Shown here: piece after piece, positions 1-64,000 of the stretch
How the letters are laid out: every line of letters starts with the position of its first letter
Position numbering within the stretch: the stretch's first letter is position 1
From: Phaeocystidibacter sp.
GTDB taxonomy: Bacteria > Bacteroidota > Bacteroidia > Flavobacteriales > Schleiferiaceae
Length of the DNA stretch: 64,000 nucleotides
Direction of reading: 5' to 3'
Assembly (NCBI GenBank): GCA_965659725.1
Contig: CBFHXG010000009.1
Span: forward strand, 1,391-65,390
Translations under genes and position numbers: made by a program
Notes under the pieces: model-generated
Database searches by the model: none
The model's input: only the letters and a program-made list of their open reading frames with translations
Told to the model about the DNA's origin: nothing

Positions 1-83
1 CAATCGTTTGACAGCGCTGATACAACGATTGCTGAGGGTCGTTCAATTCCTTTGGGTCAGATTCATTTTTAAAACAATTTACA

Positions 84-1091
84 ATGAAAGCGAAAAACAC
101 CCTTCTAATGACCGCATTCGCGTTACTTTCCACTGTAACATGGGCGCAAGTAAGTGGCAATTACAACTATCGCACAGCAGCCAATCAACAACTTCGATCC
201 ACGGTTTCTCTCCCAACATCGAGCTCGTTGGTGAGTCTTCAACCTGTAGATTATCAATATTACTCCGTCAAAGGGTTGATGAACTGCGAGGCAGACAGCT
301 ACCTCGCGATCTTCACGATCACTCAATTGGGGACATCCCAAACAGAAACGGAAACGCTCGTACGGCAAAAGACCAACGCCATCAAAAGTGCTTTGCAGGC
401 AGATGGTGTGGATGTTGAAACCTTCGTAGATATGATCTCTTTCGTTCCGATCTATGAAGTGCAAGTGACCAAGAAACTCTTCTCGGAAGACACCTACAAC
501 GAGATCCCGAAGGGTTTTGAACTAAAGAAGAATCTACATTTCAGATACTCCGATCCAGAGGTGCTCGAGAAACTGGTAACCCTCTGCGCAGAGCAGGAAA
601 TCTATGACCTCGTTAGAGTAGATTATTTCATTGAAGATCTCGAAGCCAAGAAGGCGGAGATGATTGCCAAGGCGGAGACCATACTTCGTGCGGAAGTGGA
701 ACGCTACCAACGTTTCGTAGGAGATGACCTGAGCACTTCCAATGTTCAATTCGGAGATGGCTTTAGAATGACCTATCCCGTTGAGCGCTATCAAACCTAC
801 ACGGCATACAGTTCAAATGCACTTAATGTGAGAACGGAAAATGGTACAGTGGTACAGCAAGACCACACCACATCCGAGTTCTACATGCCTATCGTGGCCA
901 AGGGGTACGACTTTGTGATCAACCCATCCATCCTTGAGCCGGTGATACAAATCGAATACGAGATCGCCTTGCGCTATACACCGATGCCGGAAGAGGAGCG
1001 AGAACCGCAGGTAATTACAGAGACCAAAGTTGAAAGAGAGGTCATCTTGATCACTTCGGAAGGTGAACTACGGGAAATCGATCTGGATTAA
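84..1091 (+). CDS. SIMPL (DUF541) domain secreted protein
   Basis: 335-aa ORF with signal peptide; pattern ADSYLAIFTITQ...K...EA...A...A..L resembles the Bacteroidota SIMPL family. Confidence 0.65.
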   Translation: MKAKNTLLMTAFALLSTVTWAQVSGNYNYRTAANQQLRSTVSLPTSSSLVSLQPVDYQYYSVKGLMNCEADSYLAIFTITQLGTSQTETETLVRQKTNAIKSALQADGVDVETFVDMISFVPIYEVQVTKKLFSEDTYNEIPKGFELKKNLHFRYSDPEVLEKLVTLCAEQEIYDLVRVDYFIEDLEAKKAEMIAKAETILRAEVERYQRFVGDDLSTSNVQFGDGFRMTYPVERYQTYTAYSSNALNVRTENGTVVQQDHTTSEFYMPIVAKGYDFVINPSILEPVIQIEYEIALRYTPMPEEEREPQVITETKVEREVILITSEGELREIDLD

Positions 1092-1111
1092 GTAGTTCTA
1101 AGAAAAAAAGT

Positions 1112-1161
1112 AAAAGCAACGGGGGTACTCAGATCAACTCTGAGTGCCCTGTTGCTTTTTT
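1112..1161. terminator. Bidirectional intrinsic terminator
   Basis: aaaagcaac-ggggg-tactcaga/tcaac/tctgagtg-ccct-gttgctttt hairpin with A- and T-tracts, between convergent genes. Confidence 0.85.
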
Positions 1162-1172
1162 AATTGTCGGCG

Positions 1173-3428
1173 CTATCGCCTTACTACCACCTTTACGGTG
1201 TGAACCTCTTCTTCTCGGGCAAGCTGTAGTACGTACATACCTGAACTGTATTCGCTCACATTGAGGAAGTCGTTGTCCTGTAAGATACCTGATTGGAGAA
1301 CACGTCCATTGAGATCCATCAACTGAAAATCAACCTCTGTCTCCAAACCACGAACATAGACACGATCTTGAGCAGGCTGTGGGTAAACAACCAGCTGATT
1401 GAGTTCATTCTCCTCGACACTAACCGCCATTTGCCCATTGAATACAAATGGCACAAGTTCATTGGTTAACGATTGTCCGGCAATGCTACCCGCAATTTGA
1501 GTAACCTGCACCGCTTGGTAGTAATGAGGTAGGCTCACTGGTGCAAATGGAACTTCAATGGCGCCACTATCAACTACCAGTTCTACCTTGCTCGATGGCC
1601 CGATCAAGAAGATCTGCGTGTTGTAGGTGAACTTAACTCCCTCTGCACCCGCAGGCACACCTATGGCCTCATGCACATCGTTGTTATAATCGGTTAAACG
1701 AAGTCTTACCGTTCCCGTTTTGTTGCTTAGCTCAGCGCCTGGGATCAACACTTCTTCTATAGCCAGTGTTGCATCGAATCCGCCGATAGAGATGTTAGCA
1801 CCATATGTACTGTTATCGTCCAATGTCAAGAAGTCATTTGGGTCGACCGGTTGATCGATCATGAATACTCCAGCAGAAGAATCTGGAAGAACCTGGATGG
1901 AATCAGACAAAGAGAAGCAACCTCCATTTACACCCGCAATGTGATACATCCCGGATGAGGAGATGTTAACCAATGTATCATTGAAGGCGAAAGGCACAAA
2001 GTAGTACAAGAATGCATGTGCATCAAAGTCTCCAGGGTTGGTCAATTCGATCTGGTTCGGAGCCGGCTTATTGCCGATTGGGGTGATGCTCGCACCCACC
2101 TCTACTGTATACTTTCCTCTGAGCACTCCATCCACATAACATAGGTACGTTATATCCGAAGAAGGACTTGCCGTTACCGTTTGCGTGTTGGCCACATTCA
2201 GGTCGGCAACTGGAGTCCACGAATAAGTGGAGCCTGTGATAGGGGCTGAGAGTTGTATCGTCTGACCTTGACATATACCGAAAGTGTCGACGTCCACTGA
2301 ATCAAACGGAATGGTAACTTCTACAGTGATCGGGGTGCTAAAAGGAATTGGACACCCATTGTCCCTAGCGGTGTAAACGAAATTGTACACTCCACCTGGC
2401 AAGTTGTTGGGAATGACCCACTCAAATTCAGTTGAATTTATCGAGGGGCTGGTGTATCCACTTTGCGGCGCAACCGGAGTGAAGGTCCAGTTACCTGCCG
2501 GTCCGCCTAGAGAAGCCGCTATCTGCTGAGGAGTGAAGTTCGGATTAAAGTCGAAATCAGATGTCATGAATTGTATCAGCAAAGAATCCCCTCTCGAGGC
2601 CGTAGTCTGATACTTGACAGAGTCCTGCGTAGTTAAAACTGAACTCGTTGACATATTGATCTGCGGAGGGCTATTTGACGTACTGGTTGCCGTCTTGCTG
2701 AACCTCCAGTCGATATGTACTTCTGACGTAGTATTACCTCCAGCGTCGGCAGAGTGCGCCTCTGCAGAAATGAAATACGCTCCCTGTGTAGTGGCACCAA
2801 AGTAGTATAGACCTCCAGGTGTTAGGAAGTCGTTTGGAGAGGACGGTTGTTGGTATGAATACCCAGTGTTATAGGCCACTGGCATGATGCTACCAGAAAT
2901 TTCGGTCAGTGGTTCTGTCAATCCAACCTGCGTTTGAAGGTTGGCCGGGTTGGTAGGGTTAAAGTACAACGTGCTGCCTCCGCCAATACGTGCAATGGAA
3001 TTGAAACGCGGACTACTCAAGTTGGCGCCCGCAGGATACATTCTTGATTCAATTACGAAAACGCCGGTGTTGTTGACATTCACTGAATTAGCTCTACAGC
3101 AATCATTGATCACAAAATGAATTGGAGCGGATGTAGGTGCTGGTATATTCAATGTCATCTTGAACCTCTGTATCCTGTAAGTGGAATTTATACAGTTGTT
3201 CGCCACTTGGATAAGCGTATCGGATAGTGCTGTGTGGCTTACCCCATCGATTTCGATGTTAACAGATCCTGGAGGAAACGCACCTGAAGCGTCGTAATAC
3301 ACATCTGCGTAAACGTCGTATTGATCGTTACCGAGTGCATCCCAGTAGATTTGTCCGCCGAGGACATGGGTTGCGGAACTCATCAGAGGTAACGTAAAAG
3401 CGAAAAGGGCGAGTAGTAGTTTCTTCAT
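1173..3428 (-). CDS. T9SS type A CTD-containing secreted protein
   Basis: Start moved to MKKLLL (3428); signal peptide, THVLGGQI N-terminal motif, Ig-like middle region, C-terminal VYPQPAQD...G.Y...KVVVRR sorting domain. Confidence 0.85.
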   Translation of the reverse strand: MKKLLLALFAFTLPLMSSATHVLGGQIYWDALGNDQYDVYADVYYDASGAFPPGSVNIEIDGVSHTALSDTLIQVANNCINSTYRIQRFKMTLNIPAPTSAPIHFVINDCCRANSVNVNNTGVFVIESRMYPAGANLSSPRFNSIARIGGGSTLYFNPTNPANLQTQVGLTEPLTEISGSIMPVAYNTGYSYQQPSSPNDFLTPGGLYYFGATTQGAYFISAEAHSADAGGNTTSEVHIDWRFSKTATSTSNSPPQINMSTSSVLTTQDSVKYQTTASRGDSLLIQFMTSDFDFNPNFTPQQIAASLGGPAGNWTFTPVAPQSGYTSPSINSTEFEWVIPNNLPGGVYNFVYTARDNGCPIPFSTPITVEVTIPFDSVDVDTFGICQGQTIQLSAPITGSTYSWTPVADLNVANTQTVTASPSSDITYLCYVDGVLRGKYTVEVGASITPIGNKPAPNQIELTNPGDFDAHAFLYYFVPFAFNDTLVNISSSGMYHIAGVNGGCFSLSDSIQVLPDSSAGVFMIDQPVDPNDFLTLDDNSTYGANISIGGFDATLAIEEVLIPGAELSNKTGTVRLRLTDYNNDVHEAIGVPAGAEGVKFTYNTQIFLIGPSSKVELVVDSGAIEVPFAPVSLPHYYQAVQVTQIAGSIAGQSLTNELVPFVFNGQMAVSVEENELNQLVVYPQPAQDRVYVRGLETEVDFQLMDLNGRVLQSGILQDNDFLNVSEYSSGMYVLQLAREEEVHTVKVVVRR

Positions 3429-3538
3429 GGTAGAACAGATTAGCTGTGCTAAGCTAACGTCTACATGAATGTGTATCAATGGCAAATGAGTTTGCGCATT
3501 ATTGGAGGTGTTCATCGATTATCGGAAATGTAAATGCC

Positions 3539-4636
3539 TCAATCGACATAGCGCTTTTTGATGAACTTGGATATAAGCATCCTGGCAACGGCCATATAGT
3601 TTGAGGCAAATTTGACCTGATGTCCAACACTGTATTGCTCACGCAGCCGGGGGTCATCGTGACCAACATCTACAACGAGCATATCGCTAGTAATTCCCAC
3701 GAATTTCACCTCAGCATCCTGCGGTTCAATACCCTCTCTGTCAACGTCCAAAAGTCCAACATCGAGGATAGCCTTGAGAGAAGATCGCTGCCTATCCCCT
3801 TCCTCAAAATCGCGAGTTTCACCGATGTTGGCTTCGCTGATCTTGCCATCGGGAGCGAGCTTCTTCTCTTCAACTTCAATGATGTTAGCGATCATCTCAA
3901 AAGTATCCGTATGTAGGTCTAGGAACCGCTCATTGTAAAGCGGACTAACCCCAAAGAATGCTGCCTCGCCTACACGAAAGTGGTTCACCTCGCTGGGAAC
4001 GGTGCCTTCTATGACCTTGGGAAGGGTGATGCTTGTTCCTCCCGAAACGTACTTCAGTTCCTTGTTGAACTTCTCACTGATCATCTCTTTGTACAAGGCC
4101 AACTGCAGCATTTTATCCTCTGTAGGCTCAATGCCGTACATGCAACCCAGGTTAGAGCCGATACCTATGATGTCGATGTTTGGAAGATTAAAGACACTCC
4201 TGTAGAAATCCATTACTTCATCGCGCTTTACCCCTTCGCGCAATTCACCCATCTCGATCATCACGATCACTTTATGAATAATACCCGCCTTCTTGGCCGC
4301 TTCATTCAGGGAGATGATCGTATCATAGGATGTATTCAAAGAGATATCGGCATACTTGATGACCTCTTCGGCCTCGCCTCTCACTGGCGGACGAATCAAG
4401 ATGGTTCGCATATCCGGCCGCACGGATTTTAGAGTCTTCAAGTTGTCAAGCCTCGAGTCACCAACCGATTGTATCAATTTGAGGACGTCATCGGTAAGGA
4501 TCCGCTCCATGAATTCAGGATCTCCCGAAAAAACCTTGGTGATCAAACTCCACTCCCTGTTGTGCTTGCGAAAGAATTCGCTGAGGGTCTTGATGTTCTC
4601 CCGGATCTTCTTGGTGTGAATGACTAACTCTGCCAT
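3539..4636 (-). CDS. PLP-dependent alanine/ornithine racemase-family enzyme (fold type III)
   Basis: ITKV PLP-lysine, MIEMGELREG, GSNLGC, SGGTS, FRVGEA and GITSDM motifs. Confidence 0.85.
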   Translation of the reverse strand: MAELVIHTKKIRENIKTLSEFFRKHNREWSLITKVFSGDPEFMERILTDDVLKLIQSVGDSRLDNLKTLKSVRPDMRTILIRPPVRGEAEEVIKYADISLNTSYDTIISLNEAAKKAGIIHKVIVMIEMGELREGVKRDEVMDFYRSVFNLPNIDIIGIGSNLGCMYGIEPTEDKMLQLALYKEMISEKFNKELKYVSGGTSITLPKVIEGTVPSEVNHFRVGEAAFFGVSPLYNERFLDLHTDTFEMIANIIEVEEKKLAPDGKISEANIGETRDFEEGDRQRSSLKAILDVGLLDVDREGIEPQDAEVKFVGITSDMLVVDVGHDDPRLREQYSVGHQVKFASNYMAVARMLISKFIKKRYVD

Positions 4637-6021
4637 TTGAATTGTTTTTGATTCCCGGTGAATTGAATGATCGTGAATACAACAGCCGAAAGTAGAATAC
4701 CGAAGAAATTCTCGTCCAAGCCATAGGGAAGATCGATAGAAGTTAAAATTAAGGTCAACGTTGTCAATCCCCCAATGATCATTGCAATAAATGCGGCAAG
4801 CGGATCAGGTTCCTTGAAGATAAGCGTACCCATTACGGGAATAAACAGGCCTGAAACCATGAAAGCATAGGAATAGAGCATAAGATCGAGTACGCTGGTT
4901 ACGAAGGTTGCAAGTACGATGGCAAATGCTCCGATGATTAGCGTGATAAACTGAGAAGATCGTATCTCAGACCTCTTCTTACGGTTGAAAAAGTAGCCTC
5001 GAATGTCCGTGATAAAATTCCCCGACGCCGCCATCAAGCAACTGTCGGCGGTTGACATGATCGCTGAGAAATAGGCAGACATCATCAACCCCATGAGTCC
5101 AACGGGAAGGATCTGCCTCAACAAAACCGGCAAACCAAGCTCGGAGTCCATTTCACTTCCGGGAGCAAAGCCAAGGTCGGTAAACATGCCCTGCTCAAAG
5201 GCCACGCGTGCAAATAGACCTAATGCAATTCCCATGAAGGCCATGATCGGCCACTCAAATAATCCGGCTACACGCCATGCTCGTTTGGCTGTTTTCTCAT
5301 CGTTACAGGCATACACTCGTTGATAAAGCGTCATGCCTACAAACCATATCGGAACAATGGTGATCGCCCAATTCAGGAGTTGAACGGGTTCAACATTGGT
5401 TAGGGTAAGAAAGCGATCGGGGACGTGTTGGGCGATACTATCCCAACCACCGATCTCAACGTAGGCAACGGGAATCCCAATGAAAATGAGTCCTCCCATT
5501 AAAATAATCCACTGGATAGTGTCTGTATAGATCACGGCCTTGATACCGCCAATTACGGTATAACCAACAGCAATGATACCCATGATCAATGCGGCATTCT
5601 GTATGGTCAAGGATGGAAATGTGGCCGAGGCAAGTTTGGCTCCGGCGAGGATCTGAGAGCTTGTGAATCCCGTGTAACCGATGAAGGAAATGATACCTGC
5701 CACGAGGGCCACTCGAGGCGTGTAGTGATGTCGAAGGATCTGCGGGAACGTAAGGAAATTATGCTTCCTGGCGATGGGATACACGTGAGGAATCAGAAAT
5801 GCGGCGCTCAGCCAAGCTCCGAGTAATCCGGTAAAGAGCATCCAGCTGCCGGATAGGCCCATTAAAAAACCCAAACCACCCAAGCCAATGGAAAACCCAC
5901 CGCCTACGTCTGTGGCTACCACTGAAAGACCAATATGGCCGGCCTTCATCTTTCTTCCTCCAACGAAGTAATCGTCGTCGGACTTATTGTGCTTGAGAAA
6001 GTAGACACCCACGCCTACCAT
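4624..6021 (-). CDS. Sodium:solute symporter (SSS family); true start probably further upstream
   Basis: DDYFVGGR, GG.KAVIYTD.IQ and SAIMSTADS motifs; many TM helices. Confidence 0.9.
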   Translation of the reverse strand: MVGVGVYFLKHNKSDDDYFVGGRKMKAGHIGLSVVATDVGGGFSIGLGGLGFLMGLSGSWMLFTGLLGAWLSAAFLIPHVYPIARKHNFLTFPQILRHHYTPRVALVAGIISFIGYTGFTSSQILAGAKLASATFPSLTIQNAALIMGIIAVGYTVIGGIKAVIYTDTIQWIILMGGLIFIGIPVAYVEIGGWDSIAQHVPDRFLTLTNVEPVQLLNWAITIVPIWFVGMTLYQRVYACNDEKTAKRAWRVAGLFEWPIMAFMGIALGLFARVAFEQGMFTDLGFAPGSEMDSELGLPVLLRQILPVGLMGLMMSAYFSAIMSTADSCLMAASGNFITDIRGYFFNRKKRSEIRSSQFITLIIGAFAIVLATFVTSVLDLMLYSYAFMVSGLFIPVMGTLIFKEPDPLAAFIAMIIGGLTTLTLILTSIDLPYGLDENFFGILLSAVVFTIIQFTGNQKQFKWQS

Positions 6022-6102
6022 GAAGAGTAGATAAGCTACGAAAATGGCTAGATCTACTGGGTGAATATCTAAATTGAGAATGAAATCGGGTAACTCGATA
6101 AC

Positions 6103-6543
6103 TTATTTCTTTAGGCGCATTTCCAAGTACGGATTGGTGAAGCCCAGCTTTTCATATAATCCTTTGGCGGGGTTATCTGCGTCTACATGAAGAGCTATAT
6201 CACCTTCCGTTTTCTCGATTGCCTTCTTCATGAGTTCTGTCCCCAAGCCGGTACCTCGGTAATCGCTATGCGTCGCGATGTAAACGAGAATGTTTTCTGG
6301 AATGTATCCGCTCATGCCTGTTTTATTGAGAATCACGGCACCTTTAAGCACATCATCTTCTATCAATTCGAGCACGGTTCCACCTGGTGCTCCATTCTCG
6401 CCCAAGGCATAGTTCAATGCTTTGGTTATCTGGTCTTGAGGGTCGCCATATTTACCCAACTGTTCGTGCAAGAACTTCACGATGGAACGCTTCACACTTT
6501 CCGTAGGCCGATCATCTGGACTATAAGTGTTGATCTGTCTCAT
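6103..6543 (-). CDS. GNAT family N-acetyltransferase
   Basis: Acetyl-CoA motif A (YRGTGLGTELM) and motif B (NPAKGLYEKLGF). Confidence 0.9.
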   Translation of the reverse strand: MRQINTYSPDDRPTESVKRSIVKFLHEQLGKYGDPQDQITKALNYALGENGAPGGTVLELIEDDVLKGAVILNKTGMSGYIPENILVYIATHSDYRGTGLGTELMKKAIEKTEGDIALHVDADNPAKGLYEKLGFTNPYLEMRLKK

Positions 6544-6578
6544 GCAACTGTTTTAGTTTGATGGAGAGTATACAAAAA

Positions 6579-6634
6579 GATACGTTGATCTGTTTATCTG
6601 TTGATACGTTTATCCGTTTCTCTGTTCATCCGTT
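6579..6634. repeat. Seven-unit degenerate octamer array (NATCYGTT)
   Basis: gatacgtt gatctgtt tatctgtt gatacgtt tatccgtt tctctgtt catccgtt. Confidence 0.9.
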
Positions 6635-6661
6635 AGCTTGAACGAATTACGGTGGTGCTGA

Positions 6662-6870
6662 TCAAACCTAACTCGCCTTTCGATCAACGAGCGAGCCCTG
6701 AAGCCTTTTGGCCCTCTTGCCCCCTATCAAAGAATTCACGGGGATATTAAAGAATTGAGCCTTGATTGCCTCGACAGCCCTGGCAAGGTTCATCCGTTTA
6801 TCCGTTTTCTTGAACCCATAACGAGGACTATATTCAAACCTAACTCGCCATTCGATCAACGAGTGAGCCC
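6662..6870. repeat. Direct repeat pair, 37-bp core, period 172 bp
   Basis: 6662-6698 vs 6834-6870: tcaaacctaactcgcc(t/a)ttcgatcaacgag(c/t)gagccc, 35/37 identical. Confidence 0.95.
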
Positions 6871-6955
6871 CGGAGCCTCGGGGTCCTGGAGCCTTGGTGC
6901 CTTAGTCTTTTGGCCCAGTGGCCCTCTTGCCCCCCTTGCGCCTTTGCGTGAGGCC

Positions 6956-6983
6956 AAAAAAAACCCCAGCTTTCGCCAGGGTT
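6956..6983 (-). terminator. Intrinsic terminator of the rhodopsin gene
   Basis: Minus strand AACCCUGGC-GAAA-GCUGGGGUU followed by a U-tract. Confidence 0.85.
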
Positions 6984-7004
6984 CCAAATTAAAGTAAGCA
7001 GCTA

Positions 7005-7733
7005 TTACTTCTTACCGCTCGTCACGGCAATGTTGTATACTACAAGTCCGAATCCAATCTTATTGACCGCATCGGCGATGTTGTAGAAGAGGTCTACATT
7101 AGTAGACTCCCATCCCAAACCGACGTTCAGCCAACCCCCTGGCATACACATGTATCCGATTGGGTAGATCGCCCAACCCACGAGTACGAACCAAGCCAAG
7201 GTGCGTACACCTCTTTTCACGGTAGGGTCGCCAGAATTATCTGCCAATTTCTTCACCTCTCCTGCCCATGCAGAATAGAGTACATATACATAACCGATAG
7301 TAGAAAGCACACCCCAAGTTACAGAGTGACTAGTGCTTCCATCCGTAAAGGCTTCTCCAATGTAGCCCGTAACTAACATGAATGCTGAAGCAATAATGAG
7401 TTTCCACATTAAGCTTTTCTTGGCACCTGCAGGCTTCGTAAGCAAATAGAACTCCACACACATCAATGGCACCGTAAGAGTCCAATCGATGTACCTCAAC
7501 GCCGTTGGGTTCTCTCCAGTTGCCGTGTACACATCGCGCATGTAGTAATAATGCACTGCTGCGATGCCGGTAATTAGTCCAGAAACCAAGAGGGACGTCT
7601 TCCACTTGTCATCTACCCTACTTCTTTCGAAGAAGAAGAATACCGACGCGGCAAACATGGCCATGTAGCCCGTGAAAAACGTGAACGCTACGGGATCATC
7701 CTTTGGGATGGTCACAACATCTAATAAGTTCAT
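7005..7733 (-). CDS. Proteorhodopsin, DTE proton pump, probably green-absorbing (Met at PR105)
   Basis: Helix C RYIDWTLTVPLMCVE (D97/T101/E108), AVHYYYMR (His75), DAVNKIG (D227/K231); start at MNLLD. Confidence 0.95.
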   Translation of the reverse strand: MNLLDVVTIPKDDPVAFTFFTGYMAMFAASVFFFFERSRVDDKWKTSLLVSGLITGIAAVHYYYMRDVYTATGENPTALRYIDWTLTVPLMCVEFYLLTKPAGAKKSLMWKLIIASAFMLVTGYIGEAFTDGSTSHSVTWGVLSTIGYVYVLYSAWAGEVKKLADNSGDPTVKRGVRTLAWFVLVGWAIYPIGYMCMPGGWLNVGLGWESTNVDLFYNIADAVNKIGFGLVVYNIAVTSGKK

Positions 7734-7844
7734 AGCAGTAAATTTTTGATTAATGGAGACTATAACCAATTCATTTGCAACTTGTTTATGTTTCGTGAAT
7801 AAAAAGTTAAACGGGTCGATTTTTCATGCTTGGATTTCCGTTGG

Positions 7845-7892
7845 AGTTATTAACATCTGTTAATAACTATTTGTGTTAAAACACCTGTTTTA
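7845..7892. promoter_or_regulatory. Two AACA-N2-TGTT palindromes, candidate operator
   Basis: agttattaaca-tc-tgttaataact (7845-7868) and taaaaca-cc-tgtttta (7877-7892). Confidence 0.55.
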
Positions 7893-7936
7893 CAGTCACT
7901 TAACAAAACCCGACAGCGGGGTTTATGTTAGGAATT

Positions 7937-7944
7937 TATTTTTG
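7937..7944 (+). promoter_or_regulatory. Bacteroidota sigma-A -7 element
   Basis: TAttTTTG 18 nt before ATG 7963. Confidence 0.6.
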
Positions 7945-7962
7945 CATCAAAACTTCGTGACT

Positions 7963-8121
7963 ATGGCAACTATTGAAGATTCTCAGGTAGATCAATTCAT
8001 TACTCGTCGTATGATGCGCTATTGCCGCGAGGCAGGAATGAACTTTTTCGAGACTGCAAAAGCGATGCGACTAAATGCTCACGATCGCGAACGACTAGAA
8101 TCAGATTGGATCGAGAGTTAA
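7963..8121 (+). CDS. Small hypothetical protein (52 aa)
   Basis: MATIEDSQ...WIES; ATG preceded by a -7 promoter element. Confidence 0.55.
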   Translation: MATIEDSQVDQFITRRMMRYCREAGMNFFETAKAMRLNAHDRERLESDWIES

Positions 8122-8193
8122 TTCGATTCGATTTCGGCATTGAGATGACTTATATCATTCTCGATCCACGCACAGGCCTCGTACCTTTGTAGC

Positions 8194-8589
8194 ATGGAGA
8201 ATGAAATGAGATTTCACACAAGAAAGTGGATCAAGCCAGAGGACTTGAATCCCAATGGCACTCTTTTCGGCGGTAGCCTTTTACGCTGGATTGATGAAGA
8301 GGCCGCCATCTACGCCCATATCCAACTCGATAATGTGCGAGTTGTAACCAAATACATATCTGAGATCAACTTTGTCTCATCGGCCGTTCAAGGCGACATC
8401 ATAGAACTGGGTATTGTTGCCACCAAGTTTGGGTCGACCTCACTAACGCTGCAGGTTGAGGTCCGCAACAAACTAACACGCAAAACCATCCTCAAGATCG
8501 ATAAGATGGTGTTCGTGAACCTCGGCGAAGACGGAAATCCAGAGCCGCACGGGAAAACGAAGATCGAATATGCCAGAGATAGGATCTAA
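8194..8589 (+). CDS. Acyl-CoA thioesterase (hotdog fold)
   Basis: DLNPNGTLFGG.LL.WIDE motif. Confidence 0.9.
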   Translation: MENEMRFHTRKWIKPEDLNPNGTLFGGSLLRWIDEEAAIYAHIQLDNVRVVTKYISEINFVSSAVQGDIIELGIVATKFGSTSLTLQVEVRNKLTRKTILKIDKMVFVNLGEDGNPEPHGKTKIEYARDRI

Positions 8590-8615
8590 GGCTACCAAAG
8601 CTCTAGACCCAGTTC

Positions 8616-8655
8616 AAAAAGAAAACCCCGAGCCATTGGCCCGGGGTTCTTTATT
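8616..8655. terminator. Bidirectional terminator
   Basis: aaccccg-agcc/att/ggc-c-cggggtt with flanking A- and T-rich tracts. Confidence 0.75.
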
Positions 8656-8670
8656 TCCGATCAATAGATA

Positions 8671-9183
8671 CTACTCTACCGTGATCTCTACCGTTGCACT
8701 CATCTGCTCACCATAGCTCTCGTGGATACCATTGGCAAATTGCATAGTTAAGGTGTAATTCCCCGGCTCAAGCTCCAATTCAGTAGAAGTAGAACCGTCA
8801 CCGTAGTGGATGTGCTGCTCATCTGCAGGAACCACATCTCCCTTTGAAATATGTCCTTTGTTGATGATGATGTGGTGGTGACCTGTACCGTTTACGATCT
8901 CACCAGCAGGCTTTACTTCCATTCCTTCAACGCCCATTTCTACTGAAACAGGAGAAGAAACAGTTTGACCATTTTCTAAGTTTACGAAGAATACATTTGC
9001 TCCTTCAGGAACCATCAAACGGGCCTCTTTCTCAGCATCGGCCTCAGTTGTGGACTCCGTATCGTTCATTTCGGTCTGATCGGTTGTTGGCTCTTCAACT
9101 ACTTCGTTGGCTTTCTCTTCGCCACCGTTACAAGCAATCGTTAACGCAAATGGAATGATCAGAAGTGATTTGTAAATTTTCAT
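8671..9183 (-). CDS. DUF4399-domain lipoprotein
   Basis: Lipobox LTIAC; GHHHIII, HIHYG.G and PG.YTLT.QFA motifs. Confidence 0.8.
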   Translation of the reverse strand: MKIYKSLLIIPFALTIACNGGEEKANEVVEEPTTDQTEMNDTESTTEADAEKEARLMVPEGANVFFVNLENGQTVSSPVSVEMGVEGMEVKPAGEIVNGTGHHHIIINKGHISKGDVVPADEQHIHYGDGSTSTELELEPGNYTLTMQFANGIHESYGEQMSATVEITVE

Positions 9184-9191
9184 AGATCGTT

Positions 9192-9698
9192 TTATTCGAA
9201 TGAAACAAGAATTTGATTTTTCTCCACGGCTTGTCCTTTTTCAACGGAAATCGACTTGATGACGCCTTCGGTAGGCGACTTAAGCACGTTCTCCATCTTC
9301 ATCGCCTCAAGTACCAACAAGGGGTCTCCCTCAGCGATCTCATCTCCAACTGAAACGCGGATATCAAGAACTAGTCCTGGCATTGGGGCTTTGACTTCAC
9401 CAACCTTCTGAAGTAAGGCGTCCGCCAATCCCATTCTCTCCAATAGGATATCAATATCATCTTGCATAGACAAATTGTGCTGGATGCCATTTACGAATAT
9501 CACAGCCGTTTTGTCCTTGCTATTGAATTCATGGATCTCTACTTCATAGGATCCATCACCGTATCTTACGTTGAGTCGGTTCGCATCTTGGCGCACTACA
9601 TCAAGGTTGTAGAGCTTGCCATTTACCTCACCCGATGTGGGATTATCGGCCTCCGGCTTCACCTGATACGTCTTATCGTTGGTTTCTATCTTCAGCAT
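9192..9698 (-). CDS. Biotin carboxyl carrier protein subunit
   Basis: APMPGLV...EAMKMEN biotinylation motif. Confidence 0.92.
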   Translation of the reverse strand: MLKIETNDKTYQVKPEADNPTSGEVNGKLYNLDVVRQDANRLNVRYGDGSYEVEIHEFNSKDKTAVIFVNGIQHNLSMQDDIDILLERMGLADALLQKVGEVKAPMPGLVLDIRVSVGDEIAEGDPLLVLEAMKMENVLKSPTEGVIKSISVEKGQAVEKNQILVSFE

Positions 9699-9740
9699 GC
9701 CTCAAAATTACTTATTTTTCGCGGCTCTATCAGAGTCCTT

Positions 9741-12227
9741 ATGAAGAAGATACTACTCCTTTTGCCGTCTTTATTGTTCTTTTCGGCCAATGGCCAAGAT
9801 CAATCGCCAAGTACACCTATTTACCGCGAGAGCGCTCCCAGGACCACAGATGTGGTGCATATGGATCTCAAGGTTTCCTTTGACTGGGACAATGCCTACC
9901 TAAATGGCGAGGCTACACTCACCCTCAAACCACACTTCTATGAGCTCGACACTTTTGTGCTCGATGCCCAAGGAATGGACATCCACAGCGTGATGTCCGT
10001 CAATCAAGGAAGCACTCGCAATCTTCAATATGCCTACGACGGCGTGAAGCTGCGCATCGCAACAGGTCGCACGCTCACTCGCAACGACGAAATGAAGGTG
10101 GCTATCGAATACACCTCCAAACCCAACGAGTTGATGGTAGAAGGTGGAAACGCGATCAGCGAAGCAAAAGGACTTTACTTCATCAACCCATCCAATAACC
10201 CTAAAGGTTGGATGCGCCAAGTGTGGACACAAGGAGAGCCGGAATCGAATTCAGCTTGGTTCCCGACGGTAGACGAGCCGAACGAGCGAATGACGCACGA
10301 GATCGCCATTACCGTACCTAATAACTACAAAACGTTATCCAACGGGAGACTCGATTTCAAGACCAATAACCGCGATGGTTCGAGAACCGACTTTTGGTTG
10401 ATGGATCAGCCTCACGCACCTTACCTAGTGATGATGGCTGTTGGTGAGTTTGCCGTGGAATCGGAAGAGTGGAATGGGATTCCCGTGAACTACTTCGTTG
10501 AACCAGAATATGCCGAAGTTGCAAAGCAAGTATATCCTCATACTGTTGAAATGCTCGATTTCTACTCAGAAGTATTGGGCGTTAGTTACCCATGGCAGAA
10601 ATACGACCAAGTAACGGTTCGAGAGTATGTAAGCGGCGCCATGGAAAACACCACGGGTGTGATCTTTGGCGATTTCATGTACGGCGATAGCCTCTCTTGG
10701 GCCGATGGAACCGGTGAAGATGTCGTTGCTCATGAAATGTTCCACCATTGGTTCGGTGATTACGTAACCTGCGAAAGCTGGGCAAACCTTCCACTGAACG
10801 AGTCTTTTGCGACCTATGGGGAAGTCCTCTGGAAAGAGCATAAGTATGGTCAGGATGAAGCTGAATGGCACGCGTACAACGACCTCCGAGCGTATATGTC
10901 GGAGTTCAACCGTGGCAAATCGGTAGACCTCATTCGATACGATTACGAATCGGTCTTGGGTATGTTCGACCGTCACTCCTACTCTAAAGGTGGACGTGTG
11001 CTTTTGATGCTTCGACATATCCTTGGAGATGAAGCTTTCTTTGAGGGCCTTCGAGTTTACCTGGAGAACAACGCCTACACCGCCGTAGAGATCCACGAAC
11101 TCAGGTTAGCCATGGAAGAAGTATCAGGCCTTGACCTCAACTGGTTCTTCAACCAATGGTTCCTCGATAATGGTCACCCACAATTGAAGATCGAACACAA
11201 TTACGACCGTGAAGCCGGAGAATATATCCTAACCGTTACCCAAACCCAAGATCTGTCGGATATGCCCATTTACCGTTTGCCGGTACGAATCGACGTGTAT
11301 ACGAGCTTAGGTGAGAAATCGTATGATGTTTGGGTCGATGAAGCGATTGAAGAATACCGGTTCGAGGTAATGTCAAAGCCTTTCTTGGTTCACTTTGACG
11401 CTGATCAGTACTTGTTGGCCGAGATCGATGATGAGAAACCTACCGATTATCTCCTTCACCAACTGGCTAATGGTCCTCGTATGATGGACCGCTACGAGGC
11501 TCTATCAGAGCTGGTGAACAGCGATGCCAAGGGTGTTCGAAAAGACCTCATTATTCGCATCGGTATGGAGGACGAATTCCGTGCTTTAAAGCTCTTCGCC
11601 TTAAATCATATTGAAGACCTGGATGCTGCAGGAAAAGAGCGCATCAAGACAAATGTGCAGGCGCTTCTAGATGATGAAGAGCCGAGTGTGCGTGCTGCGG
11701 CTTATTCCGTTTGGCACTCGGAATACAATGAAGGAGATGCTGCGTATTGGGAAGATAAAGTGGGGAATGAATCTTCGTACAATGCTATGTCCTCCGCCTT
11801 CATTGCTTGGTTAGATAACGATGAAGCATCGGCTGTACAATTTGCAAAAGCAAAGGCCATTACTACACGCGGCCGACTTTCCTCTACCTTGATCCGAACG
11901 TTATTGACAGATGTCAACCACTTGTCAAAAGAGGAAGTTATTGAGATGATAGATGCAGCTGGACCAGAATATCAGGCCACTATTTCACTTTGGTTACCTA
12001 CTTATGTTTCTCAATTGAACGATTCGGATAGAGACAACGTTTTAGAGGAGGTTTCCGAGGTCCATGAAGCGATATCAGAAGCTAAATCATACTTCTCTTA
12101 TGGCATTCGAATTGCTCAAAGAAGTGTACAAGGTAAATTGGAAGGTGATGATCTATCGGAATCACTTAAAAGTGAGTACGAAAGACAACTTTCCGTTTTG
12201 AACAACATGCAAAGCGACGAAGGATAA
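9741..12227 (+). CDS. M1 family aminopeptidase with C-terminal HEAT-like region
   Basis: GAMEN, HEMFH-x18-E, YSKG; signal peptide from MKKILL (9741). Confidence 0.92.
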   Translation: MKKILLLLPSLLFFSANGQDQSPSTPIYRESAPRTTDVVHMDLKVSFDWDNAYLNGEATLTLKPHFYELDTFVLDAQGMDIHSVMSVNQGSTRNLQYAYDGVKLRIATGRTLTRNDEMKVAIEYTSKPNELMVEGGNAISEAKGLYFINPSNNPKGWMRQVWTQGEPESNSAWFPTVDEPNERMTHEIAITVPNNYKTLSNGRLDFKTNNRDGSRTDFWLMDQPHAPYLVMMAVGEFAVESEEWNGIPVNYFVEPEYAEVAKQVYPHTVEMLDFYSEVLGVSYPWQKYDQVTVREYVSGAMENTTGVIFGDFMYGDSLSWADGTGEDVVAHEMFHHWFGDYVTCESWANLPLNESFATYGEVLWKEHKYGQDEAEWHAYNDLRAYMSEFNRGKSVDLIRYDYESVLGMFDRHSYSKGGRVLLMLRHILGDEAFFEGLRVYLENNAYTAVEIHELRLAMEEVSGLDLNWFFNQWFLDNGHPQLKIEHNYDREAGEYILTVTQTQDLSDMPIYRLPVRIDVYTSLGEKSYDVWVDEAIEEYRFEVMSKPFLVHFDADQYLLAEIDDEKPTDYLLHQLANGPRMMDRYEALSELVNSDAKGVRKDLIIRIGMEDEFRALKLFALNHIEDLDAAGKERIKTNVQALLDDEEPSVRAAAYSVWHSEYNEGDAAYWEDKVGNESSYNAMSSAFIAWLDNDEASAVQFAKAKAITTRGRLSSTLIRTLLTDVNHLSKEEVIEMIDAAGPEYQATISLWLPTYVSQLNDSDRDNVLEEVSEVHEAISEAKSYFSYGIRIAQRSVQGKLEGDDLSESLKSEYERQLSVLNNMQSDEG

Positions 12228-12259
12228 AGTAACTTTGTGACCAACAGAAACAAACACAT

Positions 12260-13585
12260 ATGCTGATTCAAATTGCCCAGTTCTTGCTCGGGCTCTCCAT
12301 ATTGATCGTATTGCACGAGTTGGGCCATTTTATTCCGGCCAAGCTCTTCAAGACCCGCGTTGAGAAGTTCTATCTATTCTTTGATTACAAGTTCTCCATC
12401 TTGAAAAAGAAGATCGGAGGTACAACCTATGGGATCGGCTGGATTCCTCTCGGAGGTTACGTGAAGATCTCGGGAATGGTAGATGAAAGCATGGATACCG
12501 AAGGATTGATGAAGGATCCAGAGCCATGGGAATTCCGTGCGAAACCAGCTTGGCAAAGGTTGATCATCCTCACCGGTGGAGTGATCGTGAACTTCTTCTT
12601 GGCCTTTGTTATCTACGCCGGAATGATGTCCTACTACGGTGAATCTTTCATTCAAAATGAAGATCTAAAGTATGGTGTAACAGTAGGCGAAGGTCTTCAA
12701 CAGATCGGGCTTGAAAGTGGAGACAAGGTAATTAGCATTGGAGGAGAAAAGATCCAGCGTTACGGCGACCTTAATAAATCCATCATTGTTGGTTTGGGAG
12801 AAGAGATCGTTGTAGACCGCAATGGCCAATTGATGAGCTTCGTGATCAGCAATAAGTCGATCGGCGAAGTGATCAAATCTGAACAAATCCCTCTCACCCC
12901 ACGAATTCCATTCATCGTAGGTGGTGTGATCGACTCACTCGGTGCAGCGAAAGGCGGGATAGAGCCCGAAGACAGCATCGTAGCCGTCAATGATCAGCCG
13001 GCCATCTTTTTTGACCAATTCGTCGATCAAGCTCAAGCGAATAAGAACGATACTGTTGCTGTTTCCTACTACCGCAATGGAATGCTCGACACTTCAATGG
13101 TATTCTTCAATGAGGAGGGCTTGGCTGGCATCGCTCCGGTACGCGACCTGTACCGATTCTTTGATATTACAGATACCGTTTACTCTGGTACGGCGGCCAT
13201 GTCGGCCGGTTGGGGTAAAGCCACTTCACAATTGAGCTACTACATACGTCAATTTAGAGTGATCTTCAGTCCTGAAACGGGTGCTGCAGGCCAACTCGGA
13301 GGCTTCAAGACCATGATGGAGCAGTATGAGGATGGAAGGTGGAACTGGGAGCGCTTTTGGGGTGTAACGGCCTTCATTAGCATCATGCTTGGGTTCTTGA
13401 ACATCCTGCCTATTCCTGCCCTTGATGGTGGTCACGTTGTGTTCACACTCATCGAAATGTTCACCGGAAGGAAGCCTAATATGAAAGTGTTAGAATACGC
13501 CCAAATGATCGGATTCTTCCTGTTGTTGGGGCTATTGATCTTCGCTAACGGAAACGACTTTGGTTTGTGGGACGCATTTAAGTAG
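12260..13585 (+). CDS. rseP: RIP metalloprotease RseP
   Basis: HELGH, PLGGYVKI, two PDZ domains, NILPIPALDGG. Confidence 0.95.
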   Translation: MLIQIAQFLLGLSILIVLHELGHFIPAKLFKTRVEKFYLFFDYKFSILKKKIGGTTYGIGWIPLGGYVKISGMVDESMDTEGLMKDPEPWEFRAKPAWQRLIILTGGVIVNFFLAFVIYAGMMSYYGESFIQNEDLKYGVTVGEGLQQIGLESGDKVISIGGEKIQRYGDLNKSIIVGLGEEIVVDRNGQLMSFVISNKSIGEVIKSEQIPLTPRIPFIVGGVIDSLGAAKGGIEPEDSIVAVNDQPAIFFDQFVDQAQANKNDTVAVSYYRNGMLDTSMVFFNEEGLAGIAPVRDLYRFFDITDTVYSGTAAMSAGWGKATSQLSYYIRQFRVIFSPETGAAGQLGGFKTMMEQYEDGRWNWERFWGVTAFISIMLGFLNILPIPALDGGHVVFTLIEMFTGRKPNMKVLEYAQMIGFFLLLGLLIFANGNDFGLWDAFK

Positions 13586-13608
13586 TCTCATAAGATCTCA
13601 TCGTATAG

Positions 13609-13639
13609 AGGGGATGCGCAAGTGCGTGTCCCCTTTTTT
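13609..13639 (+). terminator. Intrinsic terminator after rseP
   Basis: aggggatgcgc-aagt-gcgtgtcccct plus T-tract. Confidence 0.85.
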
Positions 13640-13751
13640 ATGCTCAGCAGAGGTGAACATGCAGGTCCCCTACTCCACTTCGTAAAAGTCGTTGATCGGA
13701 GGGTGGTGAGTGGCTCAGCACAGTGAGCTTTAAGGGGATTGGACGGGGGGT

Positions 13752-13934
13752 GCTGCCCGGGGCCAGCTCCCGCTGCCCCGTCTCCAAGGTACTCATTGTC
13801 TCCATAGCTATCCGTATGATATACGAGTACAAACGGCTACTAAACTGGTTTTCAGTATTGTTCTTGAGATCTCCAAACTTGGATAAAAATATCAGAACTT
13901 GATGCAGGGGCAGCGGGAGCTGGCCCCGGGCAGC
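13752..13934. repeat. Dispersed inverted-repeat (MITE/REP-like) element, copy 1
   Basis: Perfect 28-bp inverted repeat at 13752-13779 and 13907-13934; homologous copy near 36.73 kb. Confidence 0.85.
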
Positions 13935-14112
13935 GACTCCACCCCTAGCACTCCAGCAGACCCGCACTTCCTACTCCGTAAAGAACACATTCCCTACTCC
14001 AGATGAGTAAATGTCATGATCGATCTACCGGCAAAATGATCCTTGTATTTCTCAGGCTATTTACCGCCCATCTCCCTACACCTGATCAGCTTATCTAGCT
14101 TTCAAAGTATCC

Positions 14113-14147
14113 AAAAAAATAACCACGCTGTTGAGCGTGGTTACTTT
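14113..14147 (-). terminator. Terminator of the ECF operon
   Basis: taaccacgct-gttg-agcgtggtta with a 7-A tract on the left. Confidence 0.85.
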
Positions 14148-14181
14148 CGTGTTTTAGTTGATGTGAGAGACGACAAGCCCC

Positions 14182-15330
14182 TTACGGGTCTTGAGTGGCG
14201 ACGGCGATGAGAAAGTCGGCATCTTCCACTAGCAATGCCTCGCCATTCGCGCTTCTGAGGAGAAAAGAGCCTTTGATGTGTAGTTTGACAGTTGGACGAC
14301 CATTTAAGTCGTTTTGATATTCAGTTACTTCCTCAATAGTAATCGTTCCTGGGTCATGGTGTAGATCGGTCCTGAACACTTCTCCGAACTTGTCCGTATA
14401 CTCAACACGTACGGTATTCAACTGCATAGAGTCAACACGACTAAACGTATTCACCTCGTATCCAAAGTCTACGAGCGGAAGGGCCGGGCTGCCGTTCCCA
14501 AAATAGTCACGTACCGGAATCTCACGTGTTTGACACGTACGTCCGCCGCCATTGTGACGGAATGCAGCTTGAATGTCTACCTCAGCGCCATCCTCAGGGC
14601 TTGCCTTGTAGAGAAGGGTATCCCCTGTGCTGTTGTATTGATTATTTACATGCCAAAGCACCTGGGTTACATCACTCTGATACATTGGATCCAGATAACA
14701 TAGGAATGTACCGTTGGATAGAACCTCAACGTGATAGCTCGCTATGGCCTCAGGGTGACGAATATCCACACAACGGGAGGTTTCAATAAAGTCCACGTTA
14801 TTCGGTCGAATTCCGATAGTCACTACTGGCTGAACGCCGCTGTAATTCGTGCTATCGAATGGGAATGTTGGGCTTGGCTCCATCACCCTTCCACCAAACT
14901 GAAATCTCCAATAGTACTGCGGGTGAGTAGCGTCATCGGCTCCCAATACGATTCCCGGCTTGATCCCGATGAATCCATCCACTGGAACATAGGTAGTTAC
15001 CGCTTGAAGATTCTTTTCACCTAGGCTTAGAACCTCATACACGTCAACATTTTCGCCTTCTTCAGAATTGGCGAAACCAAATTTCCAAGACGGCTTTCCA
15101 ACTTCATTGGCATTGAGGTCGCCTACCATGTAAACGAGACCGTTCTCCATGGTATAGTCAGTATGCATGTAATAACCTTCATCACCGGCGGTCATAGAAA
15201 CTTCATTTCCATTCACCAATGCCGTTGCATGGAAGTCTGGATTAACATCCGATGGAGGTAGTGGAGCATCTTTGCGACAGCCCACGAGTGCTAAGACAGC
15301 AGCGATATATGTGATTACTCTGATCTTCAT
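14182..15330 (-). CDS. Hypothetical lipoprotein
   Basis: Lipobox LVGC; 4-nt overlap with the upstream gene. Confidence 0.75.
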   Translation of the reverse strand: MKIRVITYIAAVLALVGCRKDAPLPPSDVNPDFHATALVNGNEVSMTAGDEGYYMHTDYTMENGLVYMVGDLNANEVGKPSWKFGFANSEEGENVDVYEVLSLGEKNLQAVTTYVPVDGFIGIKPGIVLGADDATHPQYYWRFQFGGRVMEPSPTFPFDSTNYSGVQPVVTIGIRPNNVDFIETSRCVDIRHPEAIASYHVEVLSNGTFLCYLDPMYQSDVTQVLWHVNNQYNSTGDTLLYKASPEDGAEVDIQAAFRHNGGGRTCQTREIPVRDYFGNGSPALPLVDFGYEVNTFSRVDSMQLNTVRVEYTDKFGEVFRTDLHHDPGTITIEEVTEYQNDLNGRPTVKLHIKGSFLLRSANGEALLVEDADFLIAVATQDP

Positions 15331-16706
15331 AGTCCAAGCATATATCGAACACCCAATCGCAATTGGAGGTGTCTGTTCATTGATTCGGCCTGAGTGCTGA
15401 AGTTGTCATCAAGGCCCATAAGTGCTTGGGCGGTGATCCTCCAGTTTTCATTTACTCGGTAGGCGTAACCTAGCTGAAGACCATAGTCCCAGTTATCGGC
15501 TCCACCTTCCGTGATCACGGATCTATACTCTTCGGTTTGAGTTCCGTTATTCGTTTCAACTATGGATGACTCTGTAACTCCCACTTCGAGGAGTTTGTAT
15601 CCGACATATCCACCAAGTTCAAACTCATGGCTTTCAACCGCATACTGTAGGCTGATCGGCAATTCGAGGAAGCTGGTTGATCTGCTTACTGAAGTTCTTT
15701 CGATATACCTTGAGCCAAAGCCATAATCGAATGAGGTTTCTTTGATCTCCGCTCCAGAGCTTGATCTCTGTGAGTACATGAATCCAGAGCGAAGTGCAAG
15801 GTTTTCGGCAAAGGCGAACTCTACCGACAACCCACCATAGAATGCTGGAGTCCATCCGAGGTTGCCTTCTGAAACTTGAGCTGCTTGAGCACCTGCATCA
15901 AAACCTACGTTCCATTGTTGTACACGGTGACGAGGACGTTCGATTACTGCGTCAGATGATTCCGATGTAGTACTTTCTTCTGCGACCTCGATCTTCTCCT
16001 CGGTATCGGCGGTTTCTTCAGATGCATAATCAGCTGCGATAATTGCTGCTTCGCTTGATGTGATCGTTTCTACACTTCGGTTGGATACATCGCTTGAGCC
16101 CGACTCTTCAGATTCCGCGATCTGAGCGCTTTGGACTAAAACAACTTCTGAAAGTTGTGTTGTTTCTTGCTCTTCACGAGGGTTACTGGTAACGGGCTCT
16201 GCAGACTCCTCATCTACGCTTGCGTTGTACGAGTTACCTATCCCTTGATCCGCATAACTTCTATCAGAGTCTACTGAAGCTACGATACCTGCGGCGGCTT
16301 CGCTGCTTGACTCAGTTACATTATTGAGTTCGTCATTCTGGGATTGCAAACTGGTAGCACCTTCTGATGAGGATGGTCCATTGATCCCAAGGTTGTTAGC
16401 ATTGGCAGCATCCTCGATAGCAATGCTAGATGCGTCAACCTCGTTGCCTTCCGAATTGGATGGCCAGGCGATGATCTGCTCATTGGAAGGAGTGTACATT
16501 GGAGTATTGAAACCACTCCAAAGAGACACAGCCCCAAAGCCAATGAAGACGGCCGCGGTTGACCAAGCCATGATGGTACGTCGACGTTTGCGACGCTCAC
16601 CGGCAATAATCAGACGCTCCGCACCCTTCCAAGCTGCGGGGTTGAACTCGACGTTTCGTTCGTCGAATTTCTTCCGGAATAACTGTTCTAATTCCTTCTC
16701 CGTCAT
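15327..16706 (-). CDS. Putative anti-sigma-like protein: N-terminal TM anchor, acidic linker, C-terminal outer-membrane beta-barrel (PorT-like)
   Basis: Short N-terminal helix, RRKRRR then TM segment, S/E/A-rich linker, alternating beta-strands ending LRLGVRYMLGL. Confidence 0.7.
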   Translation of the reverse strand: MTEKELEQLFRKKFDERNVEFNPAAWKGAERLIIAGERRKRRRTIMAWSTAAVFIGFGAVSLWSGFNTPMYTPSNEQIIAWPSNSEGNEVDASSIAIEDAANANNLGINGPSSSEGATSLQSQNDELNNVTESSSEAAAGIVASVDSDRSYADQGIGNSYNASVDEESAEPVTSNPREEQETTQLSEVVLVQSAQIAESEESGSSDVSNRSVETITSSEAAIIAADYASEETADTEEKIEVAEESTTSESSDAVIERPRHRVQQWNVGFDAGAQAAQVSEGNLGWTPAFYGGLSVEFAFAENLALRSGFMYSQRSSSGAEIKETSFDYGFGSRYIERTSVSRSTSFLELPISLQYAVESHEFELGGYVGYKLLEVGVTESSIVETNNGTQTEEYRSVITEGGADNWDYGLQLGYAYRVNENWRITAQALMGLDDNFSTQAESMNRHLQLRLGVRYMLGL

Positions 16707-17266
16707 AACATTATACTCGCCACTTTAGTGACGAAGCCTTTCAACTTTTTTTTCAACGTTTTCCGTGCTGTGCTCAGGTGCCATTTAGAAGTACCTTCAC
16801 TGATGCCCAGCATCTCACCGATCTCTTTGTGATTGTATCCATCAATTACGTAGAGGTTGAAAACCTTCTGACTAACTGGTGGAAGATCACGAATCATCAT
16901 CTCCAACTCTTCTGCATCAAATTGACGGTCGGCCTCATTGTAATCCATCGAGGATACGGGCACATGACCTTCTAACTGATCGAAGAAAGCGTGACGATCC
17001 CTATTCTTCTTTCTGAACTCATCGATCACCGTGTTGATGGTAATGCGACGGATCCATGCCTCAAAAGGGGTTTCGTCGTGATATTTATCTAATCGAGTTA
17101 GGATCTTGTAAAAAGCGAGATTTAGCAGTTCTTCTGCATCCTCTTTGTTCTTCTCGTAACGAAGGCAAACCCCCATCAAGATCCCATAACAGCTACGATA
17201 TAACTCGAATTGAGCCGAGCGCTCGTGCTTTCTGCATCTGGATATGAGTTCTTTACTTATCTGCAT
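16703..17266 (-). CDS. ECF sigma-70 factor
   Basis: AQFELY, DAEELLNLAF, FEAWIRRI.IN and VFNLYVIDGY.HKEI..MLGISEGTSK motifs; start at MQISK. Confidence 0.95.
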   Translation of the reverse strand: MQISKELISRCRKHERSAQFELYRSCYGILMGVCLRYEKNKEDAEELLNLAFYKILTRLDKYHDETPFEAWIRRITINTVIDEFRKKNRDRHAFFDQLEGHVPVSSMDYNEADRQFDAEELEMMIRDLPPVSQKVFNLYVIDGYNHKEIGEMLGISEGTSKWHLSTARKTLKKKLKGFVTKVASIML

Positions 17267-17405
17267 CTCATCGTTAAAAGAAAATCCGGAGATCCAATGT
17301 ACGTAATCGACATAGATCTCCGGATCATCGAACAATCCACCTACTGAACAACTAACCTAACTTTTGTTCTGTATTAAAGGTCTCGGAGACTCTTTTCTAA
17401 TTGTA

Positions 17406-17431
17406 TAGACGGCGCCTCGACCAAAAGGGTT
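17406..17431 (-). promoter_or_regulatory. Candidate ECF-type autoregulatory promoter
   Basis: Minus strand AAC-N17-CGTCTA, matching the general ECF -35 AAC / -10 CGT pattern. Confidence 0.6.
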
Positions 17432-17524
17432 GGTATCACTCTAAAAAAATTTTCACTTTTTTCTCTATACGAGGAAATTGGATATGTGGTGGGCTGAAAA
17501 AGTGATCGTCATTTTCTATCTTCA

Positions 17525-18283
17525 ATGGACCTAACCCTATTCGTCTTGGAACATTACATCGTAGAGATCGGCTCTGGTCCTTGGATACTAGGCTTGACCA
17601 TTTTTGTGGCCATGGCTGTGTTGGTGGGTGTAATGGAGTATGTATTTACGGAAAAGGACCTGCGTGTAATCGAGATAGGCTGGGCCGCCGTATTGAGTTT
17701 CACACTCTTGTTCGAGCATGGCGTAATGGTTTATGAGGGCATATGGAGCATGAGATGGTCTCTGCCTCTCCAGCTTTGTTCCCTCAGTGGCCTGCTTGCT
17801 ATTTACACCTTGCTCTCCGGCAAAAAGACAGTCTTTTTGTTCCTCCTTTTCTGGGGGCTTAGTGGCGGGGTACACTCCATCATTACTCCTGAGATGACCT
17901 TAGGGGATGCGCCATCGTTCGTGATCATCTATTACATCTGGCATGCATCAGTGATCTTGGTTCCGATATACTTCTTCAAGATCAAAGGGTGGCGATTGCC
18001 CAAGCACTCTTTCCTCAAAGTTTGGGGATGGAGTCATGTACTGTGGTTATTGGTTGGATCGATTGACTGGGCCATAGGAGCCAACTACATGTACGTAATG
18101 GAACCGCCAAACGTGGAGAATCCTTTCGTACAGGGAGGGTTCCCAAATCACCTACTCGTATTTGAATTGGCGGGCATCCTCCATTTTGGATTGATTGCCA
18201 TTCTTTTCAAGAGGTGGGAGCATGTGCTTGATAACAACGAATTAGCCTCCCTTAACCCAAGGCAACATCAAGGACCATCATGA
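17525..18283 (+). CDS. TIGR02206/YwaF-like membrane protein
   Basis: LPLQLCS, HS(I)ITP, ANYMY...PP motifs; multiple TM helices. Confidence 0.8.
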   Translation: MDLTLFVLEHYIVEIGSGPWILGLTIFVAMAVLVGVMEYVFTEKDLRVIEIGWAAVLSFTLLFEHGVMVYEGIWSMRWSLPLQLCSLSGLLAIYTLLSGKKTVFLFLLFWGLSGGVHSIITPEMTLGDAPSFVIIYYIWHASVILVPIYFFKIKGWRLPKHSFLKVWGWSHVLWLLVGSIDWAIGANYMYVMEPPNVENPFVQGGFPNHLLVFELAGILHFGLIAILFKRWEHVLDNNELASLNPRQHQGPS

Positions 18284-19073
18284 TCAGGAACCCACCAATG
18301 AATCCTAAGGTAGATATATCGGTGTATTTGTCACGCTGACTCTCCGGCACGACCTCTTCAATAACGACATAGATCATTGCGCCAGCGGCAAATGCCAAGG
18401 CATAAGGCAAGATGGGCTGAGCATAGAACACGGCAAGCGCTCCAACAACCCCGGCCGCAGGCTCAACAATGGCACTCAATTGTCCGTACCAAAAGCTCTT
18501 TCGGTTGGAGACACCCTGACGTTTCAAGGGCATGGATACGGCAACTCCTTCTGGGAAGTTTTGAAGGCCAATGCCAATGGCCAAGGCGACAGCAGCACCG
18601 ATCTCTGCCCCGGGAACACCCGAGGCCGCAGCGCCGAAAGCAACACCTACTGCCAATCCTTCAGGGATGTTGTGAAGGGTTATGGCCAATACGAGTAGGG
18701 TAGTTTTATGCCAATTGGTCTCTATCCCCTCACTCTCCTCTTTCTTGAAGTTGATATGGAGGTGAGGCACAAATTTATCAAGGCCAAATAAGAACATAGC
18801 ACCCACACCAAATCCAATGGCAGGTGCCAACCAAGGAAGATCCCCTTGTTTCTCACTCATTTCAATGGCGGGAGCCAGCAAGCTCCAGTAACTAGCAGCT
18901 ATCATAACACCGCCCGTGAAACCGAGCATTCCATCCAGCCACTTCCGTGAAGCCGTTTTAAAGAAAAAGACCGTTCCCGCACCTGCAGCAGTGAGCAACC
19001 ATGTGAAGGTCGTAGCGATCAATGCCTGCACCACTCCCGTTTGTTCCAAGAACCAATTCTGTAACTCTGTCAT
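18252..19073 (-). CDS. ZIP (ZupT/GufA) family divalent metal transporter
   Basis: AITLHNIPEGLAVG and GLQNFPEG motifs; ATGA overlap with the regulator. Confidence 0.93.
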   Translation of the reverse strand: MTELQNWFLEQTGVVQALIATTFTWLLTAAGAGTVFFFKTASRKWLDGMLGFTGGVMIAASYWSLLAPAIEMSEKQGDLPWLAPAIGFGVGAMFLFGLDKFVPHLHINFKKEESEGIETNWHKTTLLVLAITLHNIPEGLAVGVAFGAAASGVPGAEIGAAVALAIGIGLQNFPEGVAVSMPLKRQGVSNRKSFWYGQLSAIVEPAAGVVGALAVFYAQPILPYALAFAAGAMIYVVIEEVVPESQRDKYTDISTLGFIGGFLIMMVLDVALG

Positions 19074-19744
19074 ACGCTTGTTTTTTGACGCGTGACCAAT
19101 AATTGCGACACCACTCCACTTGGAAGCAGTTGATCCGTACCGCCAGACCTCTTGACCAACACACTTTGGTCGAATTCCATTCGCTCTATCACCTCCAAAT
19201 AAGAACCAAGCTCCAATTTCAGCTTGTTCAAGAACTGAAGGAAGCTTGCCGAGGAATCGCTTACGCCCGTTAAGATCACCTTGTCCCCCGGAGCGCACTG
19301 ATTCAAAGACACTCTTTCGTGCTGAGGAAATTCCCCGTGTTTGTTCGGAATAGGGTCGCCATGTGGGTCGAAGGACGGGTGACCCAAGAATGCATCCAGT
19401 CGGTCGGTCAACTCCGCAGACCGGATATGTTCTAGCTGCTCCGCCAGATCATGGACCTCATCCCAGTTGAACCCGAGTTTATCGACCAAAAAGGCCTCCC
19501 AAAGTCGATGCTTGCGAATTACACGAACAGCAACTTCATGCCCCTCATCGCTCAATTTCGCCCCCTGATACTTCACATAATCAACCAATCCCTTCTCGGA
19601 AAGTCGACGTATCATGTCCGTCACACTCGAAGCCTTGGTCTCCAATCGGTCGGCCAGCTTGTTCGTGCTAACTCCTTTGCCCGACTTCGGACTGAGGCTC
19701 CAAATGGCCTTCAGGTAATTCTCTTCTGTGTACGTTGTTTCCAT
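19070..19744 (-). CDS. DtxR/MntR family metal-dependent regulator with FeoA domain
   Basis: EENYLKAI, wHTH, HRLWE.FL, AEQLEH, DPHGDPIP. Confidence 0.93.
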   Translation of the reverse strand: METTYTEENYLKAIWSLSPKSGKGVSTNKLADRLETKASSVTDMIRRLSEKGLVDYVKYQGAKLSDEGHEVAVRVIRKHRLWEAFLVDKLGFNWDEVHDLAEQLEHIRSAELTDRLDAFLGHPSFDPHGDPIPNKHGEFPQHERVSLNQCAPGDKVILTGVSDSSASFLQFLNKLKLELGSYLEVIERMEFDQSVLVKRSGGTDQLLPSGVVSQLLVTRQKTSV

Positions 19745-19785
19745 TTTCGGAGAACAAAGATAAACTATTATAGTTATAGAAAGAT

Positions 19786-19807
19786 AATTTTAGGCTAATC
19801 TAAATTT
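19786..19807. promoter_or_regulatory. Candidate MntR/DtxR operator
   Basis: aattttag-gctaat-ctaaattt imperfect palindrome between divergent -7 elements (19755-19762 minus, 19815-19822 plus). Confidence 0.6.
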
Positions 19808-19826
19808 TAGTTGGTATTTTTGCGGC

Positions 19827-22175
19827 ATGATCGTTAAAACGCTGACATTCATTGGGCTTGTAATGAGCCTCTTTGGTTTTGCACAGCAGCCAACCCATGT
19901 AGCAGTGCAGCTCGAAGGACAGCCTCTCCCCTCCGCCTTTGTGCGCGCCTCGTCTTTCGATATTACTACTCTGACCAATATTAATGGCACGGCTCGTCTC
20001 GATCTTACGGAAGCGGATACACTCGTCATTTCTCATCTCGATATAGAATCTTCATTCGTTTATGCGAAGCCGGGAGACTCGCTTGTGATCGAGGGAAAAG
20101 CTTCCGGAAATGGTCTACTCAACCAGGTAGTCGTTACATCCACTCGAACGCATCTCGACCGAAGAGAATCGGCGGTGCCTGTACAAGTAATGAATAGAGA
20201 GCTACTTCAGGCAACACAGAGCATAAGCGTCGCCGAAGGGCTTTCCTTTAGACCCGGACTTCGCCTTGAATACAATTGTCAGAATTGTGGCTTTTCACAA
20301 GTGCGACTCAATGGGTTGAACGGTCCTTATTCACAGATACTCATTGATGGGCGGCCGATCTTCAGTGCCCTATCTGGAGTTTATGGCTTGGAGCAAATAC
20401 CTTCCTCCATGATCGAACGCGTGGAAGTGGTGCGCGGAGGCGGCTCAAGTATGTATGGGGGAAATGCCATAGCGGGAACGATCAACCTCATCACCAGAGA
20501 ACCCGTGATCGATGAGTGGGAGGTCAGCACTCAAACTACCCTCAATGGCATGGAGTCACCCGATATCTCCCTGCAAGGAAATGCCGCTTGGGTAGATGAA
20601 AACTCAGGACTACAAGTATGGGGGTCTGGGAGATCCCGAGAACCATTCAACGCAAACCCACAAGCTCTCTACGACAGAGATGGAGATGGTGTCGCCGAAA
20701 CGAAGGACGATTTCTCGGAGATCACCAAGCTACGATCGGCAGCTGTTGGGGCGAGATATTGGTACAGGCCATCAACCACGCAACGCCTGCAGATCGAGAC
20801 CCGAGGGTTGTATGAGTTTCGCCGGGGGGGCAACCGTTTCGAGGTTCCGGCAGATAGGGCAGATATCGCCGAAGAACTCATCCACCGGACCGCCGGAATC
20901 AACGGTCAGTATGAGTGGATGAGAGGAGATGGCCTTGAACGATTTACCGTTTACGGAGCAAGCACCTACACCAATCGATCAAGCTATTACGGGGCCGGAG
21001 GGAATAGTCCAGATTCTGCAACAAGAGCTCAAGCCCGACAATTCTATGGTCAAACGGAAGATGTCATCTCCAATGTTGGAGCGCTTTATGGCTGGGGTTG
21101 GAACGAGTTTCACAATGTTATGGTAGGTATCGATATCCAACACAACCAAGTGAGCGATGTCATGCCCGGTTACAGTCGGGATATCAATCAAACCGTTTTC
21201 ACACCAGCGGTTTATACCCAATGGCAATGGAAGCTCAATGAACACTGGACTACCTTAATGGGCGTGAGGTATGATCGACCAACCATCCAAAGCATTAACG
21301 CCTTTGCAGGAGAGCCGGCACTTCAATCTACTAACACGTATGAAGCGGTTAACCCCCGAATCAGCCTACTCTACAAACTGAATCATCAATGGCGATTCAG
21401 AGCAGGGTACGCCTCAGGCTTCCGCGCTCCCCAGGCATTCGACGAAGATCTTCACTTATCGATCCTAGGCGGCGATGCACGTATCGTTCAACTCTCCCCC
21501 AACCTAGAGGTAGAAACATCACATAGCTTCAATCTTGGAGCAGAAACGGATATACACGTAGGCAACTGGAAAGGAAGGATCTCATTGGACGGGTTCTATA
21601 CCCTTCTCCACAACCCATTTGTGGACATTCCATTCACTGGATATGTGGTCAACAATAACGACACTATCGCTATCCTCGACACCAAGGTAAACGACCCTTC
21701 CGGAGCATGGGTAAGCGGAGTAAATATTGAAACCGAATGGGTGAATGCGAATTGGGCATTCCAAGCTGGGTGGACATTCCAGCAGGCGCAGTATGGAGAG
21801 GCGAGGGAGTGGTATCCCAATGAATCGACGAACAGGATACTGCGAGCGCCGAACAGCTACGGCTATGCCATATTCGGTTACATTCCCAATGACAAGTGGC
21901 GATTCGATATCAGCGGAACCTTTACAGGCTCTATGATCACTCCTAACGAGAGAACACAGCGACTTGAAGCTACACCATTCTTCGCCGATGTAAACGCCTC
22001 TGTGCAGCGCACATGGCGAATTAAAAACACCCGCCTCACAATGGAGGCAGGTGTGTATAATTTGTTGGATCAATATCAAGAAGACATTGAAGTGGGCTGG
22101 GAGCGAGATGCGTCGTACTTCTATGGTCCGATACGTCCGTTTAGCGCTTACCTCAGCTTCACGATAGGCATGTGA
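19827..22175 (+). CDS. TonB-dependent receptor
   Basis: QVVVTSTR TonB-box region, plug IERVEVVRGG.S..YG..A..G.INL, C-terminal aromatic strand. Confidence 0.93.
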   Translation: MIVKTLTFIGLVMSLFGFAQQPTHVAVQLEGQPLPSAFVRASSFDITTLTNINGTARLDLTEADTLVISHLDIESSFVYAKPGDSLVIEGKASGNGLLNQVVVTSTRTHLDRRESAVPVQVMNRELLQATQSISVAEGLSFRPGLRLEYNCQNCGFSQVRLNGLNGPYSQILIDGRPIFSALSGVYGLEQIPSSMIERVEVVRGGGSSMYGGNAIAGTINLITREPVIDEWEVSTQTTLNGMESPDISLQGNAAWVDENSGLQVWGSGRSREPFNANPQALYDRDGDGVAETKDDFSEITKLRSAAVGARYWYRPSTTQRLQIETRGLYEFRRGGNRFEVPADRADIAEELIHRTAGINGQYEWMRGDGLERFTVYGASTYTNRSSYYGAGGNSPDSATRAQARQFYGQTEDVISNVGALYGWGWNEFHNVMVGIDIQHNQVSDVMPGYSRDINQTVFTPAVYTQWQWKLNEHWTTLMGVRYDRPTIQSINAFAGEPALQSTNTYEAVNPRISLLYKLNHQWRFRAGYASGFRAPQAFDEDLHLSILGGDARIVQLSPNLEVETSHSFNLGAETDIHVGNWKGRISLDGFYTLLHNPFVDIPFTGYVVNNNDTIAILDTKVNDPSGAWVSGVNIETEWVNANWAFQAGWTFQQAQYGEAREWYPNESTNRILRAPNSYGYAIFGYIPNDKWRFDISGTFTGSMITPNERTQRLEATPFFADVNASVQRTWRIKNTRLTMEAGVYNLLDQYQEDIEVGWERDASYFYGPIRPFSAYLSFTIGM

Positions 22176-22176
22176 T

Positions 22177-25100
22177 CTAGTGGATTACCGTTACCCAACC
22201 TCTCTTCTCGTATTCAGCCGAGGTGAACACCCAAACATAGGTGTCTTCCTTAACCTTCACTCCATCTCCACGGGTTCCATCCCAGAACTCGTTGAACGGA
22301 TCATGTGAGCTGAATACTAAGTTACCCCAACGATCGAAGATCTGGAATCTCGATGGCCCAATACATTCACTACCTACGATCTTGTACTTCTCATTGATCA
22401 TGTCTTCATTTGGCGTGAAGGCATTCGGAATGTGGAGATACTCTTGATCCTCATCTACACCCACATAAATGTAGAATGTACTGTCGCAACCCAACGCATC
22501 CGCGATGGTCAATTCGTGAGAACCTGGACGAATATCTTCCTTCGTTCCAGAGAACAGTTGTCCGTCAAAGTAGAATGAATACGGCGGAGTTCCACCCGAC
22601 ACATCGAGGTCTACATAACCGTCATTCGAAGTAGGACAAGTAGCAAAATCTACTGTAATTCCCGTTTCGATAGGCTCATTCTCAACAACCTCAACCGTGT
22701 CTTCGATTCTACATCCATTAGCATCTATCACCGTGTATGCATACTTACCTACACCCAGGTTGCCAATGTTCATTCCCGATTGACCGTGGCTCCACGTAAC
22801 CACGTATGGAGGAGTTCCACCAAATGGGTTGATATTCGCGCTTCCGCTATTGGCACCACCACAATTGATCCCGATAACATCTTCAACGGTTCCCAAGTCC
22901 TGATTAGGACCAGTGATGTCTACACTATCCGTCTTGTAACAACCCATGGCATCCGTAACAACTACGCCATATCTACCCACTGGTAGGCCTACTGCAGTAT
23001 CCCCTTGATGACCATTGGACCATACCACGTTGTACGGAGGAGTACCTCCAACAAGGTTGACGTGGGCAATACCATCGGCCTCGCCATAGCACATCACCGG
23101 TGTCAACATATTGGCTGCCGCCGATAGATCACGATTCGGTTCTGTAACGTTTCCACTCACCGTAACGGAACATCCGTTTGCATCGGTAATGGTAACCGTA
23201 TACTGACCAGCTAGCAAGTAGTTAAGTGTGTCGGTGGTAGCTCCGTTTGACCAAGACACTTGATACGGTGGAGTACCGCCCGTGTAATTGGTGTAGACAG
23301 ATCCGTTGGCATCTCCTTTACAGAATACATTCTGAATGATGTTCACGTTGGCTGTGATTGGAGAATTCGGTTCAGTAATAACCACCGTAGTGCTATCCGT
23401 ACATCCGTTGGCATCTGTAACAACGGCTGTATAGGACCCCGTGCTTACCTGACTCAATGTGTCATTGGTAGAGCCGTTCGACCAAGAGACATTGTAAGGT
23501 GCAGTACCTCCATTGATCTGGACATACGCCCATCCATCGTTACCACCGAAGCAAGATACATTCTGGATAAATCCATTGGCTGCATTCAGGGATCCCGAAG
23601 GTTGATTAATGGTTATCGAAATTGAATCGGTACATCCGTTCGCATCCGTAACCGTGGCTACATAGGTTCCCGCAGCAAGATTGCTAGCCGTAGTTCCCGC
23701 TTGTCCATTATTCCAGTTGATGGTGTACGGTGAAGTGCCTCCAGTGACTGAGATCGTAGCAAAACCATCTAGCCCGTTAAAACAGTTCACATGGCCTGTG
23801 GCAGTTGGTGTCACTGCAATTCCAGAAGCTGGTTGAGATACACTCACACTATGAGTTGTGTTACATCCACTGGCATCGGTTACCGTTACCGTATATGTTC
23901 CGGCCGTCACTCCCGCTAGATTAGCTGTAGTTGCACCATTTGACCAAGCATAGGTAAAAGGCGCTGTTCCGCCAGTAACATTAATCATCACTGCACCATC
24001 CGATCCGCCGAAGCAATTCACGTCTGTGATAGAGTTCGTGCTAACGGAGATACCGCTAGTTGGCTGGTTGATCGTTACGCTAGCCGTTGCCGTACACCCA
24101 TTGACATCGGTAATTGTTACCGAGTACGTACCCGCGCTAAGGTTACTGACAGTTGCGGTAGTGGCACCATTCGACCATGCATAGGTGTACGGAGACGTTC
24201 CGCCTCCCGGAGTAGCACTAGCCGATCCAGTAGCACCGCCAAAGCAATTCACATGACTTAGTACACCCGCCGAAGCACTCAGCGCATTCGACGGTCCATT
24301 GATGGTGATCGACCCAGATACCACACATCCGTTAGCATCCGTCACCGTCACTGTGTACGTTCCAGTAGCAAGTCCACTGATGTTGGCAGACGTTGCACCA
24401 TTCGACCAGTTGTAGGTATATGGAGCCGTTCCACCTGATACGTTCGCCGCACCTGCACCGGAATTAGAGCCAAAACATGAAACGTGATTAGAAACCACTG
24501 CATTCAATGTCAAGGCCGAAGCCGGCTGGGTGATTACAACAGACTGACTCGTGGTACATCCGTTGGCATCGGTTATTACAACCGTGTACGTACCTGCGGT
24601 GATGTTAGAGATCGTGTCTGTAGTTTGACCCGAGTTCCAAAGCACGCTATAAGGAGCCGTGCCGCCAGAGTAAGTAACATACGCCTCACCAGTCGCTCCG
24701 CCGAAGCATGTAACTTGACTTACAATAGTGGAGGTGCTCGTCAATGCACTACCAGGTTGATTTAGCGTCACATTTGCTGTAGACGTACATCCGTTGGCGT
24801 CTGTCACAGTTACGGTATACGTACCCGCAGCAACGTTAGAGATGGTTGCACCAGTTGCACCATTACTCCATGCATAGGTATATGGAGCCGTGCCGCCTGA
24901 ACCTCCGGCTGTTGCCGTGCCTGTAGAGGCTCCAAAACAATTGATATCCGTAGAGCTAAGGATCGCAACACTCAAAGCGCTAGCCGGCTGTGTGATCACC
25001 ACTGTGGCGGTATCCGAACAACCGTTAGCATCCGTGATGGTTACGGTATATGAACCTGCCGTCAATCCTGTTTGATTGGCACCAATGGCACCGTTGCTCC

Positions 25101-28100
25101 AAGCATACGTGTAAGGAGATGTTCCGCCACTTCCTGTTGCCGTTGCAGATCCTGTTGATCCACCGAAGCAAGCAACGTTAGCGTTCACCGTTGCTGATAC
25201 GTTCAAGGCTGAACTAGGTTCAGTGATCGTTACTGTTTCCGTTGTGGTACATCCGTTCGCATCCGCGATGGTCACAGTATAGGTGCCCGCGATCAAGTTG
25301 TTGATGGTATCCGTAGTGGCACCACTGCTCCAGCTAACACTGTAAGGTGCTGTTCCGCCTGTGTATGTGATATAGGCTAATCCATTATTTCCACCGAAGC
25401 AGCTCACATTCTGAATCACTGCACTCGTGCTGGTAAGTGCCGCTGATGGTTGAGTGATGTTCACACTCAATGTATCGGTACATCCATTCGCATCCGTTAC
25501 AGTAAGGCTATACGTTCCCGCCACCAAGTTGGTGAGGTTTGCCGTTGATGCGCCATTGCTCCATGCATATGTGTATGGTGCCGTCCCACCCGAAGTATTC
25601 ACTTGGATCGAACCGGTAGAGTTGCCGAAGCAATCTACATTCTGACTAGCGATCAGCGATACGCTCAAGGCAGATGCCGGTTGAGTGATGATCACGCTAT
25701 CCATATCAAAACAACCATTCGCATCGGTGATGGTCACAACATACTGACCGGCAGATAGTGCGTTGATAGTAGGTGTGTTTGCACCGTTGCTCCAAGCAAA
25801 CGTGTAAGGAGATGTTCCGCCTGTAGCTGTAGCTGTTGCCGATCCAGTAGGCACTCCAAAACAACTCACGTTTGAATTGATAGCTGCAGATGCATCCAAA
25901 GCACTCGCTGGTTGAGTGATAACCACTGAATCCGAAGCTGAACAACCATTGGCATCTGTGATAATAACAGAATAGGTGCCCGCTGGGATATTCACGATGG
26001 TATCAGACAACCCACCGTTGCTCCATGCAACTGAATAAGGAGGCGTTCCACCAGTGTAGGATACGTGAGCGTTGGCATCACTTCCACCGTAACAGCTCAC
26101 ATTATTGATCACGTTGGTGTTCAAGCTGATGGCAGTAGCGGGTTGGGTAATGGTTACGGTACTACTATCCGTACAACCATTCGCATCTGTAGCAACCACG
26201 GTGTAGACACCTGCCACTAATCCTGTTGCGGTCGCGGTAGTCTGCCCATCGCTCCATGCATACGTGTATGGTGCCGTACCTCCCGTTGTTGTTGCTGTTG
26301 CCGAGCCATTGCTTCCACCGAAACAACTCACATTCGAGTTCACGATGGCACTCACGTTCAATGCGGTTGCTGGTTGACCGATGTTCACTCCGGCGGTAAC
26401 CTGACATCCATTGCTATCGGTTACAGTAACCACATAGCTTCCGGCTGCAAGCGCACTCACCGTATCGCCGCTCATGCCATTACTCCAACTATAGGTATAT
26501 GGTCCGTCACCTCCAGAGGCAACCGCATACGCTACGCCATCGCTTCTGCCAAAGCAGTTCACGGCACTCAATTGAGCGACGGAAAGCGTAAGTGCAGTTG
26601 CTGGTTGAGTGATGGTAACAGAAATACTATCCTGACAACCATTGTCATCGGTAACGGTAACGGTATAACGTCCGGCAGCTAGACCAGAAGCTAGAGGCAC
26701 AGAAGGACCATGGTCCCAGTCGAAACTGTACGGAGGAGTACCTCCGATAGCAGAGGCTAGGATCGCTCCATCGGCACCTCCTAAACAGCTCACGTTATTG
26801 AGAACATTAATCTGAATGCTAATGGCAGAATCAGGTTGGGTCATGGTTACGTGAGCCGTATCCATACATCCATTTGCATCAACTACAGTAACGATATACA
26901 GTCCTGTATCCAGATTGAATGCCGTGTTACCTGTTTGACCATCGCTCCACGTATAGGTATACGGAGGTGTACCACCTGTGGCAGAAGCTGTCGCATATCC
27001 GTCAGATCCACCAAAACAGTTCACTGGGAAAAGAACGGACGCACTTGCATCTACTGCAGAGGCAGGTTCGCCAATGGTCACATAAGCGGTATCGGAACAA
27101 CCAAGGCTGTCTACCACCGCAACAGAATGCGTACCGGCAGATAAGTTAATGGCGGTAGCTGTTGTTTCACCGTTACTCCACAAATAGGTATATGGCGCAG
27201 TGCCACCTTGGGCAAACACATTAGCTGATCCGTCCGATCCACCGATACAGCTGACCTGACCCAGGAGTGTCATAGTAAGCATGATATCTTGAGGAGGCGA
27301 ACTAATAGTAACGTTAGCAGTAACATCACAACCGAGTGAATCGGTTACGGTAACTGAATAGATTCCAGGCGTAAGTCCAGTAGCTGTATCCGTAGTTTGA
27401 CCATCGCTCCATACATAGGTGAATGGTGGGATGCCGTTCGTTACGGTAACAGTGGCGGTACCATCGGCACCACCGAAACAGCTGGTAGTGGTCAATGCCA
27501 CACCAGAGGCGAAAATATCGCTGGCTGGCTGCGTGATCACGACTGAAACGAGATCTTGACAACCCAATGAATCCGTAACGAGTACAGCGTATGTTCCAGC
27601 GGTAAGACCTATTGCGGTATCGCCGGTTTGACCATCACTCCAAGAGTATGTATACGGAGGTGTACCACCCGTTGCATTCGCCCAAGCAGATCCGTCCGAT
27701 CCACCGAAGCAAGTAATAGTATTCACCACCACTCCACTCACAGAAACGGGAGCTGAAGGCTGTGTGATGCGCACACGAGCCGTATCGCTACAACCATTGG
27801 CGTCTGTTACGGTAACGGTGTACCACTGGGCGCTCAGACCCGTAGCTGTGGCTCCACTCGCACCGGTACTCCATAGATATGTATACGGTGCCGTTCCGCC
27901 TGAGGCGCTAGCTGTAGCTTGACCATCATTTCCACCGAAGCAAGATACACTTGCGATCATCGATGCAGATGCCGTGATGCGCGTGGCCGGTTGAGTAACT
28001 GTAACCGCAGCTGTATCTGTACATCCGTTCGCATCGGTTACAATAACGGTGTGTGTTCCGGCCCAGAATCCTGTAGCGGTACGTGTGGTTTGTCCATTGC

Positions 28101-31100
28101 TCCACAAGTACGTATAAGGCGAGGTACCACCCGATGCCGTGGCACGTGCGGTGGCCGTTGAATCTCCAAAGCACAGAACGTTTGTCAATACTGAAGCTCC
28201 ACCCGAAACTGCTGTGCTTGGCTCATCGATAACAATTTGAGCAGTAGCCGTACATCCATTCGAATCCGTAACGGTAACTGTGTGTGTTCCAGCAGTCAAT
28301 GCGATTGTCGTATCCGTTGTTTCACCATTGCTCCATGAGAAGGTATATGGGGGAGTACCACCAGACCCGCTTGCGACAGCGGAACCGTCAGACCCTCCTA
28401 AACAAGACACATCATTTACAAGAGCCGTGGCCGCGGCCACCGCAGTTGGTTGAGTAATAGTAACACTCTCCGTGATGCTACACCCCATGCTGTCTGTAAT
28501 GGTAACCGTGTATGTGCCGATTGCAATCCCCGTAATCGTGTCATTGGTAGATCCCGTGCTCCATAGGTACGTGTATCCACCCCATCCACCAGTCGCGGTA
28601 ACGTATGCCGTTCCATCGCTGGCACCAAAACATGAGATGGTCATGGCATCGATCGCCGATGCTGAAAGTGGTGCACTCGGACCAGGAATAGTGATGTTCG
28701 CGGCATCCGTACATCCTCTGGCATCCGTTACGGTCACCACGTAGGTTGATTGAGCTAGGCCAAAAGCAGAATCACCGGATTGACCATTGCTCCAAGCATA
28801 GGTATAGGGTGGCGTACCACCCGATCCAGCAACAGTAGCCCAGCCATCTGTACTTCCCACACAAGAAACACCCGTAATCTGAACTGCATTTACGTCTGTA
28901 GCAACCGCTGGCTCAGTGATCACAACAGAGGCTGTATCCTGACAACCCAATGAGTCGGTTACGATAACCGTATGTGCTCCAGCTGGTAAGCCTGTTGCAA
29001 TGGCCGAAGTTTGACCATTACTCCACGAGAAAGTATACGGCGGCGTTCCACCCATTGCACTGGCTGATGCCTCACCATCGGCACCGCCAACGCAAGAAAC
29101 AGAAGTGTCCATTTGAGCACTTGCCGCTACTGCAGTAGCTGGTTCTGTGATGGTAACGGTATCCATAACCTGACACCCGTTGCTGTCTGTCACAGTAACA
29201 TAGTGGTCGCCAGCAGCTAAGCCAGTAGCCGTTGCAGAGGTTTGTCCGTCGGTCCAAGCAAATGTGTAAGGAGGTGTGCCTCCAGATCCACTTACTGATG
29301 CCGAACCATCGGCACCGCCAAAGCAACTTACATTGTTTACTACCGAAGTTGAAGAGGTTACCGGGTCTGGTTCATCAATCGTGATCGAGCTAGTTGAAGA
29401 ACAACCAAGACTATCCACTACATAGACCAAATATTGACCTGCAGGAACTCCAGAAAGTGTGTCTCCCGTATGCCCTGTACTCCAAGAAATAATGTACGGA
29501 GGGTTTCCGCCTGAGGCAACACCGTATAGCACGCCGTCACTTGATCCATTACAAGGGATCTCGCCAATGATCGTTGCAGAAACCGCCAGGTCAACACTTG
29601 GTGGCGGAACGTCAAGGGTGTCAGTAGCCTGACATCCGTTGGAGTCTGTTACTGTCAACACGATCTGTCCACCACCTAATCCGGTTACCGTATCGTTAGC
29701 CGTTCCATTATTCCATGTGTAGGTGTAAGGAGCTGTTCCGCCCGAAGCAGTACCGTAAGCAGATCCATCCAAGAAGCCTCCACAAGTTGGAGCAGAGATC
29801 AAGGTGGCTGTGGCTGAAAGCGCTGAAGCAGGCTGCGTGATGGTTACATGGGCTGAATCTTGACAGCCATTTGCGTCGGTCATGATCACGTAATATCCAC
29901 CAGGCACAAGACCAGTAGCTATCTGTCCAGTTTGACCATCGCTCCACAAGTAGGTATAAGGAGTTACTCCACCTGAGCCGATCGCTTCTGCCGTACCGTC
30001 TGACCCTCCAAAACAGTTCACATCCGTTTTTGATATGATGGCCGCCAAAGGCATGGAAGGTTGAGTAATTGTAGCTGTATCGAACTCCGCACATCCGTTA
30101 GCATCCGTGATTTGAACCCAATAGGTTCCGGTGGCTAGTCCTGAGATGCTTTGAGTAGTTGCACCTGTATTCCATGCGTACGAATAAGGAGGAACTCCTC
30201 CAGTAGGCATTACAGAAGCCGTACCATCGTTCGCTCCAAAACAAGTGACGTTCGTAAAGTTGAGGTTCTCTACAAGTGGATCCGGTTCAGTAACCACAAC
30301 CGTGTTCGTATCGGTACAACCCATAGAGTCAGTTACCGTAACAATATAAGAACCAGCCGTAATGCCAGTTATAGTATCACCGGTCATGCCATTGCTCCAG
30401 CTGAAGGTGTAAGGAGGCGCCCCTCCAGTAGCTGATGCATATGCAATACCATCGCTACCGCCGGCACAGGTTATTGCATTTCCGTCTACAGCACCCACGA
30501 GTAACTCGAATGGGGCCTCGAAAATATTTACTGTGTCAATGTCGGTACAACCATTAGCATCGGTAACGATCAAGATGTAATCACCTCCTGCAAGACCATT
30601 GATATTTGCACCTGTCATGCCATTGCTCCAAGAGTACATGTAAGGCGGAGTACCTCCAGTTGCGGTTGCGGTAGCCGCACCATCTAAATCACCTCTACAA
30701 GTTACGCCCACTGTACTCGAAGTGCCGGCCTGAAGTGCAGCGGCAGGCTGAGTGATGGTAACGTTGATTGAATCTTCACAACCATTTGCGTCGGTGACCA
30801 CCACCGTATGTGTTCCAGCTGTTAAGTCGGTTACTACAGCGGTTGTTTGTCCGGAAGACCATAGATAGGTATAAGGAGAAAACCCTCCGCTTACCGTTAC
30901 AGTTGCTTCACCCGCTGCCTCTCCAAAGCAAAGAACGTTCGAATCCACATTTGCAGATACATTTAATGCGGTTGGCTCAGTAAGCGTGAACACGGCTGTA
31001 TCGATACATCCATTCGCATCAGTCACCGTTGCTGTATACGTTCCAGCAACTAGGTTCTGGATGGTATCCGTAGAAGCGCCATTCGACCAAGAAATGGTGT

Positions 31101-33456
31101 ACGGCGATGTTCCGCCCGTGATATCAACATAACCCGAACCATCCGAATCACCATTACAAAGAATGGCATTGATGATAGAGGCCGCAGCCACGAGTTCAGC
31201 ATTTGGTTCTTCGATAGTAACCGTTGCAGAATCTTCACAACCATTGGCATCGGTGACGATAACGCTATATGTACCACCGCTCAACCCAACGTTCGCTGTA
31301 TCTGTAACTCCATTACTCCATTCAAAATCATAGGGTGGAGTTCCTCCTGTTGCGGCTGCAACTGCTGATCCATCTCCATCTCCAAAGCAGAGAACATCTG
31401 TTGAATCCGTGATGGTCACCACAAGAGGTGTTGCCGGCTCAGTGATCGTTACATTAGCAGAGTCGATACATCCATTCGCATCGGTTACCACGACCGAATA
31501 GGTTCCGGCCGGAACTTGAATCGAATTAGTAGTATCACCTGTGTTCCAAAGAATGGAGTAAGGGACGGTACCACCGGATATCTGAACAGTGGCTACACCA
31601 TCCGCTTCACCAAAACATGAAACGGCTGATGTCATTACTCCAATAGCGGCAAGCGCAGAGTCTGGCTGCGTGATAGTCAATGAAAGTGTATCAGTACAAC
31701 CTACACTGTCAGTTATGATAACGGTGTGGCTTCCAGCAGGAAGACCAATAGCAGTATCGCTGGTTTCTCCATTACTCCAAAGGTAGGTGTACGGTGACGT
31801 TCCACCTGAGCCTACTACCACGCCTACACCATCAGATCCTCCGAAACAGGATACAGGCGCTTCCGCAATGGTCAACCCTCCTACAGGCTGAGCAGGTTCT
31901 GTTATAGTTACTTCCAATGAATCGGCACAACCGTTGGCATCGGTTACAACAACGGAATAGGTTCCCGCAACAAGGTTATTACGAGCACTGTCGGTATTTC
32001 CATCGTTCCAAAGAAGCGAATATGGAGGTATGCCCCCAGTAATGAGTAGATCGACTTGACCCGTACTATCGCCAAAACAGAGGATAGGAACCTGATTGTC
32101 GATCACCACTTCAAGTGGAGATGCTGGTTGAACCAGGTCGATGGTAACTGAATCAGTACAACCATTGGCGTCAACTACGGTGAGGGAGTAACTCCCCGCT
32201 CCCATTCCATTGAGCGTATCGTGTATTGCACCCGTATTCCAAGAGAAGGCATATGGCGGAGTACCCCCAGTGGCAAAGCCAGCGAGCTGTCCGTTAAGAT
32301 CACCGAAACAATCTATACTATCTAATATATCTATGTTGGCTATGAGGGAATCGGGTTCCGTGACCGTCACACTGACAGTATCGGTACAACCACCACCGCT
32401 TGTGATATAGATCTCGTAGGTGCCGGCAGACAAACCATAAACGGTATCGCTTGTGGCGCCATTGGACCATAGATAGGTTGTTGGTGGAGCTCCACCCCAT
32501 ACATCAACCCATGCCCAACCGTCGGTATCACCATGACAACTAACCTGACTTCCTTGCTCGGCGATGGCCCAGCCACAACCGCCCAAAGTGAAAACAGGAG
32601 TACTATCAGTGATAGCGATAAATACACTATCTGGGTCGGTAAAGAGATTGTCATTTACACCACCAATATCGGAAGCAGCCCCACCTAAGGCAGAGCTTGC
32701 AGAAGAAGCAGTGGCAAAGATCATTCGGATAGAATCGTTCGGATTGATACCGAGACTATCGAATGGAACGTAGAAATCGAGGAATACTGGATCGTTCTTC
32801 CAACAGTTGGTGTATCCAGCATGGGATCTTTGAGAGTGGGTCGATCCTGGATAAGTAGATAGTTGCGTACCTGTAGTGGTGCCATCTACGTCCATGATCG
32901 AAACCGATCCTTGGCCCGCGGTACCATAGATGATCTCAAGCTCGAATCCAGGGTTACCTGTTACGGCGTTGGGGTCGGCCGTTGCTCCGGTAAAGCCAAT
33001 ACGGTTATCGGTATCGATCAAAAAACTAAACCCGTATGCGCCCGTTACGTTGCGTGCAATGCGGATCCTATACATAAGGAATTCGTCTCCGTTTCCAGGA
33101 GTTCCATCTTGATCACCTAAATACCAATAACCTGCACTCATTGGGTAGTTAGGATTGTCTACGATCTCGGACTTACCGCAATCGTTACCGGTTAGGAGGT
33201 CGGCAGGGGGTTCGGCAGAAAGGTGGAACATTGGAATCATCGGATACTCAAAGTCGAACGACTCATCGATCACCACGGAGGTATCAATAGCACCTCCAGA
33301 TGCGGATATCCACCCATCACTATTAGGGTCGAGTACCGTACCTGGACTACTTTGGTAGATACTACCGATCTGCTGACTCCATCCAAAGAATGAAATTAGG
33401 AGAAGAGTAATAAGCCACACGCGCCGTTTGCAGGGAAGCGAGTAGAGGCTTGCCAT
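22177..33456 (-). CDS. Giant T9SS type B (CHU_C) adhesin with about 44 SprB-type repeats
   Basis: About 76-aa repeats V.C.GG.DG...GGT.PY.Y.WS.G...VTD.NGC (44 counted by eye); C-terminal IPNAFTPN.D..N; probable start MASLY at 33456. Confidence 0.9.
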   Translation of the reverse strand: MASLYSLPCKRRVWLITLLLISFFGWSQQIGSIYQSSPGTVLDPNSDGWISASGGAIDTSVVIDESFDFEYPMIPMFHLSAEPPADLLTGNDCGKSEIVDNPNYPMSAGYWYLGDQDGTPGNGDEFLMYRIRIARNVTGAYGFSFLIDTDNRIGFTGATADPNAVTGNPGFELEIIYGTAGQGSVSIMDVDGTTTGTQLSTYPGSTHSQRSHAGYTNCWKNDPVFLDFYVPFDSLGINPNDSIRMIFATASSASSALGGAASDIGGVNDNLFTDPDSVFIAITDSTPVFTLGGCGWAIAEQGSQVSCHGDTDGWAWVDVWGGAPPTTYLWSNGATSDTVYGLSAGTYEIYITSGGGCTDTVSVTVTEPDSLIANIDILDSIDCFGDLNGQLAGFATGGTPPYAFSWNTGAIHDTLNGMGAGSYSLTVVDANGCTDSVTIDLVQPASPLEVVIDNQVPILCFGDSTGQVDLLITGGIPPYSLLWNDGNTDSARNNLVAGTYSVVVTDANGCADSLEVTITEPAQPVGGLTIAEAPVSCFGGSDGVGVVVGSGGTSPYTYLWSNGETSDTAIGLPAGSHTVIITDSVGCTDTLSLTITQPDSALAAIGVMTSAVSCFGEADGVATVQISGGTVPYSILWNTGDTTNSIQVPAGTYSVVVTDANGCIDSANVTITEPATPLVVTITDSTDVLCFGDGDGSAVAAATGGTPPYDFEWSNGVTDTANVGLSGGTYSVIVTDANGCEDSATVTIEEPNAELVAAASIINAILCNGDSDGSGYVDITGGTSPYTISWSNGASTDTIQNLVAGTYTATVTDANGCIDTAVFTLTEPTALNVSANVDSNVLCFGEAAGEATVTVSGGFSPYTYLWSSGQTTAVVTDLTAGTHTVVVTDANGCEDSINVTITQPAAALQAGTSSTVGVTCRGDLDGAATATATGGTPPYMYSWSNGMTGANINGLAGGDYILIVTDANGCTDIDTVNIFEAPFELLVGAVDGNAITCAGGSDGIAYASATGGAPPYTFSWSNGMTGDTITGITAGSYIVTVTDSMGCTDTNTVVVTEPDPLVENLNFTNVTCFGANDGTASVMPTGGVPPYSYAWNTGATTQSISGLATGTYWVQITDANGCAEFDTATITQPSMPLAAIISKTDVNCFGGSDGTAEAIGSGGVTPYTYLWSDGQTGQIATGLVPGGYYVIMTDANGCQDSAHVTITQPASALSATATLISAPTCGGFLDGSAYGTASGGTAPYTYTWNNGTANDTVTGLGGGQIVLTVTDSNGCQATDTLDVPPPSVDLAVSATIIGEIPCNGSSDGVLYGVASGGNPPYIISWSTGHTGDTLSGVPAGQYLVYVVDSLGCSSTSSITIDEPDPVTSSTSVVNNVSCFGGADGSASVSGSGGTPPYTFAWTDGQTSATATGLAAGDHYVTVTDSNGCQVMDTVTITEPATAVAASAQMDTSVSCVGGADGEASASAMGGTPPYTFSWSNGQTSAIATGLPAGAHTVIVTDSLGCQDTASVVITEPAVATDVNAVQITGVSCVGSTDGWATVAGSGGTPPYTYAWSNGQSGDSAFGLAQSTYVVTVTDARGCTDAANITIPGPSAPLSASAIDAMTISCFGASDGTAYVTATGGWGGYTYLWSTGSTNDTITGIAIGTYTVTITDSMGCSITESVTITQPTAVAAATALVNDVSCLGGSDGSAVASGSGGTPPYTFSWSNGETTDTTIALTAGTHTVTVTDSNGCTATAQIVIDEPSTAVSGGASVLTNVLCFGDSTATARATASGGTSPYTYLWSNGQTTRTATGFWAGTHTVIVTDANGCTDTAAVTVTQPATRITASASMIASVSCFGGNDGQATASASGGTAPYTYLWSTGASGATATGLSAQWYTVTVTDANGCSDTARVRITQPSAPVSVSGVVVNTITCFGGSDGSAWANATGGTPPYTYSWSDGQTGDTAIGLTAGTYAVLVTDSLGCQDLVSVVITQPASDIFASGVALTTTSCFGGADGTATVTVTNGIPPFTYVWSDGQTTDTATGLTPGIYSVTVTDSLGCDVTANVTISSPPQDIMLTMTLLGQVSCIGGSDGSANVFAQGGTAPYTYLWSNGETTATAINLSAGTHSVAVVDSLGCSDTAYVTIGEPASAVDASASVLFPVNCFGGSDGYATASATGGTPPYTYTWSDGQTGNTAFNLDTGLYIVTVVDANGCMDTAHVTMTQPDSAISIQINVLNNVSCLGGADGAILASAIGGTPPYSFDWDHGPSVPLASGLAAGRYTVTVTDDNGCQDSISVTITQPATALTLSVAQLSAVNCFGRSDGVAYAVASGGDGPYTYSWSNGMSGDTVSALAAGSYVVTVTDSNGCQVTAGVNIGQPATALNVSAIVNSNVSCFGGSNGSATATTTGGTAPYTYAWSDGQTTATATGLVAGVYTVVATDANGCTDSSTVTITQPATAISLNTNVINNVSCYGGSDANAHVSYTGGTPPYSVAWSNGGLSDTIVNIPAGTYSVIITDANGCSASDSVVITQPASALDASAAINSNVSCFGVPTGSATATATGGTSPYTFAWSNGANTPTINALSAGQYVVTITDANGCFDMDSVIITQPASALSVSLIASQNVDCFGNSTGSIQVNTSGGTAPYTYAWSNGASTANLTNLVAGTYSLTVTDANGCTDTLSVNITQPSAALTSTSAVIQNVSCFGGNNGLAYITYTGGTAPYSVSWSSGATTDTINNLIAGTYTVTIADANGCTTTETVTITEPSSALNVSATVNANVACFGGSTGSATATGSGGTSPYTYAWSNGAIGANQTGLTAGSYTVTITDANGCSDTATVVITQPASALSVAILSSTDINCFGASTGTATAGGSGGTAPYTYAWSNGATGATISNVAAGTYTVTVTDANGCTSTANVTLNQPGSALTSTSTIVSQVTCFGGATGEAYVTYSGGTAPYSVLWNSGQTTDTISNITAGTYTVVITDANGCTTSQSVVITQPASALTLNAVVSNHVSCFGSNSGAGAANVSGGTAPYTYNWSNGATSANISGLATGTYTVTVTDANGCVVSGSITINGPSNALSASAGVLSHVNCFGGATGSASATPGGGTSPYTYAWSNGATTATVSNLSAGTYSVTITDVNGCTATASVTINQPTSGISVSTNSITDVNCFGGSDGAVMINVTGGTAPFTYAWSNGATTANLAGVTAGTYTVTVTDASGCNTTHSVSVSQPASGIAVTPTATGHVNCFNGLDGFATISVTGGTSPYTINWNNGQAGTTASNLAAGTYVATVTDANGCTDSISITINQPSGSLNAANGFIQNVSCFGGNDGWAYVQINGGTAPYNVSWSNGSTNDTLSQVSTGSYTAVVTDANGCTDSTTVVITEPNSPITANVNIIQNVFCKGDANGSVYTNYTGGTPPYQVSWSNGATTDTLNYLLAGQYTVTITDANGCSVTVSGNVTEPNRDLSAAANMLTPVMCYGEADGIAHVNLVGGTPPYNVVWSNGHQGDTAVGLPVGRYGVVVTDAMGCYKTDSVDITGPNQDLGTVEDVIGINCGGANSGSANINPFGGTPPYVVTWSHGQSGMNIGNLGVGKYAYTVIDANGCRIEDTVEVVENEPIETGITVDFATCPTSNDGYVDLDVSGGTPPYSFYFDGQLFSGTKEDIRPGSHELTIADALGCDSTFYIYVGVDEDQEYLHIPNAFTPNEDMINEKYKIVGSECIGPSRFQIFDRWGNLVFSSHDPFNEFWDGTRGDGVKVKEDTYVWVFTSAEYEKRGWVTVIH

Positions 33457-33640
33457 AGTTACTTGTTTTTGGTCTCTATATTTTTTTATCGCCCTTCGCA
33501 TAAGTTTACTTCAGGACAACTAGTCAAAGCTACACCACTCTAAATCACGAAGTTGTACACCCTTTCCGACATTCTATTCTGACTATTAAAGTAGAATTCG
33601 AGGCCAGTTGCTTAATTTACTGCATACTAACTACGAGTCA

Positions 33641-34819
33641 ATGAGTGCTTCTGGATCTCAAAGCCGGATAAAATATCGGATCAGGAAAGGTCTCTTCTTC
33701 TTTATTCTATTGACACCGCTCTGGAGTTATTGCTGGTGGTTGGCCAGTTCTTCCAGACCATTCAAGGTGGCAATGCTCAATAAAACTACTCAGGAGTACA
33801 ATGATCTTGAGCACTGAGCTTTTACTCGGGTTCTCAATCATCATCGATGAACAAAAGCCAACGGGCAACATTACAATAGCCGACGAGATTTCTTAGGCCC
33901 AATTCCGCAGTCCATCAAGTTATCAAAAACTACTGAAATACAGCAACTTAGCAGGGAGCAAATTGATAGCATTGCTGATAATCTCGATGCTGGGTACTTC
34001 ATTGACACCTATGGGACCTACTACGAAGACCTCGACGACAGAGATTCGTCATTGCCTTCTAAAGGGTTGATATACGGCGGTTTAGAACGCAGCGATGTGT
34101 CGTTGATGCAGGCCCTAGTGGAGAGAAATAAGCTAGTATTGGCCGAGTTCAGCGTCTTTGGATATCCTACGCCTCCAGACATCAAAGAGAGAGCTGAAAA
34201 CATCCTTGGGGCTCGATTTACGGGTTGGGTAGGAAGGTATTGGGAGGAGCTGGACACATCGATATCCGGAGAGATACCCGATTGGATCCCGCACTTGTAT
34301 GAGGAAAAGTACAATAAGCCCTATGCCTTCTCTGGCCCAGGCATAGGATTCTTCCACGATAATGGCGACCTACTCATCATTCCCGAAAGAGAACTAATCC
34401 ACCAGGTACCTATCATGGAAACTGAAAAGGAACTGGCAGCAACGCTCGGCGTAGACCCTTTCGTGAGATATCCATTTTGGTTTGAGATATGTGAACCAGA
34501 CACAGCCGTAAGGTCGCTCTCTCAATTCCGCATCTACCCTGGCGCAGAAGCCCAGGCCAAAATGAGAGCTCTTCAAATCCCAACCTTCTTCCCGGCCGTC
34601 TTAGTACACAGAAATTGGAAAACGATCTACTTCGCCGGCGATTTTACAGATAATACCGTGGGCAGGACATCCCGCCACTTCGCGGGTATAACCCATTTTG
34701 GAAGGTTCTTCTATGACAATAGGAATGTGGGAGACAGATGAAAATTCTTCTGGGAATGGTATGAGCCCTTCGTGTCTGGAACCATTGAGCGATACATGAA
34801 CCCAGACTTGCGCCTTTAG
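33641..34819 (+). pseudogene. Membrane-anchored hypothetical protein, 392 codons, interrupted by three in-frame TGA (33815, 33848, 34739)
   Basis: One continuous reading frame with protein-like sequence on both sides of each stop. Confidence 0.75.
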
Positions 34820-35773
34820 GAAGGGAGTCATGCTTTGTTCCACATCGAGTTCGGCGATGGCCTTGATGATCTCGACCTGTACCGTCTTACTTTCCACTTC
34901 GAATCTGCGAATGAGCTCTGGAAGCAACTCCGGAGCGCCTAACTGCCCGATGGCTCGAGTAGAAAGCTTTCGTATCTCTTCCCTTTTGTGCTTCAACAAG
35001 GCAAGGCCAGCAAACTTCACCTCATACCAGCCCATTCTGAGGCACATGCGGAGTCCCAGCTCAACCAACGAATCATTCTTAGAGTCGAGCCATCCCAAAA
35101 CCTCACTCTTTGCGGCATCTCCGAGGTCGGCACACTCATCTATCAACCTCAATTGCTGCCACTTGGAGACTTCGTTTGCAATGGAGTGAATGGACTTCAA
35201 GGCACGCATTCAGCCAAGAACGATGGCGGCAAATTGCGCTTCATCACGGACCAAGCGTTTGGGGTGATCTACATACTGCATCACCTCGAACAAATAATTT
35301 CGAACTTGAAATTCAGATAGGGCACCAATCGCTTTCACCTTTTGATGCCAGGCTCCAGATTTGAGTAATTCCAACGTTCTTTCAGGTAGACCGATATCTC
35401 GATATATCTTTCGAATCCGCTCTGCCGACTCCCCTTCCAACTGCTGATGCAATTCTACCAGGTAGTCGCTTATCCTGGCATAACTGTGGAAGTCGTACAT
35501 GCCTTTGTTGAGCCAATTGCGCATCCTCACGATGTTCTTTTTCCACTCGCCTTCCTCCATATCGTCATAGATCATTTCCATGATGATCGGCTCGATCTTT
35601 TCGATGAGGTTGGAGGCCTTTCGCTCGGCAATGGCCTTTCTTGCCCGGAGTCGTAAAACGATGATAGTCAGTGCAATGGAAACAGAAAAGAGTGCCATGG
35701 AAAATGCCACGATGATCTGAAATCTCAGATCGTGAGATAGATACCAGTTCCAAATATCCTGAAGGGTGGTCAT
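34820..35773 (-). pseudogene. HEAT-repeat membrane protein split by an in-frame TGA (35210-35212), 3' end apparently truncated
   Basis: ORFs 35210-35773 and 34601-35209 are in the same frame (..AIVLG*MRAL..); the frame runs into the convergent gene without its own stop. Confidence 0.7.
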
Positions 35774-35801
35774 TGCGCTCCGGTGTGGTTAGGAGCCCAA
35801 T

Positions 35802-36167
35802 TTATCGCAAAAGTTTCTTTACACGAAGAATTAACTCTTTCGGATTGAAAGGCTTCGTCATAAAGTCGTCTGCTCCCAGATCGAAAGCATCGATAACCGT
35901 ATCCTCAGTCTTCAATCCGGTTAGCAACAGGACCCGCATTTCTGCATTGTTTTCCTTGACGCTTTTGAGGAGTTCCATCCCACTTAGTCCGGGCATCATC
36001 ACGTCTGAGATGATCAGATCGAACTCTCCCCCATTCTTGAGCTTATCAATGGCTTCCTCACCACTTGAGGCTGTATCAACACTATAGCCCTCCTTTTTCA
36101 GCTTGAATTCAACTGCTTTGAGGAGGATCGCTTCGTCGTCTACTACTAAGATCTTTTGACCTGCCAT
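35802..36167 (-). CDS. Single-domain response regulator
   Basis: ILVVDD, DVMMP (phospho-Asp), LT, FMTKPF; start MAGQK. Confidence 0.92.
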   Translation of the reverse strand: MAGQKILVVDDEAILLKAVEFKLKKEGYSVDTASSGEEAIDKLKNGGEFDLIISDVMMPGLSGMELLKSVKENNAEMRVLLLTGLKTEDTVIDAFDLGADDFMTKPFNPKELILRVKKLLR

Positions 36168-36378
36168 GGAGGTAACTTTCTCTGGGGTGGTGCGGCTAAT
36201 ATACCTACATCCTCTAAAATAGCCGTTTTTGAAGGTTTCAAAATTTAACAAACGCGTGATTTTTCAGCGGTTAAGGCAGAATTCCCTTACGGGTTAAGCC
36301 ATCCTCTTACCAATCATCGAAACTAACCTCCCGTTTATCGAAAAACCCCAGCGGTTACGCGTTCAGTTCTCTAGCTCA

Positions 36379-36567
36379 ATGAAGAATGATGTTACCATTG
36401 AAGTAGTAAACCTCTCCGGACAAATCCTCTACTCTAAAGAGAACATTAGTCCTTACGGTGAGCACACCTTCTCATTTGATACGGGTCTGAACGAAGCATA
36501 CGTTTACGTCGTACGCATCATCGACACCCAGACAGAAGAAATGTGGAGTGAGAAGATCATCTATTGA
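36379..36567 (+). CDS. Small T9SS-CTD-like ORF or gene remnant
   Basis: IEVVNLSGQIL...Y.VRI...KII resembles a type A CTD; no signal peptide. Confidence 0.4.
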   Translation: MKNDVTIEVVNLSGQILYSKENISPYGEHTFSFDTGLNEAYVYVVRIIDTQTEEMWSEKIIY

Positions 36568-36592
36568 TCGGAACCCTCACACTATACTATAG

Positions 36593-36623
36593 AAAGCCTC
36601 CGGTCGTGGAGGCTTTTATTTTT
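36593..36623 (+). terminator. Intrinsic terminator
   Basis: aaagcctcc-ggtcgt-ggaggcttt plus T-rich tail. Confidence 0.85.
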
Positions 36624-36726
36624 ACAGAGAATTAGTTTTCAAGGTCACTATTGATTTTGATATTCAAATAATGAGGCACTAAGGTTTCTACGAACAGCTG
36701 GGCGAAGGACCATTCACGAGGGGTGT

Positions 36727-36920
36727 TCTGCCTGGGGTCAGCTCCCGCTGCCCCGATATCAAGTTACGAAGAAAGCACACGTTAGTCGGAGGATATACGG
36801 ATACAAACGGATAATTCACAAACGGACCGGCTTCGGTCATTTATGTCCTTGAGATCCGCGAGATCCGTTTGATATGCACTAACTTGAGAGCAGGGGATGC
36901 GGGAGCAGCCCCCAGGGAAA
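36727..36920. repeat. Dispersed inverted-repeat element, copy 2
   Basis: Left arm 25/28 and right arm 20/28 identical to copy 1; shared internal blocks. Confidence 0.8.
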
Positions 36921-37011
36921 CCCCTCCCCAACCAGGAATCCTGCCCATGCCATTCTAAGCCTTGCCAAAGACCCATCGATCTCTTCCAAATACTACTAGC
37001 TGGCAATCCTT

Positions 37012-37377
37012 TCAATCCCCTTTCAACCTATCCAGATCCCTTCTTTCACGCTTGGTGGGTCTACCCGTTCCTCTATCCCGTTGAAGGTTCTTCGCCAACC
37101 TCAAAAATTCTTGCTTATCCGCCTCTTCCTGAGGCGTGGTTTCTTTAATTAGATCGGGAACTAACTTGGCACCTACCCTCGACTTTGGGATGCTGATGAC
37201 CTTGAAACTTCTGGAAAAGCCGTGGAATTTGACAGTGAACTCATCGCCGCTTTTCAACTCCCGAGATGCCTTTACAGGAATATCATCGATCAACACACGT
37301 TCTTTTCGCACCTCATTGGCTGCCAAAGATCGCGTCTTAAAGATCCGTACACACCACAAGAATTTATCGACCCGCAT
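37012..37377 (-). CDS. hslR: Heat shock protein 15 (S4 RNA-binding domain)
   Basis: MRVDKFLW..R.FKTRSLA and GRPTKRERR motifs. Confidence 0.92.
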   Translation of the reverse strand: MRVDKFLWCVRIFKTRSLAANEVRKERVLIDDIPVKASRELKSGDEFTVKFHGFSRSFKVISIPKSRVGAKLVPDLIKETTPQEEADKQEFLRLAKNLQRDRGTGRPTKRERRDLDRLKGD

Positions 37378-38020
37378 CCTCAATGATCTCCTTTAGCAAT
37401 TCCGGCTCAACGCTGTGTCCACCGTGATATCGGTGCAGAGTTGGCCGTATGTCGAATTCAGCAAGTTGACCTAACACTTCTTGTACCTTGTCTTCTGGAG
37501 CGTACTCATCCGCGTCTCCAAAAACGGCATCGAATTGAACCGAATCGAAGGCTGATTTCTTCACCGCATAATCAATATCGGGAGGAAACGAGCCTGCCCA
37601 GCAAATAAGGTGGTCGATGCCCTTTCCGTCTCTGTGATCCATCCATCGGCAGGCGGTTGAAACGCCCTGGGAGAAGCCAACGAGAGTAACATGCTCAATG
37701 TTCGGGGAGTTATTTCGCTCAAGTTCCAATACAGTATCAAGATGTTTCGCTTGGTCCCGTATATCATCCAATCTGGCCTCCTTGGTCATCCAAGATGCAC
37801 CCACTCTACCGCTTGTTCCTTCAAGATAAAATCTGTGAAGTCCCTCTGGCGCAACAACTCTTCTTTCAGCATTCTCCAAGTGCGCAAACTTTCTCAGAAA
37901 GTAAGAAGGAAGCTGTCCGTATCCGTGTAAAGCAATAATCAATCTCTTGACCCGTAGTCCAGGTTCTCCCAGTGAGAATAGTCTTGCAGTTTTCTCTACT
38001 ATGATCTTTTGTTCGTTCAA
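37364..38020 (-). CDS. Alpha/beta hydrolase (phospholipase/carboxylesterase-like)
   Basis: LHGYG, GFSQG nucleophile elbow, D and GGH triad residues. Confidence 0.88.
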   Translation of the reverse strand: MNEQKIIVEKTARLFSLGEPGLRVKRLIIALHGYGQLPSYFLRKFAHLENAERRVVAPEGLHRFYLEGTSGRVGASWMTKEARLDDIRDQAKHLDTVLELERNNSPNIEHVTLVGFSQGVSTACRWMDHRDGKGIDHLICWAGSFPPDIDYAVKKSAFDSVQFDAVFGDADEYAPEDKVQEVLGQLAEFDIRPTLHRYHGGHSVEPELLKEIIEDAGR

Positions 38021-38031
38021 GTGAAGGGAGT

Positions 38032-38589
38032 TAGAGTGTTAGGGTGTTAGGGTGTTAGGGTGTTAGGGTGTTAAAGTTACTTGAGATTCGACAACCTCAA
38101 ATCTCAATTCTTCACCTTGTGGGTTTTAAACCCAAGTATTATGTCATTATTTGCAAAAACCATAGAAGAGTTGCATTGTTGGCAAGCGGCTCGCAACCTG
38201 GTGGTAATGGTAGATGACCTTATCAGAATGAACCCCGCTCTCAGCAAAAATTATAACCTTAAAGATCAACTCTTTCGTGCGAGTTTAAGTGTTATGAACA
38301 ACATAGCTGAGGGTTTTGGTAGATACCACAAGAAAGAGTTCATGCGATTCCTGGACATTGCCAAAGCGAGCTGCGTAGAGGTTGAAAGTATGTCTTACGT
38401 ACTGGCAGACCTGAAGCTTATTGAAGCTTCTGAAAGTGTTGAGCTCAAGAAGCAAATCACTATTACAAAACGTAAAACTGCAGGGCTGCTAGCTCATCTT
38501 TACAGGACCAATGAAAGCCAACAGACTGCCAAAACCGCAGAGTGATAGGTTAAACACTAACTCTAACACCTTAACACTCTAACACTCTA
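38032..38589. mobile_element. Putative IVS-like cassette: four-helix-bundle gene between 30-bp inverted octamer arrays
   Basis: 38032-38061 complementary to 38560-38589 (27 Watson-Crick + 3 G-U); lies antisense inside a minus-strand operon. Confidence 0.6.
38141..38545 (+). CDS. Four helix bundle protein (23S rRNA IVS protein / TIGR02436-like, Avd-related)
   Basis: EL.CWQ.A, QL.RAS.S...NIAEG.GR...KEF..FL.IA..S..E motifs; start MSLF. Confidence 0.92.
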   Translation: MSLFAKTIEELHCWQAARNLVVMVDDLIRMNPALSKNYNLKDQLFRASLSVMNNIAEGFGRYHKKEFMRFLDIAKASCVEVESMSYVLADLKLIEASESVELKKQITITKRKTAGLLAHLYRTNESQQTAKTAE

Positions 38590-39360
38590 TCCAAACTCCG
38601 GCTTCCTCTTCTCCAAAAAGGCCGCCGTCCCTTCCTTGAATTCATCGGTACCAAAAGCTTCGCCAAAGGCGTTGATCTCCGCCTCAAATCCATTCTCACC
38701 GTGAGCAAAACCAGCATTCACAGCCTTCATTGCTGCGCCAATAGCAACACCGCTGTTCTTAGCTATTTTGGAAGCGATCTCAGTACACTTCTCCATGAGT
38801 TCGTCCATGGACACCACGTGGTTAACCAAACCCCATTTGAGGCCTTCATTCGCATCGATCATGCCTGCGGTAGTGATCATTTCCATGGCCTTGCCCTTGC
38901 CTACCAGCTGAGCAAGTCGCTGTGTGCCTCCATAACCCGGAATAACTCCTAAGGTCACTTCGGGAAGTCCCATTCTCGCATTGTCCGATGCCACACGTAT
39001 ATGGCAGCTCATAGCGAGTTCTAGTCCGCCGCCCAACGCAAAGCCATTGACTGCAGCGATCACGGGCTTGCTGAGGTTCTCGATCAAGTTGAAGAGCGTT
39101 TCGTGTCCCTTTCTGGCCAGTTGCTTTCCTTCCTCAACCGAGTAGTTGGCAAACTCCTTGATGTCTGCTCCCGCAACAAACGACTTTTCTCCAGAGCCTG
39201 TCAAGATGATAGCGCGAACATCGGAAGCTGCTTCGAGTTCCTGCATAGTCTTGCTCAAGGCTGCAATGGTGTCGCCATTCAATGCATTGAGCTGCTTAGG
39301 TCTGTTTATAGTTACCGTGGCAATTCGGTCTTTCTTCTCAATAAGAACGAGTTCTTCCAT
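38587..39360 (-). CDS. Enoyl-CoA hydratase/isomerase (crotonase)
   Basis: AGADI, ALGGGLELA..C, PEVTLG..PG.GGTQ. Confidence 0.93.
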   Translation of the reverse strand: MEELVLIEKKDRIATVTINRPKQLNALNGDTIAALSKTMQELEAASDVRAIILTGSGEKSFVAGADIKEFANYSVEEGKQLARKGHETLFNLIENLSKPVIAAVNGFALGGGLELAMSCHIRVASDNARMGLPEVTLGVIPGYGGTQRLAQLVGKGKAMEMITTAGMIDANEGLKWGLVNHVVSMDELMEKCTEIASKIAKNSGVAIGAAMKAVNAGFAHGENGFEAEINAFGEAFGTDEFKEGTAAFLEKRKPEFG

Positions 39361-39368
39361 GGGATATA

Positions 39369-40070
39369 TTATTGTTCAGATTCAGGCGCTAAGATCGCAA
39401 AACGAACTGTGACAGACATGGAAATCGTTTCTTTTCCAGGCGCAACAGATGGGCCTGAAGAGTCTTCGCGAGCCATAACTCCATCCATATAGGCCAGGTT
39501 TGCATACGGCATTGGCGAACCAGGTGATGATTCAATAAAACTTTGTGCTATACCCAACTCAACACCCAATTCTTCCGCAATTACCTGTGCCTTCTCTTTC
39601 GCTACTCGGATCGCTTCTGTTCGTAGCTCGGTCTTTACCTCATCGCTCTTGGAATATCGAAATCTACCCATGGACAAGTTCTCCACACCGAAGCCGATCA
39701 GCTTACTCACTATTTCAGGGTATTTCTCAAAGTCATTGACCGTCAAATGAAATGATTGCGAAGCAACGAACCCTACTCGATACTGCTCACCATTCCTGTA
39801 CTCCTTCCTCTCTCGAAGGCTCGCTTGTTCCGACGAGAATTCACACGCTTCCTCTAGGCCGTTCAAATAGGCAATGATAGAGCGACTCTTACCCTCGTTT
39901 TCCTCGAAGGCCGTCTTCACATCATCCGCTTCCGATACTACGATGAATTGAATACTCATTTCGTCGGGCTCCATGCTGCGAGTTACGGTTCCTGTGACTG
40001 TAATTCCTTCCATTTGGGCATAGGCTGATAAGCCCATTACCAGTGTAAGTGCAAGAATTAGTTTTTTCAT
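39369..40070 (-). CDS. SIMPL (DUF541) domain protein
   Basis: ITVTG, EA...A..KA...A..LG and PG...I...V.V.F motifs. Confidence 0.88.
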   Translation of the reverse strand: MKKLILALTLVMGLSAYAQMEGITVTGTVTRSMEPDEMSIQFIVVSEADDVKTAFEENEGKSRSIIAYLNGLEEACEFSSEQASLRERKEYRNGEQYRVGFVASQSFHLTVNDFEKYPEIVSKLIGFGVENLSMGRFRYSKSDEVKTELRTEAIRVAKEKAQVIAEELGVELGIAQSFIESSPGSPMPYANLAYMDGVMAREDSSGPSVAPGKETISMSVTVRFAILAPESEQ

Positions 40071-40081
40071 GATGTCGTTTT

Positions 40082-41521
40082 TTAATGATTGATGACCTTA
40101 GGTAGGTCTATGATGAATGTCGTGCCCTTTCCAACGGTAGATTCTAAAGTGATATCACCATTAAAGCCTTTTACGATATTCCGAACCATCGCCAAACCGA
40201 GGCCCATACCCTGCGTTTTGGTGGTGAAGCTTGGCTCAAAGATCTTTTCTCGCTTGTCGTCGGGTACACCAACTCCATTATCACGTACATAAAGTTGAAC
40301 GCGATCGCCTTCTGTGGCAAGGCAGCCCACGGTTATCTCTGGCGCTCTTCCTTCCGGAATGGCCTGCTCAGCATTGAGTATGAGATTATTCAGCACTCTA
40401 GTAAGTTGATCCTTATCACCGCTAATAGATAACTCTTCTTCCGGCAATTCTAGTCTAATGTTTTCATGAGCTGCACCAACTCTTTCGAGGAAAGCCTTGA
40501 GGTCGATGCTCTCTTGCTTCATTTCGGGCATGCTGGCGAAGCGAGAGAACGCCGTGGCAATATTGCTTAGCGCATCGATCTGTGCCAACATACTCTCCGT
40601 AAATTCCTTGAGCTTTTTTGGATCATCAACCTGAAGTTTCCGCTCTAACATTTGAACCGAGAGCCTCATGGGTGTTAATGGGTTCTTGATCTCATGCGCC
40701 ACCTGCTTGGCCATCTCCTTCCATGCTGTTTCACGTTCACTTTGCGCAAGTTTGATGGCATTTTGCTCGAGCTGGATCATCATCTTATTGTACTCATCCA
40801 CAAGCCTACCGATCTCATCATTGCTCGGCCATTGGATAGGCTCGTTGTATTTACCTAATTGAACTTCTCTCATTTTCCGGGCGATCACCGTAAGAGAGTG
40901 AGTGATATAGTTGGATAGGAAGTAGGCTAGCAATGCAGCGCCTATGAATAGGATAATATAGAGGGTAATAAGTGTCTCTAAGAACTCTACATCTTGGTCC
41001 GGAATCCTATCATTCTCAAAATAGGGAATGTTGAGGATCGCCAATTGCTCACCATCTGCAGATTCAACGTAGCTGTAGATCAGAAGTACATCCGTAGTGT
41101 CACCCGAAGGCATGATAAAGCGTTGCTCTCCCGATTCTATCCTTTCCAATATGTCTTCCGGAACCGACCTTTCCAATCGTCCTATTTCAAAAGAATGATT
41201 GTTATTGGTAATGATCAGCTTTCCTTCAGGAGTAAATAAGTTGATATCTAAGCTGTGCACATCTGCAAGCTCGCAGATCTTATCGCTAAAAAGAGAGGTG
41301 AGGCTATCTGTGTTTTGCTTTTCCGGATTGCTCTTTAAGAAATACCTGATATCATCTTCAATGGCCTTTTCCTTTCGCTTAAGTCGCTCTTGATGGTATT
41401 CCTCATTCTCTTCTTCAAAGTGATATAAAGAGATCAAACCTGTGAGTACAAAGCTCACTAGGATCATAAAGAGAAGAGAGATAAAGATGCGTGCCCTCAG
41501 GCTCAAATGGGGAAAGGTCAT
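40082..41521 (-). CDS. Membrane sensor histidine kinase with HAMP domain
   Basis: AHEIKNPLTP H-box, NL..NA, DNG.G, G.GLGL; start MTFPH. Confidence 0.93.
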   Translation of the reverse strand: MTFPHLSLRARIFISLLFMILVSFVLTGLISLYHFEEENEEYHQERLKRKEKAIEDDIRYFLKSNPEKQNTDSLTSLFSDKICELADVHSLDINLFTPEGKLIITNNNHSFEIGRLERSVPEDILERIESGEQRFIMPSGDTTDVLLIYSYVESADGEQLAILNIPYFENDRIPDQDVEFLETLITLYIILFIGAALLAYFLSNYITHSLTVIARKMREVQLGKYNEPIQWPSNDEIGRLVDEYNKMMIQLEQNAIKLAQSERETAWKEMAKQVAHEIKNPLTPMRLSVQMLERKLQVDDPKKLKEFTESMLAQIDALSNIATAFSRFASMPEMKQESIDLKAFLERVGAAHENIRLELPEEELSISGDKDQLTRVLNNLILNAEQAIPEGRAPEITVGCLATEGDRVQLYVRDNGVGVPDDKREKIFEPSFTTKTQGMGLGLAMVRNIVKGFNGDITLESTVGKGTTFIIDLPKVINH

Positions 41522-41570
41522 ATGTAAAGATGAGCAAAAATTGGACCGAGGGCAAGGGAGCGACATCTCC

Positions 41571-41606
41571 AAAAACAAAAAACCCCGACATCTCGCGACG
41601 TCGGGG
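41571..41606 (-). terminator. Terminator of the atp operon
   Basis: ccccgac-N10-gtcgggg with U-tract on the minus strand. Confidence 0.85.
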
Positions 41607-41636
41607 CCTTCTTGAACTTTCGTTCGAAACGTATCG

Positions 41637-42500
41637 TCAACCGTTAAGTGCTTCTGCACCACCAACGATCTCGAGAATCTCATTGGTAATGGCAGCCTGA
41701 CGGGCTTTGTTATAGTCCAAGGTAAGCTGTCCTTTAAGCTCGCTCGCGTTGTCTGTTGCCTTGTGCATGGCAGTCATACGCGCACCGTGCTCAGAAGCGT
41801 TGCTATCCAACAATGCCTTGAAGATCTGGATCTTCAATGACGTTGGGATTAAGTCTCCCAAGATCTCTTCCTTAGAAGGCTCGTAAATGTAATCTCCGCC
41901 ACCTGCAGCATCTCCGCTTTCCGCTGGAACAACTGGCAAGAATTGCTCTCTCGTAGGCACCTGCATTGCTGCGTTCTTGAAGTGATTATAAACCACCTCA
42001 ACGCGGTCCCAAGTACCATTCAAGAAGCCTTCCATAGCCTCTTCTGCGATCTCTGAAGCCGCCTCGAAGTTGAGGTCGTTCCAGATCGCGTTATTCTCAG
42101 AGTGAAGCATGTCGGTCTTGCGGTACGCGTCCCAAGCCTTCTTACCGATAGCTTTTACGTGAACCTTCACATTCTGACCTTGATACTCGCTTACGATACT
42201 CTTAGATAGCTTGAGAATGCTAGAGTTGAAAACACCGCACAATCCACGATTGGAGTTGACAACAATGAGCAAAACGTTCTTTGCCTGGCGCTCTTCCGCA
42301 TACATATTCTCAGATGCGTCGAGTGTTGCGCTTACATTGGAAAGAATGTCTTTCAACTTGTTAGCATAGGGACGCATTTGGGTAATGCCGTCCTGTGCCT
42401 TCTTCAGCTTCGCCGCAGATACCATCTTCATTGCTGAAGTGATCTGCATCGTAGAGCCGATGGAGACAATTCTATTGCGTAATTCTTTGAGGTTCGCCAT
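41637..42500 (-). CDS. atpG: F1 ATP synthase gamma subunit
   Basis: QITSAMKMVSAAKL, RGLCG, RQAAITNEILEI. Confidence 0.98.
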   Translation of the reverse strand: MANLKELRNRIVSIGSTMQITSAMKMVSAAKLKKAQDGITQMRPYANKLKDILSNVSATLDASENMYAEERQAKNVLLIVVNSNRGLCGVFNSSILKLSKSIVSEYQGQNVKVHVKAIGKKAWDAYRKTDMLHSENNAIWNDLNFEAASEIAEEAMEGFLNGTWDRVEVVYNHFKNAAMQVPTREQFLPVVPAESGDAAGGGDYIYEPSKEEILGDLIPTSLKIQIFKALLDSNASEHGARMTAMHKATDNASELKGQLTLDYNKARQAAITNEILEIVGGAEALNG

Positions 42501-42545
42501 GGAACGAGTGTTGTCCCGGTGCTTGCGCACCGGGATTATAACTTA

Positions 42546-44126
42546 TTATCCTTCGTAGTTTGGAAGCACTTCCTTCGCTGCAGCTTCAATAGCCTTGCTC
42601 TGGTCGTCTGTCCACTTGCCGTTAGAGATTTGCTCCAACGCATCAGCGTGCTTGCTCTCCATGTACTCAAGGAAGGCAACTTCAAAGTCACGCACCTTAT
42701 CAACAGGAACCTTGTTCAACATACCCTTTGTACCGAGGTAGATGATGGCTACCTGCTTCTCAACAGACAATGGTGAGTTTACAGATTGCTTCAAGATCTC
42801 CACGTTACGGCGACCCTTGTTGATAACCGCCATAGTAGCCGCATCAAGGTCAGAACCGAACTTCGCGAAGGCCTCAAGCTCACGGAACTGAGCCTGGTCG
42901 AGCTTCAATGTACCTGCAACTTTCTTCATCGGTTTGATCTGTGCAGAACCACCTACACGAGATACAGAGATACCAACGTTGATCGCAGGACGTACACCAG
43001 AGTTGAACAAGTCAGACTCCAAGAAGATCTGTCCGTCAGTGATCGAAATTACGTTCGTAGGAATGTATGCAGATACGTCACCCGCCTGCGTTTCGATAAT
43101 TGGAAGTGCAGTCAAAGAACCTCCACCCTTCACTTTGCCTTTCAAAGACTCAGGAAGGTCGTTCATTTGAGATGCAATGGTGTCGTCGGCAATCACCTTT
43201 GCAGCACGCTCAAGAAGACGGCTGTGTAGGTAGAATACATCACCAGGGTATGCTTCACGTCCTGGAGGACGACGAAGAAGAAGGGAAACCTCACGGTAAG
43301 CAACCGCCTGCTTAGAAAGGTCATCATAGATGATCAATGCAGGACGACCTGTGTCGCGGAAGTACTCACCGATAGCAGCACCAGCAAATGGAGCATAGAA
43401 CTGCATTGGAGCAGGGTCAGATGCGTTTGCCGCTACGATAGTAGTGTAGGCCATGGCACCTTTCTCTTCCAAGGTCTTAGCGATACCCGCTACAGTTGAA
43501 CCTTTCTGACCTACAGCTACGTAGATACAGTAAACCGGCTCACCCTTGTCATAGAATTCTTTTTGGTTCAAAATGGTGTCGATCGCCACGGTAGTTTTAC
43601 CCGTTTGGCGGTCGCCAATGATCAACTCACGCTGACCACGACCGATAGGGATCATCGCGTCGATAGACTTGATACCTGTTTGAAGTGGTTCATTTACCGG
43701 CTGACGGTAAATTACACCTGGAGCTTTACGCTCGAGTGGCATTTGGAACTTCTCACCTTCAAGTGGTCCTTTACCATCGATAGGGTTACCCAAAGTATCC
43801 ACTACACGTCCAAGCATTCCTTCACCTACCTCGATAGATGCGATCTTGCCAGTTCGCTTAACGGTTGATCCTTCTTTGATACCTTCAGCAGGACCGAGCA
43901 ATACGATACCTACGTTGTCTTCCTCGAGGTTGAGGACGATTCCTTGAAGGCCACTTTCGAACTCAACGAGTTCACCTGCTTGGGCGTTTTGGAGACCAAA
44001 TGCACGGGCGATACCGTCACCTACTTGGAGGATGGTTCCTACCTCTTGCATTTCAGTTTCGGAACTGAATCCAGAAAGTTGCTTGCGCAGGATAGCTGAA
44101 ATTTCAGCTGGCTTTACTTCTGCCAT
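42546..44126 (-). CDS. atpA: F1 ATP synthase alpha subunit
   Basis: [31 protein letters not shown]. Confidence 0.99.
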
Positions 44127-44156
44127 GATTGACTTGCTTAAAGGGTTCTGCGCGGA

Positions 44157-44714
44157 TCAGAAATCCGCCACGTACAGATTGTCTTTGTATTGTTGTTTTA
44201 ACTCGTGCAATTTACCGGCAATGCTATTGTCGATCTGCTTGTCACCTACACGAAGGATGAATCCACCGATCAGGTTCTCATCAACCTTCTCAACCAATTC
44301 TACTTCGTTTCCAGTGGCACTCTTCACTAGCTCGCTCAGCTTCTCGCGTACCTCGTCGGTCAATTCAACCGAAGAAGTAACGGTAGCTTGGGTAATGCCC
44401 TTCGCCTTGAGGTACTTGGTGTGGAAGCTTTTGATCACTTCGCTTGTCATCGCCTCACGGCCATGATCTACCAATAGGTTGAGGAACATGATAACCATCT
44501 CAGAAAGCGCTTCACCAAAGATCTCTTTAAGGACCTTCTCTTTCTGGTGTGGCTTGATAACCGGGCTTGACAACAAGTTGCGTAGCTCGCGGCTTTCGCG
44601 GATAGAAGCACCCAATACGATAAGGTCTTCTTGCACACGGTCGAGCTCTTTGCGCTCAACGGCGAGATCTAGAAGGGCCTTGGCGTAACGATGTGCTGCT
44701 CTTGCGTTGCTCAT
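44157..44714 (-). CDS. atpH: ATP synthase delta subunit
   Basis: RYAKAL, LIGGF..VGD..D.S; operon position. Confidence 0.95.
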   Translation of the reverse strand: MSNARAAHRYAKALLDLAVERKELDRVQEDLIVLGASIRESRELRNLLSSPVIKPHQKEKVLKEIFGEALSEMVIMFLNLLVDHGREAMTSEVIKSFHTKYLKAKGITQATVTSSVELTDEVREKLSELVKSATGNEVELVEKVDENLIGGFILRVGDKQIDNSIAGKLHELKQQYKDNLYVADF

Positions 44715-44724
44715 TCGTTCCCGA

Positions 44725-45219
44725 TTAGTTCAATTTAACGTCGTCTACCATGCGCTCTACCATTTCGGTTTGAGCCTTTTGGTCTTTCAACTCAGCGCGA
44801 AGAATTTTCTCAGCCATCTCAATAGATAGAGAGGCTACTTGATTCTTCAATTCTGTGATGGCTGCCATCTTCTCATGCTCAATCTGCTCCATAGCAGAAG
44901 CGATGATCTTATCCGCCTCAGCCGAAGCAGCATCTTTAGCTTCAGAGATCGTCTTCTCCTTCATGGTACGCGCCTCTTTCAAGATCACGTCACGCTCCTC
45001 ACGAGCCTGCTTCAATAGTTTCTCATTATCAGCCTGAAGGTTTTCCATCTCAGCACGAGCCTTTTCAGCGCTCTTCAATGCATTCTCAATGGCTTCCTCA
45101 CGCGTCTTAACAGCGCCAAGGATAGGCTTCCATGCAAACTTGGCCAACAAGAATACCAAGAGAAGGAATACGATGGTGGTCCAAAAAATGAGACCTACAC
45201 CTGGAGTTACTAAATCCAT
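44725..45219 (-). CDS. atpF: F0 subunit b
   Basis: PG.GL.FW, KFAWKPI, coiled coil. Confidence 0.96.
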   Translation of the reverse strand: MDLVTPGVGLIFWTTIVFLLLVFLLAKFAWKPILGAVKTREEAIENALKSAEKARAEMENLQADNEKLLKQAREERDVILKEARTMKEKTISEAKDAASAEADKIIASAMEQIEHEKMAAITELKNQVASLSIEMAEKILRAELKDQKAQTEMVERMVDDVKLN

Positions 45220-45332
45220 CTAAATTGAAATTAAAGTCGTTTGTCGTTGATTCAGTTTAGAGATAAATCAAGGTCCGCAGCCAACCGCTACGTGACCTTG
45301 ATCAAATCTTAGTGCTTCTAAGCGTTGGTGAA

Positions 45333-45557
<225 letters not shown>

Positions 45558-45592
45558 TTAAAATGAATAAACAACGAAATTCTTACTGCTCA

Positions 45593-46813
45593 TTAATGAT
45601 GTCCATCGTCAACTGCCGCGCCAATAAACAAGGCGGTAAGCAAGGTGAAGATGTATGCTTGTAGGGCGGCAACCAACAACTCCAACACGCTGATGAACAA
45701 CGTCAAAGGAATAGAAAGTGCAGATACCCAAACTGAATTCAAGATGAAGATCAAGCCGATCAAACTCAATACGAGAATGTGACCCGCTGTGATGTTCGCA
45801 AACAAACGAAGCATCAATGCAAATGGCTTGGTGAAGATGCCTACGAACTCAACGATCGCCAACAAAGGACGAACCGCGAATGGTACGCCCGGCATCCAGA
45901 AAATGTGACCCCAGTAATGCTTGTTGCCGTTGATGTTTACCACCACAAAGGCAAATACAGCAAGTACCATGGTTACAGCAATGTTACCTGTAACGTTCGG
46001 TGAACCCAAAATTGGGATCAATCCAACCAAGTTGTTCAACCAGATGAAGAAGAAAATGGTCAACAAGAACGGAACAAAACGCTCGTAGTGCTTTCCACCG
46101 ATGTTCTCCTTCGCAATATCGTCACGCACAAATACAACCAATGGCTCCATAAAAGAGGCCAACTTACTCGGTGCAACAGCTCCATTCTTCTTGTAATAAC
46201 GGGCTGTAGATCCAAAGATCAAGAACAACAACACCGCTACAAGTAGCATGAAGAATACGTTCTTAGTAATAGAGAAGTCAAGCGGCGCAGCTTTGATCGG
46301 ATGACCATCGTGCATCTCGTAGAATCCTCCATGAGCGTTCGGCTCTTCAGAGGCGTAGTAGATCGTCCCATGGACATTAACAAAACGTTGTCCACCTGCC
46401 TCAACTACATGGTGACCCGTTTCGTCGTGGTGGAACTTGCTCGACATAAATGAAACAATGCCGTTGTCTGTATAGAGGATCACCGGAAGTGGAATGCTCA
46501 CTGCGTGCATCTCGCCATCCTCACCCTCGTAATCTGCAAGGTGAATGGAGTGCGCATCCGCAATGTGGTGCATGATCATCTCGTTCACATTGAAGCCTTC
46601 TTCATCGTGAGATTCCTCTCCGTGATGATCCGCTTCGTGATCATGACCATTTGCCTCGGCATGAGCGGCATGACCATCATGCGCTTCAGCGTGCTGTGCA
46701 GTGTCTCCCTCCGTTGTGGTCGCATGTTCGTTGTTCGAACCGTTCGCGAAACTCGCATTCCCGAAACCGAGAAGGGCAAGTGTAAGTGTCAGTAATACAG
46801 ACTTTTGTTGCAT
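45593..46813 (-). CDS. atpB: F0 subunit a with His-rich N-terminal extension
   Basis: FALMLRLFANITAGH, ELLVAALQAYIF. Confidence 0.97.
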   Translation of the reverse strand: MQQKSVLLTLTLALLGFGNASFANGSNNEHATTTEGDTAQHAEAHDGHAAHAEANGHDHEADHHGEESHDEEGFNVNEMIMHHIADAHSIHLADYEGEDGEMHAVSIPLPVILYTDNGIVSFMSSKFHHDETGHHVVEAGGQRFVNVHGTIYYASEEPNAHGGFYEMHDGHPIKAAPLDFSITKNVFFMLLVAVLLFLIFGSTARYYKKNGAVAPSKLASFMEPLVVFVRDDIAKENIGGKHYERFVPFLLTIFFFIWLNNLVGLIPILGSPNVTGNIAVTMVLAVFAFVVVNINGNKHYWGHIFWMPGVPFAVRPLLAIVEFVGIFTKPFALMLRLFANITAGHILVLSLIGLIFILNSVWVSALSIPLTLFISVLELLVAALQAYIFTLLTALFIGAAVDDGHH

Positions 46814-46863
46814 GTCTTAAATGCTCTCTATGATGTCCTTATGAGGCCGCTCAAAAATCGGTG

Positions 46864-46871
46864 CAAATGTA
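46864..46871 (-). promoter_or_regulatory. Sigma-A -7 element upstream of atpB
   Basis: TAcaTTTG on the minus strand. Confidence 0.55.
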
Positions 46872-47036
46872 GATATAAATCTTAGAAAGGAAAGGTTATA
46901 AACAATGATTTTTCACTTGTTAACAACTCGGTCTTTACCCTGCCAAGCTGCAGTTCTCGGTAAGCATCGAAAACTCAGGGATTCCCACCTTGGAGGTGGG
47001 TGCTATTGCCAAAAAGTTTGATGGAAATATCCTTGC

Positions 47037-47402
47037 TCAGCTTCTCAAGATCCGGAATACCCAGAAGAGTTCCACGATCAAGAATACGAAGTAAGGGATG
47101 ATGAAGTGCACCACAAAGAGCTTGCTCTCTGGTCCTCCTCCGAGAACAAATGGAATGATGAAGCTCAAGGCCACCAGCATTTTGATGGTGCTCCCCACCA
47201 AGAAGGATAGCCCTGCTTTATTCGGACTCTTCTTGTGAATGTTAGAAACCAGGATGTAAAGCCCAAGCGTCAACACGGTCAACAATAGGTACATCCACAA
47301 AAAGGAAAATCCCATCAGGGATTCAGATGAAATGAGCCAAGCGTGAAAGGCCGTTGCAAACACAGCCATAGCAAGGGTAAAGGTGATCGCTTTCTTTAAC
47401 AC
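47037..47402 (-). CDS. AtpI-like four-TM membrane protein
   Basis: Four hydrophobic helices; position upstream of atpB. Confidence 0.6.
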   Translation of the reverse strand: MLKKAITFTLAMAVFATAFHAWLISSESLMGFSFLWMYLLLTVLTLGLYILVSNIHKKSPNKAGLSFLVGSTIKMLVALSFIIPFVLGGGPESKLFVVHFIIPYFVFLIVELFWVFRILRS

Positions 47403-47412
47403 AGTTGGGTGG

Positions 47413-47634
47413 TTATTCGTCCTTATTGATGTTCTTCACCTCTCTGAACACGATGTACATTCCTGCAAAGACACCCAGTAGGCTAAGAACAACGGTAAGT
47501 ATAGGTTTGATATTCCAGAGCTCATCCAACTTGATCCCTCCATAAACGAAAAGGGCGATGGTTACTCCCATCTGTATGCCCATCCCGCTAAAACGGAGAT
47601 AAGGATTAAGCTGTTTCCTGGGATCTTTCTTCAT
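47413..47634 (-). CDS. AtpZ/AtpI family protein
   Basis: G.G.QMG.TI....GG..LD motif. Confidence 0.85.
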   Translation of the reverse strand: MKKDPRKQLNPYLRFSGMGIQMGVTIALFVYGGIKLDELWNIKPILTVVLSLLGVFAGMYIVFREVKNINKDE

Positions 47635-48016
47635 CTTTCTCAGATTCGCGCTTCATTTCACGTACAACGGCACCCATGTTGCACGTTCCGCTGAGCTGTG
47701 CACCTGGCTCTACAGAGAGTTTTCCGGTGGTCACATCACCTTCAACTACGGCTGTTTCTAGAAGTTGAAGAAGCTCCTTGACCTCAGCCTTACCCTTGAG
47801 TAAGCCCTGAATGCTCGCGTTGCCGCATATCACTTCTCCCTCTACCTTTCCTTTTTCGCCGATAACGAGCTTACCTGTAACGTTGACGTTGCCTTTCACA
47901 ACCCCATCGATACGGATATCTCCATTCGACTTCACATCACCCTCGATCTCGGTACCAATAAGGATACGGTTGCTGGCTTGTGCTTGCTCTGGATTCTTTT
48001 TCGCTGAAGTGATCAT
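47606..48016 (-). CDS. Bactofilin (polymer-forming cytoskeletal protein)
   Basis: I..GTEIEGD...G.IRIDG.V.G beta-helix repeats, L.VEPGA.L.G.C.M. Confidence 0.93.
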   Translation of the reverse strand: MITSAKKNPEQAQASNRILIGTEIEGDVKSNGDIRIDGVVKGNVNVTGKLVIGEKGKVEGEVICGNASIQGLLKGKAEVKELLQLLETAVVEGDVTTGKLSVEPGAQLSGTCNMGAVVREMKRESEKDEERSQETA

Positions 48017-50619
48017 CTCGATGTTATTTGCTCGTAAAAATCTAAGTATTCTTCTACATCCTTCTCACGATAGAAGGTTTGATAGTTCGCGTCACTGATT
48101 GCAAATATGCGCATAATCTCACTACTAAAGAGTGAAGCGAACCTCGCGTGCTGCTGAATGCGCTCCGCATATTGAACCGCATCGGCCTGCTCAATAAAAC
48201 CGCTAACCACTAATATCTGCCTTTCTCTATCTAAAAAGATATTCTGCTGTTGCAAGTTCTGGAAGCGGTTGAAGTCTTTGTTGTAATCGCTTACCACGTT
48301 TCGCATCGTGTTCATGTCCCCCTGGCCATTAGGCACCACCACAACTACTCGATGTGGCGTCTTAGGGTCGATGGTATACGGCCCTTGAACCGCTTGTGTA
48401 GAAGCCTGAGACGAATTATCTACATACAAAAGCAACTCATTGGCTCGCTCCGACTCCAACGTGCCAGGATAATTCTCCACAACGTGGTTCAGCTGAGCCT
48501 CATAAGCCTCTGGACCATCTGTCTTGGCCAATGATAAAGCATAGATCAAGTCGAACTTAGGTCCTAAGGCTCCACCTCCATACGTGTCCAACCCGATCTT
48601 GGCCTGAGATTTTGCGCCGCTGTAATCCTTATCGGCATACATCTCATAGCATCTTGTATACGCGAGAAGCGCTTCTTTGTTCTCCTCTTCCTCCTTCGGG
48701 GTTTCTCCATTGAGCTGATTCGCGAACGTACTACCCGGATGTTGATTGTTCAATCGGGTTGCGATTTCCTGCGCCTTCTGGGTCTCGCCCTTCTCTTGAT
48801 ACAATAAGTACAAGGCATAAAGCGACATAGGAGAATATTTACCCTCTGGATATCTTCTCAATAAGGTTTCATAGGTGCGGATCGCTTCGTCTTTATCCAG
48901 GATCTCTTCTCGATAAATACCCGCCATTCGAATGTAAGCATCTTGGTTCTCACCGTGCATACTTTCTATGGTAGCCGGATCCTTGGGCACTTGCGCTAGA
49001 TAGGCCTCTACATTATACCGCTCCTCGCCGCTAGGACCAGGATTTCCTTCTACCAGTTCGTCCACCTCAACGTTAGTTTCATTGCCTTCTCCTGCGATAG
49101 TGGCAATGCTCGCGTTGGCCGACCTTCTCCAGTTATCGGTCAAGTCCCTTCTCCCCCATGTCTGTGTGAATTCCCCAATGCCTCGTGAACGAGTAGTTTC
49201 ATTGTAGAAATACCAGGTTCCTCCTGATAGGCCGGCTTGAGGGCCGCCACCTAAAGCGGCCGACTCTGCTGCGAGTTGTCGGTTCAATTCGCGATTTCGC
49301 TCCGCTTCAGCTTCGCGTTCTTCGCGCTCCTTCATTTCAGCAATGTAATCTTCAAAGATCTTGCGCTGCTCTGTTGGGCTCATGCTGGATAAGCGGATCA
49401 AGCTATCGTTGAGAGCGATGATTTCGATCTGCTTAACGAGGTCGTTCAAGCTGCCTCGGAAACGCTCCACATCAGGGTAACGGACGTGATTCTTTGGTAG
49501 GGATTGATAGCTTGAATCATAGTATGCTTGTGACTTAACGTAAGCCTTGAATTCAAAGTTGATTTCGGCAAGGACCAAATAAGAAAGTCCTTTTTGCTCC
49601 TGGTTGACCGTACTCATCCTCACGGAACGCTTCAACGACTCTTCGGCCAAGGGATAGTTCTCATCTTCCATCGCCAAAAGGGCCTTCACGTAGAGTATCC
49701 TATCTCGGTATTCCTTGTTCTTTTCGTCATCAACTAGATCTTCAAGATCTTCGTAAACCTCGCGAACGTCTCCTTGATAAACATCAAAGTTAAGCGCGCG
49801 TTGAAGTTGCGCATTCAAGTACAGTTCATAGTTGGAAGGGTGTGCACTAACTACTTCGCCAAAAGCCTGGCTCGCTTCAAAACGCAGTTGCAACTTCTCA
49901 TAAACTTGACCGAGGATGTATTGCCAACGTATTCTTTCTTCCCTGCTCGGCCCTTCCTCTATGGCCTTCTTCAACATCTCGGAAGCCTCGAGCCAATTCT
50001 CCTTCGAGATCTCAAGTTCGGCCATGGATGCCAGCACATGCGGCTTCAGTCGGTTGCTAACGTCACCGTTGTTGTACACCTCATCAAAATGACCTCTCGC
50101 AGCATATTCGTTGCCAATTCTCGTATTCGCTCTACCGGCCCAGATCTGTGCTTCTAAGGCTTGCTCGCTCTTCGGGTGGCGTTGGATCACGTAATTGAAA
50201 CCCTCCAAGGCCTTGAAGTAATCCTGCTTCATGAAATTGGCCTTTGCCAACAAGATGTAAGCGTCTATTACGTAAGGGTTCTTTTGCTCACCACCTATGG
50301 CCATGCTGTGCTCTCGGATCGTCTTAACCGACTTCTCGATGGCACGATCCATTTGAGGCACTACCGCTTGAGCTTGCTCCACCGATCCAAAGGGGTAGAT
50401 ATCAAGCATCTCATCGTATCTATCCTCATGACCGGTCACCAATGAATTGTAACCTTGCTGATACGATTGCTCGCCATTGAACAAGATGTTGAACTTGGCT
50501 GTCGTTCTGTGGTAGGTACGACTGAAGAAGTTGTCCTTTTGTCTACTACATGACACTGTTGTCATGAATAGAATGAGGACTCCAATTAGAGATGATATGC
50601 GAAGACGATTGCTAGTCAC
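48013..50619 (-). CDS. sprE: TPR lipoprotein, T9SS/gliding component SprE (PorW)
   Basis: Lipobox VSC, YH..TA.FN..FNG, WYFYN, WG.R.L.DNWR; TPR repeats. Confidence 0.8.
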   Translation of the reverse strand: MTSNRLRISSLIGVLILFMTTVSCSRQKDNFFSRTYHRTTAKFNILFNGEQSYQQGYNSLVTGHEDRYDEMLDIYPFGSVEQAQAVVPQMDRAIEKSVKTIREHSMAIGGEQKNPYVIDAYILLAKANFMKQDYFKALEGFNYVIQRHPKSEQALEAQIWAGRANTRIGNEYAARGHFDEVYNNGDVSNRLKPHVLASMAELEISKENWLEASEMLKKAIEEGPSREERIRWQYILGQVYEKLQLRFEASQAFGEVVSAHPSNYELYLNAQLQRALNFDVYQGDVREVYEDLEDLVDDEKNKEYRDRILYVKALLAMEDENYPLAEESLKRSVRMSTVNQEQKGLSYLVLAEINFEFKAYVKSQAYYDSSYQSLPKNHVRYPDVERFRGSLNDLVKQIEIIALNDSLIRLSSMSPTEQRKIFEDYIAEMKEREEREAEAERNRELNRQLAAESAALGGGPQAGLSGGTWYFYNETTRSRGIGEFTQTWGRRDLTDNWRRSANASIATIAGEGNETNVEVDELVEGNPGPSGEERYNVEAYLAQVPKDPATIESMHGENQDAYIRMAGIYREEILDKDEAIRTYETLLRRYPEGKYSPMSLYALYLLYQEKGETQKAQEIATRLNNQHPGSTFANQLNGETPKEEEENKEALLAYTRCYEMYADKDYSGAKSQAKIGLDTYGGGALGPKFDLIYALSLAKTDGPEAYEAQLNHVVENYPGTLESERANELLLYVDNSSQASTQAVQGPYTIDPKTPHRVVVVVPNGQGDMNTMRNVVSDYNKDFNRFQNLQQQNIFLDRERQILVVSGFIEQADAVQYAERIQQHARFASLFSSEIMRIFAISDANYQTFYREKDVEEYLDFYEQITSR

Positions 50620-50753
50620 GGTGTGAACAACATGAAAAGCGCAAAATTATTTTAATTATTTCGAGGGATTTGCCCTTTCGGTAAGTAATTACTCCTTTTG
50701 GGTCAAATGGGATTACGATATTTGCCCTTCAACCACCACGCGAAGTTCGCTGA

Positions 50754-51608
50754 ATGAATAAGGAAGAGAAGAAAAAAGCACGAATTGAGAAACTCAGGAA
50801 CAAGTACCGACTTGTGATCTTGAATGACGACACTTTTGAGGAAAAGGTGTCGTTCAAACTCAGCAGGCTCAATGTGGTTCTTCTCGGTATTCTCAGTGCT
50901 TTTGTGCTCATTGCGCTTACCACCTTGTTGATCGCCTATACTCCGCTGAGAGAGTACATTCCAGGTTACGCCAGCACGAAGCTCAAGAAACAAGCCATTG
51001 AATTGGCCTCTGCTAAGGACTCCCTCGAGAACGTCGTGGCAAGACAGGGTCTATATGTAGATAACATCCGGAGGATACTCAGTGGCGACACCCTTCAAGA
51101 GGAGTTAGTTGCCGATACGAACGTTACGGTGAGCGACCGTGCCCTTGAGGGAGATATTTCCGAAGCCGACTCCTCCTTGCGGGCTTTTGCGGATGATGAA
51201 GATAATTTCAACCTCCCCACCGGTTCAGATGATATCTCCAACTTCACCTTCTTTGCTCCGGTAAAGGGATTGATCAGTGGAGAGTATGATCCTAGGGTAA
51301 ATCATCAAGCTGTGGACGTGGTTGCGCCAAAGAACACTCCAATAAAGGCTTGCCTTGAAGGAGTCGTTTTGTTTGCGGGGTGGACCGTCGAAACGGGACA
51401 TGTGATGATCGTTCAGCATACCGACAATTTGATATCGGTCTACAAACACAATTCTGCGCTTCTGAAATCACAAGGTGATATTGTGCAGGCGGGTGAGGCT
51501 ATCGCTATCATCGGCAATTCAGGCGAACAGAGCACGGGTCCGCACTTGCACTTCGAATTGTGGCACAATGGTATTCCGGTAGATCCCACCAACTACATTT
51601 CCTTCTAG
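50754..51608 (+). CDS. M23 family metallopeptidase
   Basis: H.AVD, YKHN, STGPHLHFE. Confidence 0.93.
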   Translation: MNKEEKKKARIEKLRNKYRLVILNDDTFEEKVSFKLSRLNVVLLGILSAFVLIALTTLLIAYTPLREYIPGYASTKLKKQAIELASAKDSLENVVARQGLYVDNIRRILSGDTLQEELVADTNVTVSDRALEGDISEADSSLRAFADDEDNFNLPTGSDDISNFTFFAPVKGLISGEYDPRVNHQAVDVVAPKNTPIKACLEGVVLFAGWTVETGHVMIVQHTDNLISVYKHNSALLKSQGDIVQAGEAIAIIGNSGEQSTGPHLHFELWHNGIPVDPTNYISF

Positions 51609-52075
51609 AACAAGCCTTGCTCTTGATCTTCAAACCCTTGATCGACGGCATTGGCATCGTTGGTTGCGGCGTTGAACGCTAGGCGATCACATCGCTCGTT
51701 CATGGGATGGTCGTTATGGCCTTTTACCCACTGGAAGCGCACATTTTGCTGACGCAATAGGGGAAGGAGCCGTTTCCAGAGATCCGGATTCTTCACTTTG
51801 GTCCATCCTCTTCTCTGCCAGTTGGTGATCCAGCCCTTGGAAATCGCATCAACTACATACTTCGAGTCGGATACCACTAAAACATCCATTCCGGTCCGCT
51901 TCAGGGCTTCGAGCGCAACGATCACGGCTAGTAACTCCATACGATTGTTGGTGGTTCGGCGGAATCCTTTGGCCAACTCCTTCTTGCGTTGGCCTGAAAC
52001 GAGCACTATTCCGTATCCTCCTGGCCCCGGGTTACCTCGAGACGATCCGTCGGTGTAGATCTGTACATCACTCAT
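51605..52075 (-). CDS. rnhA: Ribonuclease HI
   Basis: YTDGS..GNPG, TTNNRMEL, WVKGH, NERCD. Confidence 0.97.
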   Translation of the reverse strand: MSDVQIYTDGSSRGNPGPGGYGIVLVSGQRKKELAKGFRRTTNNRMELLAVIVALEALKRTGMDVLVVSDSKYVVDAISKGWITNWQRRGWTKVKNPDLWKRLLPLLRQQNVRFQWVKGHNDHPMNERCDRLAFNAATNDANAVDQGFEDQEQGLF

Positions 52076-52635
52076 GAAAGCAGCTTTTCGATCGCTTTTG
52101 GAAAATGGTCATGTTCGAGCTTTTGAACCTTCACTTGAACATCTTCGGGTGAGTCATTTGGAACTATAGCAACTTTCTCCTGAAGGATGGGCTCGCCTTC
52201 ATCGTAGTTTTCGGTTACGTAGTGGATGGTGATTCCCGACTCTCTTTCGCCGTTTGCCACTACTGCGCGATGCACATTCATTCCATACATCCCTTTACCT
52301 CCGTGTTTGGGGAGGAGGGCAGGGTGAATATTGATCATCTTCTTTGGAAAGGCCTCAATCCAGGTTTTGGGAATGAGTTTGAGATATCCGGCGAGCACGA
52401 TAAGGTCGGGGTTGATCTCTTTGAGAAGATCGAGCACTTTACCGTTGTTGATTGCCTCATTTCCGAAGATCGTGGTGGGGATTCCGAGGCGGTTTCCTCG
52501 CTCAATGATGCCGGCGGAGGACTTATTTGTAAAAAATCCCACAACTTCGACCGATCCTGAATTGGCGAAATAATTTACGATCTGCTCCGCATTAGAACCT
52601 GAACCTGAGGCGAAAATGACTATCTTACGAGACAT
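52072..52635 (-). CDS. purN: Phosphoribosylglycinamide formyltransferase
   Basis: FASGSGSNA, INIHPALLP, YDEG. Confidence 0.96.
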   Translation of the reverse strand: MSRKIVIFASGSGSNAEQIVNYFANSGSVEVVGFFTNKSSAGIIERGNRLGIPTTIFGNEAINNGKVLDLLKEINPDLIVLAGYLKLIPKTWIEAFPKKMINIHPALLPKHGGKGMYGMNVHRAVVANGERESGITIHYVTENYDEGEPILQEKVAIVPNDSPEDVQVKVQKLEHDHFPKAIEKLLS

Positions 52636-52746
52636 AACTACAACAATAAATCAGGCCTCAAAGATAGCTTTGCCCGTTGGTATATTGGCTCGATAACTAT
52701 TTTATCCTTTCTTTGCAGGCTGAATAAATCCTAAACTCTCACAACC

Positions 52747-52983
52747 ATGTCAGACATTGCAGCAAGAGTGAAAGCAATCATCGTAGACAAGTTGGGCGTC
52801 GACGAGAACGAAGTGACAACTGAAGCGTCATTTACCAACGACCTCGGTGCCGACTCACTCGATACCGTGGAATTGATTATGGAATTCGAAAAAGAATTCG
52901 ATATCCAAATTCCAGATGATCAGGCCGAAAACATTGCCACGGTAGGCCAGGCTGTCGCTTACATCGAAGAAGCTAAATCGTAA
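52747..52983 (+). CDS. acpP: Acyl carrier protein
   Basis: [17 protein letters not shown]. Confidence 0.98.
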
Positions 52984-52996
52984 AACTTCTCATCAC

Positions 52997-54250
52997 ATGG
53001 AACTGAAACGAGTTGTCGTTACAGGGATCGGTGCGTTAACACCGATCGGTAATACCGCTAGTGAATTTTGGAAGAATCTTGTGGCTGGAACGCCTGGTGC
53101 GGCTCCCATCACATTGTTCGATGCCGAAAAGTTCAAGACTCGTTTCGCCTGTGAAGTCAAGAATTTCGATGAACGAGATTACATCGACCGCAAGGAAGCG
53201 CGGAAGATGGATCGATTTTCTCATTTTGGGCTGGTAGTCGCCGACGAGGCGATTGCCGATGCCCGACTTGAGGAAAGTGATGTAGACAAAGACCGTGTGG
53301 GTGTGATATGGGGATCGGGAATTGGAGGTTTAGACACCTTCCTGACCGAGTCCATCAATTACGCCCAGGGCGATGGTACACCGCGATTCAATCCGTTCTT
53401 CATTCCAAAAATGATCGCCGATATCACAGGTGGACATATTTCGATGAAGTACAATTACCGCGGACCGAATTTCACCACCGTTTCAGCATGTGCTTCAGCA
53501 ACCAACGCGTTGATCGACGCCTACACATACATTCGTCTAGGAAAGGCGGATGTAATTGTAGCTGGTGGCTCTGAAGCAGCCGTTACAAAAGCGGGTATTG
53601 GTGGATTCAATGCCATGCACGCCCTCTCCACTCGCAACGACGACCCTGCTACTGCGTCCCGTCCTTTCGACAAGGACCGCGATGGGTTCGTAATGGGCGA
53701 AGGTGGAGCGGCGATCATCCTTGAAGAGTACGAACACGCTGTGAAGCGCGGTGCAACCATCTATGCAGAGTTTGCCGGTGGCGGACTTTCTGCTGATGCA
53801 CACCATCTCACCGCCCCTCATCCTGAAGGTCTTGGTGCCATTAACGTAATGCGCAACGCCCTTGATGATGCGGGAATGAAGGCCGATGAACTCGATTATA
53901 TCAACGTTCACGGAACCTCTACTCCTCTTGGCGACATCGCTGAAACTAAGGCCATCAAAGAGGTCTTCGGTGCTCATGCCTACAACCTGAACATCAGTTC
54001 TACCAAGTCTATGACCGGTCACCTACTGGGTGCCGCAGGAGCCGTTGAAGCCATTGCTTCGATACTATCCGTTCGCGATGGTGTAGTGCCTCCTACGATC
54101 AATCACTTTACAGATGATCCGGAACTAGATAATAAGTTGAACTTCACTTTTGGAAAGGCTCAGAAGAAAGAAGTTCGCGCCGCATTGAGCAACACGTTTG
54201 GTTTTGGGGGACACAACGCATCCGTTATCTTCAAGAAAGCAGAAGGCTAG
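52997..54250 (+). CDS. fabF: Beta-ketoacyl-ACP synthase II
   Basis: SACAS, HGTST, GHLLGAAG, NTFGFGGHN. Confidence 0.97.
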   Translation: MELKRVVVTGIGALTPIGNTASEFWKNLVAGTPGAAPITLFDAEKFKTRFACEVKNFDERDYIDRKEARKMDRFSHFGLVVADEAIADARLEESDVDKDRVGVIWGSGIGGLDTFLTESINYAQGDGTPRFNPFFIPKMIADITGGHISMKYNYRGPNFTTVSACASATNALIDAYTYIRLGKADVIVAGGSEAAVTKAGIGGFNAMHALSTRNDDPATASRPFDKDRDGFVMGEGGAAIILEEYEHAVKRGATIYAEFAGGGLSADAHHLTAPHPEGLGAINVMRNALDDAGMKADELDYINVHGTSTPLGDIAETKAIKEVFGAHAYNLNISSTKSMTGHLLGAAGAVEAIASILSVRDGVVPPTINHFTDDPELDNKLNFTFGKAQKKEVRAALSNTFGFGGHNASVIFKKAEG

Positions 54251-55004
54251 GCCTCAGTCTAACGGTATTTGGAGGCGCATTAAGCGGCTAACCTCTCGCA
54301 AACATCGCCACAAGAAAGGCGAGTTCTATCATCGCATTGCACAACTTATTGGGATCGAACCAAGAGATTTAGCTCTATACGAACTTGCCGTTCGTCATAG
54401 CTCTGCCTCCAAACGTTCTACATCTTCTGAATGGTCGAACAACGAACGCCTTGAATTCCTTGGCGATGCCATACTTGGCGCTGTTGTGGCGAAAGAGCTC
54501 TATCATCAGTACCCCGACAAGAACGAAGGGTTTCTCACCAGTATGAGAGCCAAGATGGTGTCGCGGAAAAACTTGAACAAGCTCGCATCCGAACTCGATC
54601 TATCTCCACTCGTTGTGAGCAAGCTCGACAGTAAAAAGCCGGCTCGATCACTGTTGGGAGACGTACTTGAAGCCCTGATCGGTGCGATCTATCTCGATCA
54701 CGGTCTCCACGCCGCCGAACGATTCATACGATCTAAGATCATCATGGATCACAACGCATTCGAAGAACTGGAGAATCAAGTGGTAAGTTTCAAAAGCACC
54801 TTCATCGAATACGTTCAAGGAGAAAGACTTAACCACTTCTTTAAATTGGAAGACAGGTGGGGTAAGAACCATAGCCTTACCTTTAAGGTGGGATTGTATC
54901 TCGACGATAAGAGAATAGCCGAAGGGATAGGGACAAGTAAGAAAAGAGCCGAAGAAAAAGCTGCAGAACAAGCCTGTAACGAATTGGGAGTAATCAAAGA
55001 ATGA
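54198..55004 (+). CDS. rnc: Ribonuclease III (start uncertain)
   Basis: NERLEFLGDAILG, DVLEALIGA, C-terminal dsRBD. Confidence 0.93.
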   Translation: MVLGDTTHPLSSRKQKARPQSNGIWRRIKRLTSRKHRHKKGEFYHRIAQLIGIEPRDLALYELAVRHSSASKRSTSSEWSNNERLEFLGDAILGAVVAKELYHQYPDKNEGFLTSMRAKMVSRKNLNKLASELDLSPLVVSKLDSKKPARSLLGDVLEALIGAIYLDHGLHAAERFIRSKIIMDHNAFEELENQVVSFKSTFIEYVQGERLNHFFKLEDRWGKNHSLTFKVGLYLDDKRIAEGIGTSKKRAEEKAAEQACNELGVIKE

Positions 55005-55498
55005 AATCACAAAAGGTCTTCACACTGAACGATGACGACTATGAAAGAAGCGACCTGATCTCGCATTGGGTGATTTCCTCTTCCCTACCCGACCACAAGC
55101 TAGTTTACCGCATCAATACTGCACTTTCTATCAACCTCCATAGGACCAAAGAAGATCATATCACCATCCTAAAAGGAGTGCGATTCTCTCACCCATCCTT
55201 CGTTTGGGAAGATCTCCGCGAAGAATTGAGCTGGTCTCTGATCACCAACAGAGGAAAATCATCAACAAAGGAGAATAGCTTGTTTGACGATTTTACCCAA
55301 AGCACAATACTGCCAGCATCTGAAAAGGTGGACTATATACTTACCTTGTATGGCGACCCTCTTCAGTGTCCTATAAAAGACGTAACAAGCGCCTTAAAGA
55401 ACGTTTCAGGCGTCCTGAGGGTTGGCGCACACGAATTGAGTAAAACGGCGCGAGAAGCGCTTGAAATTGAAATAGAAAACTATCATTCGAATGAATAA
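55001..55498 (+). CDS. IPExxxVDY-family-like protein
   Basis: ILPASEKVDY motif; position between rnc and pyk. Confidence 0.65.
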   Translation: MKSQKVFTLNDDDYERSDLISHWVISSSLPDHKLVYRINTALSINLHRTKEDHITILKGVRFSHPSFVWEDLREELSWSLITNRGKSSTKENSLFDDFTQSTILPASEKVDYILTLYGDPLQCPIKDVTSALKNVSGVLRVGAHELSKTAREALEIEIENYHSNE

Positions 55499-56906
55499 AG
55501 CAAAGATCGTTGCAACACTTGGCCCAGCATCCGCAAAAAAGGATGTTATGGTGGCCATGATCCAAGCAGGTGTAAACGTGTTCAGGATCAATTTCTCCCA
55601 CGGAGATCATGAGACGCATCGCAAAACGATTCGCTTGATCCAAGAGATCAATGAAGAGTATGACTACAATGTAGCCACTCTAGCCGACTTACAAGGACCC
55701 AAACTACGCGTTGGTGATGTAGAAGAAGGAGCCATTGTCAATGTAGGCGACGAGGTGATCTTCACTACCAATGAAACCAAAGGAACCGCCAAGAAGGTGT
55801 ACATGACCTACGAGCGCTTCCCTCAGGATGTGCAGGTAGGTGAACGGATCCTTCTAGACGATGGCAAGCTAGCCATGACCGTTAAGTCCACCAACGGGAC
55901 AGACGAGGTAGTGGCCGAAGTTGTACAAGGCGGGCCTTTGAAAAGCAAGAAAGGAGTAAACCTTCCCAACACCAAGATCTCGCTTCCGTGCCTCACGGAG
56001 AAAGATCTTGAAGACCTACAAGTAGCCTTGGAAGAAGGGGTGGAATGGATAGGCTTGAGCTTCGTTCGCAATGCGGAAGACGTTATCGAGCTGAAGCGCT
56101 TAATCCAAAAGTCGAAGAAAACAGCCTTTGTGATCTCGAAGATCGAAAAGCCTGAGGCTGTGATGGATATCGACCGCATCATGGAGGAAACAGATGGTGT
56201 GATGGTGGCTCGTGGCGACCTCGGAGTTGAAGTTCCGATGCAAAGTGTTCCATTGATCCAAAAGATGATCGTTGAAAAAGCCTTGGTGAATAGTAAGCCC
56301 GTTATCATCGCTACCCAAATGATGGAAAGCATGATCGATAACATGAGCCCTACCCGCGCCGAAGTAAACGACGTAGCCAACTCGGTACTTGACGGAGCCG
56401 ATGCCGTTATGTTAAGTGGTGAAACCTCTGTGGGTAAGCATCCAGTGGCCGTTGTGGAAGCCATGAGTCGAATTATTCACCATATCGAAGAAACGGCTGA
56501 GATCAAAGCTCCGGCCCACCCGCCTGTGGATCGAAACGAGAGGTACATCACAGACAGCATCTGTTACCATGCCTCTAACTTGGCGGATAGCGTGAGCGCA
56601 TCGGCTATCATGACCATGACATTCAGTGGTTATACCGGCTTTAAAATCAGCTCACACAGACCTAAAGCAAATGTTTTTGTATTCACTGCTAACAGGTCTA
56701 TCCTCAACACGTTAAGTTTGATATGGGGTGTTCAAGGATTCTTCTATGACAAGATGGAATCCACAGATAACACCTTTCACGAGGTAAAAGAGATCATTCG
56801 AAGTAAAAAATTGATGAAAAAAGGCGAATTGATGGTGAAGATTGCCTCCATGCCGATCCAAGAAAGAGGTACGACCAACATGTTGAAACTCGCAGAAATG
56901 GATTAA
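55491..56906 (+). CDS. pyk: Pyruvate kinase
   Basis: KIVATLGP, RINFSHG, VARGDLGVE, MLSGET. Confidence 0.98.
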   Translation: MNKAKIVATLGPASAKKDVMVAMIQAGVNVFRINFSHGDHETHRKTIRLIQEINEEYDYNVATLADLQGPKLRVGDVEEGAIVNVGDEVIFTTNETKGTAKKVYMTYERFPQDVQVGERILLDDGKLAMTVKSTNGTDEVVAEVVQGGPLKSKKGVNLPNTKISLPCLTEKDLEDLQVALEEGVEWIGLSFVRNAEDVIELKRLIQKSKKTAFVISKIEKPEAVMDIDRIMEETDGVMVARGDLGVEVPMQSVPLIQKMIVEKALVNSKPVIIATQMMESMIDNMSPTRAEVNDVANSVLDGADAVMLSGETSVGKHPVAVVEAMSRIIHHIEETAEIKAPAHPPVDRNERYITDSICYHASNLADSVSASAIMTMTFSGYTGFKISSHRPKANVFVFTANRSILNTLSLIWGVQGFFYDKMESTDNTFHEVKEIIRSKKLMKKGELMVKIASMPIQERGTTNMLKLAEMD

Positions 56907-56909
56907 TGT

Positions 56910-57149
56910 ATGAGTAAGGTAACTTTTAGAGAGAAAGATGGTGCACTTAAAGCATTAGTTGAATTTGAAACCTTTTTAGAGGGGATCGATTTCGTGCACA
57001 AGGTTGCCACTCTTGCAGAGGAGCACCAACATCATCCAGACATCGATATTCGATACACAAAGATCACCTTGACGCTTACCACTCACGACGCTGGTGGAGT
57101 GGTAACGGAAAAGGATAGACAGATGGCCAAGGCCATTGAAGCGATCTAA
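56910..57149 (+). CDS. Pterin-4a-carbinolamine dehydratase
   Basis: AEEHQHHPDI and LTTHDAG motifs. Confidence 0.9.
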   Translation: MSKVTFREKDGALKALVEFETFLEGIDFVHKVATLAEEHQHHPDIDIRYTKITLTLTTHDAGGVVTEKDRQMAKAIEAI

Positions 57150-57268
57150 CCGATTTCTACTGAGTGTAGTTTTCCAGTATTCCTAGAATATTGTTTTTCA
57201 AAAACTTGCATCGAAAACTTGATCAGGCAATTTCTGCTGAGTTTGGTTTTCACATACTTCACAAAAAC

Positions 57269-57300
57269 AAAAAAGGGCGCCAAATCGGCGCCCTTTCTTT
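57269..57300. terminator. Bidirectional terminator
   Basis: aaagggcgcc-aaatc-ggcgcccttt. Confidence 0.88.
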
Positions 57301-57316
57301 ATGGTTTTTTAGAACC

Positions 57317-58336
57317 TCAGACCACTCCCTTGAACTGGTTCAAGAAGCGAAGGTCGTTCTCAAAAAGCATTCGAATATCTGGAATATTGAAGCGCTGCAT
57401 GGTGATCCTTTCGATGCCCATCCCAAACGCATATCCGCTATACTCTTTCGGATCGATGTTCGATGATTCCAATACGGCCGGATCCACCATTCCGCATCCC
57501 ATCACTTCCAACCAACCTGTTCCTTTGGTCATTCGATAATCTGCTTCGGTTTCCAGTCCCCACCAAATATCCATTTCAGCACTTGGTTCGGTAAACGGGA
57601 AGTACGACGGTCTCAAGCGGATCTTCGTGTCAGCACCGAAGAACTCCCTTGCAAAATAGAGCAAGGTTTGTTTCATGTCTGCGAAAGAGACGTTCTTATC
57701 GATGTAAAGCCCCTCGATCTGATGGAAGATACAATGTGAACGTGCGGATATCGCCTCGTTACGGAACACTCTGCCAGGCGCAATGATGCGGATAGGGGGT
57801 TGTGATTTCTCCATTTCGCGCACTTGGACTGAAGACGTGTGTGTTCTCAATGCCCAATCCGGATCTGTGTGTACAAAGAAGGTATCCTGCATATCCCTTG
57901 CTGGGTGTTCCTCCGGGAAGTTGAGAGCAGAGAAGTTATGCCAATCATCCTCTATTTCAGGGCCTTCGCTAACGCTAAAGCCGATTCTTTTGAAGATGTC
58001 TACGATTTCGTTTCGCACAGAAGTGATCGGATGCACTGAACCGAGATCCAGCCCCTCACCAGGACGAGTGAGGTCGTTTTCATTGTGAAGAGGTTTTTGC
58101 TCTTCTAATTCAGCCTTGAATCGCAATACAGTTTGCTCTGCAGCGTTCTTAAGCTGGTTTACAGCTCTACCGTATTCCTTCTTTTCCTCGTTCGGAACAG
58201 ACTTAAATGCGGCAAACAGGTCGGTAAGCACACCTTTTTTGCCCAAATATCTCAGGCGAAATGCCTCTAGATCTTCGGCGTTCGTTGGCTGAAAGGCCTC
58301 GACGGCTTCAAGATGTTTAGCGATGTCTTGATTCAT
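57317..58336 (-). CDS. pheS: Phenylalanyl-tRNA synthetase alpha subunit
   Basis: HPARDMQDTF, FHQIEGL, RPSYFPFTEPS, AFGMGIER. Confidence 0.98.
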   Translation of the reverse strand: MNQDIAKHLEAVEAFQPTNAEDLEAFRLRYLGKKGVLTDLFAAFKSVPNEEKKEYGRAVNQLKNAAEQTVLRFKAELEEQKPLHNENDLTRPGEGLDLGSVHPITSVRNEIVDIFKRIGFSVSEGPEIEDDWHNFSALNFPEEHPARDMQDTFFVHTDPDWALRTHTSSVQVREMEKSQPPIRIIAPGRVFRNEAISARSHCIFHQIEGLYIDKNVSFADMKQTLLYFAREFFGADTKIRLRPSYFPFTEPSAEMDIWWGLETEADYRMTKGTGWLEVMGCGMVDPAVLESSNIDPKEYSGYAFGMGIERITMQRFNIPDIRMLFENDLRFLNQFKGVV

Positions 58337-58408
58337 GATTGCGGTATAGAGCGTGCTTGTTATATTTGTGCTGCGTCCGAAGGCGCAATATTACTGAATT
58401 TCACGCTG

Positions 58409-58774
58409 ATGAAAAATCTTCTACTCACACTCTTCGCTGTATCTGCAGTGTTCTTGGCCGGTTGTAATCGCGCCACAGAAGACCCAGAAGGCGAGGCGAA
58501 AGTATACGTTGTTGACCAGCAAGGTCGGCCTATACAGAACGCTCTTGTTGCATTTACCTCTCCGGTAAATGTTCCCAACGGTCTCGAAGTGTATAAACTA
58601 ACAAACATTGATGGTAGTGCTTTTGTAAAATGGGACTACAATATCTACGTCGATGTACGAGTTACAAAGGGCGGATACAGCGGCTGCACGGCGATCAACC
58701 TAGTTCCTGGAGAGACCCGAGAAAAAGAGCTTATCTTGTACCCGTTCGGCGAAACTGGAAACGGTTGCCCATAA
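58409..58774 (+). CDS. Small lipoprotein (transthyretin/carboxypeptidase-regulatory-like fold)
   Basis: Lipobox LAGC; V.D..G.PI.NA.V; start MKNLL. Confidence 0.7.
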   Translation: MKNLLLTLFAVSAVFLAGCNRATEDPEGEAKVYVVDQQGRPIQNALVAFTSPVNVPNGLEVYKLTNIDGSAFVKWDYNIYVDVRVTKGGYSGCTAINLVPGETREKELILYPFGETGNGCP

Positions 58775-58784
58775 TTTTTAGAGC

Positions 58785-59159
58785 ATGCGCAAGTTCACAC
58801 TGCTACTTACGGCCATCATTGGTTTGACCCTCACTTCTGGATGTGCGAAAGACGATCCAACCTTCCCATTCCGTGTCACCGTTAAAGGTGAAAACGGTTT
58901 ACGTGTGCAAAATGCGCGCGTGAGAGCCTATGTTCCGCTACCGAATACCGACATCGAATACGAGGGTATTACCGGTGTTGACGGTAATGTAGAGTTCGAA
59001 CATATTGGTGGGGAGATCGTCGTTCAAATACAAGCCTTCAAGGGGGATGACCCTCCGGTTGCCCTTGGTTGTGGCTTCCTGAAGCTCGAGCCCGATCAAA
59101 AGGTTTACACTACGATCGTGGTTGAAGAATACGACCCGAATGATCCGGGTTGCCAATAG
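58785..59159 (+). CDS. Small lipoprotein, probable paralog of the upstream gene
   Basis: Lipobox TSGC followed by AKDD; V.GE.G..V.NA.V. Confidence 0.7.
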   Translation: MRKFTLLLTAIIGLTLTSGCAKDDPTFPFRVTVKGENGLRVQNARVRAYVPLPNTDIEYEGITGVDGNVEFEHIGGEIVVQIQAFKGDDPPVALGCGFLKLEPDQKVYTTIVVEEYDPNDPGCQ

Positions 59160-59160
59160 A

Positions 59161-59508
59161 TCACTTCAAGAGTCCAGACTCTTCAAAGTATTGAATAATA
59201 GCCTCCTTCATTAATCGGGTTTGATGGCCCGCCTTCAAATGAGGGAGGTTTTCTATTTTGCGATAGTGCGGCCAGCCCTCTTCGTCGTACGACTCGAATT
59301 CATAGTAGCCATATGGCTCGAGCAAGCGACAAATTGCGATGTGCATGACGTTTAATTTCTCGTCTTTTTTAAACTTGCGGTATCCCTGGCCTAACTCTTG
59401 AACACCTATCAAAAAGATGATCCCGTCGAGGTCCAATTCGTCACCCGGAGCAAATAACTCCGACACCAATGAGACGGTCTGGCCCCATTTCTCCTGCATT
59501 ACATCCAT
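59161..59508 (-). CDS. Conserved hypothetical protein
   Basis: DLDGIIFLIGVQELG...GWPHY; start probably MDVMQ. Confidence 0.7.
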   Translation of the reverse strand: MDVMQEKWGQTVSLVSELFAPGDELDLDGIIFLIGVQELGQGYRKFKKDEKLNVMHIAICRLLEPYGYYEFESYDEEGWPHYRKIENLPHLKAGHQTRLMKEAIIQYFEESGLLK

Positions 59509-59541
59509 TTTAAGCGACTTTCTGAATTCAGTCACAAAACT

Positions 59542-60084
59542 ATGAACACTACCGATATAGTTCTCTTAATTCCCGTTCTATTTGGTTTTATCCGTGGATT
59601 ATGGTCGGGGTTGATACAAGAAGTGGCCGGTATCATCGGAATTGTTGTTGGATTGATCCTCGGATACATGTTCAATGAGGATGTTGTGATCATGCTTCAA
59701 GAGGAATTTGACATGAGCAATGAATCGGCTAACATCACGGCGTTCGCCTTACTTTTCATTGGGGGGTTCCTCATCGTGCTTGTGATAGCGAAGATCCTGA
59801 CGAAAGGAACTTCTGCAGCGGGGTTGGGCATGCTGAATCGCATCCTTGGTGGACTCTTTGCGGCGTTGAAATACGCAGTTTTCACAAGTGTCCTGCTCAC
59901 CTTCTTTGATCGGATCAACGATTCTGTGTTGATCATTGAAAAGGAAAAACTCGCCGAAAGCATTGTTTATAAGGCTTATGGCGAGTTTAGTGATCTTCTT
60001 TGGGATTATGTACCCGAAGAAAAGGGAGGTTTCGACCTAGACTCTAGTATTGAATCAATCCAAGATCGCCTGGATTCCAGGTAG
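59542..60084 (+). CDS. CvpA (colicin V production) family membrane protein
   Basis: D.V...G..RG...G...E and NR.LGG.F motifs. Confidence 0.9.
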
Positions 60085-61245
60085 GGTCTTACCTTCCAAA
60101 TATTCCAGCATGGCACCTCCTCCGGTGCTCACGTAACTCACTTGATCGGCTAGATTGAACTTCTTCACCGCTGCAACGGAGTCTCCTCCACCTACCAATG
60201 AAAACGCGCCATTTTTCGTGGCTTTTGCAATGGCCTCTCCCAATTGTTTCGTTCCGGCACTGAATGCTTCAAATTCAAATACGCCTAGAGGACCGTTCCA
60301 AAGGATTGTCTTTGAATTGGCGATCACTTTTGAATACTTTTCAATGGTCTTCGGACCGATGTCCAAGCCCATCCACCCATCTTCTATGGCATCTGCCTCC
60401 GTAAGTTGAGTGTTCGCATCCGCCTTGAAATCATCTGCGTTCAATGAATCTACAGGAAGGTGGAAAGTTACATTCTGTTCAGAAGCCTTGCTCAGCAAGG
60501 TATTTGCTAGTTCTAGCTTGTCATCTTCAACGAGAGAATTGCCCACTTTACCTCCTTGAGCCTTCAAGAAAGTATAGGCCATACCACCACCGATGATCAG
60601 GTTATCAACGCGTGCCATGAGGTTAGTAATGATATCTATCTTACTGCTGACCTTAGCTCCACCCACGATAGCTGTCACTGGCTTTTCATCAGAGTGGAGA
60701 ACCTTGTCTACGTTCTCGATCTCATTGCCCATCACGTAGCCAAAGGCCTTTCTTCCTTCAAACTTGGAAGCAATGATGGCCGTGCTGGCATGCGCTCTAT
60801 GGGCTGTTCCGAACGCGTCGTTTACATAAAAATCGCCATGTTTTGCCAATGCCTCTGCAAACGCCGTGTCACCAGCCTCTTCACCCGCGTGATAACGAAG
60901 GTTTTCTAGAAGTAGGGCTTGACCTGGCTTCAATTGAGCTGACATTTCGTGTGCTTCTGATGAAACACAATCCGAAGCGAACTGGACGTCAACGCCCAAT
61001 AACTTGGATAAATGCGCTTGCACTGGGCGAAGGGAGAACTCAGGGTTTGCCTCTCCTTTCGGTCGGCCTAAGTGAGACATCAATACGAGTGAACCACCGT
61101 CTTTCAACACTTTCTGCAACGTTGGAATGGTTGCTTGGATTCGAGTGTCATCCGTGATCTCTTTACTCTCATTAAGTGGAACATTAAAATCAACGCGGAT
61201 GAGAACTCGTTTTCCCTCGAATGAAAAATCATCAATTGTTTTCAT
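60055..61245 (-). CDS. pgk: Phosphoglycerate kinase
   Basis: RVDFNVP, SHLGRP, LLENLRY, GGGDS, STGGGA. Confidence 0.98.
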
Positions 61246-61323
61246 GGCTTCTATTTGATCAGAGAACAAAAGTAACACCCTCACTCGAACCCTCCGCAAC
61301 AAGAAGATTTTTACCTTCGCTTT

Positions 61324-62454
61324 ATGTTGTTTGCAGACATTCCAGGACTAACTGAGCTCAAGGATAAGCTTAGGTCCAATATCCAGCGAAATAAGATCCC
61401 ACATGCACAGTTATTTGTGGGTGAGGAGGGATCGGCTGCGCTCGCCTTGGCCATAGCCTATGCTCAGTATGCACAGTGTAAGGACCCCAGTGAAGACTCA
61501 TGTGGAGCGTGTGCTTCTTGCAAGCAATTCCACTCATTGCAGCACCCTGACCTCCACTTTGCTTTCCCGGTGGCGAAGACGAAGAGCTCTTCGGACAAGC
61601 CCACGAGTGATGAGTTTCTCAATGATTGGCGTAACACTTTAACTGTCAACCCATATCTACTTTATATCGAGTGGTTATCGGTGATCGGGGTCGAGAACAA
61701 ACAAGCGCAACTATCTGTATATCAAGCTAGTAAGATAGCTGAGAAACTTCAATTAAAGAGCTATTCGGGTGGATTGAAGGTGTTGATCCTTTGGATGCCT
61801 GAAAAGTTAAACAATGCAGCGGCAAACAAACTGCTCAAACTTATTGAAGAGCCTGAGGGTAAGACACTTATCATCATGGTGACGCATCATGAGGAGAACG
61901 TACTCGGAACCATTCGATCTCGTTGTCAGGCTGTAAATGTACCTCCTGTAAACTTGGAGGCGCTTCAAGCTTTTGTTGAAACTAAGAACCAGACCGCTGT
62001 GGCGTCTGCCCTTATTGCAGGTTTAGCCCAGGGACAGCCGGGGTTGGCCCTACGCGCTTTGCAGAATCCGCAGTGGCTTCAAGAGGATGCTACTCGCTTT
62101 ACACAATGGGTGAGGGTAAGTTTTCAGCGGAAAGTTCAAGGGATGATCGACTGGTCGGACGAAACTTCTAGTTTGGGCAGGGAGCGCTTGAAGAGCTTCT
62201 TGCACTTTGCGTTAGATGGTTTCGAACAGGCCTTGAGCTATAATTATGGTGCGCATCAAAACGATCCGTTCGCTATCAGCGGGATTGATTTCAAGTTCGA
62301 GAAATTCGCGCCATTTGTTCACAACTTGAACATCATAGAGATCAGTGAGCACATCAACCAGGCGATCTATGAGATCGAGCGCAATTTGAACCCGAAGATC
62401 GTACTATTGGACCTATCGTTCCAGATTGCGCGTGCCCTCAATGTAAAGTCTTGA
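61324..62454 (+). CDS. holB: DNA polymerase III delta' subunit
   Basis: C....SCG.C.SC zinc motif, [23 protein letters not shown]. Confidence 0.9.
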
Positions 62455-62547
62455 TCCACAACAGCTTACAAAAATAACGTTAGAGCGCACAACTCTCTAC
62501 AGTAGGGGTGTTGGTGCGTAGAAGGGTGAAAATCGCTTAAATCGCCT

Positions 62548-63435
62548 CTAATTAGCCTTTTTTAGCACGTAAACTAGGCTGCTCATGTTCTTGGATGCTC
62601 TTCCCCGTAAATTTGATTTCAATCCGGTGAAAAATGCGTGTATCGGTCGCATTGAGCCATTCTTATATTTCTCTGAGAGAAGAGAAACATAGAAGGAGTC
62701 GAATGGCATATTCTTGATCTCCTTTAATTCAAAACCGTGCTTCTTGGCCAAGCTGTCGATCGAAGATTTCGAAAAATGCCAAAGGTGGATGGGTACATCC
62801 CAAGCTGCCCAATGAACTCCATAGTGTTTGGCATCATAGCTCTCGTGATTCGGGACGGCTACATACAGGTATCCATCCTTTTCCAACAGACCATTGAATT
62901 TATTTAGGTGTCTGTTGAGATCTGGAAGATGCTCCAATACATGCCACATGGTGATCACGTTGAAACCCGATTCTTTCACTTCATCAATTGAAGGAAGTGG
63001 TTCAATGTTGTGTTCTGTTTTTGCATTTGCTCGAGCGATCTCACTCGGCTCTACACCTACTGTTTCCCATCCATGGTTTCTGCACTCATTCAGAAAGTGT
63101 CCCGTTCCACAGCCCATATCGAGCATTTTGCCGCTCTTCACATATTGTTCAACCCAGCCTCTCTTGTCTCTAACCGCCTTGTTACGAACGACCTGATAGA
63201 GCCTGCTGAACAAAGATTTCTTGGTGTTGCTGTGCGAAATATAGTCTTCGCTTTCATAATATTTACCTAGCTGATCATCTGCTGGCCGAGGAGATGTCGC
63301 CAAAACGCCGCAGCTGTCGCAAGCCACAATTGTAAAATCCTCTTGGCTTACCATGTGGTCATTAACCACGCTATGGTCTGAAAAAGAAGTGCCCTCACAA
63401 ACAGGGCACTGTTCAAGAATTACTTGATGTTCCAC
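62548..63435 (-). CDS. Class I SAM-dependent methyltransferase with N-terminal Zn-ribbon
   Basis: CPVC...CDSC, LDMGCGTG, WHVLEH. Confidence 0.88.
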   Translation of the reverse strand: MEHQVILEQCPVCEGTSFSDHSVVNDHMVSQEDFTIVACDSCGVLATSPRPADDQLGKYYESEDYISHSNTKKSLFSRLYQVVRNKAVRDKRGWVEQYVKSGKMLDMGCGTGHFLNECRNHGWETVGVEPSEIARANAKTEHNIEPLPSIDEVKESGFNVITMWHVLEHLPDLNRHLNKFNGLLEKDGYLYVAVPNHESYDAKHYGVHWAAWDVPIHLWHFSKSSIDSLAKKHGFELKEIKNMPFDSFYVSLLSEKYKNGSMRPIHAFFTGLKSNLRGRASKNMSSLVYVLKKAN

Positions 63436-63443
63436 GTGAAACG
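63428..63443. other. parS centromere-like site
   Basis: TGTTCCACGTGAAACG, 15/16 match to the Spo0J/ParB consensus TGTTNCACGTGAAACA. Confidence 0.85.
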
Positions 63444-63450
63444 ATGTGTT

Positions 63451-64000
63451 TTATCTTCCCATATGTACCAGCAAAACGCTGATATCTGCTGGCGAAACGC
63501 CACTAATTCGGGATGCTTGTGATACAGTAGCTGGACGAATATCCGATAATTTTGTCCTTGCCTCCATGCTTAGACTGGTAATTTCTGTGTAGTTGAATTC
63601 TTTTGGAATGCGGATATTCTCCAACCTTCGCATCTTATCTACGTTGTCTTGCTCTTTCTTTATATACCCTTCATACTTCAAGTCAATTTCAACTTGCTCA
63701 ACAACATCAGGGTCGATATTTCCTGCATTCAACTTTTCATGCACCGCCGGTATTGATAGAAGGTCGTTAAGGTGTACTTCAGGGCGTCCAATAAAACTGA
63801 TGAGCTTATTCTTTTGTTTTGCTGGAGCTGACCCCAACCTTTCGAGAACGGGATCCATATCCTCCGGCTCAACACTTAATTCGGCCAGCGCATTCTTCAG
63901 TTCCCTAATTCCAACCTCCTTCTCCTCCACTCTTTTAAGCCTTTCGTCGGAGGCGAGCCCCCACGAATGTGCAAGCTTGGTCAATCTAAGGTCTGCATTA
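63451..64000 (-). CDS. mnmG: tRNA uridine modification enzyme MnmG (GidA), 3' part only
   Basis: KYEGYI, LS.EAR.KL..IRP.T..QASRISGVSPADIS.LLV C-terminus; truncated by the window edge. Confidence 0.95.
   Translation of the reverse strand, partial: NADLRLTKLAHSWGLASDERLKRVEEKEVGIRELKNALAELSVEPEDMDPVLERLGSAPAKQKNKLISFIGRPEVHLNDLLSIPAVHEKLNAGNIDPDVVEQVEIDLKYEGYIKKEQDNVDKMRRLENIRIPKEFNYTEITSLSMEARTKLSDIRPATVSQASRISGVSPADISVLLVHMGR

Follow-up and report, generated by a model that had tools for sequence, protein, structure and literature searches.

In the 64,000-nt stretch of DNA analysed here (the window), a GNAT acetyltransferase gene is separated from a rhodopsin gene by an intergenic gap of 461 nt, most of which is filled by two units of a dispersed, low-copy repeat family with about ten loci per genome (~6-12 by contig count). 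The family was seen in a single uncultured marine lineage of Bacteroidota (Flavobacteriales-like); among the bacterial interspersed mosaic repeats, the element is a new and lineage-specific one. Judging from its boxes and their spacing, the most likely function is that of a portable promoter or small-transcript module. We put the probability of a dispersed modular repeat family with promoter or small-transcript function, taken jointly, at about 0.5; this value covers both the family description and the function, and the two strand-specific readings given below lie inside it.

The locus and the anatomy of its two units

Both flanking genes are on the minus strand, the rhodopsin gene (7005-7733) being upstream of the element and the GNAT gene (6103-6543) downstream; a sodium:solute symporter gene and an alanine-racemase-fold gene come after them on the same strand. 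The intrinsic terminator of the rhodopsin gene (6956-6981, minus strand; CCCTGGC-GAAA-GCTGGGG, then T8) adjoins the right side of the element and is context outside the repeat. The named relatives of the GNAT protein are mostly from metagenome-assembled genomes of Flavobacteriaceae and Weeksellaceae, which suggests a Flavobacteriales-like marine bacterium, and the sequencing runs with the locus are mostly marine metagenomes, a few being labelled lake water. Runs in which the lineage is present include ERR12166947-58, ERR13395282, ERR15116848, and ERR4674074, together with the assembly ERZ23491561. Other genes of the window encode proteins with T9SS tails, an ECF sigma factor of the Bacteroidota type, and a four-helix bundle (PF05635).

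A first-pass annotation, made from the sequence alone, had described two look-alike units, and all of the features that it gave for them were found in place: the units are arranged head to tail, 172 nt apart, and are 75% identical over 100 nt. On the plus strand, each begins with an AT-rich octamer array, which comprises, as the annotation had it, seven copies of NATCYGTT in unit 1 (6579-6634), and ~2.5 in unit 2 (6789-6808). The unit 1 array has a lag-8 match of 0.73, a value equalled in 0 of 5000 shuffles, and Tandem Repeats Finder reported it with periods of 8, 16, and 24; on the minus strand it reads (AACRGATN)n, and 36 nt separate its end from the GNAT start codon. Two arbitrary nucleotides and the left box CTTGAAC then follow in both units, as described (6635-6643 and 6807-6815, with the boxes themselves at 6637-6643 and 6809-6815), the AAC of the box lying at a -35-like position. 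Next come the 18-nt variable segments, GAATTACGGTGGTGCTGA in unit 1 (6644-6661) and CCATAACGAGGACTATAT in unit 2 (6816-6833), and a 37-nt conserved core (6662-6698 and 6834-6870) that is, again in agreement with the annotation, identical at 35 of 37 positions. The variable segments share only 7 of 18 positions, against 35 of 37 in the adjoining core (Fisher p=1.5e-5), and a 30-nt core pattern occurs twice in the window, in the two units, where 0.00 occurrences are expected.

Near its left end the core carries a -10-like TCAAAC, and on the minus strand a -7-box-like TAGGTTTG (6670 to 6663 in unit 1, 6842 to 6835 in unit 2). An imperfect palindrome comes after it, CTCGC-CWT-TCG-ATCAA-CGA-GYGAG in the form common to both cores and CTCGC-CTT-TCG-ATCAA-CGA-GCGAG in unit 1 (6672-6695). 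A GC-rich octamer array, short in unit 1 and long in unit 2 as had been noted, completes each unit on the plus strand: four repeats at 6692-6725, which at their start overlap the core (lag-8 match 0.62; 3 of 5000 shuffles did as well), and 11 repeats, some of them 9-mers, at 6864-6950 (lag-8 match 0.62, 0 of 5000 shuffles), the latter not detected by Tandem Repeats Finder. A collagen-like or coding origin of the GC-rich array was rejected: its period is 8-9 nt, its frames are broken, and there were no protein matches. The 80-aa ORF, in a full HMMER search, matched only low-complexity Ig-repeat proteins, and a composite of open-frame translations used as a query for other copies gave no candidate. 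A second octamer array lies elsewhere in the window, at 38029-38074. Between the two units are a 32-nt AT-rich insert (6726-6757) with a 12-nt direct repeat, TATCAAAGAATT / TATTAAAGAATT, and a 9-mer array with a weak inverted repeat (6757-6788; GCCTTGATT GCCTCGACA GCCCTGGCA AGG); both were absent from the first description. An independent contig of 1197 nt from another sample (X2) spans 6342-7200 with six mismatches and one gap; because it covers both units, the two-unit form is not an assembly artefact.

A dispersed family with a fixed-length centre

Logan contigs of four marine metagenomes match 6580-6634, 6667-6708, and 6787-6875 at 80-90% identity and then run into unrelated DNA; over the unit 1 core region (6667-6708), the contigs from other loci are 82-88% identical. 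The depth of these other-locus contigs relative to that of the present locus was 20-21.8 versus 17.7-19.5 in X4, 25.5-31.7 versus 23.2-34.3 in X10, and 12.4-13.2 versus 14.1 in X16. Equal depth means that the other copies belong to the same genome, each being a single-copy locus, and that there are roughly 6-12 such loci. Taken over the marine metagenomes, the Logan contigs reveal at least 12 distinct copies away from the present locus. Ten copies besides U1 and U2, the units of the window, were reconstructed from contigs, one of which is the same locus in the X16 strain, and the other-locus copies were read with 30-nt flanks. The family module is ~75 bp long and consists of a left box (T/A)TGAAC, 25 nt, and TAACTCG-N5-CGATCAACGAG-N-GAGCC; it is flanked by an AT-rich octamer array (NATCCGTT)n on one side and a GC-rich octamer or 9-mer array (YTGGRGCC)n on the other. 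Similar YTGGRGCC arrays are borne by other copies. One copy (C7) is without the 32-nt AT-rich insert and has the 9-mer array directly after the core, its right flank being identical by eye to the 9-mer array at 6757-6788 at 26 of 30 positions. Tandem pairs of cores occur at other loci too, ~114 nt and ~950 nt apart.

The distance from the AAC of the left box to the TAACTCG of the core is exactly 25 nt in 12 copies, and two further copies (C8 and C9) are apparently off by 1 nt; the flanking arrays vary freely in length, whereas that of the centre is fixed. The 25-nt segments of the 12 copies align without gaps, with pairwise identities of 8-21 of 25 (32-84%) and the consensus gCATAACgAagaggcTAATCAacCC, and 11 of the 12 reconstructed copies retain the left-box AAC. 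Alignment columns with the least information are 9-15, within the 18-nt variable stretch. The 18-nt segments are thus not unrelated sequences, being part of a segment that aligns gap-free across the family; the variable stretch consists of the least constrained columns of a homologous segment, not of foreign spacers. Two subfamilies can be told apart, a GAAGAGTCTAA-type that includes U2 and an AGTTGGKT-type that includes U1. U2 shares 17 of 25 positions with each of three copies elsewhere (C4, C11, and C14) and 14 of 25 with U1.

These data bear directly on whether the pair is simply a local tandem duplication of ~172 bp that has decayed, as the head-to-tail arrangement, the 172-nt distance, and the 75% identity over 100 nt might suggest. 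The core and the left module are present at many other loci, U2 is nearer to copies elsewhere than to a partner of a different subfamily, and divergence is strongly non-uniform; the dispersed copies already contradict a decayed local duplication, which we regard as very improbable. Coming from different subfamilies, U1 and U2 are not the products of a fresh tandem duplication; they are neighbouring, old, diverged members of the family. The first-pass annotation had argued that a variable stretch of fixed length between constant flanks does not fit simple decay of a duplication, and had proposed that the idea would fail if the core occurred only here, the segment length varied, and no transcript was detected; the core recurs at other loci and the 25-nt spacing is kept in 12 copies. 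That part of its interpretation therefore stands, whereas its three suggestions as to what the element is, a structured non-coding RNA, a repeat-spacer array, or an emptied cassette, are less well supported.

Fixed length combined with variable sequence would be explained by a structured RNA family, either an sRNA or a cis-regulatory leader, if the fold set the length and the variable segment were a loop or seed. A small common hairpin, CTCGC..GCGAG, is available, variants in U2 and C7 keeping the pairing only as G-U and on the plus strand, and GGTTCA/TGAACC could close the octamer array into a loop. However, the 71-nt centres fold like shuffled sequences on either strand (z = -0.33, -1.58, -0.05, and +0.19), folding of the whole gap was likewise no better than that of shuffles (z = -0.95 and -1.64), and there was no Rfam match in the element at E-values up to 10. 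With z reaching only to about -1.6 and Rfam empty, we consider a structured RNA improbable. The TTGA..TCAA and CTCG..CGAG pairs of the first-pass annotation are indeed present, but they are weak as hairpins: several copies have lost the TTGA/TCAA stem, the 4-5 bp of which enclose an 18-nt loop, and the only structure common to the predicted folds is the short palindromic hairpin in the core. Weak Rfam matches nearby were terminator-type partials (6955-7046) and a chance match (6557-6627, E=3.9); the whole window had no Rfam match at gathering score and no tRNA or tmRNA (ARAGORN).

A variable segment of fixed length flanked by conserved repeats also recalls a miniature CRISPR-like repeat-spacer array or an emptied integron-type cassette. 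CRISPR arrays are made up of identical direct repeats of 23-55 nt and unique spacers of similar length, and the element resembles them in its conserved repeat units with a fixed-length variable stretch. It differs in that there are two units at the locus, with no repeat-spacer-repeat order, no protospacers, and no cas genes. The two 37-nt cores, spaced at 172 nt, are separated by 135 nt that themselves consist of repeats; the 18-nt segments lie between two different flanks, CTTGAAC and the core, rather than between two copies of a repeat, and these would-be spacers are homologous across copies and fall into two subfamilies. When compared with phage or self sequence, as had been suggested, the 18-nt segments gave nothing above chance: with up to three mismatches allowed, that of unit 1 was not matched elsewhere in the window, and its IMG/VR matches were bare 18-mers at chance level, that of unit 2 had no self match in the window and none in IMG/VR, and phage records gave no match. 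Plasmid records yielded one weak 52-nt chance match (E=2e-3), between the AT-rich array and a Streptomyces plasmid. No cas, intI/integrase, transposase, or RAYT gene was found within ~10 kb (Pfam, 16 ORFs between 84 and 19744).

In an integron attC site, R'' (RYYYAAC) and R' (GTTRRRY) form an imperfect inverted repeat, and intI is nearby. Read from the sequence, ACCTAAC matches the R'' consensus, but there is no complementary GTTRRRY downstream of it, and a repeat search of 6500-7010 returned no inverted-repeat pairs. The emptied mobile cassette thus lacks terminal inverted repeats, R''/R' pairing of the attC kind, and, among the scanned ORFs, an integrase or transposase. The reading as a CRISPR-like array or integron cassette is effectively refuted and hardly credible.

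Searches with core patterns gave one match in 185,579 species genomes, in a coding region of Planctomycetota, nine in JGI metagenomes, with dissimilar flanks, and two, at chance level, in IMG/VR. The family is either absent from these genome, metagenome, and viral collections or too diverged for exact patterns. Within the window, a sensitive blastn turned up no additional copy, and there was none in the ~15 kb beyond both window ends (L022 and L024). Beyond the 99% cluster, identity to the nearest GNAT homologues falls to 63-65%, and the DNA upstream of them is unrelated; the lineage is isolated in current data, and the GNAT comparison yields no informative intermediate relatives.

Strain variation and the selfish-repeat alternative

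Unit number at the locus is 2, 1, or 1, depending on the allele. The allele with both units is that of the window, the 1197-nt X2 contig, and L005. A second, in ENA scaffold L030, has an exact 172-nt core-to-core deletion that joins U1 to the right-hand array of U2; Logan contig L031 is probably the same deletion allele, although seven bases past the junction fit a slightly different join. In a third, from a ~97% identical strain, position 6597 is joined to 6788 via 10 other bases, leaving a single U2-like unit. The one-unit alleles fit recombination from core to core or from array to array, and each recovered allele retains at least one unit. Smaller changes involve the arrays: the unit 1 AT-rich array is 8 nt shorter in L029 and 8 nt longer, after 6596, in X19, and both L005 and X4 have one additional GCCTCGACA (+9 nt) in the 9-mer array. 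From strain to strain the arrays gain or lose entire repeats, the outcome expected of replication slippage, and whole units are lost through recombination between cores or between arrays. The unit 2 variable segment has four differences in the ~97% identical strain. At core positions 6850 and 6864, where U1 and U2 differ, the X16 strain has the U1 bases in U2, which hints at gene conversion. Since slippage and homologous recombination produce such changes, transposition is not needed.

This variation must be weighed against the view that the family is a selfish or neutral dispersed repeat of the REP/BIME, BOX, or MITE-like kind, without promoter or RNA function. The palindromic core and fixed length would then be needed by a trans-acting recombinase or transposase, or by a DNA-binding host protein, and the promoter-like boxes would be coincidental. 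The family is what might be expected of such a repeat in being intergenic, dispersed, modular, and confined to one lineage, with variable internal repeat numbers and a unit number that differs between strains; its most conserved part is an imperfect palindrome, the promoter-like box is degenerate in about half of the copies, and the 185,579 species genomes and the JGI metagenomes held no family match. However, the element has no terminal inverted repeats, such as a MITE should have (6500-7010), the recovered alleles showed no clean empty site or target-site duplication, and the ~10 kb around it holds no transposase, integrase, or RAYT gene. The copies are also few, and an identity of 32-84% in the 25-nt segment marks them as old; an active population of MITEs or REPINs would look different. 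Homologous recombination and slippage, rather than transposition, account for how strains differ at the locus. Finally, indels are excluded from the centre though common in the flanks, which argues for ongoing constraint. We regard a selfish or neutral repeat as possible, though somewhat unlikely.

Comparison with known repeats gives a similarly mixed picture. BOX and enterobacterial BIME/REP elements are lineage-specific and often near gene ends and terminators; they number from tens to hundreds, their palindromes are strong, and REPs are associated with a RAYT transposase. REPINs have been treated elsewhere (PMC3116915). The family resembles BOX of Streptococcus pneumoniae and BIME/REP in being intergenic, dispersed, and modular, in the varying number of its sub-repeats, and in having a short imperfect palindrome, and both cores do contain a conserved imperfect palindrome of the 20-40 nt typical of REP/BIME/REPIN. 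It is unlike BOX and REP in its weak palindrome, its 8-nt microsatellite flanks, and its low copy number of about ten (~6-12), with units in direct tandem rather than in inverted pairs. Cyanobacteria reportedly carry STRR heptamer arrays and small dispersed repeats. The family is like these in its short intergenic tandem arrays, the unit length of which is not divisible by 3, and its small dispersed conserved elements; it is unlike them in phylum, sequences, and unit length (7 versus 8-9 nt) and has no nested-insertion signature. This last resemblance is a lead only.

Promoter-like boxes and a candidate function

To return to the reading as a promoter or small-transcript module, the length lock would be accounted for if the module works via sequence boxes that need a fixed spacing. 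A two-box promoter gives a spacer of fixed length and variable sequence, and the variable segment may therefore be a promoter spacer. AAC and CAAACCTA are the candidate promoter boxes of U1 and U2. On the plus strand, both units have GAAC-N18-TCAAAC with an AT-rich region upstream, and GAAC-N18-TCAAA occurs four times in the window versus 0.96 expected, two of the four being the units. The same bases as the TCAAAC box read, on the minus strand, as TAGGTTTG in both units, a perfect match to TAnnTTTG, the -7 box of Bacteroidota sigma-A promoters (PMC9723704), pointing at the GNAT gene. TAnnTTTG itself is a working signal in this organism, to judge from its placement: 18 of the 31 matches in the window are intergenic, where 3.5 would be expected from 11% of the DNA (~5-fold enrichment), and 11 matches lie no more than 200 nt upstream of the start of a gene on the same strand. 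Over the family, only ~5 of 15 copies have an intact TCAAAC/TAGGTTTG box, two or three more come near the consensus, and TCAA is kept in ~7 of 15.

The plus-strand reading is of an ECF promoter of the sigma-E type, the E. coli form of which is GGAACTT-N16-TCAAA with an AT-rich UP region (PMC1312014). The likeness of the units to sigma-E promoters, in GAAC-N18-TCAAA and an AT-rich upstream region, is a match by sequence only; the flavobacterial ECF promoters described so far have a CGT -10 element (PMC9723704). In this arrangement, the AT-rich array would lie upstream, the promoter would follow, and the hairpin core would form the 5' end of a short RNA, with a conserved 5' part and then a diverse 3' part, resembling the FopS RNAs discussed below. 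Neither unit is followed on the plus strand by a terminator, as scanned for, or by a plus-strand gene, and we hold this reading only tentatively. A link to the ECF sigma gene of the window was considered and dropped: the common ATACCAACCC 10-mer is at chance level, and the gene's own site is AAC-N17-CGTC, with a CGTC -10 and not TCAAA.

The minus-strand reading, to be taken just as cautiously, is that TAGGTTTG is a sigma-A -7 box directed towards the GNAT gene, in which case the core palindrome may act as an upstream operator. The box is a perfect one, but it occurs in only part of the family and has no -33 TTG at the usual distance of ~19-21 nt upstream, the DNA upstream of it being GC-rich and a TTG lying only 14 nt away; other TAnnTTTG boxes in the window mostly lack a -33 TTG too. 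The two boxes lie 119 and 291 nt from the GNAT ATG, against a typical 4-76 nt in this window, so that the leader would be unusually long. As to transcripts, copy C7 lies in a 529-nt contig of a run labelled 'RNA?'. The two 'RNA?' runs with the region are low-complexity Nextera libraries, their contigs are single duplicated inserts that carry no strand information, and these contigs also cover DNA upstream of the putative plus-strand start.

The closest parallel to a promoter-bearing family is FopS of Bacteroides thetaiotaomicron, a multicopy sRNA family in which each member has its own promoter, with proven 65-70-nt transcripts, sigma-A promoters, and terminators (PMC11697453). FopS is of the same phylum, comprises ~12-15 dispersed paralogous non-coding units per genome, and has its promoter inside the conserved alignment, with a conserved block followed by a more diverse part. 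The present family differs in its octamer-array flanks and in its tandem units. It is conceivable, if doubtful, that the ~ten loci are portable regulatory cassettes, each with a promoter and a short conserved RNA or leader, the octamer arrays serving to tune or phase-vary output and the subfamily 'address' segments giving different specificities; one tandem pair of them would then adjoin the proteorhodopsin gene of an abundant, uncultured flavobacterium of the sea.

At face value, we have described one more lineage-specific interspersed repeat family, and the practical consequences are modest. All of the Logan contigs reached through both flanking genes end within the repeat, one contig from another sample spanning it; the repeat breaks short-read assemblies of this marine lineage, and its arrays and unit number serve as strain markers. 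The length-locked, sequence-free segment is also a clean natural experiment in spacing constraint. If the promoter or sRNA reading is true, regulatory DNA would be spreading as a cassette in uncultured marine Bacteroidota, and FopS could for the first time be compared with a multicopy sRNA or promoter family from bacteria other than gut Bacteroides.

Assembly breaks and a further join at the repeat element

Eight or more marine assemblies, independent of one another, have contigs that stop within positions 6700 to 6900, inside the two-unit repeat element (Logan and ENA contigs L001 to L010 and L024 to L033). Short-read assemblies of this lineage are systematically fragmented by the repeat family. 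One contig of 1119 nt, from sequencing run X13, matches positions 6883 to 7200 identically and at 6883 joins unrelated sequence (..AAAGCAACGGGGGT); this join represents either one more allele here, the fourth in addition to the three known, or a chimera made via a GC-rich octamer array.

Octamer sequences elsewhere in the window

The window holds a second octamer array, (AGGGTGTT)x6 at 38025 to 38073, which is cleaner than those of the repeat element (TRF score 84). It lies within a divergent intergenic gap (surroundings, 37364 to 38545), upstream of a plus-strand gene (38141 to 38545) for a PF05635 "23S rRNA intervening-sequence" four-helix bundle. This genome may be prone to octamer microsatellites in general. 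The octamer pattern also has chance matches at 23395, 23626, and 28015, which arise from the repeats of a minus-strand ORF of 3774 amino acids (22177 to 33501); this ORF consists of many repeated domains and is probably a T9SS-type surface adhesin.

A sigma factor gene and candidate promoter sequences

After the ECF sigma factor gene (16703 to 17266, minus strand; locus, 15327 to 17440) comes a gene that encodes an outer-membrane beta-barrel protein. On the minus strand, farther upstream, CCAACC (17433 to 17428), 17 nt, and CGTC (17411 to 17408) look like a flavobacterial CGT-type ECF promoter, and a 12-bp inverted repeat (ATCCGGAGATC..GATCTCCGGAT) separates this candidate promoter from the ATG. 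Separately from the repeat element, the window carries an RseP-like site-2 protease gene (Peptidase_M50 plus PDZ; 12260 to 13585, plus strand); proteases of this class activate sigma-E-type ECF factors in other bacteria.

Over the whole window, intergenic DNA is about fivefold enriched in TAnnTTTG, the Bacteroidota sigma-A -7 box, and many of these boxes (e.g., at 8182, 9710, 19762, and 19815) lie just 4 to 25 nt from a start codon. This implies that 5' leaders in the organism are very short or absent.

Follow-up and report, generated by a model that had tools for sequence, protein, structure and literature searches.

Paired GC-rich hairpin repeats with REP-dimer-like behaviour form a small family in a few marine Flavobacteriales

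Introduction

What kind of element is the short intergenic segment at positions 13752-13934 of a 64-kb stretch of bacterial DNA (64,000 nucleotides, hereafter the window), which ends in GC-rich inverted repeats and recurs once in the same stretch? An earlier note, made from the letters alone, had offered three readings: a MITE, a REP/BIME-like repeat mobilised in trans, or a multi-copy structured RNA. Our analysis indicates that the element is real, uncatalogued and present in multiple copies. Among the three readings, the REP/BIME-like one fits best, because the arms keep their own hairpins, pairing between the arms is not conserved, no target duplication is found and all copies are extragenic. 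A classical MITE is not supported, since neither a target duplication nor, in exact-match searches, an insertion sequence with these ends was found, and the evidence decides neither for nor against the RNA reading.

Results

The window and its two copies

The window comes from a marine member of the Flavobacteriales, has a GC content of 47%, and encodes proteorhodopsin, T9SS-type sorting domains and TonB receptors. Among named organisms, the closest are Phaeocystidibacter luteus (77% identity, one protein) and P. marisrubri, and the window's organism is present in marine and lake metagenome runs. The roughly 59 open reading frames of at least 62 aa, compared with Pfam, are all housekeeping or of unknown function; as the earlier note had stated for transposases, none was found here, and neither was a recombinase, a reverse transcriptase or an HUH protein. 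Among these reading frames is one of 3774 aa (22177-33501). Self-BLAST shows it to be rich in internal repeats, and the SprB and CHU_C domains of its counterparts in relatives make a gliding or adhesion surface protein probable. The two copies of the element are composed of the following features:

13752-13788, plus strand: left arm of copy 1 (inverted repeat, hairpin fold)
13789-13895, plus strand: oriented interior of copy 1 (alignments, block search)
13896-13934, plus strand: right arm unit of copy 1 (inverted repeat, hairpin fold)
36727-36765, plus strand: left arm of copy 2 (alignment with copy 1, strain comparison)
36766-36880, plus strand: oriented interior of copy 2 (alignment)
36881-36920, plus strand: right arm unit of copy 2 (alignment, hairpin fold)

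The arms of copy 1 form the perfect 28-bp inverted repeat around 127 nt that had been noticed before (13752-13779 and 13907-13934), and the repeat reaches 37 nt at 89% complementarity. The folding z-score against dinucleotide shuffles is -9.2 to -9.35 on either strand. Within the left arm, a hairpin unit at 13759-13779 (GGGG-C-CAGC-TCCC-GCTG-CCCC) is followed by three nucleotides and then by TCCAAGGT (13783-13790), the reverse complement of an AACTTRAT-type motif. The right arm consists of AACTTGAT (13896-13903), three nucleotides, a hairpin at 13907-13927 (GGGG-CAGC-GGGA-GCTG-G-CCCC) and GGGCAGC. The interior holds the blocks TAGC..GATATACGAGTACAAACGGCTA (13805-13839) and CTTGAGATC (13863-13871), without the variable hairpin that copy 2 and three of the MAG copies described below possess. 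Two reading frames across the element, of 107 aa (minus strand) and 59 aa (plus strand), were rejected because the indels between copies are not multiples of three.

Alignment bears out that copy 2 (approximately 36727-36920) has the same orientation as copy 1 and shares with it the arms and the blocks GATATACGRRTACAAACGG, CTTGAGATC and AACTTGA. Its arms are less perfect, matching at 74% over 35 nt. The left arm contains a hairpin unit at 36734-36754, three nucleotides and ATCAAGTT (36758-36765); the interior contains TAGTCGGAGGATATACGGATACAAACGGATA (36783-36813), the hairpin GACCGGCTTCGGTC (36825-36838) and CTTGAGATC (36848-36856); and the right arm contains AACTTGAG (36881-36888), four nucleotides and a hairpin at 36893-36913 (GGGG-ATGC-GGGA-GCAG-C-CCCC), in which an A-T pair has been swapped to T-A with the pairing kept. 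Two positions in the left arm, T36733 and T36738, are strain-specific: a 99.3% identical strain and runs X20 and X12 have C at each. Through its C-to-T change, position 36733 forms a T-A pair with the right arm, where C would face A as a mismatch.

Both copies are located between convergent genes and just downstream of a plus-strand terminator, as had been described. Copy 1 follows RseP (plus strand, ending at 13585, with a terminator-like site at 13607-13636) and is followed by a minus-strand gene of 382 aa that ends at 14182. Copy 2 lies between a short plus-strand reading frame ending at 36567, with a terminator-like site at 36592-36617, and a minus-strand S4-domain gene ending at 37012. 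This short reading frame (36379-36567, 62 aa) has a weak match to a T9SS C-terminal sorting domain (E = 0.005) and is probably the remnant of a larger secreted-protein gene. The terminator ahead of copy 2 is directly followed by a stretch of about 55-60 nt (36607-36667) that occurs once in the window; it is multi-copy in a related strain (depth 86-149 vs 14, run X20) and has different flanks in run X12.

Family size and distribution

Inside the window, the 16-mer core of the arm has 4 matches with up to three mismatches, vs 0.35 expected from shuffles, and the internal 19-mer has 2 matches vs 0.05 expected. An nhmmer family profile finds exactly two copies in the window, in agreement with the earlier count, and the nhmmer search of 29 loci revealed no further diverged copies.

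Beyond the window, we scanned one genome per species, across 185,579 species, with the 21-mer of the arm; the window's own genome was not among the matches. Five full elements were detected in the MAG "Flavobacteriia bacterium HF-Dia32" (46% GC), where the element's flanks have nothing in common with those of the window, and three of the eight genome matches were set aside as chance matches in high-GC coding DNA. Searches with the exact 21-mer in JGI metagenomes and IMG/VR gave no matches, or chance matches only (70%-GC coding DNA). When metagenome contigs were aligned to copy 1, two further copies with different flanks appeared at the depth of the window's genome (about 34-38x), and on this contig evidence the genome holds at least four copies. 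A strain in run X20, approximately 93-97% identical, carries copy 2 at the same site, the fourth of the copies just mentioned, and contigs that match the interior block only, while several arm-bearing contigs in run X12 come from other organisms. Taken together, the copies in the window's genome, in HF-Dia32 and in the metagenome runs indicate that at least three organisms carry the family, with roughly 4-10 copies in each genome. At the sites of the element, metagenome assemblies break because of the arms.

The earlier note had allowed for an element limited to two copies and matching a catalogued family. The count per genome is instead higher than two (at least four here, five in HF-Dia32), and the element matches no Rfam family, plasmid or phage record: the window has no match in Rfam at gathering thresholds, and BLAST in distant mode found none in plasmid and phage records. 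With the Rfam threshold relaxed to an E-value of 10, the best sub-threshold match is a plant microRNA precursor model (28.5 bits vs 85 needed), which is due to the long stem only. The family is small and lineage-restricted, and consists of intergenic paired GC-rich hairpin repeats of a few marine Flavobacteriales.

Anatomy and conservation of the element

The seven sequenced copies, two from the window (W1 and W2, that is, copies 1 and 2) and five from HF-Dia32, were aligned. In this alignment the element consists of two inverted units of about 40 nt, each of which reads outward as 5'-AACTTRAT-N3-GGGG(C)CAGC-GGGA-GCTG(G)CCCC-GGGCA-3'. The inverted doublet is present in all seven copies, with inverted repeats of 26-37 bp and 109-138 nt between the arms. 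The motif AACTTRAT stands exactly 3 nt from the foot of the hairpin in 13 of the 14 arms, and none of the 14 has GTAG, GTGG or CGTC at either end. The units enclose an oriented spacer of about 85-100 nt, in which blocks (TAGTCG..GTAAACG and CTGAGAT) are conserved and a hairpin is optional. Its order is a variable stretch, TAGTCG-N4-5-(G/A)TA(A/T)ACG, the optional hairpin, CTGAGAT and a second variable stretch. Three MAG copies have TGCGTGATTCACGCA as the optional hairpin, and a fourth has it in degenerate form; copy 2 carries an unrelated hairpin, GACCGGCTTCGGTC, in this place, and copy 1 and MAG copy M002 have none.

Arms and interiors differ greatly in conservation. W1 and M004 have arms that are 100% identical over 52 nt, vs interiors that are 48% identical; overall, the interiors are 42-67% alike, and W1 and W2 (50%) are no closer to each other than either is to the MAG copies. 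The conservation of the arms is partly an artefact, because the copies were found through the arm 21-mer, yet in five of the seven copies the other arm, which the search did not select, also reaches at least 85% conservation.

Three diverged arms are informative as to what is being conserved. The right arm of W2 (4 substitutions), the left arm of M007 (6) and the right arm of M008 (7) each mismatch their partner, and each still forms the hairpin of 7-8 bp; equal numbers of random substitutions keep the stability of the hairpin in only 6.3%, 6.6% and 1.3% of trials, respectively (Fisher combination about 0.003). All eight arm variants fold on their own into a hairpin of 7-8 bp, with energies of -6.5 to -8.8 kcal/mol as DNA. 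The proportion of paired cells is 96% and 95% in the two within-arm helices and 93.5% in the between-arm helix, which has more broken cells at variable columns. Each within-arm helix shows one double-sided compensation (A-T to C-G in one, A-T to T-A in the other). The retention of the hairpin in diverged arms and the pair counts thus point to selection on the single-strand hairpin and sequence of each unit, and not on a long duplex. In the interior, two hairpins are conserved at the level of structure, and M007 and W1 have a compensated T-A to C-G change in one of them, TAGTCG/CGACTA. None of 500 shuffles reaches the covariation score of the whole structure, a control that is lenient for related sequences.

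Insertion sites and signs of mobility

All seven copies are intergenic. The genes around them may be convergent, tandem or divergent, the element can point either way, and three of the copies lie between convergent gene ends. Comparison with relatives shows both window sites without the element. A relative (RseP 65% identity) has a syntenic counterpart of the copy 1 site, which lies between the genes for RseP and the 382-aa protein; in the relative this site is empty and measures 186 nt vs 597 nt in the window, and the minus-strand terminator there is recognisably the same as that of the window. Downstream of the S4 gene, at the site of copy 2, three relatives have 77 nt, 8 nt and a slight gene overlap, respectively, and no element. 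In run X20, a strain of about 93% identity has a shorter allele at the site of copy 1, with 78 other letters in place of 13661-13914 and the outer half of the right arm kept. In a search for this allele, the one homologue cluster below 90% identity (P0257, 76%) was on a non-syntenic contig.

The empty sites that the earlier note had suggested looking for are thus present, whereas the target duplication that they might have defined is not: no such duplication was found in the seven copies, either at the ends of the arms or at the outer GGGG/CCCC boundary. Around copy 1, direct repeats CCCTACTCCA (100%) and ACTTCGTAAA/ACTCCGTAAA occur at 13668-13686 and 13965-14001, about 300 nt apart and outside the arms. 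These repeats, CCCTACTCCA and ACTYCGTAAA, were considered as target duplications and are not counted as such, because the other copies have no counterpart.

A search for IS or RAYT genes with matching ends had also been proposed. Neither the window nor the scanned reading frames of the 8-kb HF-Dia32 loci contain a gene flanked by the arm unit, or a RAYT, Y1 or other transposase. No two arms at the distance expected of an IS came up when the genome, metagenome and viral collections were searched for exact matches to the 21-mer, an approach that would miss a parent with slightly different ends. The interior is found in a single orientation, with no strand-changing joints, in contigs of at least eight runs at up to 38x, although contigs drop rare variants.

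Skewed flanks

Every copy, in at least three organisms, is bordered over 100-200 nt by sequence that is rich in G and poor in C on the left, and rich in C and poor in G on the right, and the skew also appears in extra copies known only from loose ends of 30 nt. It tracks the element, whichever way the adjacent genes point. When the 80-nt stretches of the 64 kb are ranked by skew in each direction, three of the four window flanks come within the top five for theirs. The ratio of TGGA to TCCA is 15 to 1 in left flanks, and that of TCCA to TGGA is 18 to 1 in right flanks. The flank features are listed below; no strand is assigned to those of the window.

13661-13751: left flank of copy 1, G-rich and C-poor, among the most G-skewed 80-nt stretches of the 64 kb
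13935-14030: right flank of copy 1, C-rich and G-poor, among the five most C-skewed 80-nt stretches
36918-36990: right flank of copy 2, C-rich and G-poor, the third most C-skewed 80-nt stretch
HF-Dia32 loci L007 2764-2875, L008 4546-4629, L004 5700-5784 and L006 7280-7420: flank arrays, always G-rich towards the element on the strand running into it

The right flank of copy 2 evolves fast between strains. In HF-Dia32, the flanks of several copies are degenerate arrays with a period of 8 nt (TGGAnnnn; units such as TGGACAAC and TGGAGGAC). Identity at lag 8 is 0.39-0.45 in the MAG copies, and the window copies have no such periodicity; since it is clear only in the MAG copies, we do not regard it as a defining part of the element. 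The flanks were also considered as an extension of the stem, which was rejected, as the energy of a flank-to-flank duplex is no better than that of shuffles in six of the seven copies (z about 0). As a speculation, transcripts leaving the element in either direction would be C-rich and G-poor, and in this sense Rho-loading-like. The skewed flanks may hold a clue to the way in which these elements select or modify the sites where they insert.

Two other loci of the window carry 8-nt arrays. A gene for a 23S-rRNA-IVP / four-helix-bundle protein (38081-38545, plus strand) has inverted 8-nt repeat arrays on both sides, namely AGGGTGTT repeated 6 times at 38025-38073 and CTAACACC repeated 3.4 times at 38563-38589. 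Its polarity is G-rich on the left and C-rich on the right, as in the flanks of the paired-hairpin element. The cassette as a whole (about 565 nt, 38025-38589) is absent from two relatives, in which the enoyl-CoA hydratase and hydrolase genes adjoin, and it therefore resembles a mobile cassette; a literature search on arrays at IVP genes gave nothing useful. At 6579-6960, between a GNAT acetyltransferase gene and the proteorhodopsin gene, are two tandem units of about 170 nt, each composed of an 8-nt-period array (CGTTTATC / GTTTATCC), then TCAAACCTAACTCGCCnTTCGATCAACGAGnGAGCCC..., and then a GC-rich tail.

Discussion

We consider that the element is best explained, with a probability of roughly 45%, as a REP dimer of the BIME/REPIN kind that owes its spread to an enzyme acting in trans and specific for the hairpins, probably one of the HUH/RAYT type. 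When the DNA becomes single-stranded, for example at a replication fork, each unit would fold into its hairpin. A sequence-specific enzyme encoded elsewhere in the genome could then recognise the hairpin together with the adjacent 8-nt motif, the likeliest candidate being an HUH/Y1 transposase of the RAYT type. This candidate enzyme would have copied the element into intergenic DNA without target duplication. AACTTGAT(A) may be a lead here, as it resembles the CTTG/ATA nick site of phiX174 gpA and of pC194-type HUH Rep proteins. The inserted copies would be long-lived, their arms held constant by the need for recognition or by use in the host, and their interiors free to drift. The trans-acting partner is hypothetical, because no gene flanked by the arm unit was found in the window or in the scanned HF-Dia32 reading frames, and the mobilisation in trans that the earlier note proposed is something we infer. 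Several findings speak against this reading: these searches also gave no RAYT, Y1 or other transposase, the tag of catalogued REPs is missing, the copy number is low and the spacer is longer than usual. Moreover, mobilisation by itself gives no reason for the order and orientation that the spacer blocks keep in both genomes, and the G-rich and C-rich flanks are not accounted for.

The conserved blocks speak for a multi-copy structured RNA, which could be a small RNA gene or else a module acting in cis, such as a processed or protective element in read-through transcripts; the hairpins of arms and interior would then be structures of this RNA. Besides these blocks, structure-level signals point in this direction: the TAGTCG/CGACTA compensation in M007 and W1, the use of two unrelated hairpins at one position (TGCGTGATTCACGCA in three MAG copies, GACCGGCTTCGGTC in copy 2), a GGGA loop of the GNRA type in one arm hairpin, and the covariation score, for which the shuffle control is lenient as noted above. 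We nevertheless judge an RNA unlikely. Rfam gives no match up to an E-value of 10; there is no sigma-70-type promoter, and no TAnnTTTG of the Bacteroidetes type at a conserved alignment position; neither end of the element has a terminator; its orientation relative to neighbouring genes varies; and the variable hairpin is absent from W1 and M002. The evidence from G-U pairs favours different strands in different helices, since in the arm-adjacent helix of four MAG copies a plus-strand C·A corresponds to a minus-strand U·G, while other helices favour plus. As for the RNA data suggested by the earlier note, no RNA contig covers copy 2 in four RNA-type runs of a related strain, where the contig of the S4 mRNA (depth 42) ends at 36985; this is weak evidence, because it comes from contigs only. 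A classical MITE would derive by deletion from an IS with a DDE transposase, and this parent transposase would bind the terminal inverted repeats (roughly 26-48 bp) as double-stranded DNA. It would account for the length of these repeats and their much stronger conservation relative to the interior, for the size of about 190 bp and intergenic location, and for relatives whose orthologous sites have no element. The extended ends (GGGG...TAAG) also recall the inverted repeats of the Tn3 family and small elements derived from it. This explanation is quite unlikely, however, as neither candidate boundary shows a direct repeat in the seven copies, and as diverged arms keep an internal hairpin for which a double-stranded binding site would not select. 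In addition, the 21-mer scans (185,579 species, JGI metagenomes, IMG/VR) gave short elements and chance matches rather than an IS-sized pair of arms, and plasmid and phage records had no match.

The skewed flanks, for their part, could be expected of a chromosomal site that serves the host and is not a selfish element, such as a two-way transcription barrier or insulator with Rho-loading-like flanking tracts, or a protein-binding landmark. The G-rich left and C-rich right flanks of all copies in at least three organisms, the rank of three window flanks among the top five skewed stretches, the TGGA/TCCA bias with its reversal on the right, and a skew that goes with the element and not with gene orientation are all in line with it, as is the sequence-level constraint on the arms at each copy. 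It is improbable, though, since relatives do well with no element at the same sites and the flanks are not specifically complementary (z about 0 in six of seven copies); moreover, both window copies already follow ordinary intrinsic terminators, so that an extra barrier is not obviously needed. A more elaborate proposal, which we regard as a long shot, treats the element and its skewed flanks as one self-insulated module of about 400 nt. Here the two inverted units, each made up of a nick-site-like AACTTGAT and a hairpin, would be substrates for an HUH enzyme of the rolling-circle type. The conserved cargo between them would be small, perhaps a short RNA that ends at the internal hairpin, and the C-rich tracts would stop outgoing transcripts. 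If this proposal were true, the IVP cassette at 38025-38589 would be a second cargo of the same kind of vehicle. Finally, invertons are common in Bacteroidota, and inverted repeats of 26-37 bp around an oriented segment of 110-140 bp in a Bacteroidota genome might suggest a site-specific recombinase that flips the interior. This is barely credible here: the interior has no promoter motif, three copies lie between convergent gene ends, where a switchable promoter drives nothing, the window encodes no recombinase, contigs of at least eight metagenome runs at up to 38x show a single orientation, and the conservation of hairpins within the arms would be left unexplained.

Under the REP-dimer reading, the family has some wider relevance. 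REP, BIME and REPIN repeats and their RAYT partners are documented mainly in Proteobacteria, and for Bacteroidota only "atypical secondary structures" beside a RAYT subclass have been mentioned (PMC6006769). The present family is a cleanly defined low-copy case from uncultured marine Flavobacteriales with an explicit recognition unit (an 8-nt motif, 3 nt and a hairpin). It provides evidence that selection sees a single-strand hairpin and not a long duplex, and it offers a concrete handle on the responsible enzyme and on hairpin-directed DNA mobility in Bacteroidota.

Comparison with known systems

The ends of IS200/IS605 elements, and the PATEs derived from them, share with the present element the subterminal hairpins, a short cleavage or guide motif nearby, the lack of target duplication and, as proposed here, HUH/Y1 chemistry. 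Both of their end hairpins, however, are on the same strand, whereas the units of our element are inverted, as in REP dimers; a PATE was rejected on these grounds, the two units being reverse complements.

Correia elements (CREE) of Neisseria measure about 100-200 bp, have inverted ends of about 26 bp, lie in intergenic DNA and form a long RNA stem, and their conserved interior has protein-binding or regulatory potential. Together with other TIR-type MITEs, they are comparable to our element in size, inverted ends, conserved interior and intergenic location. Correia elements differ in that they duplicate a TA target and number in the hundreds, whereas the element described here has no duplication, few copies and selection on hairpins within the arms.

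The likeness to REP, BIME and REPIN repeats is broader. These are extragenic, consist of two inverted GC-rich palindromic units, and have neither a target duplication nor an internal transposase (PMC3733652, PMC3116915, PMC6006769); their units fold alone or pair, a short motif stands at the foot of the hairpin, and the spacer is conserved and partly structured. Differences exist in the tag, as GT[AG]G or CGTC marks nearly all catalogued REPs and our element has AACTTRAT instead; in abundance, with about 4-10 copies per genome vs the usual tens to hundreds; in the spacer, which is longer (109-138 nt) and has blocks conserved across genomes; and in the strong G/C skew of the flanks. The element thus behaves like a REP dimer, yet its tag (GTAG/CGTC in REPs) and its copy number place it outside formal REP membership. 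REP families of fewer than 20-100 units are on record, among them families of fewer than 20 (PMC3733652), and members of the Bacteroidetes-dominated RAYT subclass 2.6 are flanked by atypical hairpins without GT[AG]G (PMC6006769). The hairpin repeats of this subclass (RAYT group 5) belong to the same phylum as our element, likewise do not have GT[AG]G and occur in low numbers elsewhere in the genome (PMC6006769). No subclass 2.6 gene was found near any of the copies studied. The subclass 2.6 structures, compared by description only, are described as weak, whereas the hairpins of our element are strong and GC-rich (PMC6006769). Set beside these systems, the family adds modestly to the known repeat DNA of bacteria and does not represent a new kind of system.

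Follow-up and report, generated by a model that had tools for sequence, protein, structure and literature searches.

Two adjacent genes of a Phaeocystidibacter sp. contig (GenBank assembly GCA_965659725.1, contig CBFHXG010000009.1) are interrupted by four in-frame TGA codons, three in a gene on the plus strand and one in its minus-strand neighbor. Such a pattern raises the question of whether these codons are read through or recoded to yield working proteins, or whether the two genes have simply lost their function. Here we address this question for the window, that is, the whole 64,000-nucleotide stretch of DNA analyzed, to which all coordinates refer, by means of ortholog alignments, synteny with relatives, structure prediction and near-identical contigs from independent metagenomes. 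The results indicate, with high confidence, that the two genes are recent pseudogenes in a partly deleted polysaccharide-synthase cluster of this marine flavobacterium.

Interrupted reading frames

Translation of the plus-strand frame (33641-34822) from the ATG at 33641 gave the interrupted motifs EH*AF, HHR*TK and DR*KFFW, corresponding to TGA 1 (33815-33817), TGA 2 (33848-33850) and TGA 3 (34739-34741), before the frame ended at a TAG (34817-34819). The minus-strand frame (35773-34601) gave VLG*MRAL, in which TGA 4 is the reverse complement of 35210-35212, and remained open down to 34601. These translations reproduced the four in-frame stops reported in a first-pass annotation of this DNA and bore out its remark that three of the four are TGA-A, the remaining one being TGA-G.

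The plus-strand pseudogene (33641-34819) belongs to an uncharacterized, membrane-anchored family, here called g520, to which no family was assigned in Pfam and NCBIfam searches. Its homologous portion, residues 1-386, spans 33641-34798, and its final codons (DLRL*) are antisense of the neighboring gene. This neighbor (34805-35773, minus strand) matches HEAT_2 in Pfam and encodes a membrane-anchored HEAT-repeat protein, homologous to residues 1-323 of orthologs of 367-371 aa. The last 68 codons of its open reading frame (34601-34804) are non-homologous and antisense of the plus-strand pseudogene; this read-on tail is open by chance and not part of the HEAT gene. No frameshift was found in the ~2.1 kb of remnant. 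The first-pass view that the frames are otherwise intact therefore holds for the homologous parts, and fails for the 3′ ends, both of which are lost, and for 34601-34804, which is not HEAT sequence. Its statement that no other gene in the window is interrupted was likewise correct in one respect, as a scan for same-frame open reading frame pairs of at least 100 aa split by a single stop otherwise returned only truly separate genes, and overlooked a 70-aa C-terminal relic nearby (36355-36564).

Ortholog residues and ancestral codons

The plus-strand gene has 35 homologs, the closest being 56-57% identical over 97-99% of its length. Their alignment (A1) places the three stops opposite Arg (EHRAF), opposite Tyr, Phe or Trp (Trp in P0009) and opposite Arg or Lys (DRRKFFW), respectively. 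Ten orthologs of the HEAT protein were recovered (53-61% identity, 367-371 aa), and all ten have Gly in the column of TGA 4 (VLGGKRA; alignment A2). Intact homologs with sense codons are thus available for all four positions, and no ortholog has a stop at any of them. No relative nearer than 61% protein identity was found among 5.8 billion proteins, and the species-representative genomes yielded two hits.

The change from CGA to TGA at 33815 and at 34739 is directly observed as a polymorphism among population contigs, the CGA alleles encoding the residue of the orthologs (Arg at the first position, Arg/Lys at the second). For the remaining two stops, the ortholog columns suggest that the ancestral codon was probably TGG at TGA 2 and probably GGA at TGA 4. 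The first-pass annotation had proposed recent pseudogenization by CGA to TGA mutation; this accounts for TGA 1 and TGA 3, and does not extend to 33848 (aromatic column) or 35210-35212 (Gly column), neither of which is CGA-derived.

The ancestral cluster and its deletions

Synteny of a response regulator (RR), the HEAT protein, a family-2 glycosyltransferase (GT2) and g520 is conserved in five relatives, comprising four uncultured Flavobacteriia contigs and Phaeocystidibacter luteus LMG 25704. In these relatives the locus starts with an S4/Hsp15-like gene followed by three divergent genes (~740-825 aa; 427 aa; and a 766-1002-aa fn3 protein), which encode secreted or cell-surface proteins; next come the RR, the HEAT protein and the GT2 of 486-488 aa, and the locus ends with the convergent ortholog of the plus-strand gene (346-520 aa) and a giant SprB-like protein.

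A tblastn search with the proteins of one of these relatives (L009) against the whole 64-kb window revealed how much of this arrangement has been lost. The S4 protein (79% identity) was recovered, as was the RR (35805-36167, minus strand), an intact stand-alone response regulator that once headed the RR-HEAT-GT2 operon and is 78% identical over all 121 aa. The HEAT protein matched at 58.5% identity over only residues 1-323 of 370 (35773-34805), g520 at 56% over only residues 1-386 of 520 (33641-34798), and the 813-aa divergent protein (g813) over only residues 744-813 (36355-36564). The other two divergent proteins (g427 and g1002) and the GT2 had no match anywhere in the 64 kb, a span that leaves room for a relocated copy of the synthase elsewhere in the genome. 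A deletion of ~2.0 kb, as calculated from the L009 coordinates, has taken the GT2 synthase gene in full, along with codons 324-370 of HEAT and codons 387-520 of g520, and it is because of this deletion that the two pseudogenes abut at ~34799-34805. A second deletion of ~6.7 kb eliminated g1002 and g427 as well as the greater part of g813, leaving a C-terminal relic on the plus strand (36355-36567) that resembles a T9SS sorting domain; the 62-aa open reading frame that it left has a weak match to Por_Secre_tail. Across both deletion junctions, every one of the near-identical contigs is collinear with the window. The deletions and the loss of the synthase form a context that the first-pass annotation had missed.

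The GT2, a protein with multiple transmembrane segments, is the best conserved of the cluster (83-88% identity among relatives). It passes the Pfam GT2 domain models and also matches the PgaC_IcaA, NodC, CelA and Chitin_synth_2 models; the L009 protein reaches 147.5 bits with PgaC_IcaA, for which the cut-off is 422, and less with NodC and CelA. These matches suggest an enzyme of the processive-synthase type, a resemblance that is at the family level only. Processive GT2 systems include PgaC/IcaA for poly-N-acetylglucosamine (PNAG), BcsA for cellulose and NodC for chito-oligosaccharides. As in synthase-dependent exopolysaccharide systems, the GT2 of the ancestral cluster adjoins membrane accessory proteins and a response regulator. 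Unlike in those systems, it falls far below the curated equivalog cut-offs, the HEAT protein and g520 are not homologs of PgaA/B/D or BcsB/C, and in the window the synthase itself is absent.

The AlphaFold model of an intact ortholog of the plus-strand gene (P0007 in the ortholog alignment; pLDDT 88, pTM 0.75) places a transmembrane helix at the N-terminus, followed by an alpha/beta core and a small domain at the C-terminus. In a fold search of the PDB, whole-chain matches were weak and matches were found only at the domain level: the predicted core resembles class-I glutamine-amidotransferase-like (GATase1) proteins (3fij, 2vdj, 3soz), and for the predicted C-terminus the match is to the SPOR peptidoglycan-binding domain of CwlC (1x60; probability 0.99). 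This SPOR domain is optional among g520 relatives and, in the window, falls within the deleted stretch. The cluster of RR, HEAT, GT2 and putative GATase1-like/SPOR proteins is a conserved, uncharacterized one of the Flavobacteriales; it is intact in the cultured P. luteus and could be studied there.

Population variation at the locus

The locus is present in more than 15 independent metagenome assemblies at 99.6-100% identity. Runs in which it occurs include the ERR121669xx series, ERR4674074 and ERR13395300, as well as the sample ERZ23491561. Eight contigs fetched from other samples (99.6-100% identical) all carry TGA at 33848-33850 and 35210-35212. To these were added 13 runs, drawn from several studies and compared with the locus in the form of assembled contigs (Logan). 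TGA at 33848 and at 35210 occurred in every main contig, across more than 15 runs and at least six studies, with word depth of up to 54x. NCBI, ENA and Logan together list the 187-aa N-terminal HEAT fragment that ends at TGA 4 for 13 contigs.

The other two stops are polymorphic. At 33815, C (CGA, Arg) is found in L004, L005, L007, X1-X4, X6, X8-X10 and X12, and T (TGA) in the window, L002, L003, L006 and L008; at 34739, C (CGA, Arg) is found in L003, L004, L005, L007, L008, X9 and X13, and both alleles occur within one sample, X11. The T alleles at both positions recur in independent samples. Single contigs, which may be chimeric, show all four combinations of 33815 and 34739, two sites separated by 924 bp: TT (window, L002, L006), CT (X4, X8), TC (L003, L008) and CC (L004, L005, L007, X9). 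A four-gamete violation was also found between ordinary SNPs (33815 versus 34665), and such violations fit recombination or chimeric consensus contigs.

Further deletion is under way in the HEAT remnant, where a 276-bp in-frame deletion (34851-35126), flanked by a 5-nt direct repeat (TCGGC), is segregating at about half depth in run X8. Side branches of low depth leave the assembly graph at 33850/33863 (X1-X3), 35317 (X5) and 36316 (X9), the side-branch contigs being 1800 nt long in X3, 1913 nt in X5 and 542 nt in X9; searches for their 30-mers in the window, in the fetched loci and in JGI metagenome contigs gave no match. The branch in X1-X3 departs exactly at 33850, and in a graph with k=31 this means that it most likely carries another third base in TGA 2. 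In X9, the branch keeps the frame of the g813 relic open for ten codons further.

Age, constraint and mutation spectrum

The remnants are 56-58% identical to their orthologs, and intact orthologs are 56-59% (HEAT) and 54-63% (g520) identical to one another. The remnants are thus no more diverged than the intact orthologs are among themselves, which implies that the decay is recent on that scale. Population SNPs in the plus-strand remnant numbered 12, of which two were sense/nonsense, eight nonsynonymous and two synonymous, against 12 nonsynonymous and 12 synonymous SNPs in the flanking intact genes; the resulting 10:2 versus 12:12 ratio, with the two nonsense changes counted as nonsynonymous, gave a suggestive one-sided Fisher P of 0.055 from few sites. 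The HEAT remnant had no SNPs before low-depth runs were added and three thereafter, and the HEAT remnant and RR together had three SNPs versus 12 in the plus-strand remnant (binomial P = 0.04).

A single-step mutation-path model based on the codons of these two genes gave P = 0.003-0.009 for four out of four stops being TGA, and P = 0.05 for any single stop type; with transitions only, TGA makes up ~44% of the outcomes in the plus-strand gene. We regard the TGA-only pattern as mildly unusual, a post-hoc oddity that is not compelling. The first-pass annotation had suggested a C5 methylase as a possible cause of the CGA to TGA changes. Against this, the contexts of the two CGA codons differ (CAC-CGA-G versus AGA-CGA-A), only two of the five C to T SNPs in the plus-strand gene lie at CpG, and six-frame translations of the window contained no C5-methyltransferase motif IV of the PCQxFS type.

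Decay and alternative interpretations

The most plausible course of events is that a ~2-kb deletion eliminated the synthase together with the 3′ ends of the genes on either side, and that a ~6.7-kb deletion removed the three divergent genes. The accessory genes would then have lost their function and begun to gather neutral point mutations, including four one-step nonsense changes: CGA to TGA twice, as seen directly among the contigs, and TGG to TGA and GGA to TGA, as the ortholog columns suggest. Two of the stops and both deletions are common to every contig read, and the two CGA to TGA changes and the 276-bp deletion are still segregating. Ribosomes would be expected simply to terminate at these TGAs, with no recoding. 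The losses of the synthase gene and of the neighboring genes would thus explain the decay of the two genes that flanked the synthase.

Gene decay after the loss of a functional partner, accompanied by deletional bias, is an ordinary route to bacterial pseudogenes, and the event proposed here is of this already known, textbook kind. The locus resembles ordinary bacterial pseudogenes in the sense codons of its orthologs, the truncation by deletion, the lost partner gene and the further deletions under way, and may do so in its suggestive excess of nonsynonymous SNPs (from few sites). It is unlike them only in detail, in that all stops are TGA and two were caught polymorphic in a wild population of ~99.9% identity. 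As textbook gene decay the locus carries little mechanistic weight, and its interest lies rather in being a natural snapshot of the order of decay, from the deleted synthase and neighbors, through the two shared stops, to the two stops and the 276-bp deletion that still segregate.

Several observations speak against decay: every one of the four stops is TGA, ~2.1 kb of remnant has gone without a frameshift, and the HEAT remnant and RR are SNP-poor. Together with the intact RR, they would be consistent with leaky termination or programmed readthrough, in which UGA, the weakest stop, is passed often enough to yield low levels of one or both proteins that are still relevant; for example, the HEAT protein may still work with the intact RR, and the CGA and TGA alleles would be variants of expression level. 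Near-cognate insertion of Trp at TGA 2 would also suit its aromatic column. The same insertion would nevertheless not be conservative at the invariant Gly or at Arg, and the 60 nt 3′ of each TGA fold no better than shuffled sequences (z = -1.3, 0.0, +1.4 and +0.7), so that no structure is found downstream of the stops. Moreover, deletion has removed the synthase partner as well as both 3′ ends, the stops are conserved in no ortholog and two of them coexist in the population with the ancestral sense codon, the HEAT remnant tolerates an internal deletion of 276 bp, and the SNPs of the plus-strand remnant are mostly nonsynonymous. We therefore consider readthrough unlikely. A stronger form would take the TGA-only pattern as non-chance, with leaky UGA sustaining a low level of the HEAT remnant alongside the RR, and perhaps of the plus-strand gene, and with the CGA/TGA alleles maintained in the population as a polymorphism that grades expression; if true, the locus would be more than mere junk, but we judge this more specific proposal to be less probable still, and very unlikely.

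A comparably slight chance attaches to the possibility that inactivation of the cluster was itself adaptive, for example if a surface polysaccharide were targeted by phages or grazers, and that the repeated nonsense changes in one gene were driven by positive selection favoring knock-outs. Such a reading could draw on the multiple deletions in one cluster and on a 1.2-kb gene that has been hit by three separate nonsense mutations, of which two are at intermediate frequency; the existence of all four haplotypes could mean recurrent mutation. However, once TGA 2 and the synthase deletion were fixed, further hits would have gained nothing, and the four-gamete violations extend to ordinary SNPs, as recombination or chimeric consensus contigs would produce.

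Recoding of TGA, either as selenocysteine or through a local or genome-wide reassignment to Trp or Gly in the style of codes 4 and 25, has next to no probability. TGA is read as Trp in the Mycoplasmatales and others (table 4) and as Gly in Gracilibacteria/Absconditabacteria (table 25), and the locus resembles such reassignments in having in-frame TGA within conserved coding sequence, with TGA 4 aligned to Gly and TGA 2 to a position at which Trp is sometimes found. Unlike in those lineages, TGA is here a frequent true stop and is found in frame only in the two broken genes. It terminates 20 of the 53 long open reading frames of the window, among them the three (ending at 19070, 22175 and 62454) cited in the first-pass annotation as evidence that TGA is a normal stop elsewhere, a claim that our count upholds, and Pfam confirmed the identity of TGA-ended genes such as atpH (the ATP-synthase delta subunit; 44157) and a TonB-dependent receptor (22175). 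No in-frame TGA occurs in the other long open reading frames of the window (~50), including the adjoining one of 3774 codons. This stop usage, with intact essential genes ending in TGA, rules out a genome-wide change of code.

The four stop columns also represent four residue classes (R, Y/F/W, R/K and G), none of them Cys or Sec. The first-pass annotation, which had listed readthrough or recoding among its options, had itself held that stops replacing unrelated residues would refute recoding, and unrelated residues are what the orthologs reveal. Selenocysteine insertion involves a UGA with a bacterial SECIS hairpin and the SelA/SelB/SelC/SelD machinery, of which the locus shares only the in-frame UGA: there is no Cys/Sec column and no hairpin after the TGAs, no Rfam family, and thus no SECIS, reached the gathering score in the window, and no tRNA gene, tRNA-Sec included, was found in the 64 kb. 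Selenocysteine is thereby ruled out for this window and, to our knowledge, neither the HEAT nor the g520 family is known to contain selenoproteins.

That the stops are assembly or sequencing artefacts masking sense codons in the true genome, as the first-pass annotation had allowed and as the CGA read at two of the four sites in some assemblies might suggest, is hardly credible, given the recurrence of the same TGAs across many independent assemblies, of TGA 2 and TGA 4 in every main contig, of the T alleles at the other two sites in independent samples, and of the 187-aa fragment in contigs from separate archives.

Public annotation lists the pieces of the two genes as separate small genes of 187, 202 and 211-237 aa, and these entries deserve to be flagged as pseudogene fragments.

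Conserved module and its neighborhood in relatives

A conserved Flavobacteriales module, comprising a response regulator, a membrane HEAT-repeat protein, a processive GT2 synthase and a convergent membrane protein, occupies positions 7603-12125 of the reference relative's locus (L009) and is likewise found in L010-L014, the loci of further relatives. The GT2 synthase is 83-88% conserved among relatives, and the convergent membrane protein combines a GATase1-like core with a SPOR domain. The module is retained intact in the cultured Phaeocystidibacter luteus.

The module adjoins an SprB-like giant gene, which in the window (22177-33501, minus strand) encodes a protein of 3774 aa with many repeats of ~75-80 aa carrying a GGTxPYxxxWS motif. 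Over the 4.9 kb of this gene that were compared, the population contained 16 SNPs, nine nonsynonymous and seven synonymous.

Gene remnants and their annotation

In NCBI, ENA and Logan records, gene callers treat fragments of the two pseudogenes at 33641-35773 as individual proteins, 187, 202 and 211-237 aa long; the annotated 202-aa "protein" consists partly of the HEAT gene and partly of antisense read-on. Beside the response regulator, positions 36355-36567 (plus strand) hold what is left of a secreted protein of 813 aa: 62-70 aa from its C-terminus, which match Por_Secre_tail weakly. This relic is the sole remainder of three genes (~6.7 kb) that in relatives lie between the response regulator and an S4/Hsp15-like gene.

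Population variation

One metagenome of marine plankton, X8, contained an in-frame 276-bp deletion with 5-nt microhomology (34851-35126) at approximately half depth. In other metagenome runs, minor contigs departed from the locus at 33850/33863 (X1-X3), 35317 (X5) and 36316 (X9), branching into sequence with no match anywhere in the window; such contigs may represent structural variation or strains in which decay is less advanced.

The 23S-rRNA-IVP-family gene (38081-38545) is bracketed by inverted repeat arrays: ~6 tandem copies of the 8-bp unit AGGGTGTT directly upstream (38025-38073) and ~3.4 copies of its reverse complement, CTAACACC, directly downstream (38563-38589). Copy number of the upstream array differs across the population, with one copy fewer than the window in two near-identical contigs from other samples (L003 and L008) and three fewer in another (L002).

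Follow-up and report, generated by a model that had tools for sequence, protein, structure and literature searches.

In a marine flavobacterium, a cassette of ~556–560 bp, enclosing a single small gene, is inserted between a pair of metabolic genes. We favor, with moderate confidence, the reading that it is a selfish element of the intervening sequence (IVS) type residing in an mRNA operon, its RNA stem being a putative RNase III substrate. The cassette lies in the 64-kb window (the whole stretch of DNA that was analyzed) between the upstream operon gene, encoding an enoyl-CoA hydratase or crotonase (38587–39360, minus strand; ECH_1, E = 5.7e-68), and the downstream operon gene, encoding a carboxylesterase/serine hydrolase (37364–38020, minus strand; Abhydrolase_2 and FSH1 matches). 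Its left (5′) arm array occupies 38025–38073 on the plus strand and consists of ~6 octamers of AGGGTGTT, or TTAGRGTG, with the stem arm proper at 38032–38061. TRF reported the same span with a period of 8, 6.1 copies, 92% matches, a score of 84 and the consensus AGGGTGTT. The right (3′) arm array (38558–38589, plus strand) consists of ~4 inverted octamers (CTAACACY) with the stem arm proper at 38560–38589, and was returned by TRF as 38563–38589, with a period of 8 and 3.4 copies of CTAACACC. The enclosed gene (38141–38545, plus strand) encodes a four-helix-bundle (4HB) protein of 134 aa, matching PF05635 (23S_rRNA_IVP) and TIGR02436. It is separated from the left array by an inner spacer (38074–38140, plus strand) with two small hairpins, at 38081–38107 and 38120–38134, in which an inverted repeat and a terminator-like match were found. 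When as many as 3 mismatches are tolerated, the 64-kb window has 8 occurrences of the unit dimer GTGTTAGGGTGTTAG, against an expectation of 0.94, and seven of the eight are inside the two arrays; no further copies of the arrays or of the 4HB gene were found elsewhere in the window.

The ends of the cassette fit closely to the flanking genes. The right arm ends, on its outer side, with the crotonase TAG stop codon (CTA at 38587–38589), and the esterase TTG start (38020), which aligns with the GTG at 4001 of the nearest relative, L005, is 11 nt from the left arm; both boundaries are as an earlier note on this DNA had placed them. The 4HB gene is antisense to both flanking genes. Neither a sigma-70-like site nor the Bacteroidetes TAnnTTTG motif was found in front of the ORF or, within the cassette, on the minus strand. 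With a 4HB ORF that runs against the operon and lacks a recognizable promoter, this copy may be poorly expressed.

Over 30 nt, the stem arms (38032–38061 and 38560–38589) are 90% complementary, with 27 Watson-Crick and three mismatched positions. All three mismatches are G-U in the plus-strand RNA and A-C in the minus-strand RNA. The octamer arrays, the 30-bp helix and the confinement of G-U to the plus strand had all been claimed in the earlier note, and each was recovered by TRF, repeat search and a pairing check. As the arms are tandem, several pairing registers are possible; 38048–38079 also pairs with 38558–38589 (32 nt, 88%). The computed duplex energy of the arms is −55.6 kcal/mol in plus-strand RNA versus −44.8 in minus-strand RNA, and when a 586-nt region was folded the arms stayed paired, with z values against shuffles of −6.5 (plus) and −4.5 (minus). 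Additionally, the inverted-repeat score at the cassette was 45, whereas the best of 30 shuffles reached 23. The inner structure (38062–38140, comprising the spacer and the last array units) has a folding z of −3.3 in the window; across the family the median z is −0.26, so the idea of a conserved hairpin between the array and the ATG was rejected. A scan of the whole window against Rfam at the gathering threshold gave no match, rRNA included, indicating that the cassette corresponds to no known RNA family.

The true start of the 4HB ORF is the ATG at 38141 rather than the TTG at 38081. Assignment of its product to the rRNA IVS protein family, and its likeness to Avd of diversity-generating retroelements (DGRs), held up in both profile and structure searches. 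The protein matches PF05635 with E = 1.9e-27 and 96 bits (cut-off 33.8) and TIGR02436 with 91.8 bits (cut-off 24). The AlphaFold2 model (pLDDT 94.6) has four long helices, and its best Foldseek matches are XCC0516 (2GSC, TM 0.88) and BT_0352 (2RLD, TM 0.9), followed by DGR Avd (8UB7 and 4DWL) at a probability of 1.00 and TM 0.79–0.84 normalized to the target. The helix-2 motif R..S...N..E, quoted for the PF05635 family (PMC3936711), is present as R46, S50, N53/N54 and E57, which are invariant in a 38-sequence alignment including the window protein; indeed, every family-invariant residue is present in the window protein. The crystals 2GSC and 2RLD, the two solved family members, each contain five chains, and XCC0516 is described in the literature as a homopentamer. 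No HUH domain is present in the enclosed protein, and no relatives were found in IMG/VR and no match in PHROG. By analogy with Avd, the protein would most likely bind the cassette RNA or the arrays.

Gene order in relatives demonstrates that the cassette interrupts an operon, as had been proposed from the window. The nearest relative (L005, MAG Flavobacteriia HF-Dia32) has SIMPL-ECH-EST-S4 synteny without a 4HB gene, with 20 nt from the ECH TAA to the EST GTG and with identities to the window of 77% (esterase), 87% (crotonase) and 79% (S4-like). In five more distant Flavobacteriales (L022, L030, L036, L038 and L046), ECH is also directly followed by EST. Because the crotonase gene is directly followed by the esterase gene in these relatives, the cassette is an insertion, made into a host spacer of ~20 nt, and its presence or absence at one site in relatives amounts to a sporadic distribution. 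Filled and empty junctions were read directly, as automatic global alignment scattered the short spacer. When the proteins of the esterase, crotonase and 4HB genes were looked up by exact sequence, every contig returned carried the cassette, so the population yielded no empty allele. Each outer end of the cassette could be taken to carry a TA dinucleotide (38032–33 and 38588–89), with junctions that are imprecise given an empty allele of ~80% identity, and no target-site duplication was consistent across the window, L004, L085 and L186.

The arrays differ in length among strains. The left array has 4 GTGTTAGGG units in the window, 3 in L165–L167 and 1 in L001, and the right arm has one additional unit in L166 and L167. 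No recent transposition was seen among identical 4HB proteins, which always occupy one locus each (P0007, 11 contigs; P0055, 14 contigs). With no target-site duplication visible either, the spread in trans envisaged in the earlier note received no support. Its statement that the cassette has no transposase or reverse transcriptase of its own agrees with our survey, in which no transposase, reverse transcriptase or integrase was found among 33 of the larger ORFs of the window, including the three at the cassette locus.

The same architecture surrounds homologous genes elsewhere. Significant inverted flanks were found around homologous ORFs at 51 of 79 or 55 of 79 loci in two scans, beating all shuffles, with a median arm length of 31 nt. 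About 30% of homologous loci have no significant inverted repeat, among them that of an additional 4HB gene in L190 that lies 7 kb away from a canonical cassette. TRF arrays are present in 64/82 upstream and 62/82 downstream flanks versus 18/113 control windows (~78% versus 16%), with periods of 7 (29 arrays), 8 (40) or 9 (15), or doubles of these. Homologues elsewhere thus carry the paired inverted short-tandem arrays sought around them; we had looked both for fixation of the gene at this locus and for paralogues without arrays as the general state, and found neither. The units differ between loci (e.g. AAAGTCG, GTAGAAAG, AAGTTTGTA and AGATTACA), form arrays of 3–7 and share a recurrent RRGT core, the commonest 4-mers being AAAG, AAGT and AGGT. 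The 5′ arm has more G than C at 48 of 55 loci (p = 1e-8), and array copy number is polymorphic between strains. Among 1,460 pairs of loci whose flanks are not homologous, the sharing of arm 6-mers increases as the proteins become more alike (Spearman 0.32 with protein identity, reached by 0 of 300 permutations). For example, the proteins of the window and L085 are 54% identical, and 80% of arm 6-mers are common to the two cassettes, which sit in different contexts. Judged from these comparisons of sequence, the ORF and its arrays are co-inherited across unrelated genomic contexts.

Position relative to host genes also recurs. In 36 of 48 cases the outer arm edge lies between −25 and +20 nt from the neighbor's stop codon (median 3.5 nt); its median distance to the earliest start codon available to a gene reading away is 19 nt. 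Flanking genes are co-oriented at 38 of 53 loci, with the 4HB gene running in their direction at 33 of these and against them at 5. Thus the antisense orientation stressed in the earlier note holds for this cassette and not as the general state. Host sites of relatives include the junction of the CoA-transferase A and B subunit genes, GMC-oxidoreductase/gluconate-DH subunit 3, and imuB|dnaE2; in X. campestris, an XCC0516-type 4HB gene lies between accB and accC inside inverted GGGAATC arrays. A further 4HB gene lies between gmk and nadD (PMC5524665). An Rfam search of 20 related loci without close ORF neighbors gave no rRNA match, so those relatives are not rRNA IVSs.

The strand bias of G-U pairs extends to the family as predicted, in modest form. 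Arm mismatches are G-U on the sense strand in 87 cases versus 53 on the antisense strand (p = 0.005), and counting by locus gives 29 sense versus 12 (p = 0.012). This modest bias could also come from strand-biased deamination during transcription. Additionally, transversions (154) are as many as transitions (140) among the arm mismatches, indicating that pairing is far from perfectly maintained.

We propose that, whichever strand is transcribed, the G/U-rich 5′ array of the RNA would pair with its C/A-rich 3′ array to form a stem of ~30 bp, the base of which coincides with the crotonase stop codon and is 11 nt away from the start codon of the esterase. The looped-out insert would bring the host gene boundaries back together, a "structural bypass" that may keep the insertion tolerable. 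Similar to what happens in rRNA-borne members, host RNase III would then cut the cassette RNA from the polycistronic transcript. The window includes an RNase III gene, rnc (54198–55004, plus strand; Ribonuclease_3 plus dsrm domains), outside the cassette, and its product is a candidate trans-acting nuclease for the stem that would, by the same analogy, make excision feasible. Slippage by whole units would alter arm length while preserving pairing, which may be why the arms are tandem arrays, and would produce both rapid changes in copy number and differing units between lineages. The ORF together with its arrays would be inherited and relocated as one.

rRNA IVSs with an S23p (PF05635) ORF occur in Leptospira, Coxiella burnetii, Brucella and CPR bacteria, where they sit in 23S helices 9, 25 or 45 or in 16S rRNA and are excised by RNase III without religation. 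To our knowledge, the origin and mobility of bacterial rRNA IVSs have been without explanation since about 1990. In the Coxiella 23S IVS, the terminal stem is 28 bp long, 3–4 tandem GACAGAT units precede the S23p ORF in strain-variable number, and the RNase III cuts have been mapped by RACE (PMC4990558). Our cassette resembles such elements in its protein family, in an ORF within a terminal stem of ~28–30 bp, in strain-variable 7–8-nt units upstream, in sporadic presence or absence and in having no recombinase of its own (PMC4990558). Unlike them, it lies in the spacer of a protein-coding operon, antisense to that operon and with no rRNA helix, and excision by RNase III has been demonstrated for the rRNA elements only (Coxiella and others, PMC4990558). 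DGR Avd (4DWL, 8UB7) shares the four-helix-bundle fold with the cassette protein but only ~10% sequence identity, and the cassette has no adjacent reverse transcriptase, template or variable repeats; no long direct repeats were found near the 4HB gene. Additionally, we know of no Avd gene that is bracketed by inverted tandem arrays.

The Correia/nemis MITEs of Neisseria are short intergenic inverted repeats co-transcribed with operons, and Correia hairpins are RNase III substrates. The RAYT gene, encoding an HUH transposase, lies between inverted copies of the very repeats that RAYT mobilizes. Correia/nemis and REP/RAYT elements have fixed-sequence termini and many near-identical copies, whereas the arms of our cassette are lineage-specific tandem units and, unlike RAYT, its enclosed protein has no known catalytic fold. 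MITEs and TIR transposons likewise differ from the cassette, which has no fixed TIRs or near-identical copies, as do integron cassettes, which carry a single 3′ attC instead of symmetric arrays on both sides and are accompanied by an IntI integrase with attI; no integrase is encoded among 33 of the larger window ORFs.

The GGGAATC arrays of Xanthomonas number 186 genome-wide and include ~70 convergent inverted pairs (Rehm et al. 2015, PMC4692102). Together with the cyanobacterial STRR (GGGGAYT), they resemble our cassette in having 7–9-nt units in convergent inverted pairs of variable length, located intergenically between co-oriented genes and close to the upstream stop codon. They differ in being described as potential G-quadruplexes without a 4HB link, mostly with no enclosed ORF mentioned, and the window unit is an octamer with G-runs in one arm only. 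PF05635 genes in cas operons are similarly wedged between operon genes, e.g. cmr3|cmr2, but were interpreted as having a CRISPR-associated function, flanking arrays being outside that study (Zhang & Ye 2013, PMC3936711). The description of the cassette as an undescribed system therefore has to be narrowed, as the rRNA version with variable tandem heptamers and the Xanthomonas inverted heptamers are published. What we have not found described is the link that connects rRNA IVSs and the Xanthomonas inverted arrays with the general non-rRNA cassette. In the open-access literature we found no account of PF05635 genes outside rRNA with inverted tandem arrays around them, and an earlier description may exist elsewhere.

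A MITE-like element working at the DNA level, with the inverted arrays as TIRs or binding sites for a transposase encoded elsewhere and the RNA stem as a by-product, would account for the inverted termini, the presence/absence polymorphism between species, the related cassettes in unrelated loci and the possible TA at both window ends. We consider this unlikely: arm sequences are not conserved between cassettes and form variable-copy tandem arrays, unlike fixed TIRs, and there is no consistent target-site duplication at the window, L004, L085 or L186, no set of identical copies at several loci and no transposase among 33 of the larger window ORFs. Additionally, neither the sense-strand G-U bias nor the strong sense orientation in operons would be expected of such an element. 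Movement through RNA has also been considered, in which the Avd-like protein would recruit a reverse transcriptase encoded elsewhere, RNase III-trimmed RNA would be copied into new sites, and the terminal units would arise by reverse transcriptase slippage or telomerase-like copying. Kinship in structure with Avd, an obligatory reverse transcriptase cofactor, would suit this idea, as would the sense-strand bias and the short tandem units at both ends, whose G-rich strand runs 5′–3′ into the element from both flanks at 48 of 55 loci, a polarity that may be expected from 3′-end extension at a break. The argument is entirely one of analogy, however, and we regard it as very improbable, with no reverse transcriptase found among 33 of the larger window ORFs or in the gene lists of related-locus contigs, no viral-contig relatives (IMG/VR) and no recent copies.

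If the cassette were instead a domesticated regulatory module of the host, a pentameric 4HB protein would bind the units, in RNA or DNA, one per subunit, and regulate itself and the operon. The five chains in both crystallized family members and the homopentamer described for XCC0516 fit this proposal, as do the presence of its relative Avd in the DGR ribonucleoprotein, the arrays of 3–7 units with a recurrent RRGT core, the co-variation of unit type with protein and the 186 GGGAATC arrays in Xanthomonas (PMC4692102). Extra arrays of a cassette's own unit also lie nearby at 8 of 60 loci, versus 8 of 300 for foreign units. Unit number, however, varies between strains and is not fixed near five, common descent explains the co-variation of unit and protein equally well, and the flanking operons are functionally unrelated to one another. 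As the nearest relative does without the cassette and the Coxiella protein appears not to be made (PMC4990558), we find a host regulatory role improbable. The left array could also act as a contingency locus, a G-rich SSR serving as a G-quadruplex or slippage switch for its neighbors while the ORF is incidental. The only canonical G-quadruplex motif, (G3N1-7)x4, in the 64 kb is at 38042–38068, within the left array, copy number varies between strains, and such switches have been proposed for Xanthomonas GGGAATC and Nostoc GGGGAYT repeats, arrays of this kind having been described by Rehm et al. 2015 (PMC4692102). This is scarcely plausible, as most family arrays (e.g. those of AAAGTCG, GTAGAAAG, AAGTTTGTA and AGATTACA) and the right arm here have no G-runs, and conserved inverted pairing around one gene family would be left unexplained. 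As a general explanation the G-quadruplex was rejected, since G-runs are absent from most units.

Beyond the IVS-type selfish cassette that we prefer for this locus, we tentatively raise a broader reading. 4HB cassettes might be distinct, very widespread and recombinase-free mobile elements in which an Avd-like pentamer recognizes its own lineage-specific 7–9-nt units and the element is delimited in RNA by its paired arrays. If so, rRNA IVSs, the intergenic heptamer arrays of Xanthomonas and cyanobacteria, for which an explanation has long been wanting, and 4HB genes in operons (including cas operons) would be one system. If ORF and inverted arrays are one element of rRNA helices and operon spacers alike, the IVS problem would become testable in operons and reporters, and PF05635 genes called CRISPR-associated, GGGAATC arrays called G-quadruplex regulators and 4HB genes called phage elements could be reinterpreted. 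A compact, self-looping module that adds ~0.5 kb between coupled genes could also serve operon engineering, and kinship with Avd would raise the question of whether the DGR cofactor was recruited from such cassettes or gave rise to them. Few uninformative annotations are commoner than "four helix bundle protein" in genomes of Bacteroidota, Cyanobacteria, Xanthomonadales, Planctomycetota and CPR, and our profile search returned 33,913 clusters at 50% identity in the 4HB family.

At the cassette, a four-helix-bundle (4HB) gene is enclosed by two period-8 arrays detected with Tandem Repeats Finder: a left array spanning 38025-38073 (6.1 copies with 92% matches; consensus AGGGTGTT) and, in inverted orientation, a right array at 38563-38589 (3.4 copies, CTAACACC). 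The stem arms within them, 38032-38061 and 38560-38589, are 30 nt each and complementary at 27 of 30 positions; because both arms are tandem, several alternative registers also pair. All three mismatches are G against A in the reverse complement and are thus G-U in the plus-strand RNA and A-C in the minus-strand RNA. As plus-strand RNA the arm duplex reaches -55.6 kcal/mol, as minus-strand RNA -44.8, and in a 586-nt fold the arms are paired on both strands (z = -6.5 and -4.5, respectively). Shuffled sequences reach an inverted-repeat score of at most 23, compared with 45 for the real one, and the unit dimer occurs 8 times (0.94 expected), with 7 of the 8 occurrences inside the two arrays. A chance origin of the inverted arrays is excluded.

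The true start of the 4HB ORF is ATG 38141, giving a product of 134 aa. The gene runs antisense to a co-oriented minus-strand pair, the crotonase gene (38587-39360), whose TAG is the end of the right arm, and the esterase gene (37364-38020), whose TTG start lies 11 nt from the left-arm edge. The anatomy given in the earlier note (arrays, 27/30 stem, G-U mismatches and an antisense 4HB gene within a gene pair) is correct. The protein scores 96 bits against PF05635 (23S_rRNA_IVP; cut-off 33.8) and also matches TIGR02436, 'four helix bundle protein'. AlphaFold2 models it as a confident four-helix bundle (pLDDT 94.6), for which Foldseek ranks XCC0516 (2GSC) and BT_0352 (2RLD) highest, each with five chains in the crystal, followed by Avd, the accessory variability determinant of the Bordetella phage diversity-generating retroelement (DGR; 8UB7, 4DWL; probability 1.00, TM 0.79-0.84). 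The ORF is intact and every invariant residue is kept; by all testable features the product is a member of the PF05635/TIGR02436 family. That family comprises 33,913 clusters at 50% identity (E <= 1e-3). No relatives were found in the viral contigs searched, and the protein has no PHROG match. No promoter motif was found upstream of the antisense gene, so the window copy may be weakly expressed.

The nearest relative was sought with the esterase protein as query, using one genome per species. It is the MAG Flavobacteriia bacterium HF-Dia32 (locus L005), with identities to the window of 77% for the esterase, 87% for the crotonase and 79% for the next gene, and with the same synteny, SIMPL-crotonase-esterase-S4. 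There, the crotonase TAA is followed by the esterase GTG start after only 20 nt (ttcattcagactcccacgtt), with no 4HB gene between the two. Crotonase is likewise followed directly by esterase in five remoter Flavobacteriales (L022, L030, L036, L038 and L046; Owenweeksia and Schleiferiaceae MAGs). This argues, by parsimony, that about 556-559 bp (38031 to 38586/38589) were inserted in the window's lineage, between the crotonase stop codon and a 'ctccc' that both loci have shortly before the esterase start, although the window and L005 are too diverged for a base-exact junction and no target-site duplication can be asserted. The cassette-free junctions also uphold the earlier claim of an insertion.

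The cassette is present in 6/6 near-identical metagenomic contigs of the window organism, and array length varies among them. Depending on the contig, there are 4, 3 or 1 GTGTTAGGG units on the left, and two samples have an extra unit on the right. Collapse of k-mers in the short Logan contigs could account for some of the difference in unit number, but the right-arm length variants are real because their sequences differ. At two further cassette loci (L168-L175 and L176-L185), samples differ in the distance from the 4HB stop codon to the next called gene. At the locus of the homologous protein P0007 the difference is real: sequences from different samples carry 5-7 ACAYAAGC units downstream of the 4HB gene. 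At the locus of another homologue, P0055, the called distance is 110 or 137 nt; this is probably a matter of start-codon calling, since no sample differs from the others over the 150 nt after the gene.

The cassette architecture is a property of the 4HB gene family and not of the window locus. The closest homologues of the window protein are only ~50% identical. In one relative (L004) the gene lies between two CoA-transferase subunit genes, and GTGTT-type octamers on its two sides make up an inverted repeat of 26 nt that reaches from the upstream TGA as far as the ATG of the downstream gene. We retrieved 80 metagenomic loci with the family alignment and analysed 120-160 nt on each side of the ORF. 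At 51 of the 79 testable loci, or 55 when wider flanks were used, an inverted repeat scored above every shuffle; the median arm length was 31 nt. Tandem arrays were found in 64/82 upstream and 62/82 downstream flanks, compared to 18/113 control windows from the same loci, with periods of 7 (29 arrays), 8 (40) or 9 (15), or doubles of these. The units differ by locus while the plan is constant (for example AAAGTCG, GGTCTAAA, GTAGAAAG, AAGTTTGTA, AGATTACA, CGTCAGAA and GTGCCAAA). The 5' arm is G-rich and C-poor at 48 of 55 loci (p = 1e-8; A 33%, G 29%, T 27%, C 12%), a polarity that holds for both strands because the arms are an inverted repeat. Across 1,460 locus pairs without detectable outer-flank homology, the share of common arm 6-mers rose with protein identity, from 0.03 (35-45%) to 0.11 (55-70%) and 0.31 (>70%) (Spearman 0.32; 0/300 permutations as high); the window and locus L085 have 80% of arm 6-mers in common at 54% protein identity. 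This rise in the absence of flank homology argues that ORF and arrays are inherited and relocated together, as a single unit.

Cassettes sit at gene boundaries. The outer arm edge falls within -25 to +20 nt of the neighbour's stop codon in 36 of 48 cases (median 3.5 nt), and its median distance to the first possible start codon of a gene reading away is 19 nt. Flanking genes are mutually co-oriented at 38 of 53 loci, and in 33 of these 38 the 4HB gene reads in the same direction as its neighbours, whereas in 5 it is antisense. The window cassette is in the rarer antisense state, as is one at L190, which spans exactly the gap from the imuB stop codon to the dnaE2 start codon, with GTGCAAT heptamer arrays flush with both. 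L190 carries two 4HB genes (2503-2898 and 10001-10381) 7 kb apart on one 1.57-Mb contig; for the other gene, which has 28% identity and a degenerate motif (ISRIADG), no arrays were visible to the eye in the flanks inspected, and this copy is perhaps old or domesticated. Host pairs are often subunits or same-pathway partners, such as CoA-transferase A and B, GMC oxidoreductase with gluconate dehydrogenase subunit 3, or PAPS reductase with its downstream gene. Two published cases have the same placement: a PF05635 gene between cmr3 and cmr2 in Pleurocapsa, interpreted as CRISPR-associated (PMC3936711), and a 4HB gene between gmk and nadD in Flavobacterium columnare, listed as a phage element (PMC5524665).

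The 23S rRNA intervening sequence (IVS) of Coxiella has the same build as the window cassette. Its S23p (PF05635) ORF lies within a 28-bp terminal stem (Warrier et al. 2016, PMC4990558) and is preceded by GACAGAT heptamers in tandem, three or four depending on the strain, and RACE mapped RNase III cuts to the first repeat (PMC4990558). In CPR bacteria, 23S_rRNA_IVP ORFs also occur inside 16S and 23S insertions (10.1101/2024.02.27.582315). In X. campestris, 186 GGGAATC heptamer arrays have been catalogued (Rehm et al. 2015, PMC4692102), including ~70 convergent inverted pairs, mostly between co-oriented genes and near the upstream stop codon; they were discussed as G-quadruplexes, and no enclosed gene is mentioned (PMC4692102). 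The XCC0516-type gene, whose crystal structure (PDB 2GSC) defines the family, is bracketed by these same putative G-quadruplex repeats: between accB and accC (L186 2930-3372, Xanthomonas campestris GCA_035012225), they form a 30-nt, 87% inverted repeat from 6 nt past the accB TGA to the accC ATG. In the open-access full-text literature we did not find inverted tandem arrays described as a general trait of non-rRNA PF05635 genes. The window cassette is best read as an IVS cassette in an operon spacer, apparently a commoner habitat for it than rRNA genes. Its features set it apart from DGRs, integron cassettes, REP/RAYT systems and classical MITEs.

The cassette is a compact insert of one ORF and two mutually complementary, fast-evolving tandem arrays. 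It occupies the spacer of an operon, and the base of its stem lies where the host genes end and begin. Its working may be likened to that of an rRNA IVS, although it lacks the rRNA-gene location that defines one. In RNA of either strand the arms would pair and loop the insert out, rejoining the upstream stop codon with the downstream start codon and so reducing harm to coupled operon genes. By analogy with rRNA-borne elements, where cleavage is proven, the 30-bp stem would be a natural RNase III substrate; the genome encodes the enzyme needed for such processing (rnc, Ribonuclease_3 + dsrm, 54198-55004, plus strand, 16 kb from the cassette). Both this excision and the spread in trans, as proposed in the earlier note, are hypothetical. 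The tandem build would let the stem tolerate slippage, which matches the copy-number polymorphism and rapid unit turnover. Across the family, arm mismatches comprise 87 G-U-compatible and 53 A-C-type transitions (p = 0.005; by locus 29 vs 12, p = 0.012), besides 154 transversions, a modest signal that suggests RNA-level constraint on the sense strand and to which transcription-linked deamination could contribute. More speculatively, with the G-rich arm first, the transcript may never present a C-rich, G-poor stretch, of the kind that attracts Rho, while the partner arm is still to be made. Avd makes it an obvious guess that the 4HB protein binds the cassette RNA or arrays.

Other readings account for parts of these data. 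A TIR transposon mobilised in trans would explain the inverted ends and patchy distribution, but the arms are non-conserved and length-variable, copies are lacking and the strand biases are unaccounted for, making this an unlikely origin. No recombinase or RT was seen among 33 of the window's larger ORFs, and no duplication or recent copies at the loci examined. We regard as improbable, too, a domesticated regulator in which a 4HB pentamer binds one array unit per subunit: the pentamer, the recurrent RRGT core of the arrays and extra nearby arrays of the cassette's own unit (8/60 loci, vs 8/300 for foreign units) agree with it, whereas the host operons are mutually unrelated and the nearest relative dispenses with the cassette. 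An RT supplied in trans that generates the arrays is attractive by analogy, given the Avd kinship and arm polarity, yet very unlikely. Least credible is that the arrays act as G-quadruplexes; the left array does hold, at 38042-38068, the sole canonical motif ((G3N1-7)x4) on either strand of the 64 kb, but most of the 4HB family does not fit.

Further repeats and genes were recorded. At L085 (2320-2480) a second G-rich array immediately follows the 4HB stop codon, which gives the downstream C-rich array two potential partners: this second array, in a short local hairpin, or the upstream one, in a stem around the ORF; an alternative-structure switch is possible. In the window, the intergenic stretch 6579-6940, which follows the minus-strand proteorhodopsin gene (7005-7769), is another region rich in repeats. 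It contains 6.5 copies of a CGTTTATC-type octamer (6583-6634; same type again at 6788-6807), two copies of a 36-nt repeat, CAAACCTAACTCGCC[T/A]TTCGATCAACGAG[C/T]GAGCCC (6663-6698 and 6835-6870), and, after the second, a GGAGCCTN-like octamer run (~6871-6935). These arrays are direct, not inverted, and the stretch contains no 4HB ORF. An RNase H gene is located at 51605-52075 (minus strand), 13 kb from the cassette, and a giant ORF of 3,774 aa at 22177-33501 (minus strand). Lastly, a GC-rich 37-nt inverted repeat without tandem units (13752-13788 and 13898-13934; 89% complementary, 109-nt loop) occupies the convergent intergenic gap after a Peptidase_M50 gene, just beyond a terminator-like hairpin; it might represent a MITE or encode a small structured RNA.
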